Part shown: positions 1 through 40,413 of the stretch, piece after piece
Layout of the letters: each line of letters opens with the position of its first letter
Numbering within the stretch: the first letter of the stretch is position 1
IMG/VR virus record: IMGVR_UViG_3300037473_000050
Coordinates: 1-40,413 of that record
Length of the DNA: 40,413 nucleotides
Source of the DNA: a virus
Lineage: Duplodnaviria > Caudoviricetes
Reading direction: 5' to 3' (one strand)
The notes under the pieces: model-generated
What the model was told of the DNA's origin: nothing
What the model saw: the letters and a program-made list of their open reading frames with translations, nothing else
Databases searched by the model: none
Position numbers and translations under genes: made by a program

Positions 1-109
1 GTCTTCGCGTTCGATCAGCACAGCATTCAGCCATATCGCCTCCCACCTCCAGTCTCCCTCTCGACGGATCTCCATCCGCTCGGCATTGGTGAGCCGCAAT
101 TCGGGGGTG

Positions 110-337
110 TCAGTCGACATGGGTGGGCTCCTCGGGTTTCTTCGTGAATCCTCGTGACGTATCCCGCGCTGGATCAAAAGGACCGTCCAGCACGAATCCG
201 AACGCAGCCGCGAGGTCGTCGGCTCGAATCCAATCGCCCCACGGATCTTCTTCCATCTCTTCGCCGCGCCAGTCCTTCACAACCAGATCGTGGCGCGTCA
301 GTGAGTTCAGGATTTCGAGTATTTTTTCGGGGTGCAT
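110..337 (-). CDS. hypothetical phage protein
   Basis: ORF 110..463; internal ATG at 337 (MHPEKILE) avoids overlap with the upstream gene; no family recognised. Confidence 0.45.
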   Translation of the reverse strand: MHPEKILEILNSLTRHDLVVKDWRGEEMEEDPWGDWIRADDLAAAFGFVLDGPFDPARDTSRGFTKKPEEPTHVD

Positions 338-362
338 CCGTCCAATCCTCAGGGAGTCTCGA

Positions 363-806
363 TCAGCCGTTATTCCGAATCTCGTTCCGCACCCGTTCGA
401 CAACGTCGATCGCCTTTTGGACGTTCTCGGTGGTTTGCGTTCCGACTGGGGGCTTCGGCTCAAGGAACGCCCTGATTCGCTTCTGGAGGCCTTCCAAGTC
501 CTCGTCGCAATAGTTCTCGTGCCAGTCGGCGGCGTCTTCGAGGAGCTTCAGCGCATCCCTGTGCTGCTCCTCATACTCGTCGATGATGTATGCCGCCCCA
601 GTTCCGGGACTCTGGAACTTCCCGCTCGTGACGTGCAGGTAGACTTTGCTGACTTCGCTCTCGACGGATTGGTGGTATTCGAGCTTCGCGGCGAGCTGGC
701 GAAGGCACGCCGCCACGCGCAACCGCTCGGACCAGTTCCCGGATTCGAGGTATTCGGCCCACTTGATCGGATCTTCGGTCATGATCGGGATCGGCTTATC
801 CATCAC
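363..806 (-). CDS. hypothetical phage protein
   Basis: 147-aa ORF with a 4-nt start/stop overlap with the upstream gene. Confidence 0.55.
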   Translation of the reverse strand: MMDKPIPIMTEDPIKWAEYLESGNWSERLRVAACLRQLAAKLEYHQSVESEVSKVYLHVTSGKFQSPGTGAAYIIDEYEEQHRDALKLLEDAADWHENYCDEDLEGLQKRIRAFLEPKPPVGTQTTENVQKAIDVVERVRNEIRNNG

Positions 807-1087
807 CCGGCCCTCGCAATCTCAAACTCCGAGCACGTCACCCGTACCCGATCCTCCATGACGTAGGCGAACTTGCCGCCGAACTCCTTCGCGGCCATCT
901 TCGCCGACTCAATCGCGGCAGCCTCGTTCATGTGCGTTCCTCCGTAGAGGAACGGGGTATCGTCGACTCCGGTACCGACCACAACCACGCGGAAACGAGT
1001 GTTGAAAGTTCCCATTTCTTTCCTTTGCATTACAGAGACGGCTGAGTGTGGATTCTTAGTGATTCGCGGCAACGGCAGCCCGCTCAC
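803..1087 (-). CDS. hypothetical phage protein
   Basis: 94-aa ORF tightly packed in the minus-strand gene run. Confidence 0.5.
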   Translation of the reverse strand: MSGLPLPRITKNPHSAVSVMQRKEMGTFNTRFRVVVVGTGVDDTPFLYGGTHMNEAAAIESAKMAAKEFGGKFAYVMEDRVRVTCSEFEIARAG

Positions 1088-1592
1088 CGACAGCCTTCAC
1101 GAAGCCCGGCCAGAGCTTCCTGGCGAACTGCAACGCATCGTTGGGCCAGTCCTGCGAACTGATATCGCACCAGTCGACCTCGGCCGCCTGAATCGCGTCA
1201 GAATCGAACAGTGACTTCAGTGCCCATTCGCCGCTCAATCCATCGTCTTCGACTTCCTGCACGGCTTCCCACGCATCCCTGGCAACATCCCGGCTGATGT
1301 TTTCGGCGCGGCGGTTCTGAAGAATCTCGGACCTGACGGCCTCGATGCCCTTCTCGGCACTGGGAACCATCGTGCAGATTTTCCCCAGCAGATAGTCTTG
1401 CTCGATGTCCGCGATGAACGCGGCGAACGGCTCCCCCATGTGGGACCAGTAGTGACCGAACACGCCATAGCTCGACACGCAACACCACGTTGCGAAGAAC
1501 CGTGGTCGTCCGTCGCTGGTCTTTCCTTCGCCGGCCTCGACGAAGAATGTGCCGTACTCGCCGTTTTCGCGGATATCGTAGACCTCTGGCAT
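1056..1592 (-). CDS. hypothetical phage protein
   Basis: 178-aa ORF; GAGGAG Shine-Dalgarno upstream; protein-like composition. Confidence 0.65.
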   Translation of the reverse strand: MPEVYDIRENGEYGTFFVEAGEGKTSDGRPRFFATWCCVSSYGVFGHYWSHMGEPFAAFIADIEQDYLLGKICTMVPSAEKGIEAVRSEILQNRRAENISRDVARDAWEAVQEVEDDGLSGEWALKSLFDSDAIQAAEVDWCDISSQDWPNDALQFARKLWPGFVKAVGERAAVAANH

Positions 1593-1662
1593 CTTGGCTC
1601 ATCTCCTCGAAAGTGCTGTTGGGTTATCCGCTTACTGTCTCGGTGGGGGGGCTGGTTACGGG

Positions 1663-1830
1663 TCAGCGGCAAATGGCTGGTTCGCCGATATCGAGCACGT
1701 CGACCGTCTCTTCGTCGCGCGCCTCGACGATCTCTTCGCGGTCGTATCTGTCGCGGGCCTCGATTGCCGTCTCAGCCTCGACGACCACCACGCAACTGAC
1801 CAGCTTCGTTACCGGGATCTGCCAGAACAT
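1663..1830 (-). CDS. small acidic hypothetical protein (55 aa, below ORF-track cutoff)
   Basis: ATG at 1830 overlaps the upstream stop; MFWQIPVTKLVSCVVVVEAETAIEARDRYDREE... Confidence 0.45.
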   Translation of the reverse strand: MFWQIPVTKLVSCVVVVEAETAIEARDRYDREEIVEARDEETVDVLDIGEPAICR

Positions 1831-2036
1831 CACGCACCTCCCCGCCGCTCGATGATGTCCGCGAGGTGCTGCAGCTCGCGGCCAAGCTGGTGCTTCGAGT
1901 CACTGAGGCACGACTCCCCAAGGCCCGGCGGACAGAGCCTCTGTCCGTTCCCCCGAAGAAAGTCGACGATATCGGACGTCGTCATGTCACCGTGGGTTAA
2001 AATCAATCCCGTGTAATCCGTGTGTGTAGCCATCAC
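1830..2036 (-). CDS. hypothetical protein
   Basis: 68-aa ORF overlapping the stop of the clamp gene. Confidence 0.45.
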   Translation of the reverse strand: MMATHTDYTGLILTHGDMTTSDIVDFLRGNGQRLCPPGLGESCLSDSKHQLGRELQHLADIIERRGGA

Positions 2037-3181
2037 TGCCTTTCCTTGACTGATGCCAGATACTTATGGGTGCCGCACTCAAAGCCGACGGGGCTCTGCA
2101 CGTCACGCCCTTCGTTTGGAACTCTCACAACAACCGACTCGCCCTTTTCCCTCATTCGTAAAAACGCCAGAACCGCCGCCGGCCTGAGTGAGAACGCGGC
2201 AGGGGGGGCGTCCCACGGCACGGGGATCTCAATCAGCGCCATGCCTTCACTTGGCCCTGTTGAATGAATCGTCAGTGATCCATCGGAAAACTCGAAGTCG
2301 GCAAACGACGTGTCGATCGATGTCGTCACCTCGGCCTGCTTGAGGACTCTTTCAAGCACATCACACAGGATCGGAACCTCTATCGCAGTCATCCCGAACT
2401 TGCCCATGAAGAATGTCGGCCAGCTCCCTGCCGCCATTCGGGCCGTTGCGAATCGGGGACCAACGATCGCGATTGACGAATCAGAAACATTCAGCGTCAC
2501 ATCGCCAGACGACTCATCCAGAACCGCCAGCAACGCCTTGCACCCCTTCTGCGTGACAAGGATCGACGTGGCGGGCTTACTGCCGACAATGTCAGCCTGA
2601 AATCCGTCCCACGAAATGTTGGTGCAGTTCGTTCCGTAGACGTTTACGAGACCGATAGCCAAGCTGAAGAAGACGTGTTCGGTGGCATGACTGCGGAAGG
2701 CTCCGCACGTCGGCATCGTTCGCCGGAGGCATCTGGCGATTTCCGAGGCCGTCGCTGTAATCGACAGGCCGCCCTCGGTGGCGCTCACCTGCGGAAACTT
2801 CGATGGGTCAGCGCACGGAAGTTCGAATAGCGAGCCACCGCACTCGACGTGAAGCGTCGACCCAGCCTTCCACATCCGGACCTTGTCGTCGGCAAGCAGG
2901 GACACCAGAGACTTCAGGCGAGCAAACAGGACAACCGCCTCTCCAGTGGCGTCGACAGTGCAGCCATCAACCTCGATCCGCATCCCGATCTCACAATCCG
3001 TCGTCTCCACGACGACACATGTCGTTGCGTAGATCCGAACGCAATAAAGAATCTCCATCGGGGTTCGCGTCGGGACAGCCGCCCCTGCAATATTCAATGC
3101 CGCAAGCAGGCTTTGCCGGTCGCAAGAGACTTCCATGCTGGGCGCTGCCGTCTTCGGCTGTCTTTGTGTCGCTGTCGCCAT
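2033..3181 (-). CDS. dnaN: DNA polymerase III beta sliding clamp-like protein
   Basis: 382 aa; N-terminus DRQSLLAALNIAGAAVPTRTPMEILYCV, then TDCEIG, GEAVV and F.LPCADPSKFP, typical of beta clamps; C-terminus divergent. Confidence 0.8.
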   Translation of the reverse strand: MATATQRQPKTAAPSMEVSCDRQSLLAALNIAGAAVPTRTPMEILYCVRIYATTCVVVETTDCEIGMRIEVDGCTVDATGEAVVLFARLKSLVSLLADDKVRMWKAGSTLHVECGGSLFELPCADPSKFPQVSATEGGLSITATASEIARCLRRTMPTCGAFRSHATEHVFFSLAIGLVNVYGTNCTNISWDGFQADIVGSKPATSILVTQKGCKALLAVLDESSGDVTLNVSDSSIAIVGPRFATARMAAGSWPTFFMGKFGMTAIEVPILCDVLERVLKQAEVTTSIDTSFADFEFSDGSLTIHSTGPSEGMALIEIPVPWDAPPAAFSLRPAAVLAFLRMREKGESVVVRVPNEGRDVQSPVGFECGTHKYLASVKERQ

Positions 3182-3245
3182 TGTCGGCTGACTCCTGAGT
3201 TAAATTCCCGCGTTTTCGTTCGAATAACGGCTGAGACGTGATCAA

Positions 3246-3785
3246 CTACGCCTTCACCTTCCGCTTCTTCTTCACCGGACCGTTCCGCAGCGTCTCGATC
3301 ACTTCCCGCTGCGCCGCGTTGTCCGGCTCCTGCTGTCCCGAGTAGCACAAGCCGATCTGTGCCAGGACAAAGGCGTCTGTTTCGTCGCTGGTCGCAAACT
3401 CGATGCCCCATCGCTTGAACGCCGCCACGGCAATCGCTGTCTTGTCTGCGTTTCCTTTACCGGTGGCGAATTTCTTGAGTTGCGATGGCGTCACCTCCAC
3501 AACGTCCGGCGTTATCTCCAGCAGCTTCATTCTCAGGATGCCGCCGTACTCAGCGAGATTCGTGACGGCATCGCCCCTTGATCCGAAGCTGTAGTCTTCC
3601 AGCATCACGCGAGCGTTCAGCGGCACGGCATTGACTACCGTGTTCGCCAGCGTGATAAATCGCAGCATGCGTCCTCGTAGCCCTTCTGCCGGGACCGACG
3701 AAAATCGCTCCGGGTTGTTGCCGGCAACGCACACCGCCGTCCCGGTCAACGACGGATCTATGCCCACTACGACTGTCTTGCTCAT
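3246..3785 (-). CDS. ruvC: RuvC-like Holliday junction resolvase
   Basis: VVGIDPSLTGT, MLEDY, PSQLKKFATGKGNADK and DETDA catalytic motifs. Confidence 0.9.
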   Translation of the reverse strand: MSKTVVVGIDPSLTGTAVCVAGNNPERFSSVPAEGLRGRMLRFITLANTVVNAVPLNARVMLEDYSFGSRGDAVTNLAEYGGILRMKLLEITPDVVEVTPSQLKKFATGKGNADKTAIAVAAFKRWGIEFATSDETDAFVLAQIGLCYSGQQEPDNAAQREVIETLRNGPVKKKRKVKA

Positions 3786-3979
3786 GCTTCCTCCCTGTGT
3801 GGTTCCGCCCCGTCACTCCCCGCACGACGACGGGTGATCTCCTCGGAAATGTTGTCGATCAGCTCTGCGATACTATCGAAGCTCAACGTGTACAGAGCGT
3901 ATTCGCGGCGGCGGTATATTGCCGCTCGCACCCTCAGCAACGCCAGCACATCGTCCACAGTCCGGATTGGTGAGGTCAT
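3782..3979 (-). CDS. hypothetical protein
   Basis: 65-aa ORF with 4-nt overlaps on both sides; AAGGAG SD. Confidence 0.5.
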   Translation of the reverse strand: MTSPIRTVDDVLALLRVRAAIYRRREYALYTLSFDSIAELIDNISEEITRRRAGSDGAEPHREEA

Positions 3980-4383
3980 GGGGTCTCCTTCGGCGTGGCG
4001 TGCATCCCGGCGCAGATCGCCTCAAGCAGCGTGGAACAATCAACCGCAGGTCCGTCCGTCAACCCCCAGATTCGCTTGCAGCCGTTGTCCCAGTCCGTGC
4101 CAGCCTCAATCATCCTGCCGTTTGGCAACTCGATGTTGGCGTCCTCGTCTGCGAAGTGCCGTTTCTCAAGTGCATAGACAGCGAAGTCTCGCTCTCGTTT
4201 CGTGAGTTCATACGAGCACCGTGCCGCCGTCAGGAACACGCTGTTCGTGGATGCTTCCGATTCCAGTTTCCTCACCCGCGCCACTGCCTGCCGGAGGGCT
4301 GAGGCGAGGGACTGCACGTCGCGATTCGACGGCCATCTCCATGAAGCCTCATCCGCCAACTTCATAATCTCGTCGTCACTCAC
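3976..4383 (-). CDS. hypothetical protein
   Basis: ORF 3976..4407; GTG at 4383 follows GGAGGT. Confidence 0.5.
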   Translation of the reverse strand: MSDDEIMKLADEASWRWPSNRDVQSLASALRQAVARVRKLESEASTNSVFLTAARCSYELTKRERDFAVYALEKRHFADEDANIELPNGRMIEAGTDWDNGCKRIWGLTDGPAVDCSTLLEAICAGMHATPKETP

Positions 4384-4600
4384 AGCACACCTCCCCTGTC
4401 GGCTCAATCCCCATCCTCCGCATCAACGCCCGCCGCGTCTCGTCGCCTTGCTCTGTCCCGAACGCCGCGCACATCCGGTATGCCAGCACCTCGAACGACA
4501 CGAACCGCTCGGGCTCCGGCTTCTTCAGGCTTGACGCTCGCGGGAGTCGCGTGCAGTGGTTGTCGATGTGGTGCGCCTTGGTTGGCGTTACGGTTGGCAT
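4376..4600 (-). CDS. hypothetical protein
   Basis: packed ORF; start uncertain. Confidence 0.35.
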   Translation of the reverse strand: MPTVTPTKAHHIDNHCTRLPRASSLKKPEPERFVSFEVLAYRMCAAFGTEQGDETRRALMRRMGIEPTGEVCCE

Positions 4601-4875
4601 TCGTGGACCCACCTTTCGTGACCAAGACTACCCGCTCTCTGAAGCATCAGGCGATGAGCCGTCGCAATCTCGCCGCCGCTCTCATGCAGTCGCCATCCCT
4701 GCTCTCTCAGCGTCTGCCGCAGCTTGTCGAGGGGGGACGGCTGGAGGGCTGCAACTGCAGTACCGAGCCCGCCGGGAATGTAGTTCTTGTTCACGGCAAG
4801 CGTTGACCACTCCAGCAGCTCCCGCGTCTTGCTCGCCAGCTCCGCGTGGTCCATCGAATCCAAGTGGTCAGACAT
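4588..4875 (-). CDS. hypothetical protein
   Basis: ATG at 4875 (MSDHLDS) after AAGGAG. Confidence 0.5.
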   Translation of the reverse strand: MSDHLDSMDHAELASKTRELLEWSTLAVNKNYIPGGLGTAVAALQPSPLDKLRQTLREQGWRLHESGGEIATAHRLMLQRAGSLGHERWVHECQP

Positions 4876-5284
4876 CGGTGGTCTCCTTTCCGTATTCAGG
4901 GTGCATGTCGTGCATGTGTGCCGAAAGCTGTTTGAAGGTGCGATGGCAGCAGGGACATACGCCGGCACCGATCCGCTTTTTCAGTTTCGTCTGCTGTCCC
5001 TTGGCGGCACTGAGTTGCCTATCACGCTGTGCAATGGCTTCGCGGGCGTCACGAATTCGAGCGTCCTTCTGATCAACCTGCTGCTTCAACGATGCGTTCT
5101 CGCGCTGAAGGCGCTTTACCGTCGTGTCGCAAAAGCACTGGCTATGCCCCGATGGGCAGTAGAACTCTTCGCCGGTGTCGACCCAGCGACTCTTCGTCCG
5201 CTGGTCCACCGCAAAAAGCATGTGGCACTTGTAGCACTCCAGAGTTACGAAGGTTTCCGTAAACGAAAGCATCGTCGTCGCCAT
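4868..5284 (-). CDS. zinc-finger and coiled-coil protein
   Basis: From ATG 5284: CYKC...FYCPSGH, a coiled coil, then C2H2-like CPCCHRTFKQLSAHMHDMH. Confidence 0.65.
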   Translation of the reverse strand: MATTMLSFTETFVTLECYKCHMLFAVDQRTKSRWVDTGEEFYCPSGHSQCFCDTTVKRLQRENASLKQQVDQKDARIRDAREAIAQRDRQLSAAKGQQTKLKKRIGAGVCPCCHRTFKQLSAHMHDMHPEYGKETTDV

Positions 5285-5754
5285 CACCCTTGCTCCTTTC
5301 CCAACAGGTCCACCAACTGTTTCCAGTACGGGCGCATCCAGTCGCCCGGCAACCACAAGTCGCCGAGGCTCTCCACCCACGACACAACCTGCTTCCCGCT
5401 TGCCTGAGTCCAGAACGCAACGTCCGCTTCGCCTTTGAGGCACTTCACCAGCATGCACAGCACTCGTCCGCACTGGATGTGGCGGTGAAAGAATCGATGA
5501 TGGTAGGCGCTCAGCATCATGAAGTTGGACACGTCGTCCCGGCGCTTGAAAATGTGATTCAGCTCGACTCCCATAATCGCCGTCATGTCCACCGGACGCC
5601 CCACCCACACCTCGATCCCCGGCAGGTACTTGCTCCATTCGTCGTCGGCATTGGCCTCGCGGTACGCCTGCCGCAGCTCCGGGTTCTGATGCCGTGGCGT
5701 CTTGCGGGTGCGCTTCATGGCTGTGCGTTTGAGCGGGGTGCGGCGCTTCATCAT
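5284..5754 (-). CDS. degenerate HNH-like/NinG-like nuclease family protein
   Basis: Basic N-terminus MKRRTPLKRT; ELNHIFKRRDDVSNFMMLSAYHHRFFH resembles an HNH core. Confidence 0.5.
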   Translation of the reverse strand: MMKRRTPLKRTAMKRTRKTPRHQNPELRQAYREANADDEWSKYLPGIEVWVGRPVDMTAIMGVELNHIFKRRDDVSNFMMLSAYHHRFFHRHIQCGRVLCMLVKCLKGEADVAFWTQASGKQVVSWVESLGDLWLPGDWMRPYWKQLVDLLGKEQG

Positions 5755-5981
5755 GAATTCCCGTTGGCTGCTGCGATCACGTCCCAAAGGAAGCTCGCGT
5801 GCGGATCGGAAACCACCTGCTCATAGACTGTCGTTGCCTCTTCCTTCACCTGTTCCGGCGCTTCGACGTACCCATAGAGAGTGCCGCCGTCTCGCTCGTT
5901 ACCGCTATCGGCGATTCTCTGATACTCCGACTTCTTGAACTTCACTTCGTTGATCGCCTGAATTCTGATCATGTACTTCAT
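5751..5981 (-). CDS. hypothetical protein
   Basis: 76-aa ORF with 4-nt overlaps on both sides. Confidence 0.55.
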   Translation of the reverse strand: MKYMIRIQAINEVKFKKSEYQRIADSGNERDGGTLYGYVEAPEQVKEEATTVYEQVVSDPHASFLWDVIAAANGNS

Positions 5982-6214
5982 GGATTCCCTTTCGTTTCCG
6001 GTGCCTGCTCCACAACCCTGATCGCCCTCGACTTGCCAGCCTCACGCACGATCTGCTTCTTCTTCTCCAACGCCTTCAGGTGGCAGCACACGCCGTTCGT
6101 TGTCTTGATCCCGAACTCAGCCCCGATCTCCCGCACCGTCGGCGGGTAGCCACGAGAGGCGATCGACGTGCGGATGTAGGCGAGGATGGCGGACTGCTTT
6201 GTGGTGAGGGTCAT
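5978..6214 (-). CDS. LexA N-terminal DNA-binding domain protein (no peptidase domain)
   Basis: LTTKQSAILAYI...GYPPTVREIGAEFGIKTTNGVCCHLKALEKK...SRAIRV matches the LexA winged helix. Confidence 0.85.
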   Translation of the reverse strand: MTLTTKQSAILAYIRTSIASRGYPPTVREIGAEFGIKTTNGVCCHLKALEKKKQIVREAGKSRAIRVVEQAPETKGNP

Positions 6215-7632
6215 CGGTATCGCTCCGGCGTCACGTCGTACTGCCCGCCCGGAGGCGTCAAGTAACTCGCCGATCGGTATTCCATCGTGGGACCGTCCCA
6301 GTACAGTTTCACTTCGCCAGTCTTCCCGTTGCGATGCTTGCGGATGTAGAGCGTTGCCTCGTGCTCGTCAGCCATCGGGTCGTATGATCGAGGGCGGTCG
6401 ATCATCATCACCAAGTCTGCGTCCTGCTCGATGCTTCCCGATTCCCGTAGGTCGGAGAGTTGGGGTGTCTTGTCGTTTCGCAGCTCGATTTGCCGATTGA
6501 GCTGAGCGAGGCAGATGATTGCGATCTTGAGTTCCTTCGCCAGATTCTTGAGCCCGCGGCTGATCACCGACACCTGCTGCTCGCGTGGCACCCGGCGGTC
6601 GAATGGTTCGATGAACTGCAGGTAGTCGACGACGACGAGCCTCGTCTTGTGCTTCCGTTGCAGCAGCCGCGTCACCGATGCGATCGTCTGGACCGTCCTC
6701 CCAGGTGTGGCGTCGATCTGCACCGGATACTGGGACGCCGCCGAGGCGTTCATATTCAGCCGGTCGAGCATGTCCTCCGATTGGTAGTTCTTCCGCATCT
6801 CGTCGAGCGAGACGTGAGCCTCCATCGAAAGGATTCGTTCCGCGACTTCGATCTCCGACTGCTCCAGGGAGAAGAACGTCACCGGAACCTTGGCGCGGGC
6901 GGCGTGCAGCAGCATCCGAATTGCGAGGGCCGTCTTGCCAACGCTGGGTCTGGCAGCCAGCACGTTGAAACTCCCCGGCTGAAAACCGTTCGTCAGCTTG
7001 TCCAGATCATCGAAGCCGCTCGTGACGCCGAACGTCGTCCCCGCCCCGATGCGGTTGATTGCGTCGAGGAGCATGCCCTCGATCGAGGTGTCAAGTATTC
7101 CCGTCTGCCGTTCCAGCGTGTCGTGGAGCTTCCCCTCGACAGTGCCGATGACTGCGTCAATTTCCCGAAGCTCGTCCTCCGCCCCGATAATCCCGTCAAT
7201 GCAGGCTGACACCGTCGCCCGTCGTAGCGCCTTCTCGCGAATCGTCTCGGCGTAGGTCACGGCATGCGCGGCATGCGGCAGCTTTTCGGCACACTGAGCG
7301 AGGAATTCCACCCCGCCGATTTCCTCAAGCTGCCCCTTCGCCTGCAGGTAGTCCGCCAACGTCACGTCGTCGATCGGCTTGTGCTTGGACCGCATGTGTA
7401 CGATCGCTTCAAACACCATCCGACATTCCGGCAGGTAGAAATCCTCCTTCGACACGGAGTCCGCGACTTCGTCGACGCGATTCGGCTCGATCAGCAGTGC
7501 CGCCACGAGTGACATTTCCGCCTCGATGCTATGGGGGGCTGGTCGGGATGTCTGACCGGAACGCGTTGGCGAGGATTCCCGCCGCGCCTGCGTGCCCGTT
7601 TGCTGCCTGTTGCCATTTCCTGATTCGCCCAC
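6211..7632 (-). CDS. dnaB: replicative DNA helicase
   Basis: PHSIEAE N-terminus, Walker A AARPSVGKT, FSLEQ, VVDYLQ, LAQLNR, LSDLRESGSIEQDAD, KHRNG; GTG 7632 after GGAG is the likely start (ORF extends to 7803). Confidence 0.95.
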   Translation of the reverse strand: MGESGNGNRQQTGTQARRESSPTRSGQTSRPAPHSIEAEMSLVAALLIEPNRVDEVADSVSKEDFYLPECRMVFEAIVHMRSKHKPIDDVTLADYLQAKGQLEEIGGVEFLAQCAEKLPHAAHAVTYAETIREKALRRATVSACIDGIIGAEDELREIDAVIGTVEGKLHDTLERQTGILDTSIEGMLLDAINRIGAGTTFGVTSGFDDLDKLTNGFQPGSFNVLAARPSVGKTALAIRMLLHAARAKVPVTFFSLEQSEIEVAERILSMEAHVSLDEMRKNYQSEDMLDRLNMNASAASQYPVQIDATPGRTVQTIASVTRLLQRKHKTRLVVVDYLQFIEPFDRRVPREQQVSVISRGLKNLAKELKIAIICLAQLNRQIELRNDKTPQLSDLRESGSIEQDADLVMMIDRPRSYDPMADEHEATLYIRKHRNGKTGEVKLYWDGPTMEYRSASYLTPPGGQYDVTPERYR

Positions 7633-8377
7633 GCGACCGCTCCATCTGCTCGCCGGTGAGTTCGTCCCACCGTCGATCGAAAACGATTGCCGAAAACAAC
7701 CCGAGGGGATTCTTGAATCCAGGCTTCGTCGCCGCGACGTGCAGCGCGTGCTCTGCCGCCCCGAGGAAATTCTGCCGCCCGATGTCCGTGTCCAATTCGC
7801 CATAGCCCGACTCCGCCAGCTTTTGAGAAATGCCGATGAGCTTTTCGGTATCCTTCAGGTCGTTGAGCTCCAGTCGCTCAGCAGCCAGCAGCCTCTTCAG
7901 ATTTTTCAAATCAGCAGGACCAGCAGACTGCTGTTCTGAAAGAACAGCTACTCTGCTCTGCTCTTCTCTGCTCTCTGCTCTGCTCTTCTCTGCTCTGGAC
8001 GCCGTTTTGAAGCCGTCGCGTGGCTTCAATTTGGCTTCACGACGGCTTCGTTGTTGCTTCATTTTCACCGCTCTGGTTTTCGCTCCGTCGCTCATATGGT
8101 CATTGAACTTAGGGAAAACCACACAGTCGTCCTTGATCTCCAGCCAGCACACAGCGGACATCGCAATAGCGAATCCGTCGCGCGAAACTTTCTTGTCAAT
8201 CCAGCGCGCCGTGATGCCCATTGCAATGCCATCTGACGTTTGTTGATTCGCCCACGACCACAATCGATGCAGCTTCCCGACGACCAGGTCTTCCTCAATT
8301 CCGAGTGACGCAGCCATTGCCACAACAGCCGGATCGTCGGCAAGGTCCACTCGCATCTTGATCCAGTCGCCAGCCAT
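7529..8377 (-). CDS. phage replication initiator / replisome organiser
   Basis: MAGDWIKMRVDLADDPAV...VGKLHRLWSWA N-terminus typical of phage initiators; lies directly upstream of dnaB; internal repeats. Confidence 0.75.
   Translation of the reverse strand: MAGDWIKMRVDLADDPAVVAMAASLGIEEDLVVGKLHRLWSWANQQTSDGIAMGITARWIDKKVSRDGFAIAMSAVCWLEIKDDCVVFPKFNDHMSDGAKTRAVKMKQQRSRREAKLKPRDGFKTASRAEKSRAESREEQSRVAVLSEQQSAGPADLKNLKRLLAAERLELNDLKDTEKLIGISQKLAESGYGELDTDIGRQNFLGAAEHALHVAATKPGFKNPLGLFSAIVFDRRWDELTGEQMERSRGRIRKWQQAANGHAGAAGILANAFRSDIPTSPP
7930..7996. repeat. candidate replication origin inside the initiator gene
   Basis: Two perfect tandem 22-mers CTCTGCTCTGCTCTTCTCTGCT (7951-7972, 7973-7994) and inverted repeat GCTGTTCT-GAA-AGAACAGC (7930-7948). 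Confidence 0.6.
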
Positions 8378-8646
8378 CAACCGCCGACCTCCTGGTGGAG
8401 CTGACGTTCCACCTCCGCGACGTACCACCCGCCGCCCACCTGAGCGATGATCCGCAGCCATCCGAGCGAACCGCGGACTGCAACCTTGTCACCGGGCTTC
8501 GCCAGAAAGCCGTCCAGCCTCGCCACGGCGTTCAAGAGGTAAAGTATGGAATCTTTCCCCTGAACCCTTTCGCGGCGTTCCTGAAGGCAGCAGAGCAGCC
8601 GAAATGCGTCGTGCCGCTTCAGGTAGATGACGTGTTCGTTTGACAT
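8377..8646 (-). CDS. hypothetical protein
   Basis: ATG 8646 after GGAGGT; stop overlaps the initiator start. Confidence 0.55.
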   Translation of the reverse strand: MSNEHVIYLKRHDAFRLLCCLQERRERVQGKDSILYLLNAVARLDGFLAKPGDKVAVRGSLGWLRIIAQVGGGWYVAEVERQLHQEVGG

Positions 8647-8661
8647 GCGACCTCCATTCAG

Positions 8662-8738
8662 TGCTGGCGGCAGGAGTCGAACCTGCAACTACCGATCGTC
8701 GTCACGAACGGCGCTTCTGCCATTTGAGCTACACCAGC
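8662..8738 (-). tRNA. tRNA-like RNA (Thr-like acceptor; aberrant anticodon arm; no encoded CCA)
   Basis: Acceptor GCTGGTG/CGCCAGC, TAGCTCAAATGG D-loop, T arm GCAGG-TTCGACT-CCTGC, discriminator A. Confidence 0.7.
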
Positions 8739-8895
8739 ATTTGCCGGCCCCCGAAGGAACCGGCTGCGCCCACGCATCGCCAGCCTGAGCAAGCCGACCG
8801 CGTTTCTCTGAACGCGATGTAAGTCACGCCTCGGTTCTTGCACTCGGCCCCGAAGGGAGCGGTGCCCGGATACGGCGCGTGCCCGGTCCAATTGG

Positions 8896-9075
8896 TCACG
8901 CTTGATTCGTTGCACCATCCAGAACGGGAGAACTCGCCGCGAGACAGGAGATAACCCACTGCTGCCAAGCCGGCGGCAATCCCTCGATTTCCTTCCGGCA
9001 ATGAGTCAATGCCAGGAGTGCCTTTTTCGTCTCGCCGTTGGTATCAACCGGCGGAACCGTCGCTGCTTTCGCCAT
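8896..9075 (-). CDS. hypothetical protein
   Basis: ATG 9075 (MAKAATVPP) after AAGGA. Confidence 0.45.
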   Translation of the reverse strand: MAKAATVPPVDTNGETKKALLALTHCRKEIEGLPPAWQQWVISCLAASSPVLDGATNQA

Positions 9076-10090
9076 CGTCGTCGTCCTTCTTGAGTGAGTA
9101 GGATTCCATCTTGGGAGCCTGCTTCCGCTTTGGGCGTCCCGTGCCAAAGTAGTTCCCTGCTGGCGTCTCAATGTCCCGCCCGGTGCTCTTCACGATGCCG
9201 GAGGCAATCTTCTGCAACGCCTTGAGGTTCGCTTCCCGAGCCACGATCTCGTCAACCAGCCCGCAGGCGTCCAACGCCCCATCGTGGATGTCGCGGGAGG
9301 CTGCCGGGCATAAAGCTGCGGCATTGCACATCGAGCACTTCTGAACCGTGGGCCACGTCGCCGACTGCTCGGGAGCGATGTCCCGGTGGGAGGCGTAAGC
9401 CTGACAGGCGGAACGGACCCGCCAGTCGAGTTCGTACAGCTCGGAACGCTTATAGAGCACCGGATAGGTCAACTGGTTGAACCGCGTGTTCCAGATCCGC
9501 ACCCGCACTGCTTGAACGTCTGGGTAGTTGTGCAGCGTCACCCAGCTCTGGAACGCGAACTGGAAGGATTCGGCAACCTTGCTGTGATCCCAGCGTAAAT
9601 ATCCACTTTTGTAATCAACGATCTCCGCCACCTCGGGTGATTCCGAGACATACAGCAGATCCAGCTCCGTCGTCGCCCGTATCCGGAACTCCGGCCAGTC
9701 GTGAGCCAGTTGCCCCGAGCGTTCCCCCTCGCCGCCGTCCCACCGCAGGACGTTATCGTGGTGGATGCCGTTCAGGAACTTCGCCCAGCCGTGAGCCACG
9801 CTGCGGACTGCCGCAATCACGTCGGGCTGGATGTCGGGACGGGATGCACACGCCAACTGGAGAAGCTCATCCCGCAAGTCGTTGACGCCCATCTGCCCGC
9901 GAGACTCGACATAGGCGGAAGTGACTTCTGAGAATGCGTTATGGACTGCGGAACCGCTCTCGGTTTCGTCGGAGTCGCACCGCACGCGGCCCAGCTCGAT
10001 GAAGCGGGCTTGTGCCGGGCAGAGGCTGAACCGCTCTATCGTGGAACGGTCGACTACCGTGTAATCGTCGATGAGGAATTCGTCTGTCAT
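9044..10090 (-). CDS. PD-(D/E)XK (RecB/Cas4-like) exonuclease with probable Fe-S cysteines
   Basis: ERFSLCP, GSAVH, ELDLL...IVDYKSG, FQ, and C-terminal CSMCNAAALC; start MTDEFLID at 10090. Confidence 0.8.
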   Translation of the reverse strand: MTDEFLIDDYTVVDRSTIERFSLCPAQARFIELGRVRCDSDETESGSAVHNAFSEVTSAYVESRGQMGVNDLRDELLQLACASRPDIQPDVIAAVRSVAHGWAKFLNGIHHDNVLRWDGGEGERSGQLAHDWPEFRIRATTELDLLYVSESPEVAEIVDYKSGYLRWDHSKVAESFQFAFQSWVTLHNYPDVQAVRVRIWNTRFNQLTYPVLYKRSELYELDWRVRSACQAYASHRDIAPEQSATWPTVQKCSMCNAAALCPAASRDIHDGALDACGLVDEIVAREANLKALQKIASGIVKSTGRDIETPAGNYFGTGRPKRKQAPKMESYSLKKDDDDGESSDGSAG

Positions 10091-10112
10091 ATTACGTTGA
10101 ATCCTGGTCTTT

Positions 10113-10316
10113 TTAGTGCTTCCCGGCCATCTTCCTGCCGCCGTGTTCCCGAGCCAGAGCTTCGATCCCCTCTCCAGTTGCATAGACGATCGCCTGCAGC
10201 GACTCGTCGTCAGCTATCCCGGCAGCGACCAGGGTCCGGTTCGGTAGTTGATTTAGCCGCTCGGTGAAACCATCAAGTCCGAACGCATCGAGGAACATGA
10301 ATCGCATCTCGGGCAT
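10113..10316 (-). CDS. hypothetical protein
   Basis: ATG 10316 after GAGG. Confidence 0.4.
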   Translation of the reverse strand: MPEMRFMFLDAFGLDGFTERLNQLPNRTLVAAGIADDESLQAIVYATGEGIEALAREHGGRKMAGKH

Positions 10317-10318
10317 GG

Positions 10319-10543
10319 TTAGTTCAGCCTCACCAGGGGCACGACTCCCTCGCCATTGCAGACAGAGCATTCCTCTTCGTCATCGCTGTCCGGCTCGTCG
10401 CCTTCCCCGAAGCAGTGCGAGCAGGCCACGCCGAGCGCTTCGCAATGTTTGCAGGCGTACTCGGCGTGCTCGATGTCCTCGCCATAGGCCTCGATCCAGT
10501 GGTGTTCCCGGTCCTCACAGTCAACGCATCGACGGCACTTCAT
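10319..10543 (-). CDS. small Cys-rich DnaJ-type zinc-finger protein
   Basis: CxxC repeats including CSHCFGEG and CSVCNGEG. Confidence 0.6.
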   Translation of the reverse strand: MKCRRCVDCEDREHHWIEAYGEDIEHAEYACKHCEALGVACSHCFGEGDEPDSDDEEECSVCNGEGVVPLVRLN

Positions 10544-10565
10544 GATTCAAATGACTCCGGTTCAA

Positions 10566-11537
10566 CTACAGTCCGTTCTCCAAAGCCGCCTTGACCCGCG
10601 TGTAATCCATCTCGCTCCACTCGGCGGCGTCCATGCAATTGAACCGCCGCTCCGAATGTTTCAGGACGTAGGCTGCCCAGTTCTCGGGGGTCGCGTCGTC
10701 CTTATGCCTGGTCGACTTCCAATCACCGAGAAGAACCTTGATGTCATCCGACACGTATCGTTTGCCGCGAGGCTGGGCGCGGGGCGCGTCGGGCTTCTGC
10801 GTCGGGTTCTCGACTGGGGGCGGAGACGGCGGATCTTCCAGGTCTTGCGTGAAGAGATCAGCCAGCCCCCACGCATTCAGGACGGCGTCCACCTTTGCGC
10901 ACTTCTTCGCCATCTTGATGGCGTTGTTCTCATCACCGCCCTTGAAGCCTGACTTTCGGCAGCCGCGCCCCTCGCCGAGGCATTCCCCGGTGACGCGAGA
11001 GATGAGGCGGCACGTCATTACGAATGTGCCCTTCGGTTCGCCGAGCTGCTTCCACGCCATCAGGTCTGATTCGTATTCGTCGCGGGCACCGAGGACATCG
11101 CATAGGAAATCGGCACCGGCTTTGTAGAGCGACGGCTTCGCCTGCCACTGGGAAAGCGGGACGAAAACTTCTTTCCCGTCCGCTCCGTCTTTTCCCTTCC
11201 TCCACGAGATGATGTAGGCTGCGTCCGCTTCGTTGCATGGTCGGCGCTTCTCGTCTGCGTATCGCGGTTCGGTTCCAGGAGGATGCCCATAGTGAATTCC
11301 GATGCGAAGCTGTTCCTTCAGCCATTTGCGGAACGTATCACGGCGTTCCTTGAACTCCGCCAGGGCGGTCTGCATCGCAGCCGCAGGCATCATCATGAAC
11401 CCTGCCCGGAGATCACGAATCGCAGTGCTATCGACAGCCTGCGGTGCAGCGACAACCGCCGGCAACTGCTCGACTTCCGGCATCACGTTCTCGACGCCGA
11501 CGAACTCCGCTTCGGGGATCAGTGATTTCTGAGTCAT
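10566..11537 (-). CDS. ssDNA-annealing recombinase (Rad52/Sak-like family)
   Basis: KPSLYKAGAD...NNAIKMAKKCAKVDAVL...DLFTQDLED signature; near the exonuclease. Confidence 0.7.
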   Translation of the reverse strand: MTQKSLIPEAEFVGVENVMPEVEQLPAVVAAPQAVDSTAIRDLRAGFMMMPAAAMQTALAEFKERRDTFRKWLKEQLRIGIHYGHPPGTEPRYADEKRRPCNEADAAYIISWRKGKDGADGKEVFVPLSQWQAKPSLYKAGADFLCDVLGARDEYESDLMAWKQLGEPKGTFVMTCRLISRVTGECLGEGRGCRKSGFKGGDENNAIKMAKKCAKVDAVLNAWGLADLFTQDLEDPPSPPPVENPTQKPDAPRAQPRGKRYVSDDIKVLLGDWKSTRHKDDATPENWAAYVLKHSERRFNCMDAAEWSEMDYTRVKAALENGL

Positions 11538-11824
11538 CAGTCTGCGTACTCCATCGAGTTGCCAATTTGATCTCTCACCTGCTCGTCGATCTCGTCCCGG
11601 AACTCCGACTGCAAATCGCGTCCGGCGAACTTGGCTTCGAGGTTCGTCTCCGGCTCAAACCGAAAGCCTGTCTTGCCCTTCCAGATGACGCCGTAGTCGA
11701 GTCGCGTGTCGTTCGGCTCCTGGTATCGCCCGGCATCATCGAGATACGGTTCCACGAGGACGTACCAATCGACGAGGACTTTCCCGTCACGCTTGGTTTG
11801 CAGATGTGCTTCGTACTCCCTCAC
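11537..11824 (-). CDS. hypothetical protein
   Basis: GTG 11824 after GGAGG; stop overlaps the annealase start. Confidence 0.5.
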   Translation of the reverse strand: MREYEAHLQTKRDGKVLVDWYVLVEPYLDDAGRYQEPNDTRLDYGVIWKGKTGFRFEPETNLEAKFAGRDLQSEFRDEIDEQVRDQIGNSMEYAD

Positions 11825-11909
11825 GGCTGCGTCCCTCCAAACGTTCCCCGACACCACACCCCGAACAACACGGCACCGATGACGATGGCGGCGGCAAAGT
11901 GGGGGTGGA

Positions 11910-12176
11910 TCATTCCGGCACCTCGATATCGAAGGCGAACGGGGAGACGGTAATACCACTATCAAACTCATCGACGAAACCGACGCACCGGCTGGGAAGG
12001 GTAACCTTCGCTCTCGCATCACCGGTCTCGATGTTCCACAGTTCCATAATCGAACCAAACACAGATGCACCAAGCCCAGTGGCTCTGCAAACTGCCATCG
12101 CTATTGGGCAGCAACTCGGAAGCGGCTGTCCCTCATCGATATCCTCCTGCGTCACCTCAACGTGGATCGTCTTCAT
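11910..12176 (-). CDS. hypothetical phage protein
   Basis: 88 aa, MKTIHVEVTQEDIDEG...CPIAMAV. Confidence 0.6.
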   Translation of the reverse strand: MKTIHVEVTQEDIDEGQPLPSCCPIAMAVCRATGLGASVFGSIMELWNIETGDARAKVTLPSRCVGFVDEFDSGITVSPFAFDIEVPE

Positions 12177-12369
12177 CCCTCAGCCCTCCCACCACACTTG
12201 CAAAGAATCCTCGGCTCGCAGCAGTCCCAGCACATCCGCTCGTGAGGGTTGTACTCACGCTCCGGGCAAGGCTCGCAGGCTGCCGTGAATCGCTGGACGG
12301 CGCTCAGCGGCCACCAGACGCGGGGGATGATGTTTGTCGATTCCGTCAGATTTCCCAGAGGCGTGCGAA

Positions 12370-12624
12370 TCATGGCTTCTCCTTTCCTGCAAGGATGTCC
12401 TTCGTCGCCACGAACAGTGCCGCGAAGATGACAAACGATGCGAACCAGATGAGGAAATGAACGCACAAGCACCAGAGCTGCAGCATCATCGTGGAAAACT
12501 GTCCGAACTCACGAACCGCGATTTCGTCGTGAACTCGCTCGGCACTGATGATGAGGAGCGGCGGCAAGAGCAGGACACAGAACAGCCCAGCAATTGCTGT
12601 GTAGATAACGGCTCGACGCTGCAT
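12370..12624 (-). CDS. small membrane protein
   Basis: Two hydrophobic segments; GGAGGA SD. Confidence 0.5.
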   Translation of the reverse strand: MQRRAVIYTAIAGLFCVLLLPPLLIISAERVHDEIAVREFGQFSTMMLQLWCLCVHFLIWFASFVIFAALFVATKDILAGKEKP

Positions 12625-12626
12625 GC

Positions 12627-12878
12627 TCAGTCCTCCTCCGGTCGCTGGATGTTCTGCATGGACGGCTTCTGGACTCGCCTGATCACTCCCTGCGGCGTCA
12701 CCATCTCGTCATGGTGGATCGCCTCGTAGACAACCGCTCGGTGAACCGGGATGTGCCGTGCGGTATGAATCCCAATGCGGAACTTCCCATTCGCCATTCG
12801 CACGTTGGTGACGACGGCTTGGAACTCGCCTTCGCCGATCACGATGGACTCGTCCTTGTCGATGTTCAGGATTAGCAA
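12627..12878 (-). CDS. csrA: carbon storage regulator CsrA/RsmA family RNA-binding protein
   Basis: TTG 12878 after AAGGAG gives MLILNIDKDESIVIG...FRIGIHTARHIPVHRAVVYEAI, matching the CsrA pattern MLIL...GESI.IG...VRIGI.AP..V.VHR.E.Y. Confidence 0.8.
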   Translation of the reverse strand: MLILNIDKDESIVIGEGEFQAVVTNVRMANGKFRIGIHTARHIPVHRAVVYEAIHHDEMVTPQGVIRRVQKPSMQNIQRPEED

Positions 12879-12915
12879 AGTGTGGCACTCCTTCCGTGGG
12901 GTGGGTGGAAACGAT

Positions 12916-13125
12916 TTACTTCGCGTACTTCTTCGCAATCGCAGTCATGGCTGCCACGTCGAGTGGCTTCCCGGTCTTGAACGTCTTCAGCGGAATCCCT
13001 CTGTTCCTCATCCAGCTCGCGCGGGACGTAGCGGCATTCGGCGTGATCCCGAGGATGCGCCCCACTTCCACGGAACTGGATGACTGCTGCCACGTCTTGA
13101 TGAACTCTTCCTGACTCACAGCCAT
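12916..13125 (-). CDS. small helix-turn-helix DNA-binding protein
   Basis: ATG 13125 after GAGGA; SSVEVGRILGITPNAATSRASWMR is HTH-like. Confidence 0.6.
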   Translation of the reverse strand: MAVSQEEFIKTWQQSSSSVEVGRILGITPNAATSRASWMRNRGIPLKTFKTGKPLDVAAMTAIAKKYAK

Positions 13126-13129
13126 TGCC

Positions 13130-13400
13130 AGTCCTCGTCGTTTGAAACAAAACCGGGCATCCGTGCCCCTTATCCGCCCCGCCCCTCGCCAGTCCGTTGG
13201 CATGCGGAACGTGCTCCTTATGGTGTTGGAATCCCTCCCACCGTCCGCTGGGCAAGGCGGGGTGGGTGGGAGGGCGGGACAAACAAAACGGTGCCAGCCC
13301 CGTGGATACTGCCCGCATGCTGGCGTTGCGGAACGAGCGTCGTGCCTGTGAAGGAGTGTCGGCACCGCAGTCCGGGTCTCCGGGTGCCCGGGTGGGAATG
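13130..13400 (-). ncRNA. putative structured leader or sRNA with GGA hairpins (CsrA-site-like)
   Basis: 10 GGA motifs; hairpins GGGCA-CGGA-UGCCC and GCCA-ACGGAC-UGGC; duplicated boxes CGUUCCGCA and GUUUUGUUU. Confidence 0.5.
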
Positions 13401-13405
13401 GGCTC

Positions 13406-13720
13406 TCAGTCAGTGAACTGCTCCATCAAGATGTCTCTGTTTTCTTTGTTCAGCTTCCGCCAATAGAGGTAGCGCTCCGCCACAAAGTCGTCGTTGAACG
13501 GAAACTGGTCGTCCGGATATCCGGTCAACTCAGACCAGCGACGAATGACCGCCTCGAACATCAGCGGCCGATACTTCCTGGTGTTGCTCGTCCACTTCTC
13601 CGCACCGCTCTTGTCGTTTGCGTCCAGTTCCTCACTCGCCGCCGCAACAGCTAATGCGAGCGGCTTCGGCTGCGTCTTTGCGAACCAATCAGGCAACCGA
13701 CGACTTTTCGTTTCCGACAT
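13406..13720 (-). CDS. hypothetical protein
   Basis: 104-aa ORF with GGAG SD. Confidence 0.55.
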   Translation of the reverse strand: MSETKSRRLPDWFAKTQPKPLALAVAAASEELDANDKSGAEKWTSNTRKYRPLMFEAVIRRWSELTGYPDDQFPFNDDFVAERYLYWRKLNKENRDILMEQFTD

Positions 13721-15149
13721 CGCTATCTCCCTTTGAGATGAATTCCAAAAACCGCTCCCGGGAAACTGGATCGCACTTCTCCCAGAGGCGGGTAAGTTCC
13801 TTCACGAAATCTTTCTCTGGCGGAACAACGCCGAGATGCTCGTCGACGAATTCCTTCAGAGTCTTCGCCGTGATCTTCGATGGGTCGTCGACGGATTCGA
13901 CTGCGGCCTGCCAGACTGTTGCTGCGTCGGAGTCGGATTCGATGCGAAGAAGTTGCCGAACGTGAGATTCTCGCTCCGGCAAAACCTTGCCAATTGGCAA
14001 GGTTTTCAGTGCCTCGCATTTCACGAACCCACATATCATTCGGGTTGCATAACCCTCGGATACTCCCCACCGACGCTCGACGTATTCCTTGAACGTCTGG
14101 AACTCTTCGCGGTACAGCCGCTGTGATGGCTTGCCGCTGTCGCGGATTGCACGCAATGCCCTGCCAGCGTCAACGAAGCTCCGGAAGTGCTGGTGAATCG
14201 CCAGCTCGTACTCCTCCAACTCGGCTCGCTCGATCTCTGATAGAGGGGCACCGATCTGAACGGACTCAGGGACCGCCACAGTCGTCGACGGCGGGTCGTA
14301 GTTCAGAATCAGCAACTCTTTGCCGTCAGCCTTCACGGCGTTGGTAGTACCGGCGTATTTCCAAGTCGCAGTTACGATCCGATACCGATCTTCCGGATAC
14401 AGCGACCGAATCAAGCCCGCTCCGTCGTCGTCGTAGCTGATGCAGACCTTGTGCTGGCACCGTGCGACGACTTCCGCGAATCGCCTGTGATCCTCTTGGG
14501 TAAAGCCGTGCTGGTAGAGCTGGGATGATGCGGTCAGATTCGTGTTGACCACATACGGCGGATCGGCGTAGATCCAGACGTTCTCCCCCGGAGCGTCGAA
14601 TAGATCGGCGTAGTCTCCGCAGGTGATCTCCGTTCCGGTGAGATGTTCCGCCGCATGCGTGAGCCTGTCCGTCGCCGTGATCCCCCACCCATCAGGGTTG
14701 GAGAAATAAAGTCTGGATGGAATGTCGTAGTTGACTCTGCCGCTGCCGTGGACGGTTCGATTGACGAAGTAGTACCGAAGTGCCTGATCGCATTCCTGAT
14801 TGAGGCACAGTTCCTCGAATGTCTTTTTCAGCCTGGCGTTCGTCGGCTTCCCGCCTCGCGGACCTTCCTCGGTGAGAGGGTCAGATTCGTGGGCAATCGG
14901 AATCGCCTTGCATGCCGCAATGAATTCATCCGGGCGGTCACGCAGAGCCTTGTAAACCTCAATCAATCCAGAATGCTTGTCATTGATCCATCGCTTCTCG
15001 CACGCAGTTGAATTCAGCCCGAAGAAGATTCCGCCACCACCGACGAACGGTTCGCGGTACTCACGGACGCCGAACGGTCTCTGTGCGAGAATCCAATCTC
15101 GGACCATCGCTTTCGACTTGCCGCCCGGATACCGGAATATGCTGTCCAC
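13689..15149 (-). CDS. Dam/D12-class N6-adenine DNA methyltransferase with extra C-terminal domain
   Basis: FRYPGGKS, EPFVGGG, IND, YADPPY, ISYDD and ELLILNY motifs, plus about 190 extra C-terminal residues. Confidence 0.9.
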   Translation of the reverse strand: MDSIFRYPGGKSKAMVRDWILAQRPFGVREYREPFVGGGGIFFGLNSTACEKRWINDKHSGLIEVYKALRDRPDEFIAACKAIPIAHESDPLTEEGPRGGKPTNARLKKTFEELCLNQECDQALRYYFVNRTVHGSGRVNYDIPSRLYFSNPDGWGITATDRLTHAAEHLTGTEITCGDYADLFDAPGENVWIYADPPYVVNTNLTASSQLYQHGFTQEDHRRFAEVVARCQHKVCISYDDDGAGLIRSLYPEDRYRIVTATWKYAGTTNAVKADGKELLILNYDPPSTTVAVPESVQIGAPLSEIERAELEEYELAIHQHFRSFVDAGRALRAIRDSGKPSQRLYREEFQTFKEYVERRWGVSEGYATRMICGFVKCEALKTLPIGKVLPERESHVRQLLRIESDSDAATVWQAAVESVDDPSKITAKTLKEFVDEHLGVVPPEKDFVKELTRLWEKCDPVSRERFLEFISKGDSDVGNEKSSVA

Positions 15150-15296
15150 CTCTGCCCCTTTTGTCGGTACGTACCGGTAGCGCGAAATGCCTCAGGACGC
15201 TTACTTGCCTGCCGCCGAATGGACGGTGGTCATTGTGTGGTCTCAGATTTGCCGAAAGGCTCTGGTCGCGGCAGAAGCCGCAAGAAGAGCAAGAAT

Positions 15297-15341
15297 CAAA
15301 AACAAACGCCGCTGACCAGGGTTCGAATCCCAATCAACGGC
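15297..15341 (-). terminator. promoter-proximal hairpin with U-tract (attenuator-like)
   Basis: GCCGUUGAUUGGG-AUUCGAA-CCCUGGUCAGCGGC followed by GUUUGUUUUU. Confidence 0.6.
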
Positions 15342-15344
15342 GGC

Positions 15345-15373
15345 ATACTATCGTAGCCTAACCGCTACGTCAA
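15345..15373 (-). promoter_or_regulatory. sigma70-type early promoter with operator palindrome in the spacer
   Basis: TTGACG-N17-TAGTAT; inverted repeat CGTAGC-N6-GCTACG at 15352-15369. Confidence 0.75.
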
Positions 15374-15618
15374 GCTATTTTCTCCAAAATTCTTTTCGGC
15401 TCGGCAAGCAGATCGCAGATGTCGAGTCCGAGGGCTTTCGCGATGCGCCCCGCACGTTCGAGGCTGACCCCTTCATTTCCCGACAGAATGCGGCTAATGT
15501 TGGGTCTCTTCGTGTCGCAGATATCGGCGAGTTGTTCCATCGTCAGACCTCGCTCGTGGCGAACTCTGTCGAGGTTCTTTCGAAAGACATCGGCGGGCTG
15601 GGCTGGCATCGCGTTCAT
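15370..15618 (-). CDS. XRE/Cro-family HTH transcriptional regulator
   Basis: FRKNLDRVRHERGLTMEQLADICDTKRPNISRILSG...SLERAGRIAKALG. Confidence 0.9.
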   Translation of the reverse strand: MNAMPAQPADVFRKNLDRVRHERGLTMEQLADICDTKRPNISRILSGNEGVSLERAGRIAKALGLDICDLLAEPKRILEKIA

Positions 15619-15624
15619 GCTCCG

Positions 15625-15653
15625 AATGTACTTTTGATGCTACGCGAATTCAA
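15625..15653 (-). promoter_or_regulatory. promoter for a leaderless XRE mRNA
   Basis: TTGAAT-N17-TACATT, 6 nt before the ATG, no SD; operator half-site CGTAGC in the spacer. Confidence 0.65.
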
Positions 15654-15856
15654 GACCGACCGCCGCCAACTGTTCGAACGGGCGGATTCTTGCAAGTGAC
15701 GCCCCAGCAGGACGGCGGTCGGTTTGTTCAACTGTCGCCCACCGTGGCGTCCGCTCGACCTCCTAGCTCGGGGTTTCCCGGCGATTTCGAGCGGGATTCC
15801 CGGCAGAGGCAAGCGGCATACCAAGTGGAACGATCCAGACATATCCACGTCAATAG

Positions 15857-15888
15857 ATATTGCCTATATTTCCTATATTTGTTAAACT
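15857..15888. promoter_or_regulatory. overlapping oppositely directed promoters in an AT-rich island
   Basis: Plus: TTGCCT-N17-TAAACT (15860-15888). Minus: TTAACA-N17-CAATAT (15885-15857). Tandem CCTATATTT x2 at 15863-15880. Confidence 0.55.
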
Positions 15889-16108
15889 GCCCTCGGAGCC
15901 TCCCGAACAAGTCGATTCCCAAGTCTTCCTGAGGCGGTCGCGGAAGCGTGGCAGACTTTGACGGTTCGTAATAATCGGAATCAGGAGGTAGTTGCCCGCG
16001 AGAGAACTGCCGATCATGTCTGATGCGGCGTGCCCCGGATGGTGTTAGGACGGCGGCTCGGAAGCCCTGAGATTCGGAGGGAGTCGTCCTCACTCACTGG
16101 AGCTTCTG

Positions 16109-17002
16109 ATGCAGAGCACGGACACCGTGCGGTCGCTGCTCGACCGCTATCTCAACGAGAACCTGATTGCCTACGACGTGAAAACGCGGGGCAAATACGA
16201 GGTGGCTATCCGCCGGCTGGAGCGAACTCTTGGGGAAGAGGCCACGCTCTCGCACCTGACGAACAGCCACCTCGCGCGCATGATGGGCGACATGGATCGT
16301 CAGGGACGATCGCGGCCGACGACGAACGGATACAGAGCCAAATTGGTAGCTCTCTGGACATGGGCTTGCAAACAGGGATGGCTGCAAACGTGGCCCAGCG
16401 TCAAGAAGCTGCCCGAGTCTCGACGTTCTCCGGTCGCGTGGAGCGCTAATGAGATCGGCATCCTGTGGAGGTCTCTTGATGCAATTCCCGGATTCGTCGG
16501 CGGAATCCGCGCTTCCCTCTGGTGGAAGGCATACCTTTTGACCGCGTGGGACACCGGAGAAAGACATTCCGCCCGACTGGCGATGGAATGGCACCATTTC
16601 ACGGACTGGGATCAGGGACGCGGCGTCATCCCTGCAGAGGTTCGCAAGGGGCGTTCAGCCGACTTGCCTTTCTCCCTGCACCGGGACACGATGACGATCC
16701 TGCAGAAGATTCGCAGCCTCGATGCAGAGCGTCCCTTGCCGTGGCCCTACAGCGAATGCCTGTTCTGGATTCGCTTCCGCAAGGTGCTCAAGCGTGCCGG
16801 GCTGCCGTCGACCAGCAAGCACATGAGCCACTGCCTCAGGCGTTCCGTAGCAACGCATCTCGTTCGCGGGGGAGCCGACAGAGCGTCCGTCTCAGGCGTC
16901 CTCGGACAGAAGGACTTGACGGTCATTGACCTCTACCTGGATGGCACGATGCTGCCGGGAACGATTCCCCACGAGCGACTGTTCCGCCCGTGGGATGCGT
17001 AA
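16109..17002 (+). CDS. int: tyrosine recombinase / integrase
   Basis: Core-binding-type N-terminal region, then DTGER, RKG, HCLRR, LGQ and LYL catalytic motifs. Confidence 0.9.
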   Translation: MQSTDTVRSLLDRYLNENLIAYDVKTRGKYEVAIRRLERTLGEEATLSHLTNSHLARMMGDMDRQGRSRPTTNGYRAKLVALWTWACKQGWLQTWPSVKKLPESRRSPVAWSANEIGILWRSLDAIPGFVGGIRASLWWKAYLLTAWDTGERHSARLAMEWHHFTDWDQGRGVIPAEVRKGRSADLPFSLHRDTMTILQKIRSLDAERPLPWPYSECLFWIRFRKVLKRAGLPSTSKHMSHCLRRSVATHLVRGGADRASVSGVLGQKDLTVIDLYLDGTMLPGTIPHERLFRPWDA

Positions 17003-17035
17003 GACCGCGAGGGGCTGCCCGCCGACTCGCGGTTG

Positions 17036-17083
17036 CCCCCGTCCTGCCAGCGGCGTTGTGGTGGGACGGGGGATGTCTTTTTT
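17036..17083 (+). terminator. intrinsic terminator after the integrase
   Basis: CCCCCGTCC...GGACGGGGG stem followed by TCTTTTTT. Confidence 0.7.
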
Positions 17084-17184
17084 GCTGTTCAGGTACTCCC
17101 CGCTCGGAATAGACTTCAGCTTACCTGTCCTGAATCGGTAGAATCTGCTGTTCGTGGTTCACTCAGTCGCACGGAGACAACGGA

Positions 17185-17481
17185 ATGGCGTTCATCGTCT
17201 GCGGCACATGCAACACCACTCGCGGACGAATGCACGATCCGTCTGCTCGCTGGTGGCAGTTCTGGAAAACCATCGAGTGCCCGACGTGTCACGGTGACGG
17301 ACATGCTCGTCCGCCGAATATGCCGTCGCCTGAGGAGCGGTTCGGGAAAGAGGCATATCGCGAATACGTCCGTCAGTGCAAAGGCATGCCGCCACCTCCG
17401 CCGCTTGGTGGCGAGACTGGTGACGCCTACTTCAAGCGAACAGGCATTCGTGGACTCGTCCCGCTGGAGCACAGTCGTTGA
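17185..17481 (+). CDS. small Zn-finger protein
   Basis: CGTC...CPTCHGDG; GGAG SD; TAGAAT -10 at 17139-17144. Confidence 0.55.
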   Translation: MAFIVCGTCNTTRGRMHDPSARWWQFWKTIECPTCHGDGHARPPNMPSPEERFGKEAYREYVRQCKGMPPPPPLGGETGDAYFKRTGIRGLVPLEHSR

Positions 17482-17521
17482 CGTTGCCCGTGGCGTGGAG
17501 GCGGGGTACAGTCGGGGAATC

Positions 17522-17824
17522 ATGGCAGTCAAAGACATCTCCGACGCTCTGGTTTGCCAAGCCTACGAACGATTCGCAGACGACAAGTCTCGCTGGCCAT
17601 ACGACCTGCTTCAGCAGTGGACCGGGCAGCCTTTCAAGGTCTGCTATCGCGCGATGGAGCGTGCCGACCGCCACGGGCTGATTGAATGGGGCGTGTCGTT
17701 GCGTGCTGGATGGTTGACGCAGAGCGGACTGGAAATACTTGCGCTGAACAGGAGCTTCGGTGGAACTGCCGATGCGGATGCACAGTCGATCGTAGCGGTA
17801 TTGGATGGGGAGAAAGCCCCATGA
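17522..17824 (+). CDS. hypothetical winged-helix-like phage protein
   Basis: ATG 17522 (MAVKDISD...KVCYRAMERADRHGLIEWGVSLRAGWLT); promoter TTGCCC-N17-TACAGT at 17484-17512. Confidence 0.6.
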   Translation: MAVKDISDALVCQAYERFADDKSRWPYDLLQQWTGQPFKVCYRAMERADRHGLIEWGVSLRAGWLTQSGLEILALNRSFGGTADADAQSIVAVLDGEKAP

Positions 17825-18003
17825 ACGCCAACGAACGCATCCGCACCTGCCTTCCGGGGTTATCGTTCCTCGTTCTGGAGAACCCCCACGGTCCGGGGTT
17901 CATCCTCTGCACGGTCGACAAGCTCGGATATCAGATCCTGCTGTTTCACCATGACGCGAGTTCTCCGGGCGTGTTGTTCACGGGGTGGCCGCGAGAGGAT
18001 TGA
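17821..18003 (+). CDS. hypothetical protein
   Basis: ATGA overlap with the previous gene; MNANERIRT. Confidence 0.4.
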   Translation: MNANERIRTCLPGLSFLVLENPHGPGFILCTVDKLGYQILLFHHDASSPGVLFTGWPRED

Positions 18004-18005
18004 GC

Positions 18006-18245
18006 ATGACAGAGCCGCTGCGGATATCGGTGGAGATTGCCCGTGAGATGCTCGAATTCGACATCCACGAGAGCCCCTATGCCTTCAAGCGCACGGGGAT
18101 TGCCCATTTGGTGGATGAGCGAGTGAAGCCGCTGGTTGAGCTGCTGAAGCGATCCCGGCACATGCTGGAGGCGACAGGCTATCAGCACACCACGCCGACG
18201 ATTGTGGAGATCGACGCCGCTCTGAAGGACGCAGGTGTGGAATGA
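18006..18245 (+). CDS. hypothetical protein
   Basis: MTEPLRIS start after GAGGA. Confidence 0.45.
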   Translation: MTEPLRISVEIAREMLEFDIHESPYAFKRTGIAHLVDERVKPLVELLKRSRHMLEATGYQHTTPTIVEIDAALKDAGVE

Positions 18246-18289
18246 GCCCCGGTTGACTTGCGGCGGCGGGTGGGGCAGGATGGCGGGCT

Positions 18290-18700
18290 ATGGGCTCCTT
18301 CAGAACCACATTCGGCGGCACTCTGGGCATCATTGCCGCCTTGGTATTCGCGGCGCTTCTGTGCTGCGGCGGATTTACCTGGATGGCTCAGCGTGGGCGT
18401 GAGCAGCGGGAACAGCCAGTGCGCGTCATCGACCAGAATACTCGCCCGGCACCGGCGGCCGTTCCTGTTGTTGACGAACTTCCAACCGAGCCGGAGGAAC
18501 CGGAACCCGTCCCCGATCCGCAGCGCATCCCGCTCGGCAACGAAGCCAAAGCCGCGTCCAAGTTGAGCGGTGCCAAATCTCTCTTGGGGAGTGGCAAGAA
18601 AGACGCTGGACGACGATGGCTGAAGGAAGTTGTCGAGCAGTATCCGGGGACGGAGGCTGCGCACGAGGCGAATAGGTTGCTATCGCCTTCTGGCAAGTAG
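18290..18700 (+). CDS. membrane-anchored protein with C-terminal TPR-like hairpin
   Basis: N-terminal TM segment, Pro/Glu linker, AKSLL...AGRRWLKEVVEQYPGTEAAHEA; promoter TTGACT-N17-CAGGAT at 18253-18281. Confidence 0.65.
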   Translation: MGSFRTTFGGTLGIIAALVFAALLCCGGFTWMAQRGREQREQPVRVIDQNTRPAPAAVPVVDELPTEPEEPEPVPDPQRIPLGNEAKAASKLSGAKSLLGSGKKDAGRRWLKEVVEQYPGTEAAHEANRLLSPSGK

Positions 18701-18850
18701 ACCTGCGCAGACCAAGCTCAGAACCCCGAACACAAATCCCCCAACGAGCAACCAGCCCCAGCCTGGGGCCGTGTTCCAGTGGTGCTCTGATACCCGCAGG
18801 TGCAGGCGGTTCGCGGCATCAACCCAAACTGGCGAAGAGATTGCAATCAT
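18680..18850 (-). CDS. small membrane protein coupled to the pseudopilin
   Basis: ATGA overlap with the pilin stop; C-terminal TM segment WGWLLVGGFVFGVLSLVCAGLLARRR. Confidence 0.5.
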   Translation of the reverse strand: MIAISSPVWVDAANRLHLRVSEHHWNTAPGWGWLLVGGFVFGVLSLVCAGLLARRR

Positions 18851-20649
18851 GGCCCGCTCGGCTTGAGGGAGTGAACGGCGGTAATATCCCGTAGCTGCTG
18901 AGTCGTGGGATCGAGGAACGTGATCTTGATCTGGATGGCTTTCAGTGGGCGGCGGCGGGGATTGAAGCCGACGACTGCCGGCACGTTCGTAGCACGGAAT
19001 GGCGGCGGAGAGGCGAGCGCCGGACACCACGTATCGAAGCGGTACAGATTCGTTCCGAGCTTGTTGACATTCACCGGGCAGTAGGTGCTGTTCGCCAGCT
19101 TGTTCCGCGAATAGAACGAAACGTCCGTTCCGGCTGGAAGAAATCCGTTATGCCCAAGATCGACGAATGCCCCATCGTCAGAGCCGGGCCAGCCGATTTC
19201 TCCGGAGATGTCCGCCATATTCGTGCCGCCCGCCTGATTGTCGTCAGCCTCATTAACCGCCAGTGTCGACGTGTCGTCATTCGCGAATCCAGGCTGGCCG
19301 TCAGGGCCGAAGCTCGCCCCGTCATCCCAGACTTTGATGTCGAACCGCATGACGTTCGTCATCAGAATGTCCTCGCCCACGCGCGAGCCGCCTTTGTACT
19401 GCTCCACTCTTCCAGTGTTTGCATCGTAAGTCAGTGCGGCACCGGCTGGCGTGTCGTCCATCGGGTTCGGGTAGGTGCTCCCCGGCAGCCCGACCTTTCC
19501 GGGATAGCCAAAGAACTGGATTGCGCCAGTGGTCGACATGAATGACGTTTCTTCGTGGGTGAATCGCCCGATAAAGTCCGCCTGCGTCGGGCTTTTTGCA
19601 ATGAACTCTCGCGGGAGCCCGTTGCCGACGTTGTGCCCGAAACGGAATGAGGGATTTCCGAGTGAATAGGTGCCGTCCCATGCGAGACTGTTAGGGGCGG
19701 TGTTTGTCGCGTGAAACTGGAACACGCCAGCTTGCGGGAAACCGGAATAGTCGAAATAGCTATAGAAGTTCCGCGGCTGTGATGCGCTTGATCCGTAGAA
19801 TTCGTCCCTGAGATTCGCACCACTGGCATCCTTCGGCTGTGCGTCTGTGGCCGGTGGAGTTCCGGGAGCCGTGCGGATCAGCAGCACGCGACGATAAAGA
19901 GTTCCCTTGCGGAGGAAATAGGATACCTCTGCAGCCGATGATGCACCTGCCCCGTTCGGCAACCCGATAATCCCATCATCGAACTCCGGCTGGTTCACCC
20001 AGTAATTTCCGGGGTTAGCTGGCTGTGGTTGCCCGGTCGGTGGTGGCATTGAGCCGGGATAGGCTGTTGATCCTCCGGGTCCGTAGAAGCCGTTGACCGA
20101 ATCCGGTAGGAGCACGCGGGCCGCGCCGTAGAATGGATCTTCGCCGGTCGGGAGCTTGACCGTAAGCTGTAGAATGTCGTCCGTGTCGTCGTCCGGGTCG
20201 TTCTCGGCGATGTAGAGGTAGCCGCCTCGCTGGTTCGCATTCGCCTCCACTGGGAAGCTCAACGTGTCTTCTCCCGAGGCCCACGGCCCAACGTCCTGCA
20301 TCGTGCGGTTTGTGATGTCGTTCCGCAGCAGCGTCATTACCAGACGAACTTTCTGATCGTTCTCGGCGGTTCCCTTTTGGGCTCCCATCGTGGCGGTCGC
20401 AAATTGGAAGATTTGCGCGAACAGCGCCATCATCAGAACGACGAGCCCGACCGCCACCAGCATTTCGACCAGGGTGAAGCCTGCCCTCGCCATCCGACGC
20501 GCCTTGATCCTGTCCGACTCCAGCATTACCGCGGACAGCCGTTCCGCCTTGAGCCTCTGCCGTTCCTCATATGGAAGATCGGAAGCACCCTTAAGCGTCT
20601 GGCAATAGGCGTCGAACAGGCGAACGATTCTGGGAATCCTGCGTTTCAT
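18847..20649 (-). CDS. prepilin-type N-terminal cleavage/methylation protein (large PulJ/PilW-like pseudopilin)
   Basis: RRMARAG|FTLVEMLVAVGLVVLMMALFAQIF class III signal; GPDGQPG...DDN...EIGWPGSDD motif of planctomycete pseudopilins; start uncertain. Confidence 0.85.
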   Translation of the reverse strand: MKRRIPRIVRLFDAYCQTLKGASDLPYEERQRLKAERLSAVMLESDRIKARRMARAGFTLVEMLVAVGLVVLMMALFAQIFQFATATMGAQKGTAENDQKVRLVMTLLRNDITNRTMQDVGPWASGEDTLSFPVEANANQRGGYLYIAENDPDDDTDDILQLTVKLPTGEDPFYGAARVLLPDSVNGFYGPGGSTAYPGSMPPPTGQPQPANPGNYWVNQPEFDDGIIGLPNGAGASSAAEVSYFLRKGTLYRRVLLIRTAPGTPPATDAQPKDASGANLRDEFYGSSASQPRNFYSYFDYSGFPQAGVFQFHATNTAPNSLAWDGTYSLGNPSFRFGHNVGNGLPREFIAKSPTQADFIGRFTHEETSFMSTTGAIQFFGYPGKVGLPGSTYPNPMDDTPAGAALTYDANTGRVEQYKGGSRVGEDILMTNVMRFDIKVWDDGASFGPDGQPGFANDDTSTLAVNEADDNQAGGTNMADISGEIGWPGSDDGAFVDLGHNGFLPAGTDVSFYSRNKLANSTYCPVNVNKLGTNLYRFDTWCPALASPPPFRATNVPAVVGFNPRRRPLKAIQIKITFLDPTTQQLRDITAVHSLKPSGP

Positions 20650-20657
20650 GCGAGCAC

Positions 20658-20797
20658 CAAAACAGAACCCCGCCGCTGCCGGTGGTACGCGACAGGGCGG
20701 GGTTGTGACCTCGGGAGAGGCCGGTTCAGAGGCTCGGTACCACCGCGAGCCAATTGCGTCAACGGATATTATCGTCCGGCGGATCACCGGGCGGCAA
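20658..20797 (-). promoter_or_regulatory. promoter plus structured attenuator leader of the pseudopilin
   Basis: TTGCCG-N18-GATAAT; three hairpins; terminator AACCCCGCC/GGCGGGGUU + CUGUUUU; 9-nt loop-loop complementarity. Confidence 0.6.
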
Positions 20798-21022
20798 GCC
20801 CGGAATGGCCGGCCATCGGCCGTCAGGGCAGGTGAACGCCCTTCCGCGAGCCTTTAACTGGATGACGCAACCGCAGATTCCGCAAATAACTCCGTGTCGT
20901 CTGCCACAAACGTCAGATTCGCAGATTCTGAGGCGCTCGGCGTACTGGTCGCGCGAAACTGTTGCGCAACCGTCCGCAACGAATTTGGCGACAGATTCAG
21001 CAAAGGCGATGATTCGCAGCAT
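20759..21022 (-). CDS. small Cys-rich protein (DUF6171-like)
   Basis: YAERLRICESDVC...CGICGC...KA....TCPDGRW pattern. Confidence 0.65.
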   Translation of the reverse strand: MLRIIAFAESVAKFVADGCATVSRDQYAERLRICESDVCGRRHGVICGICGCVIQLKARGRAFTCPDGRWPAIPGLPPGDPPDDNIR

Positions 21023-21657
21023 TTCAGCAGTTCCGCGCCTTCAGCCGGAGAGAGTTCCAGAGGTTTCGGCAAATCTACCATGAACTCAAGATACCAGTTC
21101 ACGCAGCGAGTTTTCGCATCATCGTTTGCAAGACATTGGCTCCATATTTCCTTTCGCTGCGGCACCGGAAGACATTGGATCATTTCAAGCGTCGTTCGCT
21201 GCGGCGATCCGGCAGTCATAAGGTCGAGCGCAAGCATTGCGCGAATCTGATGGTCCCAGAATTCAACGTCCAGTTCTCGCAACTTATCGGCAGTCGGCGG
21301 ACTTTTGTCAAAATCCAATGCTCGATGCAAGGAGGCTGCAATCCCATAGAAGCGAAGGAACTCCCGCTGCACTTCGGCATCATCGAGCATTCCCGACAAT
21401 TCAGACTGGCGTACCCGAATTGCTTTCATGGCCGCTCGCTTTGAATCGCCGGCAGAGTACCGCTTACGTCTCTCTGCCTGCAATTCACGTCGCTGCCAGC
21501 GATCGCACAGCGACACCCACCGCGTCATCAATTCTCGACATGCCTGTCGATAGCAGCCGTAGAGTGTTCCCCCGGCGCGGACCGTAATAAATCGGTCCAT
21601 CTGAAACTCTGAATGGTGCATTTGTGCATGAAGCAGAAGCGCATCAAGGCCAATCAT
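20854..21657 (-). CDS. helical protein, probable partner/chaperone of the Kelch protein
   Basis: ATGA overlap with the Kelch stop; HSEFQMDRFIT...TLYGCYRQACRELMTRW. Confidence 0.55.
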   Translation of the reverse strand: MIGLDALLLHAQMHHSEFQMDRFITVRAGGTLYGCYRQACRELMTRWVSLCDRWQRRELQAERRKRYSAGDSKRAAMKAIRVRQSELSGMLDDAEVQREFLRFYGIAASLHRALDFDKSPPTADKLRELDVEFWDHQIRAMLALDLMTAGSPQRTTLEMIQCLPVPQRKEIWSQCLANDDAKTRCVNWYLEFMVDLPKPLELSPAEGAELLKCCESSPLLNLSPNSLRTVAQQFRATSTPSASESANLTFVADDTELFAESAVASSS

Positions 21658-22616
21658 GCGAGAGTCGACCCTCCTGAATAGTGGTTTGCAGACAGGTTCG
21701 TTTTGGTGGTCCACGCATCGGGGACGTATGAATAGTTTGCCTTCAGGGAATTCAGTCCGCCCATTGAAAAAGCCGCGCTCGTCCCATTGGTGACAGCGCA
21801 GAATCCATTCGCGGTCGGTATCCCTGTCATCGTTGTGTATGAATTCGTTCCCGGCGTAAACTTCTCAAGCAGCGTCAAATAAGAGCCGTTATAACCCGCC
21901 GAAACAAAACCGTCTGACCCATTCGTGAATGCGCCGACGTATCCTCTTGTCGTTGATGACGTCGCTTTTGCAGTCCATGTGTTTGATGAGTCGTCGAACT
22001 CGCTCATATTCCCGTAATAGGCGGTGGCGAGCCACGAAGCCCGGCCTGAAGCCTGGTATCCCTTTCCTCCACTGACGAAACCACAGGTATCGCCCCGCGG
22101 GGCAGTTGCATTCGTCGCTCGCCCTGACCACGAATCAGCGCCAATGTCATACCGATCGGCCCTTCCTGTTTCTGGGGCACCTGCTTGGTCGCCGCTCCCG
22201 CCAAGAAGAATTTCGTATCCGCCAATGCTCAATGCAGCATGGTGCGCCCTGGATCGCGGCGTTACAGCAATCTGAGGAACATTTGCCTTGGTACTCCAAG
22301 ACCCCGACGAGTATGCTTCGTGCCGGTAATAATCGACTGAGTCCACGCCACCGCTGACATAGATAATTCCTCCGATCGTCACTACGCCTGCATCGTTTCT
22401 CGCATTTGTGATAGAGACGCCAGTCGAGAAGGAGTCGCCGGATTCAGAATATAGATCCATCCTCGTCGAGCTCACCCCGGCCCATACTCCAGTCGGAAGG
22501 TAAATCGTGCCTCCCGACGCGCAACAGCACTTCCCCTTCGGCAGCAATCCCGGGGGATCGATCCAAGGGCGTGCCCAGTCACGCGGCTCGTCGATGAAGC
22601 GTGGAATCACGGGCAT
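21654..22616 (-). CDS. Kelch-repeat beta-propeller protein, putative receptor-binding/tail protein
   Basis: About six repeats of GG...Y...W.T type (IYVSGG, LLGG, YQASG, FVSAG, FSMGG); N-terminal KCCC. Confidence 0.75.
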   Translation of the reverse strand: MPVIPRFIDEPRDWARPWIDPPGLLPKGKCCCASGGTIYLPTGVWAGVSSTRMDLYSESGDSFSTGVSITNARNDAGVVTIGGIIYVSGGVDSVDYYRHEAYSSGSWSTKANVPQIAVTPRSRAHHAALSIGGYEILLGGSGDQAGAPETGRADRYDIGADSWSGRATNATAPRGDTCGFVSGGKGYQASGRASWLATAYYGNMSEFDDSSNTWTAKATSSTTRGYVGAFTNGSDGFVSAGYNGSYLTLLEKFTPGTNSYTTMTGIPTANGFCAVTNGTSAAFSMGGLNSLKANYSYVPDAWTTKTNLSANHYSGGSTLA

Positions 22617-24061
22617 GTGTAGTGAGCCTGTTTGATGCGCCAGCCGACAGATCCGTCAGATTCTTGGTCCCACTCAACCTCGACCTTCGAGCCTGATGCC
22701 ACGGTCACGTCCAGCCCATTGAGCACGTTCGTCATGTCATAGTTGGTGTCCGTCGTGAACGGCGTGCTCCCCGAGGCGTTGCGGTAGTAGACGGAGACAG
22801 TCCCGAGCGCATCGGCAGCAATGTCGGCGTTGGCAACACCCGTAAACCGCAGGAACGGCTGCGGAGACACCAGCATGACGTAATTGTCCTGATCGAGCAC
22901 GCCGCGCACGATGAAACCACCCACGTTCTTGCGGAGTGCCCACGCATCTTGCTGGCTGTTCTCTTTTGGTCCCCACGTCTCACCGGCAGTCGGGGTTCCG
23001 TCCTGCGGGTCCCAGAGAACAGGGACGATTCCCTCCCGATAGCAGAGTCCGACGCCGGCCGGCTCTGGTCCATTGATGTAGTGCGAATACTGCGCACCAA
23101 AAGAGTTGTGGGTATTTCCGGACAAGATATTTGCCGAGCCTATGACTGTCGTTCCCGTCACGCGGAAACAACCATAGGCGGGAATCTCGTCTCCGGAATC
23201 ATTGAAAAACGCATAGCCGTCTCGGGTGATGCAATCAAGAACCTGATACCAGCGGACATTCCCGTTAACCGGCCTGTACCAAAATTCTCCATTTTCCCCA
23301 TACGCCGTATCGTTCGACAGCCACATCTGCGGGTTGACGGTCGCCTGGATCTTGATCCCCTGACACAAGTCACCACGTCCCGCGTGGCGGTCGCAGCGGA
23401 CCATCATGTATTCATCAACTGGATACTCCGCTTTTCCGGCATTGATCGCCGCTTGATTGACGGTAAGCCTCGCGGAGTAGAGATTCGCCTCGGTCGGGTC
23501 GTCGACCACCTTGTCGTCGATCTCCAGCGTCAGCACCGAGGGACCATTCGAGTTCCAGCCGTCGCGTTCGTTGCCGGAGATGATCACCCCCGGAAACACC
23601 GAGCCCGAACAGAACCGCAAGCGGATCAGCTCGAAGCCCGTGGCGCTGCCGACCGTCTCGTCAAAGTCGGACACGTCCTTCGACCGGAAATCGTCCCACG
23701 TCTGATCGTCGAGAATCCCCTGTTCGTCGAACACCCCCGCTTTGTCGATGGCGTCGTTGATCTTGAACAGCGCCCGGTTCGATAGCTGCTCGATGCCCGT
23801 GTCTGTCGTGGAACCGACGATGACGCAGATGCACACCGGTTCGAGACGCTCGGTGTCTTCCGGGTAACGTGGCGTGCCTTTCTTGAGCCGGGGACCGAAG
23901 ACGCATTGATAGAGGCGCGAGCCGGGACCGGGGGGGAACTTGGCACCCTTGCGCGTGCGCTGCTGCAAGCCGTTGATCGGCAAGTGCGACATCCGCTGCA
24001 TGTGCCGCAGGAACGTCGGATAGCTGTCCGTCGGGATTGTCAGGCCGGGATCGTCAGCCAT
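22607..24061 (-). CDS. tail-tip / minor tail protein (hypothetical)
   Basis: 484 aa; position between tail genes and the Kelch gene. Confidence 0.6.
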   Translation of the reverse strand: MADDPGLTIPTDSYPTFLRHMQRMSHLPINGLQQRTRKGAKFPPGPGSRLYQCVFGPRLKKGTPRYPEDTERLEPVCICVIVGSTTDTGIEQLSNRALFKINDAIDKAGVFDEQGILDDQTWDDFRSKDVSDFDETVGSATGFELIRLRFCSGSVFPGVIISGNERDGWNSNGPSVLTLEIDDKVVDDPTEANLYSARLTVNQAAINAGKAEYPVDEYMMVRCDRHAGRGDLCQGIKIQATVNPQMWLSNDTAYGENGEFWYRPVNGNVRWYQVLDCITRDGYAFFNDSGDEIPAYGCFRVTGTTVIGSANILSGNTHNSFGAQYSHYINGPEPAGVGLCYREGIVPVLWDPQDGTPTAGETWGPKENSQQDAWALRKNVGGFIVRGVLDQDNYVMLVSPQPFLRFTGVANADIAADALGTVSVYYRNASGSTPFTTDTNYDMTNVLNGLDVTVASGSKVEVEWDQESDGSVGWRIKQAHYTCP

Positions 24062-24062
24062 C

Positions 24063-25340
24063 TCAGTAAGTCGCCGGGGTGATCGTCAGGTGTTTGCCGA
24101 GTTGCAGGTTGCAATCCTCGACGCCCGCCTGAAAGATTTTGATTCCGTTCGTGAACGTGCAGGTTCGCAGCCGATCGCTGATCGTCCCGCCCCCCGTCAG
24201 GTTGCAGTTCGTCACCGTCCGCGAGAGGTTCGTATTGTTGAAGTTGGCGGTGCCGTTCTGGTAGACGGAAAGCGTCGTGATCGTGCCCGAGGATTCGTAA
24301 TACAGCGTCCCGCCCGAGACGTTGATGGTGGTGTGCGCTCCCCCCTTAAGCGTGAAGTCGCCGTTGTCGTTCGACACGGTCGTGGCTGCCGATTCCGTGG
24401 TAAGTGTGCCGCCAGCTTTGTTGATCGTCGTCAGCGTCACGCCCGAACCGCAGTAGAGATTGCCCCCCACTTGTCGGAGCGTGGCAATTGTCGATGTCTC
24501 CGCCGCCAGAATCGCAACCCCCACGTCGCCGTTGTAGACGTTGAGCACATTGCTCGCATTGGTCCCCCGGAGCATCAGAGACGGGAATCCCGACTCTGTG
24601 CGCGAGCCCGTGTTGAACACACTGACAGCCGTCTGGACAGAACCGAAGTTGATTTTGATCCGCCCCGAGCCGTTCCCCGTTCCCCGCCCGATGGTGACGG
24701 TGGTAGCGCTGATCTTCAGGTACGTATCCCGGTATTCGGCGTACTGCGCAGAGCCCGAGCCGTTCTTGACCGGCAATCCGATCTTCCCCGTGTATCGGGC
24801 GCTGATCGTCAGCGTGGTGAGCGTGGTCGCGTTCTGGTCGAGACCATAGAGGCAATCGACATTGCCGTCGTCGAAGTACACGTCATCCGATCCAGTCGGC
24901 ACCGCACCGCCCGACCAGTTGTCCACGTTGTCGAAGTAGTTCGGTCCCGTGGCTGTCGTGGCGTGCGCCGCCGTCGCCGTGCCGGTTCCCGCTGTAACTT
25001 CGGTCGAGGAGATCGTCCACGGCACACCAGCGGTATTTGCGGTCAGAGTCACCACCGATCCCGAGACAGTCGCCGTGATCTGGTTGAACTCGGGAATCGA
25101 CGGACCCCCGCCAGACGGTGAGAACGAGGCGCTGGTGTCGGTCAGCGTCTCGTTCATGAACGCCTGCTTGATCGTCGTCGCCACCTGTGCCGTTGTGACC
25201 AGCGTTCCGATCGTGATGACCAGATCATTGCCGTTGATCGTGATGGTCGCCGCGTCACTGGTAGCCCATGTGTTGGCGATCGTAATCGTCCACTTGTCCT
25301 TGATGGCGACGGCATTGCCGAGCCAGATGCGACTTGCCAT
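24063..25340 (-). CDS. Thr/Gly/Asn-rich beta-helix-like virion protein
   Basis: 425 aa; NWSGGAVPTGSDDVYFD followed by repetitive T.T.N..GG strands. Confidence 0.65.
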   Translation of the reverse strand: MASRIWLGNAVAIKDKWTITIANTWATSDAATITINGNDLVITIGTLVTTAQVATTIKQAFMNETLTDTSASFSPSGGGPSIPEFNQITATVSGSVVTLTANTAGVPWTISSTEVTAGTGTATAAHATTATGPNYFDNVDNWSGGAVPTGSDDVYFDDGNVDCLYGLDQNATTLTTLTISARYTGKIGLPVKNGSGSAQYAEYRDTYLKISATTVTIGRGTGNGSGRIKINFGSVQTAVSVFNTGSRTESGFPSLMLRGTNASNVLNVYNGDVGVAILAAETSTIATLRQVGGNLYCGSGVTLTTINKAGGTLTTESAATTVSNDNGDFTLKGGAHTTINVSGGTLYYESSGTITTLSVYQNGTANFNNTNLSRTVTNCNLTGGGTISDRLRTCTFTNGIKIFQAGVEDCNLQLGKHLTITPATY

Positions 25341-25348
25341 GTTTCACC

Positions 25349-26293
25349 TCACGGAAGATTGAGCGGCGTAAATGGCAGCTCGCGGTAAATGTGGAACTTG
25401 TGAATGAAAGGCTGGACTTCGGAAAGCGTGGCATCCATCGACGGGAAAATCAGACGGTGCCCGAATCCATCCAGAAGCGTCGGTTCGGCGACTTTCACGC
25501 CGTCCTGATTCGTGATGTGGTTGTAGCCCTTCACGATTCCAGCAGCGTCTTTCGGCTTTCGCTTCTTCAGGTCGTCGAGGTCTCCCTGGTTCCAGCGGTC
25601 ACGCATCCCCGCATCAACCACCTGTGCCAGCCACGTCTCAAAGTTGAAATGGAACTCGAACTTGACCTCCCAATATTGATAGCCCTTCTCCAGCTTCAGG
25701 GAGGCTTGCGGAGGCTTGAACATCACCGTGTACTGCGGGAACCCCAGCCACTCGTCCGAATTGATGGCGTTGGAGTACTGATAAGCCAAGAGGGGATTGA
25801 ATTGCCCGAGGTTCTTGGTGATCCGCAGCGCCAATCGGGAATCGTCCTTCGGGAGCGGAGGGTCGAACAGATCCCACGCCGAATTGCGGATCGGCACCCA
25901 GGTATTCCGGACTTTGTGGAAGATGGCGAGCGACTGAAACTCGACGAACCCCCACTCGATGGTCGGAGCGAGATTGACCTCCTGCGGCTGCGGCAGAGTC
26001 AATCCACCAGTGCCATTGTTGGCGGCCGTCGTGAAGTTGCTGGTGACGAGAAACGACTTATCGGAATCCGCTTCGCGCTTCACGTCCCGCGACTGGAGGA
26101 AGGCGAACTTATCGTCCTCCGTGTCCCCCTTGTAATAATCCCCATACTGCGGAACTCCGGCGACGTTCTTGGCGGAGATCGGTCCAGACTGGTAGCCGTC
26201 GAACACCACCTGATGAACCTGCACGTATTCGCGCAGTCCGGTCAGATCGTCCCGGGTCTGGATGTCGGAGCGTTTGTTGACGACGTATGCCAT
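25349..26293 (-). CDS. distal tail/hub-like protein (hypothetical)
   Basis: 314 aa immediately downstream of the tape measure. Confidence 0.6.
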   Translation of the reverse strand: MAYVVNKRSDIQTRDDLTGLREYVQVHQVVFDGYQSGPISAKNVAGVPQYGDYYKGDTEDDKFAFLQSRDVKREADSDKSFLVTSNFTTAANNGTGGLTLPQPQEVNLAPTIEWGFVEFQSLAIFHKVRNTWVPIRNSAWDLFDPPLPKDDSRLALRITKNLGQFNPLLAYQYSNAINSDEWLGFPQYTVMFKPPQASLKLEKGYQYWEVKFEFHFNFETWLAQVVDAGMRDRWNQGDLDDLKKRKPKDAAGIVKGYNHITNQDGVKVAEPTLLDGFGHRLIFPSMDATLSEVQPFIHKFHIYRELPFTPLNLP

Positions 26294-27477
26294 CAGAAGG
26301 CTGGCCCCGCTGCAGGCATCTTTCCGAGTCCCTTCACCGCCGACTCAACTTTCTCAACCGCCTTCGTCGTCCGGTCCGCCGCCTTGACGCCTTCGTCCGG
26401 TCCCTTGGCGGTTCTGCCGGAGAGCGCGCGGGCGATGACGGAGAACCCCTCTTTCGTGTTCAGCTCGATGGCGGGATTCTTGATCGTGATGCGCTTGCCG
26501 GCAGCCTCGATGTCTGATGCCGGCATTCCACCGATCACTGGCGGACCGGCGGCTGCAGCGGATCGGGATTCCTTGCGACGTTCTTCCATGATCTTCAGGT
26601 CGCGACCAATTTCCTCTCGGCTGGCACCTCCGAGAATCCCCCCGATCACGGCACCTATTTCCTCCATGTCATCGCGAACCTCTCGCCATGAATCAGAAAG
26701 GTACCGGACGGACGGAGTCACGACGTTCTTGATCGTGTCCGCTAGAAGATTCAGGTAATCCACCAGTGTCTCGGAAGTGCCGGCAGCGAACTCAAACTTG
26801 AGTCCCTCCCATGCCGCTCCCAGCCGCTTGAATGCGTCGTCAGCAAGCCCGGCGCGCTCGCTCAATGCGTTCAGGTCCGTGCCGTAGAATGAACGTGCTT
26901 CGCTCCTGAGAGCCTGGATTCCACCCGCTCCGCGATTCAGGGTCGTGATCAGTGCCTGCCCGGACTTCCCGAAGATGTCGGTAACGGCAGCGGCCCGAGC
27001 CATCGGGTCTTCGATTTTGGAAATCGCGTCAGCCACATCGAGGAACGTCCGCTCCGGTCCCTGCTTGGCAATCTCTTCGAGGCTCTTTCCGATGCGCCCG
27101 GAAAGCACGGCCGCCGTCTTGCCGCCTTCCTCGGAGGCGTCACCGAGGATCTTGTTCATCTTGAGCAGTGCGGCGTTCAAGTCCTCCGCAGACGTGTCCG
27201 ACAGTTCTGCGGCATACTGGAGTTCCTTTAGCGCCTGAGCACTGACACCGACCCGCTCCGCCTGTGCGGCAAGGTCGTCCAGTTTCTGGATTCCATCCTT
27301 GACCCAGTCGAACGCCTGCTTGGCAGCCGCAAACGTCAGGAAGCTGGCGACAGCCCCCTTGACCATGTTCGCGGACTTCGACAAGTTGCCCAGATCGCCG
27401 CGCGCCTGGTTAATGCCCCGCGTGAACTCAGACGAGTTCATCGAGAGCTTGGCGACGAGGCTGGCGATGTCACTCAT
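26293..27477 (-). CDS. tape measure protein (short)
   Basis: IASLVAKLSMNSSEFTRG start, Ala-rich helical body, LQYAAELS and IFGKSG motifs; follows the chaperones. Confidence 0.8.
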   Translation of the reverse strand: MSDIASLVAKLSMNSSEFTRGINQARGDLGNLSKSANMVKGAVASFLTFAAAKQAFDWVKDGIQKLDDLAAQAERVGVSAQALKELQYAAELSDTSAEDLNAALLKMNKILGDASEEGGKTAAVLSGRIGKSLEEIAKQGPERTFLDVADAISKIEDPMARAAAVTDIFGKSGQALITTLNRGAGGIQALRSEARSFYGTDLNALSERAGLADDAFKRLGAAWEGLKFEFAAGTSETLVDYLNLLADTIKNVVTPSVRYLSDSWREVRDDMEEIGAVIGGILGGASREEIGRDLKIMEERRKESRSAAAAGPPVIGGMPASDIEAAGKRITIKNPAIELNTKEGFSVIARALSGRTAKGPDEGVKAADRTTKAVEKVESAVKGLGKMPAAGPAF

Positions 27478-27805
27478 CTCGACTCCGCGTTTCTATCTTC
27501 GCCCCCGCCAGTACGAACTGACGGAGGATGTCTGCGCCCGATTGTGGTTTCTGTTCTGGCGGAAACGGCATGAAGTCCTTTGGCTGACAATCCGCACCCA
27601 TCGCCTGCGCAATACCGGATGCCGCGATCGCACTCCGCAAGTCCGCACGATCGTCGCCAAACGGCTCAATCTCATAGAACGCCTGCCAGTACGTCATCAG
27701 CCACGACGGCATCTCCCGCAGCATCTGGAACGGGTCACGCTCACCCAGCATCAGGGCGAGCTTGAAGGCGAACCAGAGCCCGGTTCCCCGGGCGAGTCTT
27801 TTTTT
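27470..27805 (-). CDS. tail assembly chaperone GT C-terminal part (via -1 frameshift)
   Basis: The -1 frame from the slippery site reads RLARGTGLWFAFKLALMLG...WQAFYEIEPFGDDRADLR. Confidence 0.8.
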   Translation of the reverse strand, partial: KKRLARGTGLWFAFKLALMLGERDPFQMLREMPSWLMTYWQAFYEIEPFGDDRADLRSAIAASGIAQAMGADCQPKDFMPFPPEQKPQSGADILRQFVLAGAKIETRSRDE

Positions 27806-28137
27806 GCGGCATCCACTTCCTCCCGAGAGATCCCCGAGAGCCTGAGAGCAATCCCCGCAATCCGGTCCAGAGCCGATCCCGACTTCTTCCCGAGGGCTTC
27901 CGTGTCATCCGTCTGAAACAAACGGTTGCCCTCCGCATCGAAGCAGGACATGACTGCCAGCTTGGCTCGGAAGTTCCGCAAGCGCTCGGGACCGTCGGGG
28001 AGCGATGCCTCGAAGGCATCGCGCTCGATTGAGTTCATCCCCCGGAGCCAGACCGACACCCCCCACTCAGGGATCGTGACTTCCCGCAATTGCAGCGACG
28101 AATCCTCGCCACCCAGAATCGAATCACGCAGACTCAT
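27751..28137 (-). CDS. tail assembly chaperone (gpG-like)
   Basis: EVTIPEWGVSVWLRGM...ERDAFE...DAEGNRLF; ends past an A7 slippery site. Confidence 0.85.
   Translation of the reverse strand: MSLRDSILGGEDSSLQLREVTIPEWGVSVWLRGMNSIERDAFEASLPDGPERLRNFRAKLAVMSCFDAEGNRLFQTDDTEALGKKSGSALDRIAGIALRLSGISREEVDAAKKDSPGEPGSGSPSSSP
27778..27805 (-). promoter_or_regulatory. programmed -1 ribosomal frameshift signal
   Basis: A-AAA-AAA heptamer (27805-27799), 5-nt spacer, GCCCGG-GGAA-CCGGGC stimulatory hairpin. Confidence 0.85.
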
Positions 28138-28456
28138 TGATTTCCCCTCTCAGGACTGCCTCGAACTCGGCATGTCGTTGTTCTTCTTCCGCCTTCCGCT
28201 CCTGTTCCGTCAGCTTGGCGGTCGCTTCCTCGATAGCACGCTGCTGTTTCGCCTGCTCTTCAGCCATGACCCTAATCCGGTCCTGCCTGCCTTTCCGTGC
28301 AGCCTCCAGCTGCGCGAATTCCGCCTTGGCTTCGTCGTCGACGGGCTCAGCCACTTCTAGACGCAGAAGCCAGAAGGCATCCGGACGCTCGATCAGCTCG
28401 CCGGGCTTCAGCGGTCCGTCAGCCGTGTCAATCTGTTTGGTCAATCGGACTTTCAT
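28124..28456 (-). CDS. hypothetical coiled-coil protein
   Basis: ATG 28456 after AAGGT; MKVRLTKQ... Confidence 0.6.
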   Translation of the reverse strand: MKVRLTKQIDTADGPLKPGELIERPDAFWLLRLEVAEPVDDEAKAEFAQLEAARKGRQDRIRVMAEEQAKQQRAIEEATAKLTEQERKAEEEQRHAEFEAVLRGEINESA

Positions 28457-28464
28457 GGGGCACC

Positions 28465-28878
28465 TTACGGAGTGACGGTAACGGCACCGGAAACCTTGAT
28501 CGTCCCGTTGATCGGCACGATGCCGTCCACGTTTGCCTCGCCGTATTCCAGAGCGGTCAGGAACCCGGAGAAGGCAATCACGGCCGCGCCGGCATCGTTC
28601 AGGACGATGTTCCAGCTCTCCATGATCCCGCCCGTCCAGCTCGTCTCCAGGTACTGGTGGGTGGCATTCGCCGGGTCGTACCATCCTGAGAACGAGACTT
28701 CCCCGGAATCGCAGATCCCGGCAAGGAACGTCTTGTGCGACAGCGACAGATCCGTGGTGTCAATCGCCGTCTTCGTCTTGCGGGGACCGCTGAACGTCAC
28801 CTGCTGCGCCACGGCGGTCTGTGACGCACTGATGGAGACCTTGAGCTGGCTGCCCCTGCCGGGTGTATATGCTGCCAT
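28465..28878 (-). CDS. major tail tube protein
   Basis: IDTTDLS...FLAGICDSGEVSFSG...FSGFLT...IKVSG; GAGGAG SD. Confidence 0.8.
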   Translation of the reverse strand: MAAYTPGRGSQLKVSISASQTAVAQQVTFSGPRKTKTAIDTTDLSLSHKTFLAGICDSGEVSFSGWYDPANATHQYLETSWTGGIMESWNIVLNDAGAAVIAFSGFLTALEYGEANVDGIVPINGTIKVSGAVTVTP

Positions 28879-28925
28879 AACTAACGCTCCTCACGCCTCG
28901 CGGCAGATTGAGCAATGATTTTCAG

Positions 28926-29486
28926 TTAGAGACCGCCGGCTTGGCGGACTTTGTCGCTCAGTTTCTTGGCTTCCCGCTCGATTCCGTTCTGGACGGCGGC
29001 AATCATCGCCTGCAGCGCCTTCGGATAGCCTCTGGCAACGCCGTCTTTCACAATGTTCGGGACTTGCGGCGGCATCCGTCCGGTTGAATGTCCGGTCTTC
29101 GTCTGCCGCGACTTCGTCCCGAGAACAAACCAGTGGACATTCTGCGGACCAATTCCCACGCCTTTCGCCTGTCCCGCTTTGTGTGCTGCGGTTCGGGCGT
29201 CAATCTTCTTCTGTCTCGCCTTGCTGACCTTTCCGACTGCCACACCGACCTTGCCGGCAGGGTCCATCCCCTTCACAGACCGCAGCATTCGCATGCCGAT
29301 CAGCGGCTTGATCTGCTTCCACTCGCTCGGGATCTCCCCCTGAATCGATTTCCGCAGAACTCTCAGCCCAGTCCGCGTTGCCCCCCGCAGGATGAAGAAT
29401 TGCGTTTTGTCCTTGAACTGACCGAGACCGGTGCGCAAGGCAGCAATCTGCCGCTCGAAGCTCGGATCAATTACCGGACCGTCCAT
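28926..29486 (-). CDS. HK97 gp10-like tail completion/neck protein
   Basis: Basic protein; HWFVLGTKSR...GRMPP motif; position in the neck module. Confidence 0.65.
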   Translation of the reverse strand: MDGPVIDPSFERQIAALRTGLGQFKDKTQFFILRGATRTGLRVLRKSIQGEIPSEWKQIKPLIGMRMLRSVKGMDPAGKVGVAVGKVSKARQKKIDARTAAHKAGQAKGVGIGPQNVHWFVLGTKSRQTKTGHSTGRMPPQVPNIVKDGVARGYPKALQAMIAAVQNGIEREAKKLSDKVRQAGGL

Positions 29487-29489
29487 TGC

Positions 29490-29948
29490 CTATCCCCGCA
29501 ATCGCCGCCAGGTGAAGAACGCCTCGGCGTAGAACTCCCGCTTGATCCGCACGGCGTCAAAGTCGTACAGCTCGTCCACTTCCCGATTCACCCAGATCAG
29601 ATTGTTGGCATGCACGTTCGTTTCGATGATGCTCCACACGGAACGGCACAACGAAACCAACTGCCGCACCTCCTCTGCCGTCCCCTCGCTGAGCTTCTTC
29701 GCTATGGCAACATGGATCTCGATCGAGTCCTCGATGATTCCGTCGAGAGTATTCGGAACGGAACTCGAATCCGCCGGAATGACGAACACCCTGACGCCGG
29801 TTCCCGCCTTCGAGAGGTCGGTTGCCCCCGCAGGGTCGAGTTCTGCAGTCACCTGAAAGGCACCGAAGTTCGCCGAATCCAACGCCGCTGTGTTGACCGC
29901 CGAAACGATCAGGTCGGCAACTGCGAATTCGACTGCATCTAACAGCAT
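29490..29948 (-). CDS. tail terminator-like protein
   Basis: ATG 29948 overlaps the upstream stop; position in the neck module. Confidence 0.55.
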   Translation of the reverse strand: MLLDAVEFAVADLIVSAVNTAALDSANFGAFQVTAELDPAGATDLSKAGTGVRVFVIPADSSSVPNTLDGIIEDSIEIHVAIAKKLSEGTAEEVRQLVSLCRSVWSIIETNVHANNLIWVNREVDELYDFDAVRIKREFYAEAFFTWRRLRG

Positions 29949-30313
29949 CAACCGACTTCCTTCGCGTGGATTCTCAGCATGCCCTTCGTCGAGTCGTCGC
30001 AATAACTGAAGCACAGCCCGCTGATCTGGTCGGGAAGCACTTCATACGTCACGTCGTCGAATTCAATTGCGTCCCCCGTCTGCGGCTCTGCCTGATTCCC
30101 GGACAGAATCAATGCCGACGACAGAATCATGAAGTCGACCTGCTCCGAAGAACGCTGCACCTGCTGCGTCGATGTCGCGACATTCGCCATAATGCCGAAC
30201 GTCGCGGACACGTCCGCATAGGACGCTCCGCGACGATACCGCACCGTCTGGCTCGCATTCGCGCTCAGTGTCGAATCGAGCCAGTTGGACGCTCTGGCGA
30301 GCATGTCGCCCAT
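29948..30313 (-). CDS. head-closure / head-tail joining protein (FII-like)
   Basis: VRYRRG...DFMI...EPQTGDAI...YEV...LRIHAK. Confidence 0.65.
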   Translation of the reverse strand: MGDMLARASNWLDSTLSANASQTVRYRRGASYADVSATFGIMANVATSTQQVQRSSEQVDFMILSSALILSGNQAEPQTGDAIEFDDVTYEVLPDQISGLCFSYCDDSTKGMLRIHAKEVG

Positions 30314-30316
30314 TGG

Positions 30317-30550
30317 TTACTTCTTCTTCTCGGGTGCAGTCAGCTTTTCCAGGTCGGCTTCCGAGGGTTCCGCCTTGGCTTCCTTCCTGCTGCTGACGCC
30401 GATGATGGAGGCAGGGCCACAGACAGCCCTGATCTCCTCAACCTTGCTTTCAGGAAGATCGACGGTGTCGCCTTCCTTGCAATTTGCGAGATCAAGGCCC
30501 AGTTGCTGGGCGTGACGACTGCCGATGTTGGTTGCGAATCTGACGTTCAT
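30317..30550 (-). CDS. small hypothetical virion-associated protein
   Basis: 77 aa with GGAG SD. Confidence 0.5.
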   Translation of the reverse strand: MNVRFATNIGSRHAQQLGLDLANCKEGDTVDLPESKVEEIRAVCGPASIIGVSSRKEAKAEPSEADLEKLTAPEKKK

Positions 30551-30561
30551 AAAAGCTCCGA

Positions 30562-30945
30562 TTAGTTGCCGCCGTAGATCGGGTTGTGCAGCACGATGCA
30601 GTTCGTGTTAGCCCCGCCGCCGCCGTTCTTGACGATCGTCCCGAAGACAGCGTTGTTCGTGCTGGCGGTCGTGAACTTGTTGTTGGTGTCGTCCCAGTAG
30701 ACTTTGGCACCGTTGGCGGCGTTGTTCAGGTTGATCCCCTGATACTGCCCGCCACCAGCGTCGAGCTGCCCCTGGATGTTGTTGGTGATCGCGTGCGAGG
30801 CAACGCAGGCGATTGCACCAGCGCCGCCCGTGTTCGCCGTGACGGTTCCGACCACGACCACCTGACCGAGAGCGATGTCTCCGGCAGCCGGGGTGTAGTC
30901 GATGTTCGCGTAAACAGAACCTTTGACGAGGACAACGTCAGCCAT
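30562..30945 (-). CDS. capsid cement/decoration protein (DUF2190-like)
   Basis: IDYTPAAGDIALGQVVVVG...GAKVYWDDTN. Confidence 0.75.
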   Translation of the reverse strand: MADVVLVKGSVYANIDYTPAAGDIALGQVVVVGTVTANTGGAGAIACVASHAITNNIQGQLDAGGGQYQGINLNNAANGAKVYWDDTNNKFTTASTNNAVFGTIVKNGGGGANTNCIVLHNPIYGGN

Positions 30946-30947
30946 GT

Positions 30948-32213
30948 TCAGGCCTCCTGAGGAATAAGAGCCGGTGGTCGAACCACGGCCAGAGTTTTGG
31001 TGAGAGAAACCAGCTCGCCCCCTTCGGCGAGCAATTCGTCGACAACCTGATCCACCCCGGGATCGATGCCCCCCCGGTAGTCGTGGAAGGCAATCAGCCC
31101 GCCATCCGCGAGAACGGCGAGAACCTTTTCGAGGTCCGCAACGACAGAGGCGTAATCGTGCGCCCCATCGATGAATGCGAAGTCGAATTCACCGGCGATC
31201 GGATCTTCGGGGCGATGCTTCGTGACCTTGGCAGCGCATCCGTGGCGAAGGAGTGACTTGTCGAACTCCCCAGCATAGTCGCCGTAGAAATCAACCTTTG
31301 GGCTATCGAAGAAATCGACGGCCGTCACATGCTTTGCAAACCGGGCCATGCAGACGGTGGAACGCCCGCAGTAGCTGCCGATCTCCAGCACTCGCTTGCC
31401 GGCCGCCAGTTCGGCGAGCTTTCCGCCCTCTTCGGGAGTCAGCCAGCCTTTGATGTCGTGTGGGAATGCTCCGGGCACAGGGCTCCGAGTCATCAGCTCT
31501 TCGTCGTAGGTGTCCGTCCCCCAGACGTGATCGTTGGTAAACTTCATCGCCCCGGCGTGCTCAAGCCGCACCTTGCGCGTGGCACCGATCTTCAGGCCAA
31601 GCTCGTTGCATTGGCGGGAGAAGTGCCAGTCCTCCGGCTCGGTCTGCGACTGATAGCAGCCGAGTTGAGTGTTGAAGACGACCCGGTCGCGGATCTCAAA
31701 TTTCAGTTGCCGGCAAATCTCCTGGTTCCACTTCATGACCCAGCAGCCGGTGTTCAGCAGCAGCGGACGACCGACATCCTTTTCGGTGAACGTCTCGGGA
31801 AGCTGGTACACGTCGTGCATCGTCAGCTTCGAGAATTGAACCCACGGGATATCGCCAGCTAGCGCCGTGCTTGTGATTCCCCTGCGATCCTTGATCGGCA
31901 CCACAGCACTGAGCACGTCGAGGTTCTTCTCTTCCAGTTCATTGATCAGAACGTCGAGCCAATACGGCTCGGGGCCGATGTCATCATGTAGCATCGCGAA
32001 GTATTCGACGCGCTCCCCCTGATGAACGGCATTGAGGGCGTAAACCCAGAGTCGATTGAAGTTGGACGCGAGAAGCGAACCGCCTCGATAGACGCAGTCC
32101 ACGTTTGCCATGTCGCGCGAAGCGAGATGCCAGAAGGCAATGGCTGACGAACCCTGTACTCGGCCGTCATAGCCGGGCATGCCCAGAACAATCTTGGCGT
32201 TTGGATCTCGCAC
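30948..32213 (-). CDS. GT-A glycosyltransferase fused to class I SAM methyltransferase
   Basis: N-terminal FAMLHDD and EDWHFS motifs; C-terminal VLEIGSYCGRST, FDFAFIDGAHDY and GGLIAFHDY. Confidence 0.85.
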   Translation of the reverse strand: MRDPNAKIVLGMPGYDGRVQGSSAIAFWHLASRDMANVDCVYRGGSLLASNFNRLWVYALNAVHQGERVEYFAMLHDDIGPEPYWLDVLINELEEKNLDVLSAVVPIKDRRGITSTALAGDIPWVQFSKLTMHDVYQLPETFTEKDVGRPLLLNTGCWVMKWNQEICRQLKFEIRDRVVFNTQLGCYQSQTEPEDWHFSRQCNELGLKIGATRKVRLEHAGAMKFTNDHVWGTDTYDEELMTRSPVPGAFPHDIKGWLTPEEGGKLAELAAGKRVLEIGSYCGRSTVCMARFAKHVTAVDFFDSPKVDFYGDYAGEFDKSLLRHGCAAKVTKHRPEDPIAGEFDFAFIDGAHDYASVVADLEKVLAVLADGGLIAFHDYRGGIDPGVDQVVDELLAEGGELVSLTKTLAVVRPPALIPQEA

Positions 32214-32240
32214 GAGAACGAATTCCTGTCGTGTGTTTCT

Positions 32241-32275
32241 GAAAACCGGGCGGAGCCAGAACGACCCCGCCCGGT
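32241..32275 (-). terminator. terminator-like hairpin after the capsid gene
   Basis: ACCGGGCGG/CCGCCCGGT stem followed by a short U tract. Confidence 0.55.
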
Positions 32276-32294
32276 GAACATCAAATTGCGGTGG

Positions 32295-34409
32295 TCATGA
32301 CGCTCCGCCGTCCGCATACACGCCACCGCGCTTCTCGGTGGAGTTCACGCCGACATCGCTGTAACCACGCATCTCGATTCCGAGGACGTTGAACGCCGCC
32401 TGTGCGGTGTCGACGGTCGGCATCACGTTGCCGTTGAGGGCGGCGATCGTGATGACCGGCAGCTCCTCGGGGTTCGCCAGCATCCACCAGCCCACCGACG
32501 TATTGCCCGTGTAGCTGCTGTTGCTGATGTAGGGCGAAGTCTCGACGCGGTAGCGACCGAAGAACGGGTTCTTGTCACCGGAAGCCGTCGCGTAAGCGGC
32601 GACGTAGGCGGCACCCTGCGAACCCATCAGCGTCAGCGCCTTGTTGTAGAGCGCTGTCGGAACCAGGATGATCGACGGAGTCAGCCCCAGCGGGGTGCCA
32701 TCCGGGTTCGTCTGGTTCTTGAAGATGACTTCCGTCGCATCCAGCCCGCCAACAGTCATGTCGGCAACAGCCGTGTTGATGTTGTTGTTGCCGGAGGCGA
32801 AGAAGCTGTCCGTCGGAACGAGACCGAGGAACTTGGTCCAGAAGATATCGTTGAGGATCTTGATCGCACCGTTGCCGAGTTTCGTCGGCACATCCGTCAA
32901 GGCTCCGAGGTCGTCGTTGATGATGTCCTGCCGGGTGACGGCAAGCATCTTCGCATACGTCTCTGCCTTCACGGTGTAGGTCTGATCCGCGAGCGTTCCG
33001 TGGCGGATCTGACCACCGGTCCCGACCTTTTCGTAGATCAGCGAGTCAGTCAGGGTGACAGTCGTCGCCGTCTTGAAGTCGCGGACGTTCTGGATCTTCG
33101 CAATCCGGAGACAGGTCTGATCGACCATGTTCCAGCCGCGGAAGATGAACTTGTTCGCGGTCGCCGCCAGCGTGTTGGCGATATCGAGAGCCGACCACGC
33201 CTGAGCGTGAATCTCCCGATGACCAGTGCCGCTACCCTGCTTCACGAACGCGGCACGCAGAACGTCTTCGGTCACGTCGAAGCCACGGTGCCGATAGCCG
33301 TTGACTTCCGCAGCTTCGAGGAACACCTGACGCAGCCCGATGCGTTCTTTGTACAGATCCTTGGCGGTCTGCAGCGTTCGGGCGTCGAACTGCTTGTCGA
33401 GGTTGTCCAGCCGTCCCGCCTGACAAATGGCGGCTGCGAGCACGTCGGCGGTGACGCGGTTGTCGCGAGTCCGAAGAGACGGTGTGACGGTGCCTGCCAG
33501 CGGGACCATCGACTCGGCCATCTCCATCCGGAAGTCCTGCACGGACATTCCCGCATCGATGGCGTGGTCGAACGCCTTTTCGCAGGCGTCGATGTATTCC
33601 ATGTCGTGGGGATTCTTGCTGACGTACTTGTCAGCGATCTCGCGGATATCAGCCCGTCGCTTGGCTTCGATCTTCCGCTCCTCGAACGGATTGCTGGCGA
33701 CAATCTTCGCCGGCTTGGCTCCATTCTTGCCCTTGTAGTTCTCCTCGATCGTGGCGATCAGCTCGGGGGTCGCGTTGTCAACGTCGATGCCCATGCCCTC
33801 GGCCCAGGCTTTCACTTCCGCGTTCATATTCGTCTCCTTTGTGGAAGCGGCCGTGGCCGCGATAGAAACCGTGGTGTTGTCGTCAGCACCGTGGCTGACG
33901 AACGCGAACCCCTTCAAAGTGCTTTCGCGAGCGACATAGAGAGGACGGCCGCCCTTTGCGGGAGCGGTGAAGTTCTGCCCGTTGACCGTCACCGTTGCGC
34001 CCGGCTTGACCTGCTCGACCTTCGTCGGATTGGCTTCGATGCTGGCCTGCCAGACGAAGCCATCCGCGGCACTCGCGATGACCTCGTTGCGAGCCGACGT
34101 GGCAGCCGATGCGATGCCGGCGAGATTCAGTTCCTTGCCGTCGTTTCCGATGGCGTTGACGTTGCCGACTCTCTGGCTGGGCTGATGGTCAAGGTTCGCC
34201 ACCAGCGACTTGCCCGTCTTCATTCCAGCGAGGTCGAGAATCACGTCTTCTCGCTGATCACCGTTCCGCATCGCTCCTTCGAGGATGCCGCCCGTGTACG
34301 CGAGCACGTTGAACTTCGCCGGCTGTGGCTTTCCGCCATCGGTGGGCTGCTCAGCCGCCTCGATGCTTACGGGGCCAACGTTGGCAATGATCGATTTCGC
34401 CTTAGCCAT
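32295..34409 (-). CDS. prohead protease-scaffold-major capsid fusion (Mu gpT-like capsid)
   Basis: N-terminal AYTGG, LDHQ and WQASI protease-like motifs; C-terminal VTRQDIINDDLGAL and LNGNVMP...RGYSDVG; start MAKAKS at 34409. Confidence 0.85.
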   Translation of the reverse strand: MAKAKSIIANVGPVSIEAAEQPTDGGKPQPAKFNVLAYTGGILEGAMRNGDQREDVILDLAGMKTGKSLVANLDHQPSQRVGNVNAIGNDGKELNLAGIASAATSARNEVIASAADGFVWQASIEANPTKVEQVKPGATVTVNGQNFTAPAKGGRPLYVARESTLKGFAFVSHGADDNTTVSIAATAASTKETNMNAEVKAWAEGMGIDVDNATPELIATIEENYKGKNGAKPAKIVASNPFEERKIEAKRRADIREIADKYVSKNPHDMEYIDACEKAFDHAIDAGMSVQDFRMEMAESMVPLAGTVTPSLRTRDNRVTADVLAAAICQAGRLDNLDKQFDARTLQTAKDLYKERIGLRQVFLEAAEVNGYRHRGFDVTEDVLRAAFVKQGSGTGHREIHAQAWSALDIANTLAATANKFIFRGWNMVDQTCLRIAKIQNVRDFKTATTVTLTDSLIYEKVGTGGQIRHGTLADQTYTVKAETYAKMLAVTRQDIINDDLGALTDVPTKLGNGAIKILNDIFWTKFLGLVPTDSFFASGNNNINTAVADMTVGGLDATEVIFKNQTNPDGTPLGLTPSIILVPTALYNKALTLMGSQGAAYVAAYATASGDKNPFFGRYRVETSPYISNSSYTGNTSVGWWMLANPEELPVITIAALNGNVMPTVDTAQAAFNVLGIEMRGYSDVGVNSTEKRGGVYADGGAS

Positions 34410-36018
34410 GATGGGCTCCGTTTCCGTTGAGTTGTCCGACGATGCGATTGACGGCAGCCGCAACTGGCGTATCGCTGGCGGGAGTCGTGGGCTGTGCTGG
34501 TGCGGGCGTCGGCGCGGGCGGGTAGGTCACATCGAGCAGCCGCTGACGCAGCTCTTCGACTGTGACTCCGAACGACACGGACGCCTTGAGCAGCTCGTCC
34601 TCGAAGTCCATCCCCGCATCGGTGAAAATCTGATGCAGAAAGACCTGTCCGCTCTGCAGTCGCGTCTCGTTGGCGTTGGCTTCCGACTCGACATCCGCAA
34701 CGCGGTGTTTCGGCCAGTCCCAGAGGTGCTCGCGGGCACCGGCGGTGATTGCGTCCGGATTCCCGCCAAGCCAGCCGTATCGGATGACTGCAAGGTCGAA
34801 CCAGGCGTCGAACAGCGGATCTAGAACCAGGTCGTTGCAGTCCTCTCGCTCGACATCGAGGGAGGCGTAATACGTCTGGTGATCCAGCCGGCCCGAGGCG
34901 TAGTTGTACGACGACGAATCGCAGGCAGCCTTGTTGTAGGGCATGCTGCGCGGTCGCGCGAGTTCGTTCACCAGCGACTTGTGGAACGCTTCATAGGTCG
35001 CTGTGGGGTGCTCTGCCTTGAGTTGCGAGAGGTCATAGCCCACCGGCATCGCCGTCATCATTCGCTTCGAGATTTCCTGCTGTGAGAAATCCGTCGCGTA
35101 CTGCATCTCCTCGCTGTCCGGCTGAAACTGCGTCTTGAGCAGGACCGTGAAATCGGCGGCAGTCTCGGCGGCGGCAAGCGTGGCTTCGCGCCAGCGGCGG
35201 GCGGCGGCACCGGTGTTCAGCGTGCTGGCGTTCTCGGGAACGGCACGGTGCTGTCCCGGGCGGCGCATCTTGAACCAGTGCAGCACGAACTCGGCGGGAA
35301 CCTTCTCCGCCGTCAACCCGATGCTGCTGATCGAGCGTGAGGCGTCCGACTGACTGAACCTGTCGCCAGCAGACGAGAAGTCGCCAGTTGCTCCCGGGTG
35401 ACGCGAGAGGATGTCGTACCAAACGGGATTTCCGAACTGGTCGAACTTGATCCCGTCGATGTATCCCACTTCGCCGAATGGCAGGAACGGCGTCTGGCAC
35501 TGCTCGGCTTCGATCAATCGCAGATCGAGCTTGACGGGGTGCCGGACATTGGGATTGCGGCGCTGGATGCCGAACGTCTCGCCGTCCGTGTGCTTGGCGT
35601 GAGCCATGCACCACAGCTTTCGACGGAACTGGACTGCCTTGCACCAGCGGTACCATTCCAGCTCAATCATCCGGTTGAAGCCGTCTGAGCCGGTCTGCAT
35701 CCGCAGCACGGGACCGACGCCCACGAGGTCCGTGGCGTAGGTCTGGGCAATGCCGTCGCTGTAGCCGTTGTTGCCAACTTCGTAGCGGCTGCGGCTGATC
35801 AGCGTGTGGCGGATTTCCTTGGAGTGCGCAGAGTCGGCGTCGAGCCTGTCCGCGTTTGCCCAGATGTTCTGGTACTCGGTGCTCGTGCGCGCCGCGTCGT
35901 AGCTGGCTCGCAAATCGGCGTAACGCCGCTGCCAGTTCTCGATCTCACGACGGGTGACAGGCTTTTCTGCCGGTGGGGCCGAGAGGAAGCTCTTGAATTG
36001 GTCGAGCGATTTGCCCAT
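34402..36018 (-). CDS. portal protein (lambda family)
   Basis: YDAA, SRSRYEVGNN, DGETF, LIEAEQC, DGIKFD..GNP, RPGQHRAVP, SSYNYASGRLD. Confidence 0.92.
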   Translation of the reverse strand: MGKSLDQFKSFLSAPPAEKPVTRREIENWQRRYADLRASYDAARTSTEYQNIWANADRLDADSAHSKEIRHTLISRSRYEVGNNGYSDGIAQTYATDLVGVGPVLRMQTGSDGFNRMIELEWYRWCKAVQFRRKLWCMAHAKHTDGETFGIQRRNPNVRHPVKLDLRLIEAEQCQTPFLPFGEVGYIDGIKFDQFGNPVWYDILSRHPGATGDFSSAGDRFSQSDASRSISSIGLTAEKVPAEFVLHWFKMRRPGQHRAVPENASTLNTGAAARRWREATLAAAETAADFTVLLKTQFQPDSEEMQYATDFSQQEISKRMMTAMPVGYDLSQLKAEHPTATYEAFHKSLVNELARPRSMPYNKAACDSSSYNYASGRLDHQTYYASLDVEREDCNDLVLDPLFDAWFDLAVIRYGWLGGNPDAITAGAREHLWDWPKHRVADVESEANANETRLQSGQVFLHQIFTDAGMDFEDELLKASVSFGVTVEELRQRLLDVTYPPAPTPAPAQPTTPASDTPVAAAVNRIVGQLNGNGAHHG

Positions 36019-36233
36019 CAGCCACACCCCGGAGGAACGAGGCGTGTGAATCGCAAACCGAACTGACCGTTCCCGGCGACGGAGGCGGATTGATTCGCCT
36101 TCCACTCCTGGTACTTGATCCAGTCCGCCATGCTGCGGTTGGTGCCGCTGCGTCCGTCGACGGTGGCGCTCTGGGGTTCCGCCAGAAATGCGTCACCTTC
36201 GGCGATCAGTGCAGCCAGCTCGGCGTCGGTCAT
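36018..36233 (-). CDS. gpW-like head-tail adaptor
   Basis: PQSATVDGRS..RSMADWI; immediately upstream of the portal. Confidence 0.65.
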   Translation of the reverse strand: MTDAELAALIAEGDAFLAEPQSATVDGRSGTNRSMADWIKYQEWKANQSASVAGNGQFGLRFTRLVPPGCG

Positions 36234-36275
36234 CGGATCGGGCTCCGGAATCAACCCGACCTTGGCGAGCGCAAT

Positions 36276-36358
36276 AAAAAAGCCCATGCAAGGGATGCAG
36301 CCCCTGCATGGGCTTTGTGGTTCGCGCTGGATTCGTGGCGGTTAATTACTCCGCCACG
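36276..36358 (-). terminator. structured late-operon leader with strong, potentially switchable terminator
   Basis: Hairpin CGTGGCGG/CCGCCACG, then AAAGCCCAUGCA...UGCAUGGGCUUUUUU. Confidence 0.7.
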
Positions 36359-36453
36359 TCGCCTTCGGTCAGGTTGTCAGCACCGATTTTCGATTGGACG
36401 CAAGAAGGGCGGAATAGGAAGGGGGTGTTTTTTGGGATGTGCTGTGTGAGAAA

Positions 36454-36469
36454 GTGCTACCGGTAGCAC
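36454..36469. promoter_or_regulatory. perfect 16-bp palindrome (protein-binding site candidate)
   Basis: GTGCTACCGGTAGCAC in the divergent intergenic region. Confidence 0.55.
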
Positions 36470-36515
36470 CCGCGATGCTTCAAGCTGCGTTTCGCGTGGT
36501 AGGATCGCCTGCACC

Positions 36516-37493
36516 ATGCCTGAAAACGTCACATTTACCGCGAATCATTTCCGATCCGATTTGTCCGACGACGAGAAGCGCGAACTGTTCCGATCGTCGG
36601 TGGACTATTGCGAAATTGAATGCTTCAGTTTCTGCAATCGCCGCTGCGGATTCTGCCCGAACTCGGTGATACCGCAGCGACAGGACAAGGCAGGCAACCG
36701 TTTCATGCCAGAGGATCTGTATCTGCGAATCCTCGACGACCTCGCCTCGATCGACTATCGGGGGAAAGTCCAGTTCGGGAGGTACAACGAGCCATTCAGT
36801 GAGCGGGTGATTCTTGATCGCATCAGCCAAGCCCGGGAGAGACTTCCGAAGGCGTGGCTGTACAGTCACAGCAACGGCGACTTTCTGACGCCCGGGTATC
36901 TGAGAGAGATCCGCGATTCCGGGCTGGACGAAGTCGCCGTGCAGGTCTACCTCGGCAATGGGCAGCCTTACGTCGAAGAGGCGATTATCCTTCGCCGGAG
37001 GATGATTCTCGACCGGCTGGGGCTGTCTCTTGCAGAGCCGATCTGCTCGGCACCGGGACTCAGGCACTATCACAAGACAGATTTCCCCGGAATGCTCGTC
37101 ACCGTCGACGCCCGGAACTTCTCCCAGATCGGCACCGACCGGGGCGGGCTCGTCCAGATCCAGCAGCGCCCCCGGGTTTCCCCGTGCCTGATACCGTTCT
37201 CAAGCCTGTACGTCGACCACGACGGCTCCACGGTCCCTTGCTGCAACATCCGCTCAGACGTGCCTGAGCACGCCCCCTACGTCGTCAGCCGCCTTCAGGA
37301 CGGATCGAGCATCTTCGACGCCTTCGCAGCGCTGCACGGCTGGCGGCTGGGGCTCATGAGGTTCGGGGAGAAGTCGGGGCCGTGCGCGACGTGCCGCTAT
37401 GGGGAGACGGATGTGGGGGTGGAAGCGGCGGAGGGGTTGGAGAGGATCTGGTCGATGGCTAAAAATCTCGCCGCTGAGATCCAATCGACCTGA
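36516..37493 (+). CDS. radical SAM enzyme with SPASM/twitch domain
   Basis: CNRRCGFC motif, YNEP, SNGD, C-terminal CLIPF...DGSTVPCC...CATC; extended -10 TGGTAGGAT upstream. Confidence 0.9.
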   Translation: MPENVTFTANHFRSDLSDDEKRELFRSSVDYCEIECFSFCNRRCGFCPNSVIPQRQDKAGNRFMPEDLYLRILDDLASIDYRGKVQFGRYNEPFSERVILDRISQARERLPKAWLYSHSNGDFLTPGYLREIRDSGLDEVAVQVYLGNGQPYVEEAIILRRRMILDRLGLSLAEPICSAPGLRHYHKTDFPGMLVTVDARNFSQIGTDRGGLVQIQQRPRVSPCLIPFSSLYVDHDGSTVPCCNIRSDVPEHAPYVVSRLQDGSSIFDAFAALHGWRLGLMRFGEKSGPCATCRYGETDVGVEAAEGLERIWSMAKNLAAEIQST

Positions 37494-37701
37494 TTGCCCA
37501 GTCTCGATCGCCGATGACCCTTGCGGTCCGGTAGTGACGCTTCCAGAAGTCACGAGCCGCTATTGCCCGAAACCAGCGATAGGTCTCTGACGGCATGACG
37601 CACCACGTATGCTGCGGCCAAGGCTCGTTCGGCAGAACCCGAAGGAAATCGAGAATGTCGTCGTTGGTGATAGTTGCCCAGCTATTGGTAGAGAGCATCA
37701 T
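37459..37701 (-). CDS. hypothetical protein
   Basis: 80 aa; ATGA overlap with the Zn-ribbon gene. Confidence 0.4.
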   Translation of the reverse strand: MMLSTNSWATITNDDILDFLRVLPNEPWPQHTWCVMPSETYRWFRAIAARDFWKRHYRTARVIGDRDWAIRSIGSQRRDF

Positions 37702-37985
37702 TTCCCAAACGCATCCTGTTCAAAAGTAACCTTCGGCGTCCCGCAGTGCCGGCAGATCCGCTGCCGCTGAATCCTGCCCGGCTTCGGCTTCACGCGAGCC
37801 ACCCGGAAGTCACGACACCCGCAGTTGTGACACACCAGACCCGGCGAATCGTTTCCAGCAGCCATCTCAGACAGCGACTTCCTCGGCTTGCGTGCCGTCT
37901 CGGGAAATGCGATCGACTCGGGCTCCGAGAGCGGATCGAGGATCGACATCGGCGGGAGTGCTTTCTTGCGAGCCACGGCGGGCAT
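37698..37985 (-). CDS. zinc-ribbon protein (NrdR-N/Ogr-Delta-like), possible late regulator
   Basis: CHNCG...RIQRQRICRHCG...TFE. Confidence 0.65.
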   Translation of the reverse strand: MPAVARKKALPPMSILDPLSEPESIAFPETARKPRKSLSEMAAGNDSPGLVCHNCGCRDFRVARVKPKPGRIQRQRICRHCGTPKVTFEQDAFGK

Positions 37986-38309
37986 TCAGGAGTCCTGTGG
38001 GTGGATTTCGATCTTCGCAGTGCAATGGCAGAACGATTTGCCATCTGCGGCAATGAAGCGCTCACCGCAAAACTGACAAGGCGTCAAGGTATCCATGATC
38101 AGCTTCTCAACTCGCCTGTTATGCGCCTCGCCCATTCGTCGGCCAAGTTCCCCGAAGGCCGCAATGACCTGTCGCTGCTCTTCCTCCGGATCGCTGAGAA
38201 TGTATGCACGAAGCTCTGCCCGCTCCTCTGGCGTCATGCGTTCAATCGAACTGAGATCGAACGTGTAAGAGTTGAACGTGAACGGGTTGTATTTGGGTAG
38301 CGGCATCAT
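37986..38309 (-). CDS. hypothetical protein with C-terminal Cys cluster
   Basis: 107 aa; CQFC...CHC. Confidence 0.45.
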   Translation of the reverse strand: MMPLPKYNPFTFNSYTFDLSSIERMTPEERAELRAYILSDPEEEQRQVIAAFGELGRRMGEAHNRRVEKLIMDTLTPCQFCGERFIAADGKSFCHCTAKIEIHPQDS

Positions 38310-38338
38310 CGAAGTTCAAGTTCCTGTTCATCCATCTC

Positions 38339-40381
38339 TCATCTCCCCATCTGTGCCAAAGGAACGCGGGGCTTGCGGGACTGAAACACATTCATTGCCT
38401 GCCCCGTCAAGCTGCAGCCCAGCATCGACGCCACGCATGCCGAGCCCACGAGGCAGTCAAACCAGTGGTTATCGGGCTTCCCCGGCTTTACCGCCCACTC
38501 CGTCACCTCGCGCCCACGGCCAAACGTCTTCACGCAGAACTCCGCCTTCATGTGATCCGCGAACATGCGGTGTTTGACAGGATCACGCCCGAAGAGACTC
38601 AGACACCCGGCACCGCCCATCGGTGCAGCGAACCGCGAGAACACAAACGACTTCCAATGATTCGTGTCGATCAGCAGATGGCGGATCGTCCGCCCGGGTG
38701 CCGTTGACACACGACAATGAACCCCGGCCTTGTCCCCCTGCCGCTTTTCGTACTCGTTGAGCGGTTTATTGCCCGCTTTCACCCCGAAGCCCTTGGAAGG
38801 CATGATGATCGCGTTAAACGGCGTTGCCCGGCAGAATTGGTGGATCACATCCGCCTGATAACCCTCGTCAATCAACAGCCGATCGATCTTGAGCGCCGTC
38901 CCGTCCTGCCGCATGAACGTCCGCGAACAAAGCTGCGTCGTCAGCTCTCCGAGCCCCGCATAGATCGCCGCCTCGGGTGACATGCCGTCGAACTTCTTCC
39001 GCAACGTCAAACTCAGGTCATTCAGCCGGAAATAGTTCCGTCCCTGGTCTGGATAGGCTCCATAGTCCAGCACGCCACCCGAGAAGCCGTCTCCCCACCC
39101 GCAGACGATCCAGAACAGCACGTCCTGCTGCACGTCGATCATTGCCGTAACGTGCGACCACTCGCCGGCAAGCTGCCCTCGATCGATGCCGTTCACCTTC
39201 CGGCAAATCTCCTCCGCCAGAAGCAATCGTTCTGCCTTCGTCTCTTCCTCGACTGGCTCATTCTGGTACTCGGCGAAGAATGCCGGACGGTCCCGCAGCA
39301 TCAAATTGACCGCGTGCTGGATCGCCGACACCTCGTCCGCCATCTTCCGCTCCGGCCACGCCGCTTCCGCCCCCTCCTCCAGCACAGCCCGGTTCTTCCG
39401 CCAATACTTGTTGGCTTCCTTCAGGGATCGCTCCTCCATGAACAGCCGCGCCCTCAAATCCGCGTACTCGTCGATCGCCGCCTGATTCGTCGGCAGCGAC
39501 TTCAGCATCTTCGTCCGCTCCCCATTCCAGTCGGGATGCTTCCGGCGATTCAGGATGTTGTCTGCCATGTCCCCCCGGCGGATGACCGTGCAGGGCATCA
39601 CAGCGCTGATCTTCTGCCCCGGACCCGCCATGTTCAGCAGCGCCCCAGACAACACGCTTTCCCTTGCCGCACACTGCGAATCCGACCGTGCCGACTCGTC
39701 AGTCTGGGGATCGTCCACGAGGACGAACGACGGCCGCAGGATCACGCCCTTCGTCGTCGTGTGCTTCTGCCCGCGAACCGCCCCAGTGATTCCACAGACC
39801 GACACCACGCCACCATTACCAGCCTTCGATAATTCGTCCGGCAATGTAGCTAGAACGAGCTGGGAAGCCGTCCAGACGATGTTCGTCCCCTGCCCGAGGC
39901 ACTTCTGCCCCTTGCACCGCCGGGGTTCATTCTCCAGCTTCCGAATCGGATACGTGACTTCCGGGAAGTCCTCGAACAGGAACTCGTTGTGCTGCAGCTC
40001 GGTCATCTGGCTCTTGAGGATCGCCTCGGCATGTTTCTCAGTCGCCCCGACCAGCGTCACGAACTTCCGCCTGCCCGTCAGGATCGCCCACAGCGCCGCA
40101 CGCTCACAGATCGTCGTCTTGCCCGTTCCGCGAGGCATCGCCAGCGCAAACAGCCCGCCCTCGACCACCGCCCGCTCGATCTGTTCAATCACCCGGATGT
40201 GGTCCCTCGACCACTTCATCGTGAAAGCCCACGGAAAGTAAATCTTGAGAAATCGCTCCAGGGATGCCTCACACCTCTCCCTGCGCTCCGGGTTGACCAC
40301 CTCGGGAGGGGGACCGATCTCCTGCGGGTCCTCCGCTCTATCTCGGCCGTACTGCCTCCCATACGCCCTGTCGTTAGCCAT
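38339..40381 (-). CDS. terminase large subunit (GpA-like)
   Basis: Walker A MPRGTGKT, LVDDPQT, IDVQ nuclease start, LIDEG, NHWFDC. Confidence 0.92.
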   Translation of the reverse strand: MANDRAYGRQYGRDRAEDPQEIGPPPEVVNPERRERCEASLERFLKIYFPWAFTMKWSRDHIRVIEQIERAVVEGGLFALAMPRGTGKTTICERAALWAILTGRRKFVTLVGATEKHAEAILKSQMTELQHNEFLFEDFPEVTYPIRKLENEPRRCKGQKCLGQGTNIVWTASQLVLATLPDELSKAGNGGVVSVCGITGAVRGQKHTTTKGVILRPSFVLVDDPQTDESARSDSQCAARESVLSGALLNMAGPGQKISAVMPCTVIRRGDMADNILNRRKHPDWNGERTKMLKSLPTNQAAIDEYADLRARLFMEERSLKEANKYWRKNRAVLEEGAEAAWPERKMADEVSAIQHAVNLMLRDRPAFFAEYQNEPVEEETKAERLLLAEEICRKVNGIDRGQLAGEWSHVTAMIDVQQDVLFWIVCGWGDGFSGGVLDYGAYPDQGRNYFRLNDLSLTLRKKFDGMSPEAAIYAGLGELTTQLCSRTFMRQDGTALKIDRLLIDEGYQADVIHQFCRATPFNAIIMPSKGFGVKAGNKPLNEYEKRQGDKAGVHCRVSTAPGRTIRHLLIDTNHWKSFVFSRFAAPMGGAGCLSLFGRDPVKHRMFADHMKAEFCVKTFGRGREVTEWAVKPGKPDNHWFDCLVGSACVASMLGCSLTGQAMNVFQSRKPRVPLAQMGR

Positions 40382-40413
40382 CAGGCAAACCTAAAAGTAT
40401 CGCGTTTTCCGGC

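What the first reader, a model, noticed from the sequence alone, without database searches (positions are those of the whole stretch)
12627..13400. Phage-encoded CsrA next to a GGA-hairpin RNA region: a possible self-contained phage Csr circuit
Seen: a CsrA-like ORF whose own ribosome-binding region reads ACGGAAGGAG (two ANGGA motifs, about 12887-12897). One small gene upstream lies a roughly 270-nt region with 10 GGA motifs on the transcribed strand. Two sit in textbook CsrA-site hairpin loops: GGGCA-CGGA-UGCCC (13155-13168) and GCCA-ACGGAC-UGGC (13188-13201). Known: CsrA/RsmA binds ANGGA in hairpin loops and is titrated by CsrB/RsmY/RsmZ sRNAs. Inference: the phage carries both the repressor and either a sponge sRNA or a CsrA-controlled leader gating the recombination/replication operon.
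Basis: partly seen in the sequence, partly recalled or inferred. Interest (0 to 1): 0.8.

Follow-up and report, generated by a model that had tools for sequence, protein, structure and literature searches.

The report
Altered phage CsrA beside operator hairpins
A temperate phage, likely of planctomycete soil bacteria, carries a CsrA translation-regulator gene that has lost a residue pair almost every relative keeps, and one gene upstream sits a short cluster of GGA-loop hairpins that likely acts as a CsrA-controlled mRNA leader, probably read by the host's CsrA rather than forming a self-contained phage circuit.

Summary
The ORF is a real CsrA (Pfam 41.9 bits; CsrA fold). Both hairpins exist. 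Ten GGA in 270 nt is ordinary (13% of windows), but the cluster of ANGGAN hexaloops (two stable, one occluded) is beyond chance. The conserved unit is an ~80-nt module (AAGGAG, extended hairpin H2, hairpin H1, U-tract) that ends 6 nt above the next gene's Shine-Dalgarno. In one close relative it precedes a different gene. In another, one low-depth contig keeps H1's loop with a two-sided stem change. That fits a CsrA operator leader better than a sponge sRNA. The 'self-contained circuit' is weak. The phage CsrA lost R6 and E46 (R6 in 182 of 187 homologous domains) and changed R7, A36 and P37, although R44 is kept and the core appears under purifying selection. Nine related phages all carry a csrA match; the 10 copies read keep R6/E46, and none has a hairpin cluster. 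Planctomycete genomes hold 4-26 CsrA paralogs that could read the leader. Phage csrA is in print, and the scan found CsrA-type hairpins in other phages before. New here: the R6/E46-less variant. Nothing is tested for binding or expression.

The parts
12627..12878 (-). csrA variant, 83 aa, TTG start; keeps L2 L4 R31 V42 H43 R44, has T5N R6I R7D A36T P37A E46V (E. coli numbering); C-terminal tail shared with a small CsrA lineage
12888..12897 (-). ACGGAAGGAG: Shine-Dalgarno plus an upstream ANGGA; possible autoregulatory site, not in a hairpin loop
12916..13125 (-). 69-aa small phage protein, helix-turn-helix-like by predicted structure; first gene under the leader
   Evidence: GC3 0.79
13132..13136 (-). 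Shine-Dalgarno GAGGA of the 69-aa gene; also an AGGA-type CsrA site 28 nt below the GGA of H1
13145..13153 (-). U-tract 2 (GUUUUGUUU) after H1; terminator-like tail or ribosome standby sequence; can pair weakly with the Shine-Dalgarno
13155..13168 (-). Hairpin H1, GGGC-ACGGAU-GCCC, canonical hexaloop site; loop kept with a two-sided closing-pair change in run X8
13176..13211 (-). Extended hairpin H2: ACGGAC hexaloop on a 5-bp stem (13187-13202) above an 8-bp lower stem; nearly the same stretch (13172-13211) is kept in run X8
13214..13219 (-). AAGGAG, kept in X8 although its flanks differ: single-stranded CsrA site and/or Shine-Dalgarno of ATG 13203
13227..13274 (-). Large hairpin (13233-13274, -28 kcal/mol, z -3.85) that occludes a third loop AGGGAU (H3, 13227-13240); separable from the H2-H1 module in X8 and X9
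13281..13322 (-). Hairpin followed by U-tract 1 (same 9-mer as U-tract 2); terminator-like
13406..13720 (-). 104-aa ORF of no known family, upstream neighbour
6211..11537 (-). Downstream early genes: 323-aa phrog_10048 protein, PD-(D/E)XK exonuclease, replication initiator, DnaB
13689..17002 (.). Upstream context: D12-class adenine methyltransferase (-), HTH regulator 15370-15618 (-), divergent tyrosine integrase 16109-17002 (+)

Best explanation
The ~80-nt hairpin module at 13219-13142 is likely a CsrA operator in the phage's early mRNA, probably read mainly by canonical host CsrA, while the adjacent phage gene encodes a conserved CsrA variant lacking R6 and E46 that is predicted to bind such RNA weakly or differently. 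Mechanism (inferred): one CsrA dimer bridges AAGGAG and the H2 loop (22 nt apart), another bridges the H1 loop and the AGGA Shine-Dalgarno (28 nt apart). This blocks ribosome loading on the 69-aa gene and, by coupling, lowers csrA and the next small genes. The phage would thereby tie part of its early programme to the host's free-CsrA level. Shown: sequence, family, fold model, residue losses, motif clustering, modular conservation.
For: Cluster beyond chance. The ANGGAX hexaloop directly on a stem is the high-affinity form (PMC4005645, section 19 part 1). Spacings of 22, 33 and 28 nt lie in the 10-63 nt bridging range (PMC7652899, passages). The region has no coding signature (GC3 0.58-0.62 against 0.72-0.80 in neighbours); run X3 keeps 13142-13260 with 1 difference, then has another Shine-Dalgarno and gene start; run X8 keeps 13172-13211, the AAGGAG and the H1 loop with the closing pair changed C-G to G-C. 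For a host reader: R6 in 182 and E46 in 181 of 187 homologous domains, with only this protein and its 85% relative lacking R6. R6A abolishes RsmE repression, R6-E46 is a salt bridge, and R6L, A36S and P37L are reduced-function alleles in V. cholerae (PMC4526715, passages). Residues 5-10 carry charge -2, seen in 5 of 184 domains. Five planctomycete genomes hold 4-26 PF02599 matches each; 74 of the 80 best genome hits are labelled Planctomycetota.
Against: No expression or binding data. The covariation rests on one 151-nt record at depth 2 in a G/C run, and those runs were picked because they share words with the query. The global minimum of the 280-nt region buries H1 and H2. H1 plus U-tract also scores as a terminator. 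No cluster in 9 related phages (467,372 bases), and no homolog of the element in 401 planctomycete genomes (3 weak 30-41-nt matches), IMG/VR patterns, JGI metagenomes or GenBank phages. The core motif is read by backbone hydrogen bonds and R44, both kept, so the phage protein may still be a competent reader. The host is inferred from CsrA kinship with a planctomycete-leaning seed; phage genes found only distant planctomycete matches.
Confidence: 0.45

Rival explanations
1. Self-contained negative feedback: the phage's own variant CsrA still binds ANGGA loops and represses the leader and its own ribosome-binding site, as the first reader proposed in the 'leader' form.
For: R44, H43, V42, L2, L4, R31 are kept. 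The fold matches RsmE/CsrA chains at 1.2-1.6 A. Core recognition is by backbone. The core changed at 4 of 61 positions against 10 of 21 in the tail between P0001 and P0002 (Fisher p=9e-5), so the protein appears selected. Two ANGGA at its own start, with no difference listed there in run X2. Three related phages have a hexaloop hairpin over their own csrA start.
Against: Loss of R6, E46, P37 and of positive charge on strand 1. 0 of 14 RBS-like ANGGA sites in this phage sit in a hairpin, so there is no phage-wide regulon. The csrA site is not in a loop. The module reassorts against downstream genes.
Confidence: 0.25
2. The hairpins are ordinary early-operon structures (weak intrinsic terminators or processing/stability hairpins between gene cassettes); the GGA loops are incidental and csrA is an unlinked neighbour.
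For: H1 plus U-tract is called terminator-like. The same GUUUUGUUU follows an upstream hairpin without GGA. GC-rich stretches followed by GGTTTT/GTTTT precede csrA starts in three related phages. The global fold buries the loops. The cluster is absent from 9 relatives.
Against: Three ANGGAN hexaloops in 80 nt is rare under three controls. The loop is kept while the stem changes in X8. H2 has no U-tract.
Confidence: 0.15
3. A phage-encoded Csr sponge sRNA (RsmZ-like) ending at the H1 U-tract titrates host or phage CsrA.
For: Up to four ANGGA in 75 nt followed by a hairpin and U-tract. The module moves as a unit. sRNAs with only two GGA motifs can bind CsrA tightly (PMC7652899, passages).
Against: Only two loops are predicted open. 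No Rfam Csr/Rsm match. No promoter-like site upstream on this strand (planctomycete promoters may not be covered). The module abuts a ribosome-binding site in the window and in X3. 160 other csrA loci show no such cassette (cluster of 2 in 1 of 160, none of 3).
Confidence: 0.08
4. The stretch from ATG 13203 is translated (26-codon N-terminal extension of the 69-aa protein, or a leader peptide), and the conserved AAGGAG is just its Shine-Dalgarno.
For: AAGGAG lies 10 nt above an ATG in frame with the 69-aa gene. In X8 and X9 the large hairpin is followed directly by an RBS and, in X9, an ATG.
Against: No coding GC3 pattern. The protein on record is the 69-aa form. In X8 this frame meets a TGA after about 18 codons and in X3 it is out of frame with the apparent GTG start (read by eye).
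Confidence: 0.07

Closest known systems
CsrA/RsmA/RsmE family (Pfam PF02599; PDB 2JPP, 1VPZ, 2BTI)
   Same: Profile match above cut-off, predicted fold with rmsd 1.2-1.6 A over 55-57 residues, R44/H43/V42/L2/L4 kept
   Different: R6 and E46 both replaced by uncharged residues, R7 by D, A36-P37 by T-A; 3-residue insert; extra C-terminal tail with a predicted beta-hairpin
Phage-borne CsrA: RsmM of P. aeruginosa phages (PMC7366521), PTXU04_00028 (PMC11879866), PHROG 9500
   Same: csrA carried by a phage; 30 of 2517 phage genomes in the 2020 survey; knock-down of the PTXU04 gene shrinks plaques
   Different: The Pseudomonas paralogue groups are reported to conserve the RNA-contact residues; no phage target or sponge appears in the passages read; other host phylum
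CsrA-repressed leaders (E. coli glgC and csrA itself; P. protegens hcnA)
   Same: Upstream hexaloop site(s) plus a site over the Shine-Dalgarno, 10-63 nt apart
   Different: Lies inside a phage early operon, moves as a cassette between genes, and has a terminator-like U-tract after the last hairpin
CsrB/CsrC/RsmY/RsmZ sponge RNAs
   Same: Several ANGGA motifs, two in hairpin loops
   Different: Only two open loops, no Rfam match, no promoter found, joined to a ribosome-binding site
Plasmid RsmQ of pQBR103 (PMC9928087)
   Same: Mobile-element CsrA homolog; two-hybrid evidence there of heterodimers with host Rsm proteins is the precedent for the novel case
   Different: RsmQ keeps the VHRE/D motif and binds ACGGA hairpins; this protein has VHRAV

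Membership tests
CsrA/RsmA protein family | Match to PF02599 above the gathering score | tested here: met
   41.9 bits against 27, residues 1-55
CsrA/RsmA protein family | Beta-strand sandwich plus short helix fold | tested here: met
   AF2 pLDDT 88.5; top Foldseek hits are CsrA/RsmE chains, prob 1.00, E 2e-3 to 4e-2; the alignment used came from CsrA homologs
CsrA/RsmA protein family | RNA-binding residues R44, H43, V42, L2, L4 | tested here: met
CsrA/RsmA protein family | R6-E46 pair and basic strand-1 surface | tested here: not met
   I6, D7, V49 (=E46); R6 in 182 of 187, E46 in 181 of 187 domains. A conserved functional feature rather than a criterion of homology: it lowers 'canonical repressor', not 'CsrA homolog'
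CsrA/RsmA protein family | Homodimer | not tested
   the complex-prediction job was not run
CsrA/RsmA protein family | GGA-dependent RNA binding | not testable with these tools
   needs EMSA/ITC/CLIP
CsrA-repressed mRNA leader | ANGGAN hexaloop on a short stem | tested here: met
   H1, H2; not in the global minimum of the 280-nt region
CsrA-repressed mRNA leader | A site over the Shine-Dalgarno, 10-63 nt from an upstream site | tested here: met
   AGGA 13135-13132, 28 nt from the GGA of H1; common by chance because Shine-Dalgarno sequences contain GGA
CsrA-repressed mRNA leader | Conservation of loops with covarying stems | tested here: inconclusive
   one two-sided change in one low-depth record (X8), near-identity in X3; absent from 9 distant relatives
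CsrA-repressed mRNA leader | CsrA-dependent repression | not testable with these tools
   needs a reporter or toeprint
Csr/Rsm sponge sRNA | Many exposed GGA sites | tested here: not met
   10 GGA is at background; two predicted open loops
Csr/Rsm sponge sRNA | Match to Rfam CsrB/CsrC/RsmX/Y/Z models | tested here: not met
   only a chance snoRNA hit at E 3.8 in 12000-16500
Csr/Rsm sponge sRNA | Own promoter and terminator, discrete transcript | tested here: inconclusive
   terminator-like site at H1, no sigma-70-type promoter; no RNA data

The most novel reading that the evidence does not exclude
The phage CsrA is a 'half-blind' decoy subunit. Having lost the R6-E46 pair and the basic strand-1 surface while keeping the fold, it forms mixed dimers with host CsrA, removes two-site bridging, and so frees the GGA leader above its own gene and host CsrA targets. 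This would be a protein anti-CsrA built from CsrA itself, wired as a positive-feedback switch in the early operon.
Probability: 0.15. Interest if true: 0.75.

Novelty: new variant of a known kind. Interest (0 to 1): 0.42.

Why it matters
Phage csrA genes are common but almost untested: one knock-down phenotype, and no phage target in the passages read. This locus offers a small testable pair: a natural CsrA variant lacking a nearly invariant residue pair yet apparently under selection, and an ~80-nt candidate operator beside it. Testing shows whether temperate phages read the host's Csr state, run their own loop, or jam host CsrA with an altered subunit. It would also give a first handle on Csr regulation in planctomycetes, which carry many paralogs. 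If the protein simply binds as usual, the finding is an ordinary phage csrA with an autoregulated leader.

Tried and rejected
GGA count as evidence: rejected, at background. Phage-wide CsrA regulon on ribosome-binding sites, as in earlier scan notes: not found here, 0 of 14 RBS-like ANGGA sites in a hairpin; 6 of 177 in nine relatives, three of them on csrA. General csrA-plus-sponge cassette: not found in 80 viral and 80 genome loci; E46 in these loci is largely fixed by the search seed, so only R6 (160 of 160) counts. Loci of close relatives: none with csrA in IMG/VR, JGI metagenomes, GTDB genomes or GenBank phages; none with the 104-aa ORF; one weak 15-residue hit with the 69-aa ORF. DNA pattern scans gave only chance matches: 3, 16, 5 and 3 loci (77/80). 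L191 resembles the large hairpin beyond the pattern but lies in an unrelated gene context and was set aside. No RNA holder listed; no statement on expression follows. Runs X4 and X6 gave no piece over the H2-H1 module; with short contigs this shows nothing. Short 33-50-nt pieces at 80-90% likeness were treated as chance, except X8 record 9 and X9 record 11. Repeat search of 1-16200 showed no second copy of the module. Host assignment by phage genes was weak: 2 of 401, 3 of 251 and 3 of 301 genomes, 31-39% identity where given. No dimer prediction and no Atlas look-up of the 104-aa ORF was obtained. Paper 10.1101/2025.07.22.666180 (passages) concerns host-encoded csrA-tldR loci and was not used.

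Full report
Setting. The window is a whole 40,413-base virus record: a lambda-like temperate phage with gpA terminase, lambda portal, protease-capsid fusion, tail genes, a tyrosine integrase and a leftward early operon (HTH regulator, D12 methyltransferase, small genes, exonuclease, replication initiator, DnaB, RuvC, clamp). The best-matching run is a soil metagenome that may be the source. The host is probably a planctomycete. Of the 80 best genome hits to the CsrA, 74 are labelled Planctomycetota (the seed came from planctomycete-like homologs and the scan stopped at 600 stretches). Phage genes found only distant planctomycete matches.

The protein. ORF 12878-12627 (83 aa, TTG) matches PF02599 at 41.9 bits, cut-off 27, and phrog_9500. 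Its model (pLDDT 88.5) overlays CsrA/RsmE chains at 1.2-1.6 A. Aligned to solved CsrAs and to 187 domains from the 150 closest representatives, it keeps L2, L4, R31, V42, H43 and R44 but has T5N, R6I, R7D, A36T, P37A and E46V. R6 is present in 182 of 187 domains (3 gaps); the only two substitutions are this protein and its 85% relative P0002, which has S at the E46 position. R6 is also present in 160 of 160 fetched csrA loci, and R6 and E46 in 10 of 10 CsrAs read from related phages. In print, R6 and E46 form a salt bridge, R6A abolishes RsmE repression, and R6L, A36S and P37L are reduced-function alleles (PMC4526715, passages); R6 and E46 side chains contact a looped-out base in one complex (PMC4005645, passages). 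Against over-reading this, the A(N)GGAX core is read by backbone hydrogen bonds and R44 (PMC4005645 section 19 part 1; PMC3791407, passages), and no single residue predicted activity among natural CsrAs (PMC13443453, abstract, passages and section 37). The gene does not look decayed: P0001 and P0002 differ at 4 of 61 core positions and 10 of 21 tail positions (p=9e-5), and GC3 is 0.80. P0004, P0016, P0038 and P0060 share the C-terminal tail but keep R6, so the loss is recent in this lineage.

The RNA region. 13405-13126 has no coding signature and no Rfam match. Ten GGA is background. What stands out is three ANGGAN hexaloops on stems within 80 nt, with loops starting at 13236, 13197 and 13164. 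No local shuffle of 5000 reached three; the whole minus strand has 8 such hairpins against about 4 expected; a pair within 40 nt arose in 3 of 150 shuffled genomes; and 2 of 256 analogous loop patterns form a triple in the real sequence. These controls were chosen after the region had been flagged. Folding: the first loop is buried in a -28 kcal/mol hairpin. H2 sits on an 8-bp lower stem (13211-13176). H1 and H2 dominate when pairing span is 60 nt or less, but the global minimum of the 280 nt pairs them elsewhere, 6.4 kcal/mol lower. H1 is followed by GGUUUUGUUU and scores as terminator-like; the same 9-mer follows an upstream hairpin. The Shine-Dalgarno of the 69-aa gene starts 9 nt after this tract.

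Close relatives. Only short contigs were available (6 of 10 runs laid, all chosen for sharing words with the query). Four runs from three studies cover parts of the non-coding region. X3 keeps 13142-13260 with one difference and then continues into another Shine-Dalgarno and a GTG start. X8 record 9 (151 nt, depth 2) keeps 13172-13211, almost exactly the extended H2, with AAGGAG above it in changed flanks and an H1 reading GGGG-ACGGAU-CCCC: same loop, closing pair changed on both sides. X8 record 10 and X9 record 15 keep the large hairpin (listed changes fall in the bulge, give a G-U pair or lie outside the stem) but follow it directly with another RBS, without H2-H1. So the region is two separable units, and the GGA module travels as a leader in front of variable genes. 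The covariation is a single observation.

Distant relatives. Nine IMG/VR phages sharing the 323-aa gene and the exonuclease all have a csrA match, 8 above cut-off. In 467,372 bases, both strands, none has two hexaloop hairpins within 80 nt and none has a homolog of the element; three have a single hairpin over their own csrA start. Among 160 other csrA loci one has a pair and none a triple. This phage has no RBS-hairpin regulon (0 of 14), unlike phages in earlier scan notes. csrA is thus a standard gene of this phage group, and the hairpin cluster is a local addition.

Mechanism. Most likely (0.45) the module is an operator: sites 22, 33 and 28 nt apart fit bridging by CsrA dimers (10-63 nt; PMC7652899, passages), the last site being the Shine-Dalgarno. 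Rivals: self-contained feedback (0.25), incidental terminator-type hairpins (0.15), sponge (0.08), translated extension (0.07). The decoy-subunit idea is a bolder form of the best reading (0.15). It has a precedent in RsmQ heterodimers (PMC9928087, passages) and in the need for both RNA-binding pockets for full repression, but no direct support here.

What is known. Phage csrA is in print: 30 of 2517 phages (PMC7366521, passages) and a plaque-size phenotype for PTXU04_00028 (PMC11879866, passages). Searches listed no paper on a phage Csr sponge, a phage-internal CsrA operator or an R6/E46-less CsrA; most hits were seen as listings only, and the library lacks most subscription journals. Supplements of PMC7366521 (residue alignment, phage table) and PMC13443453 (555 tested homologs) were not read and could hold R6-less examples. 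The scan has 525 notes with the words CsrA and phage, none on this genome or these sequences. Verdict: a new variant of a known kind, interest 0.42.

Noticed in passing
window 12627-12700; proteins P0004, P0016, P0038, P0060: A small CsrA lineage shares a C-terminal tail (VTP...KPS..N...PEED-like). P0060 has the identical last 13 residues on a different, helix-truncated CsrA domain, which suggests domain swapping in this gene slot. Run X9 matches only this tail well.
   Followed up: partly
G406-G414 (L194-L240): All nine related phages carry a csrA match, two carry two; several copies are diverged around the HR motif (ILRGE, IRRGE, IAREE), a natural series for studying CsrA drift in phages.
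   Followed up: partly
G003: One planctomycete genome has 26 PF02599 matches, more than the maximum of 15 per genome cited in PMC13443453; some may be tandem domains or partial hits.
   Followed up: no
proteins P0005-P0015 and others: Many top hits are tandem two-domain CsrA proteins of 120-200 aa, and one 4912-aa protein has 8 matched stretches.
   Followed up: no
window 12916-13125: The 69-aa protein belongs to unnamed viral clusters with an HTH-like predicted fold, also seen fused to metallophosphoesterases and resembling phage GcrA.
   Followed up: partly
window 13689-15149: D12-class adenine methyltransferase with a ~190-aa C-terminal extension of no known family.
   Followed up: no
window 30948-32213 and 36516-37493: An O-methyltransferase-like gene between capsid and decoration genes, and a radical SAM/SPASM gene on the opposite strand inside the packaging module.
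   Followed up: no
window 12879-12884: Run X2 has a 3-nt shorter spacer between the csrA Shine-Dalgarno and start; the window's TTG with a 9-nt spacer may be a weak start.
   Followed up: no
window 7951-7994: Perfect tandem duplication of a 22-nt CTCTG-rich unit inside the replication initiator gene.
   Followed up: no
L191:2356-2430: Hairpin resembling the window's large hairpin in an unrelated viral contig; probably chance.
   Followed up: partly
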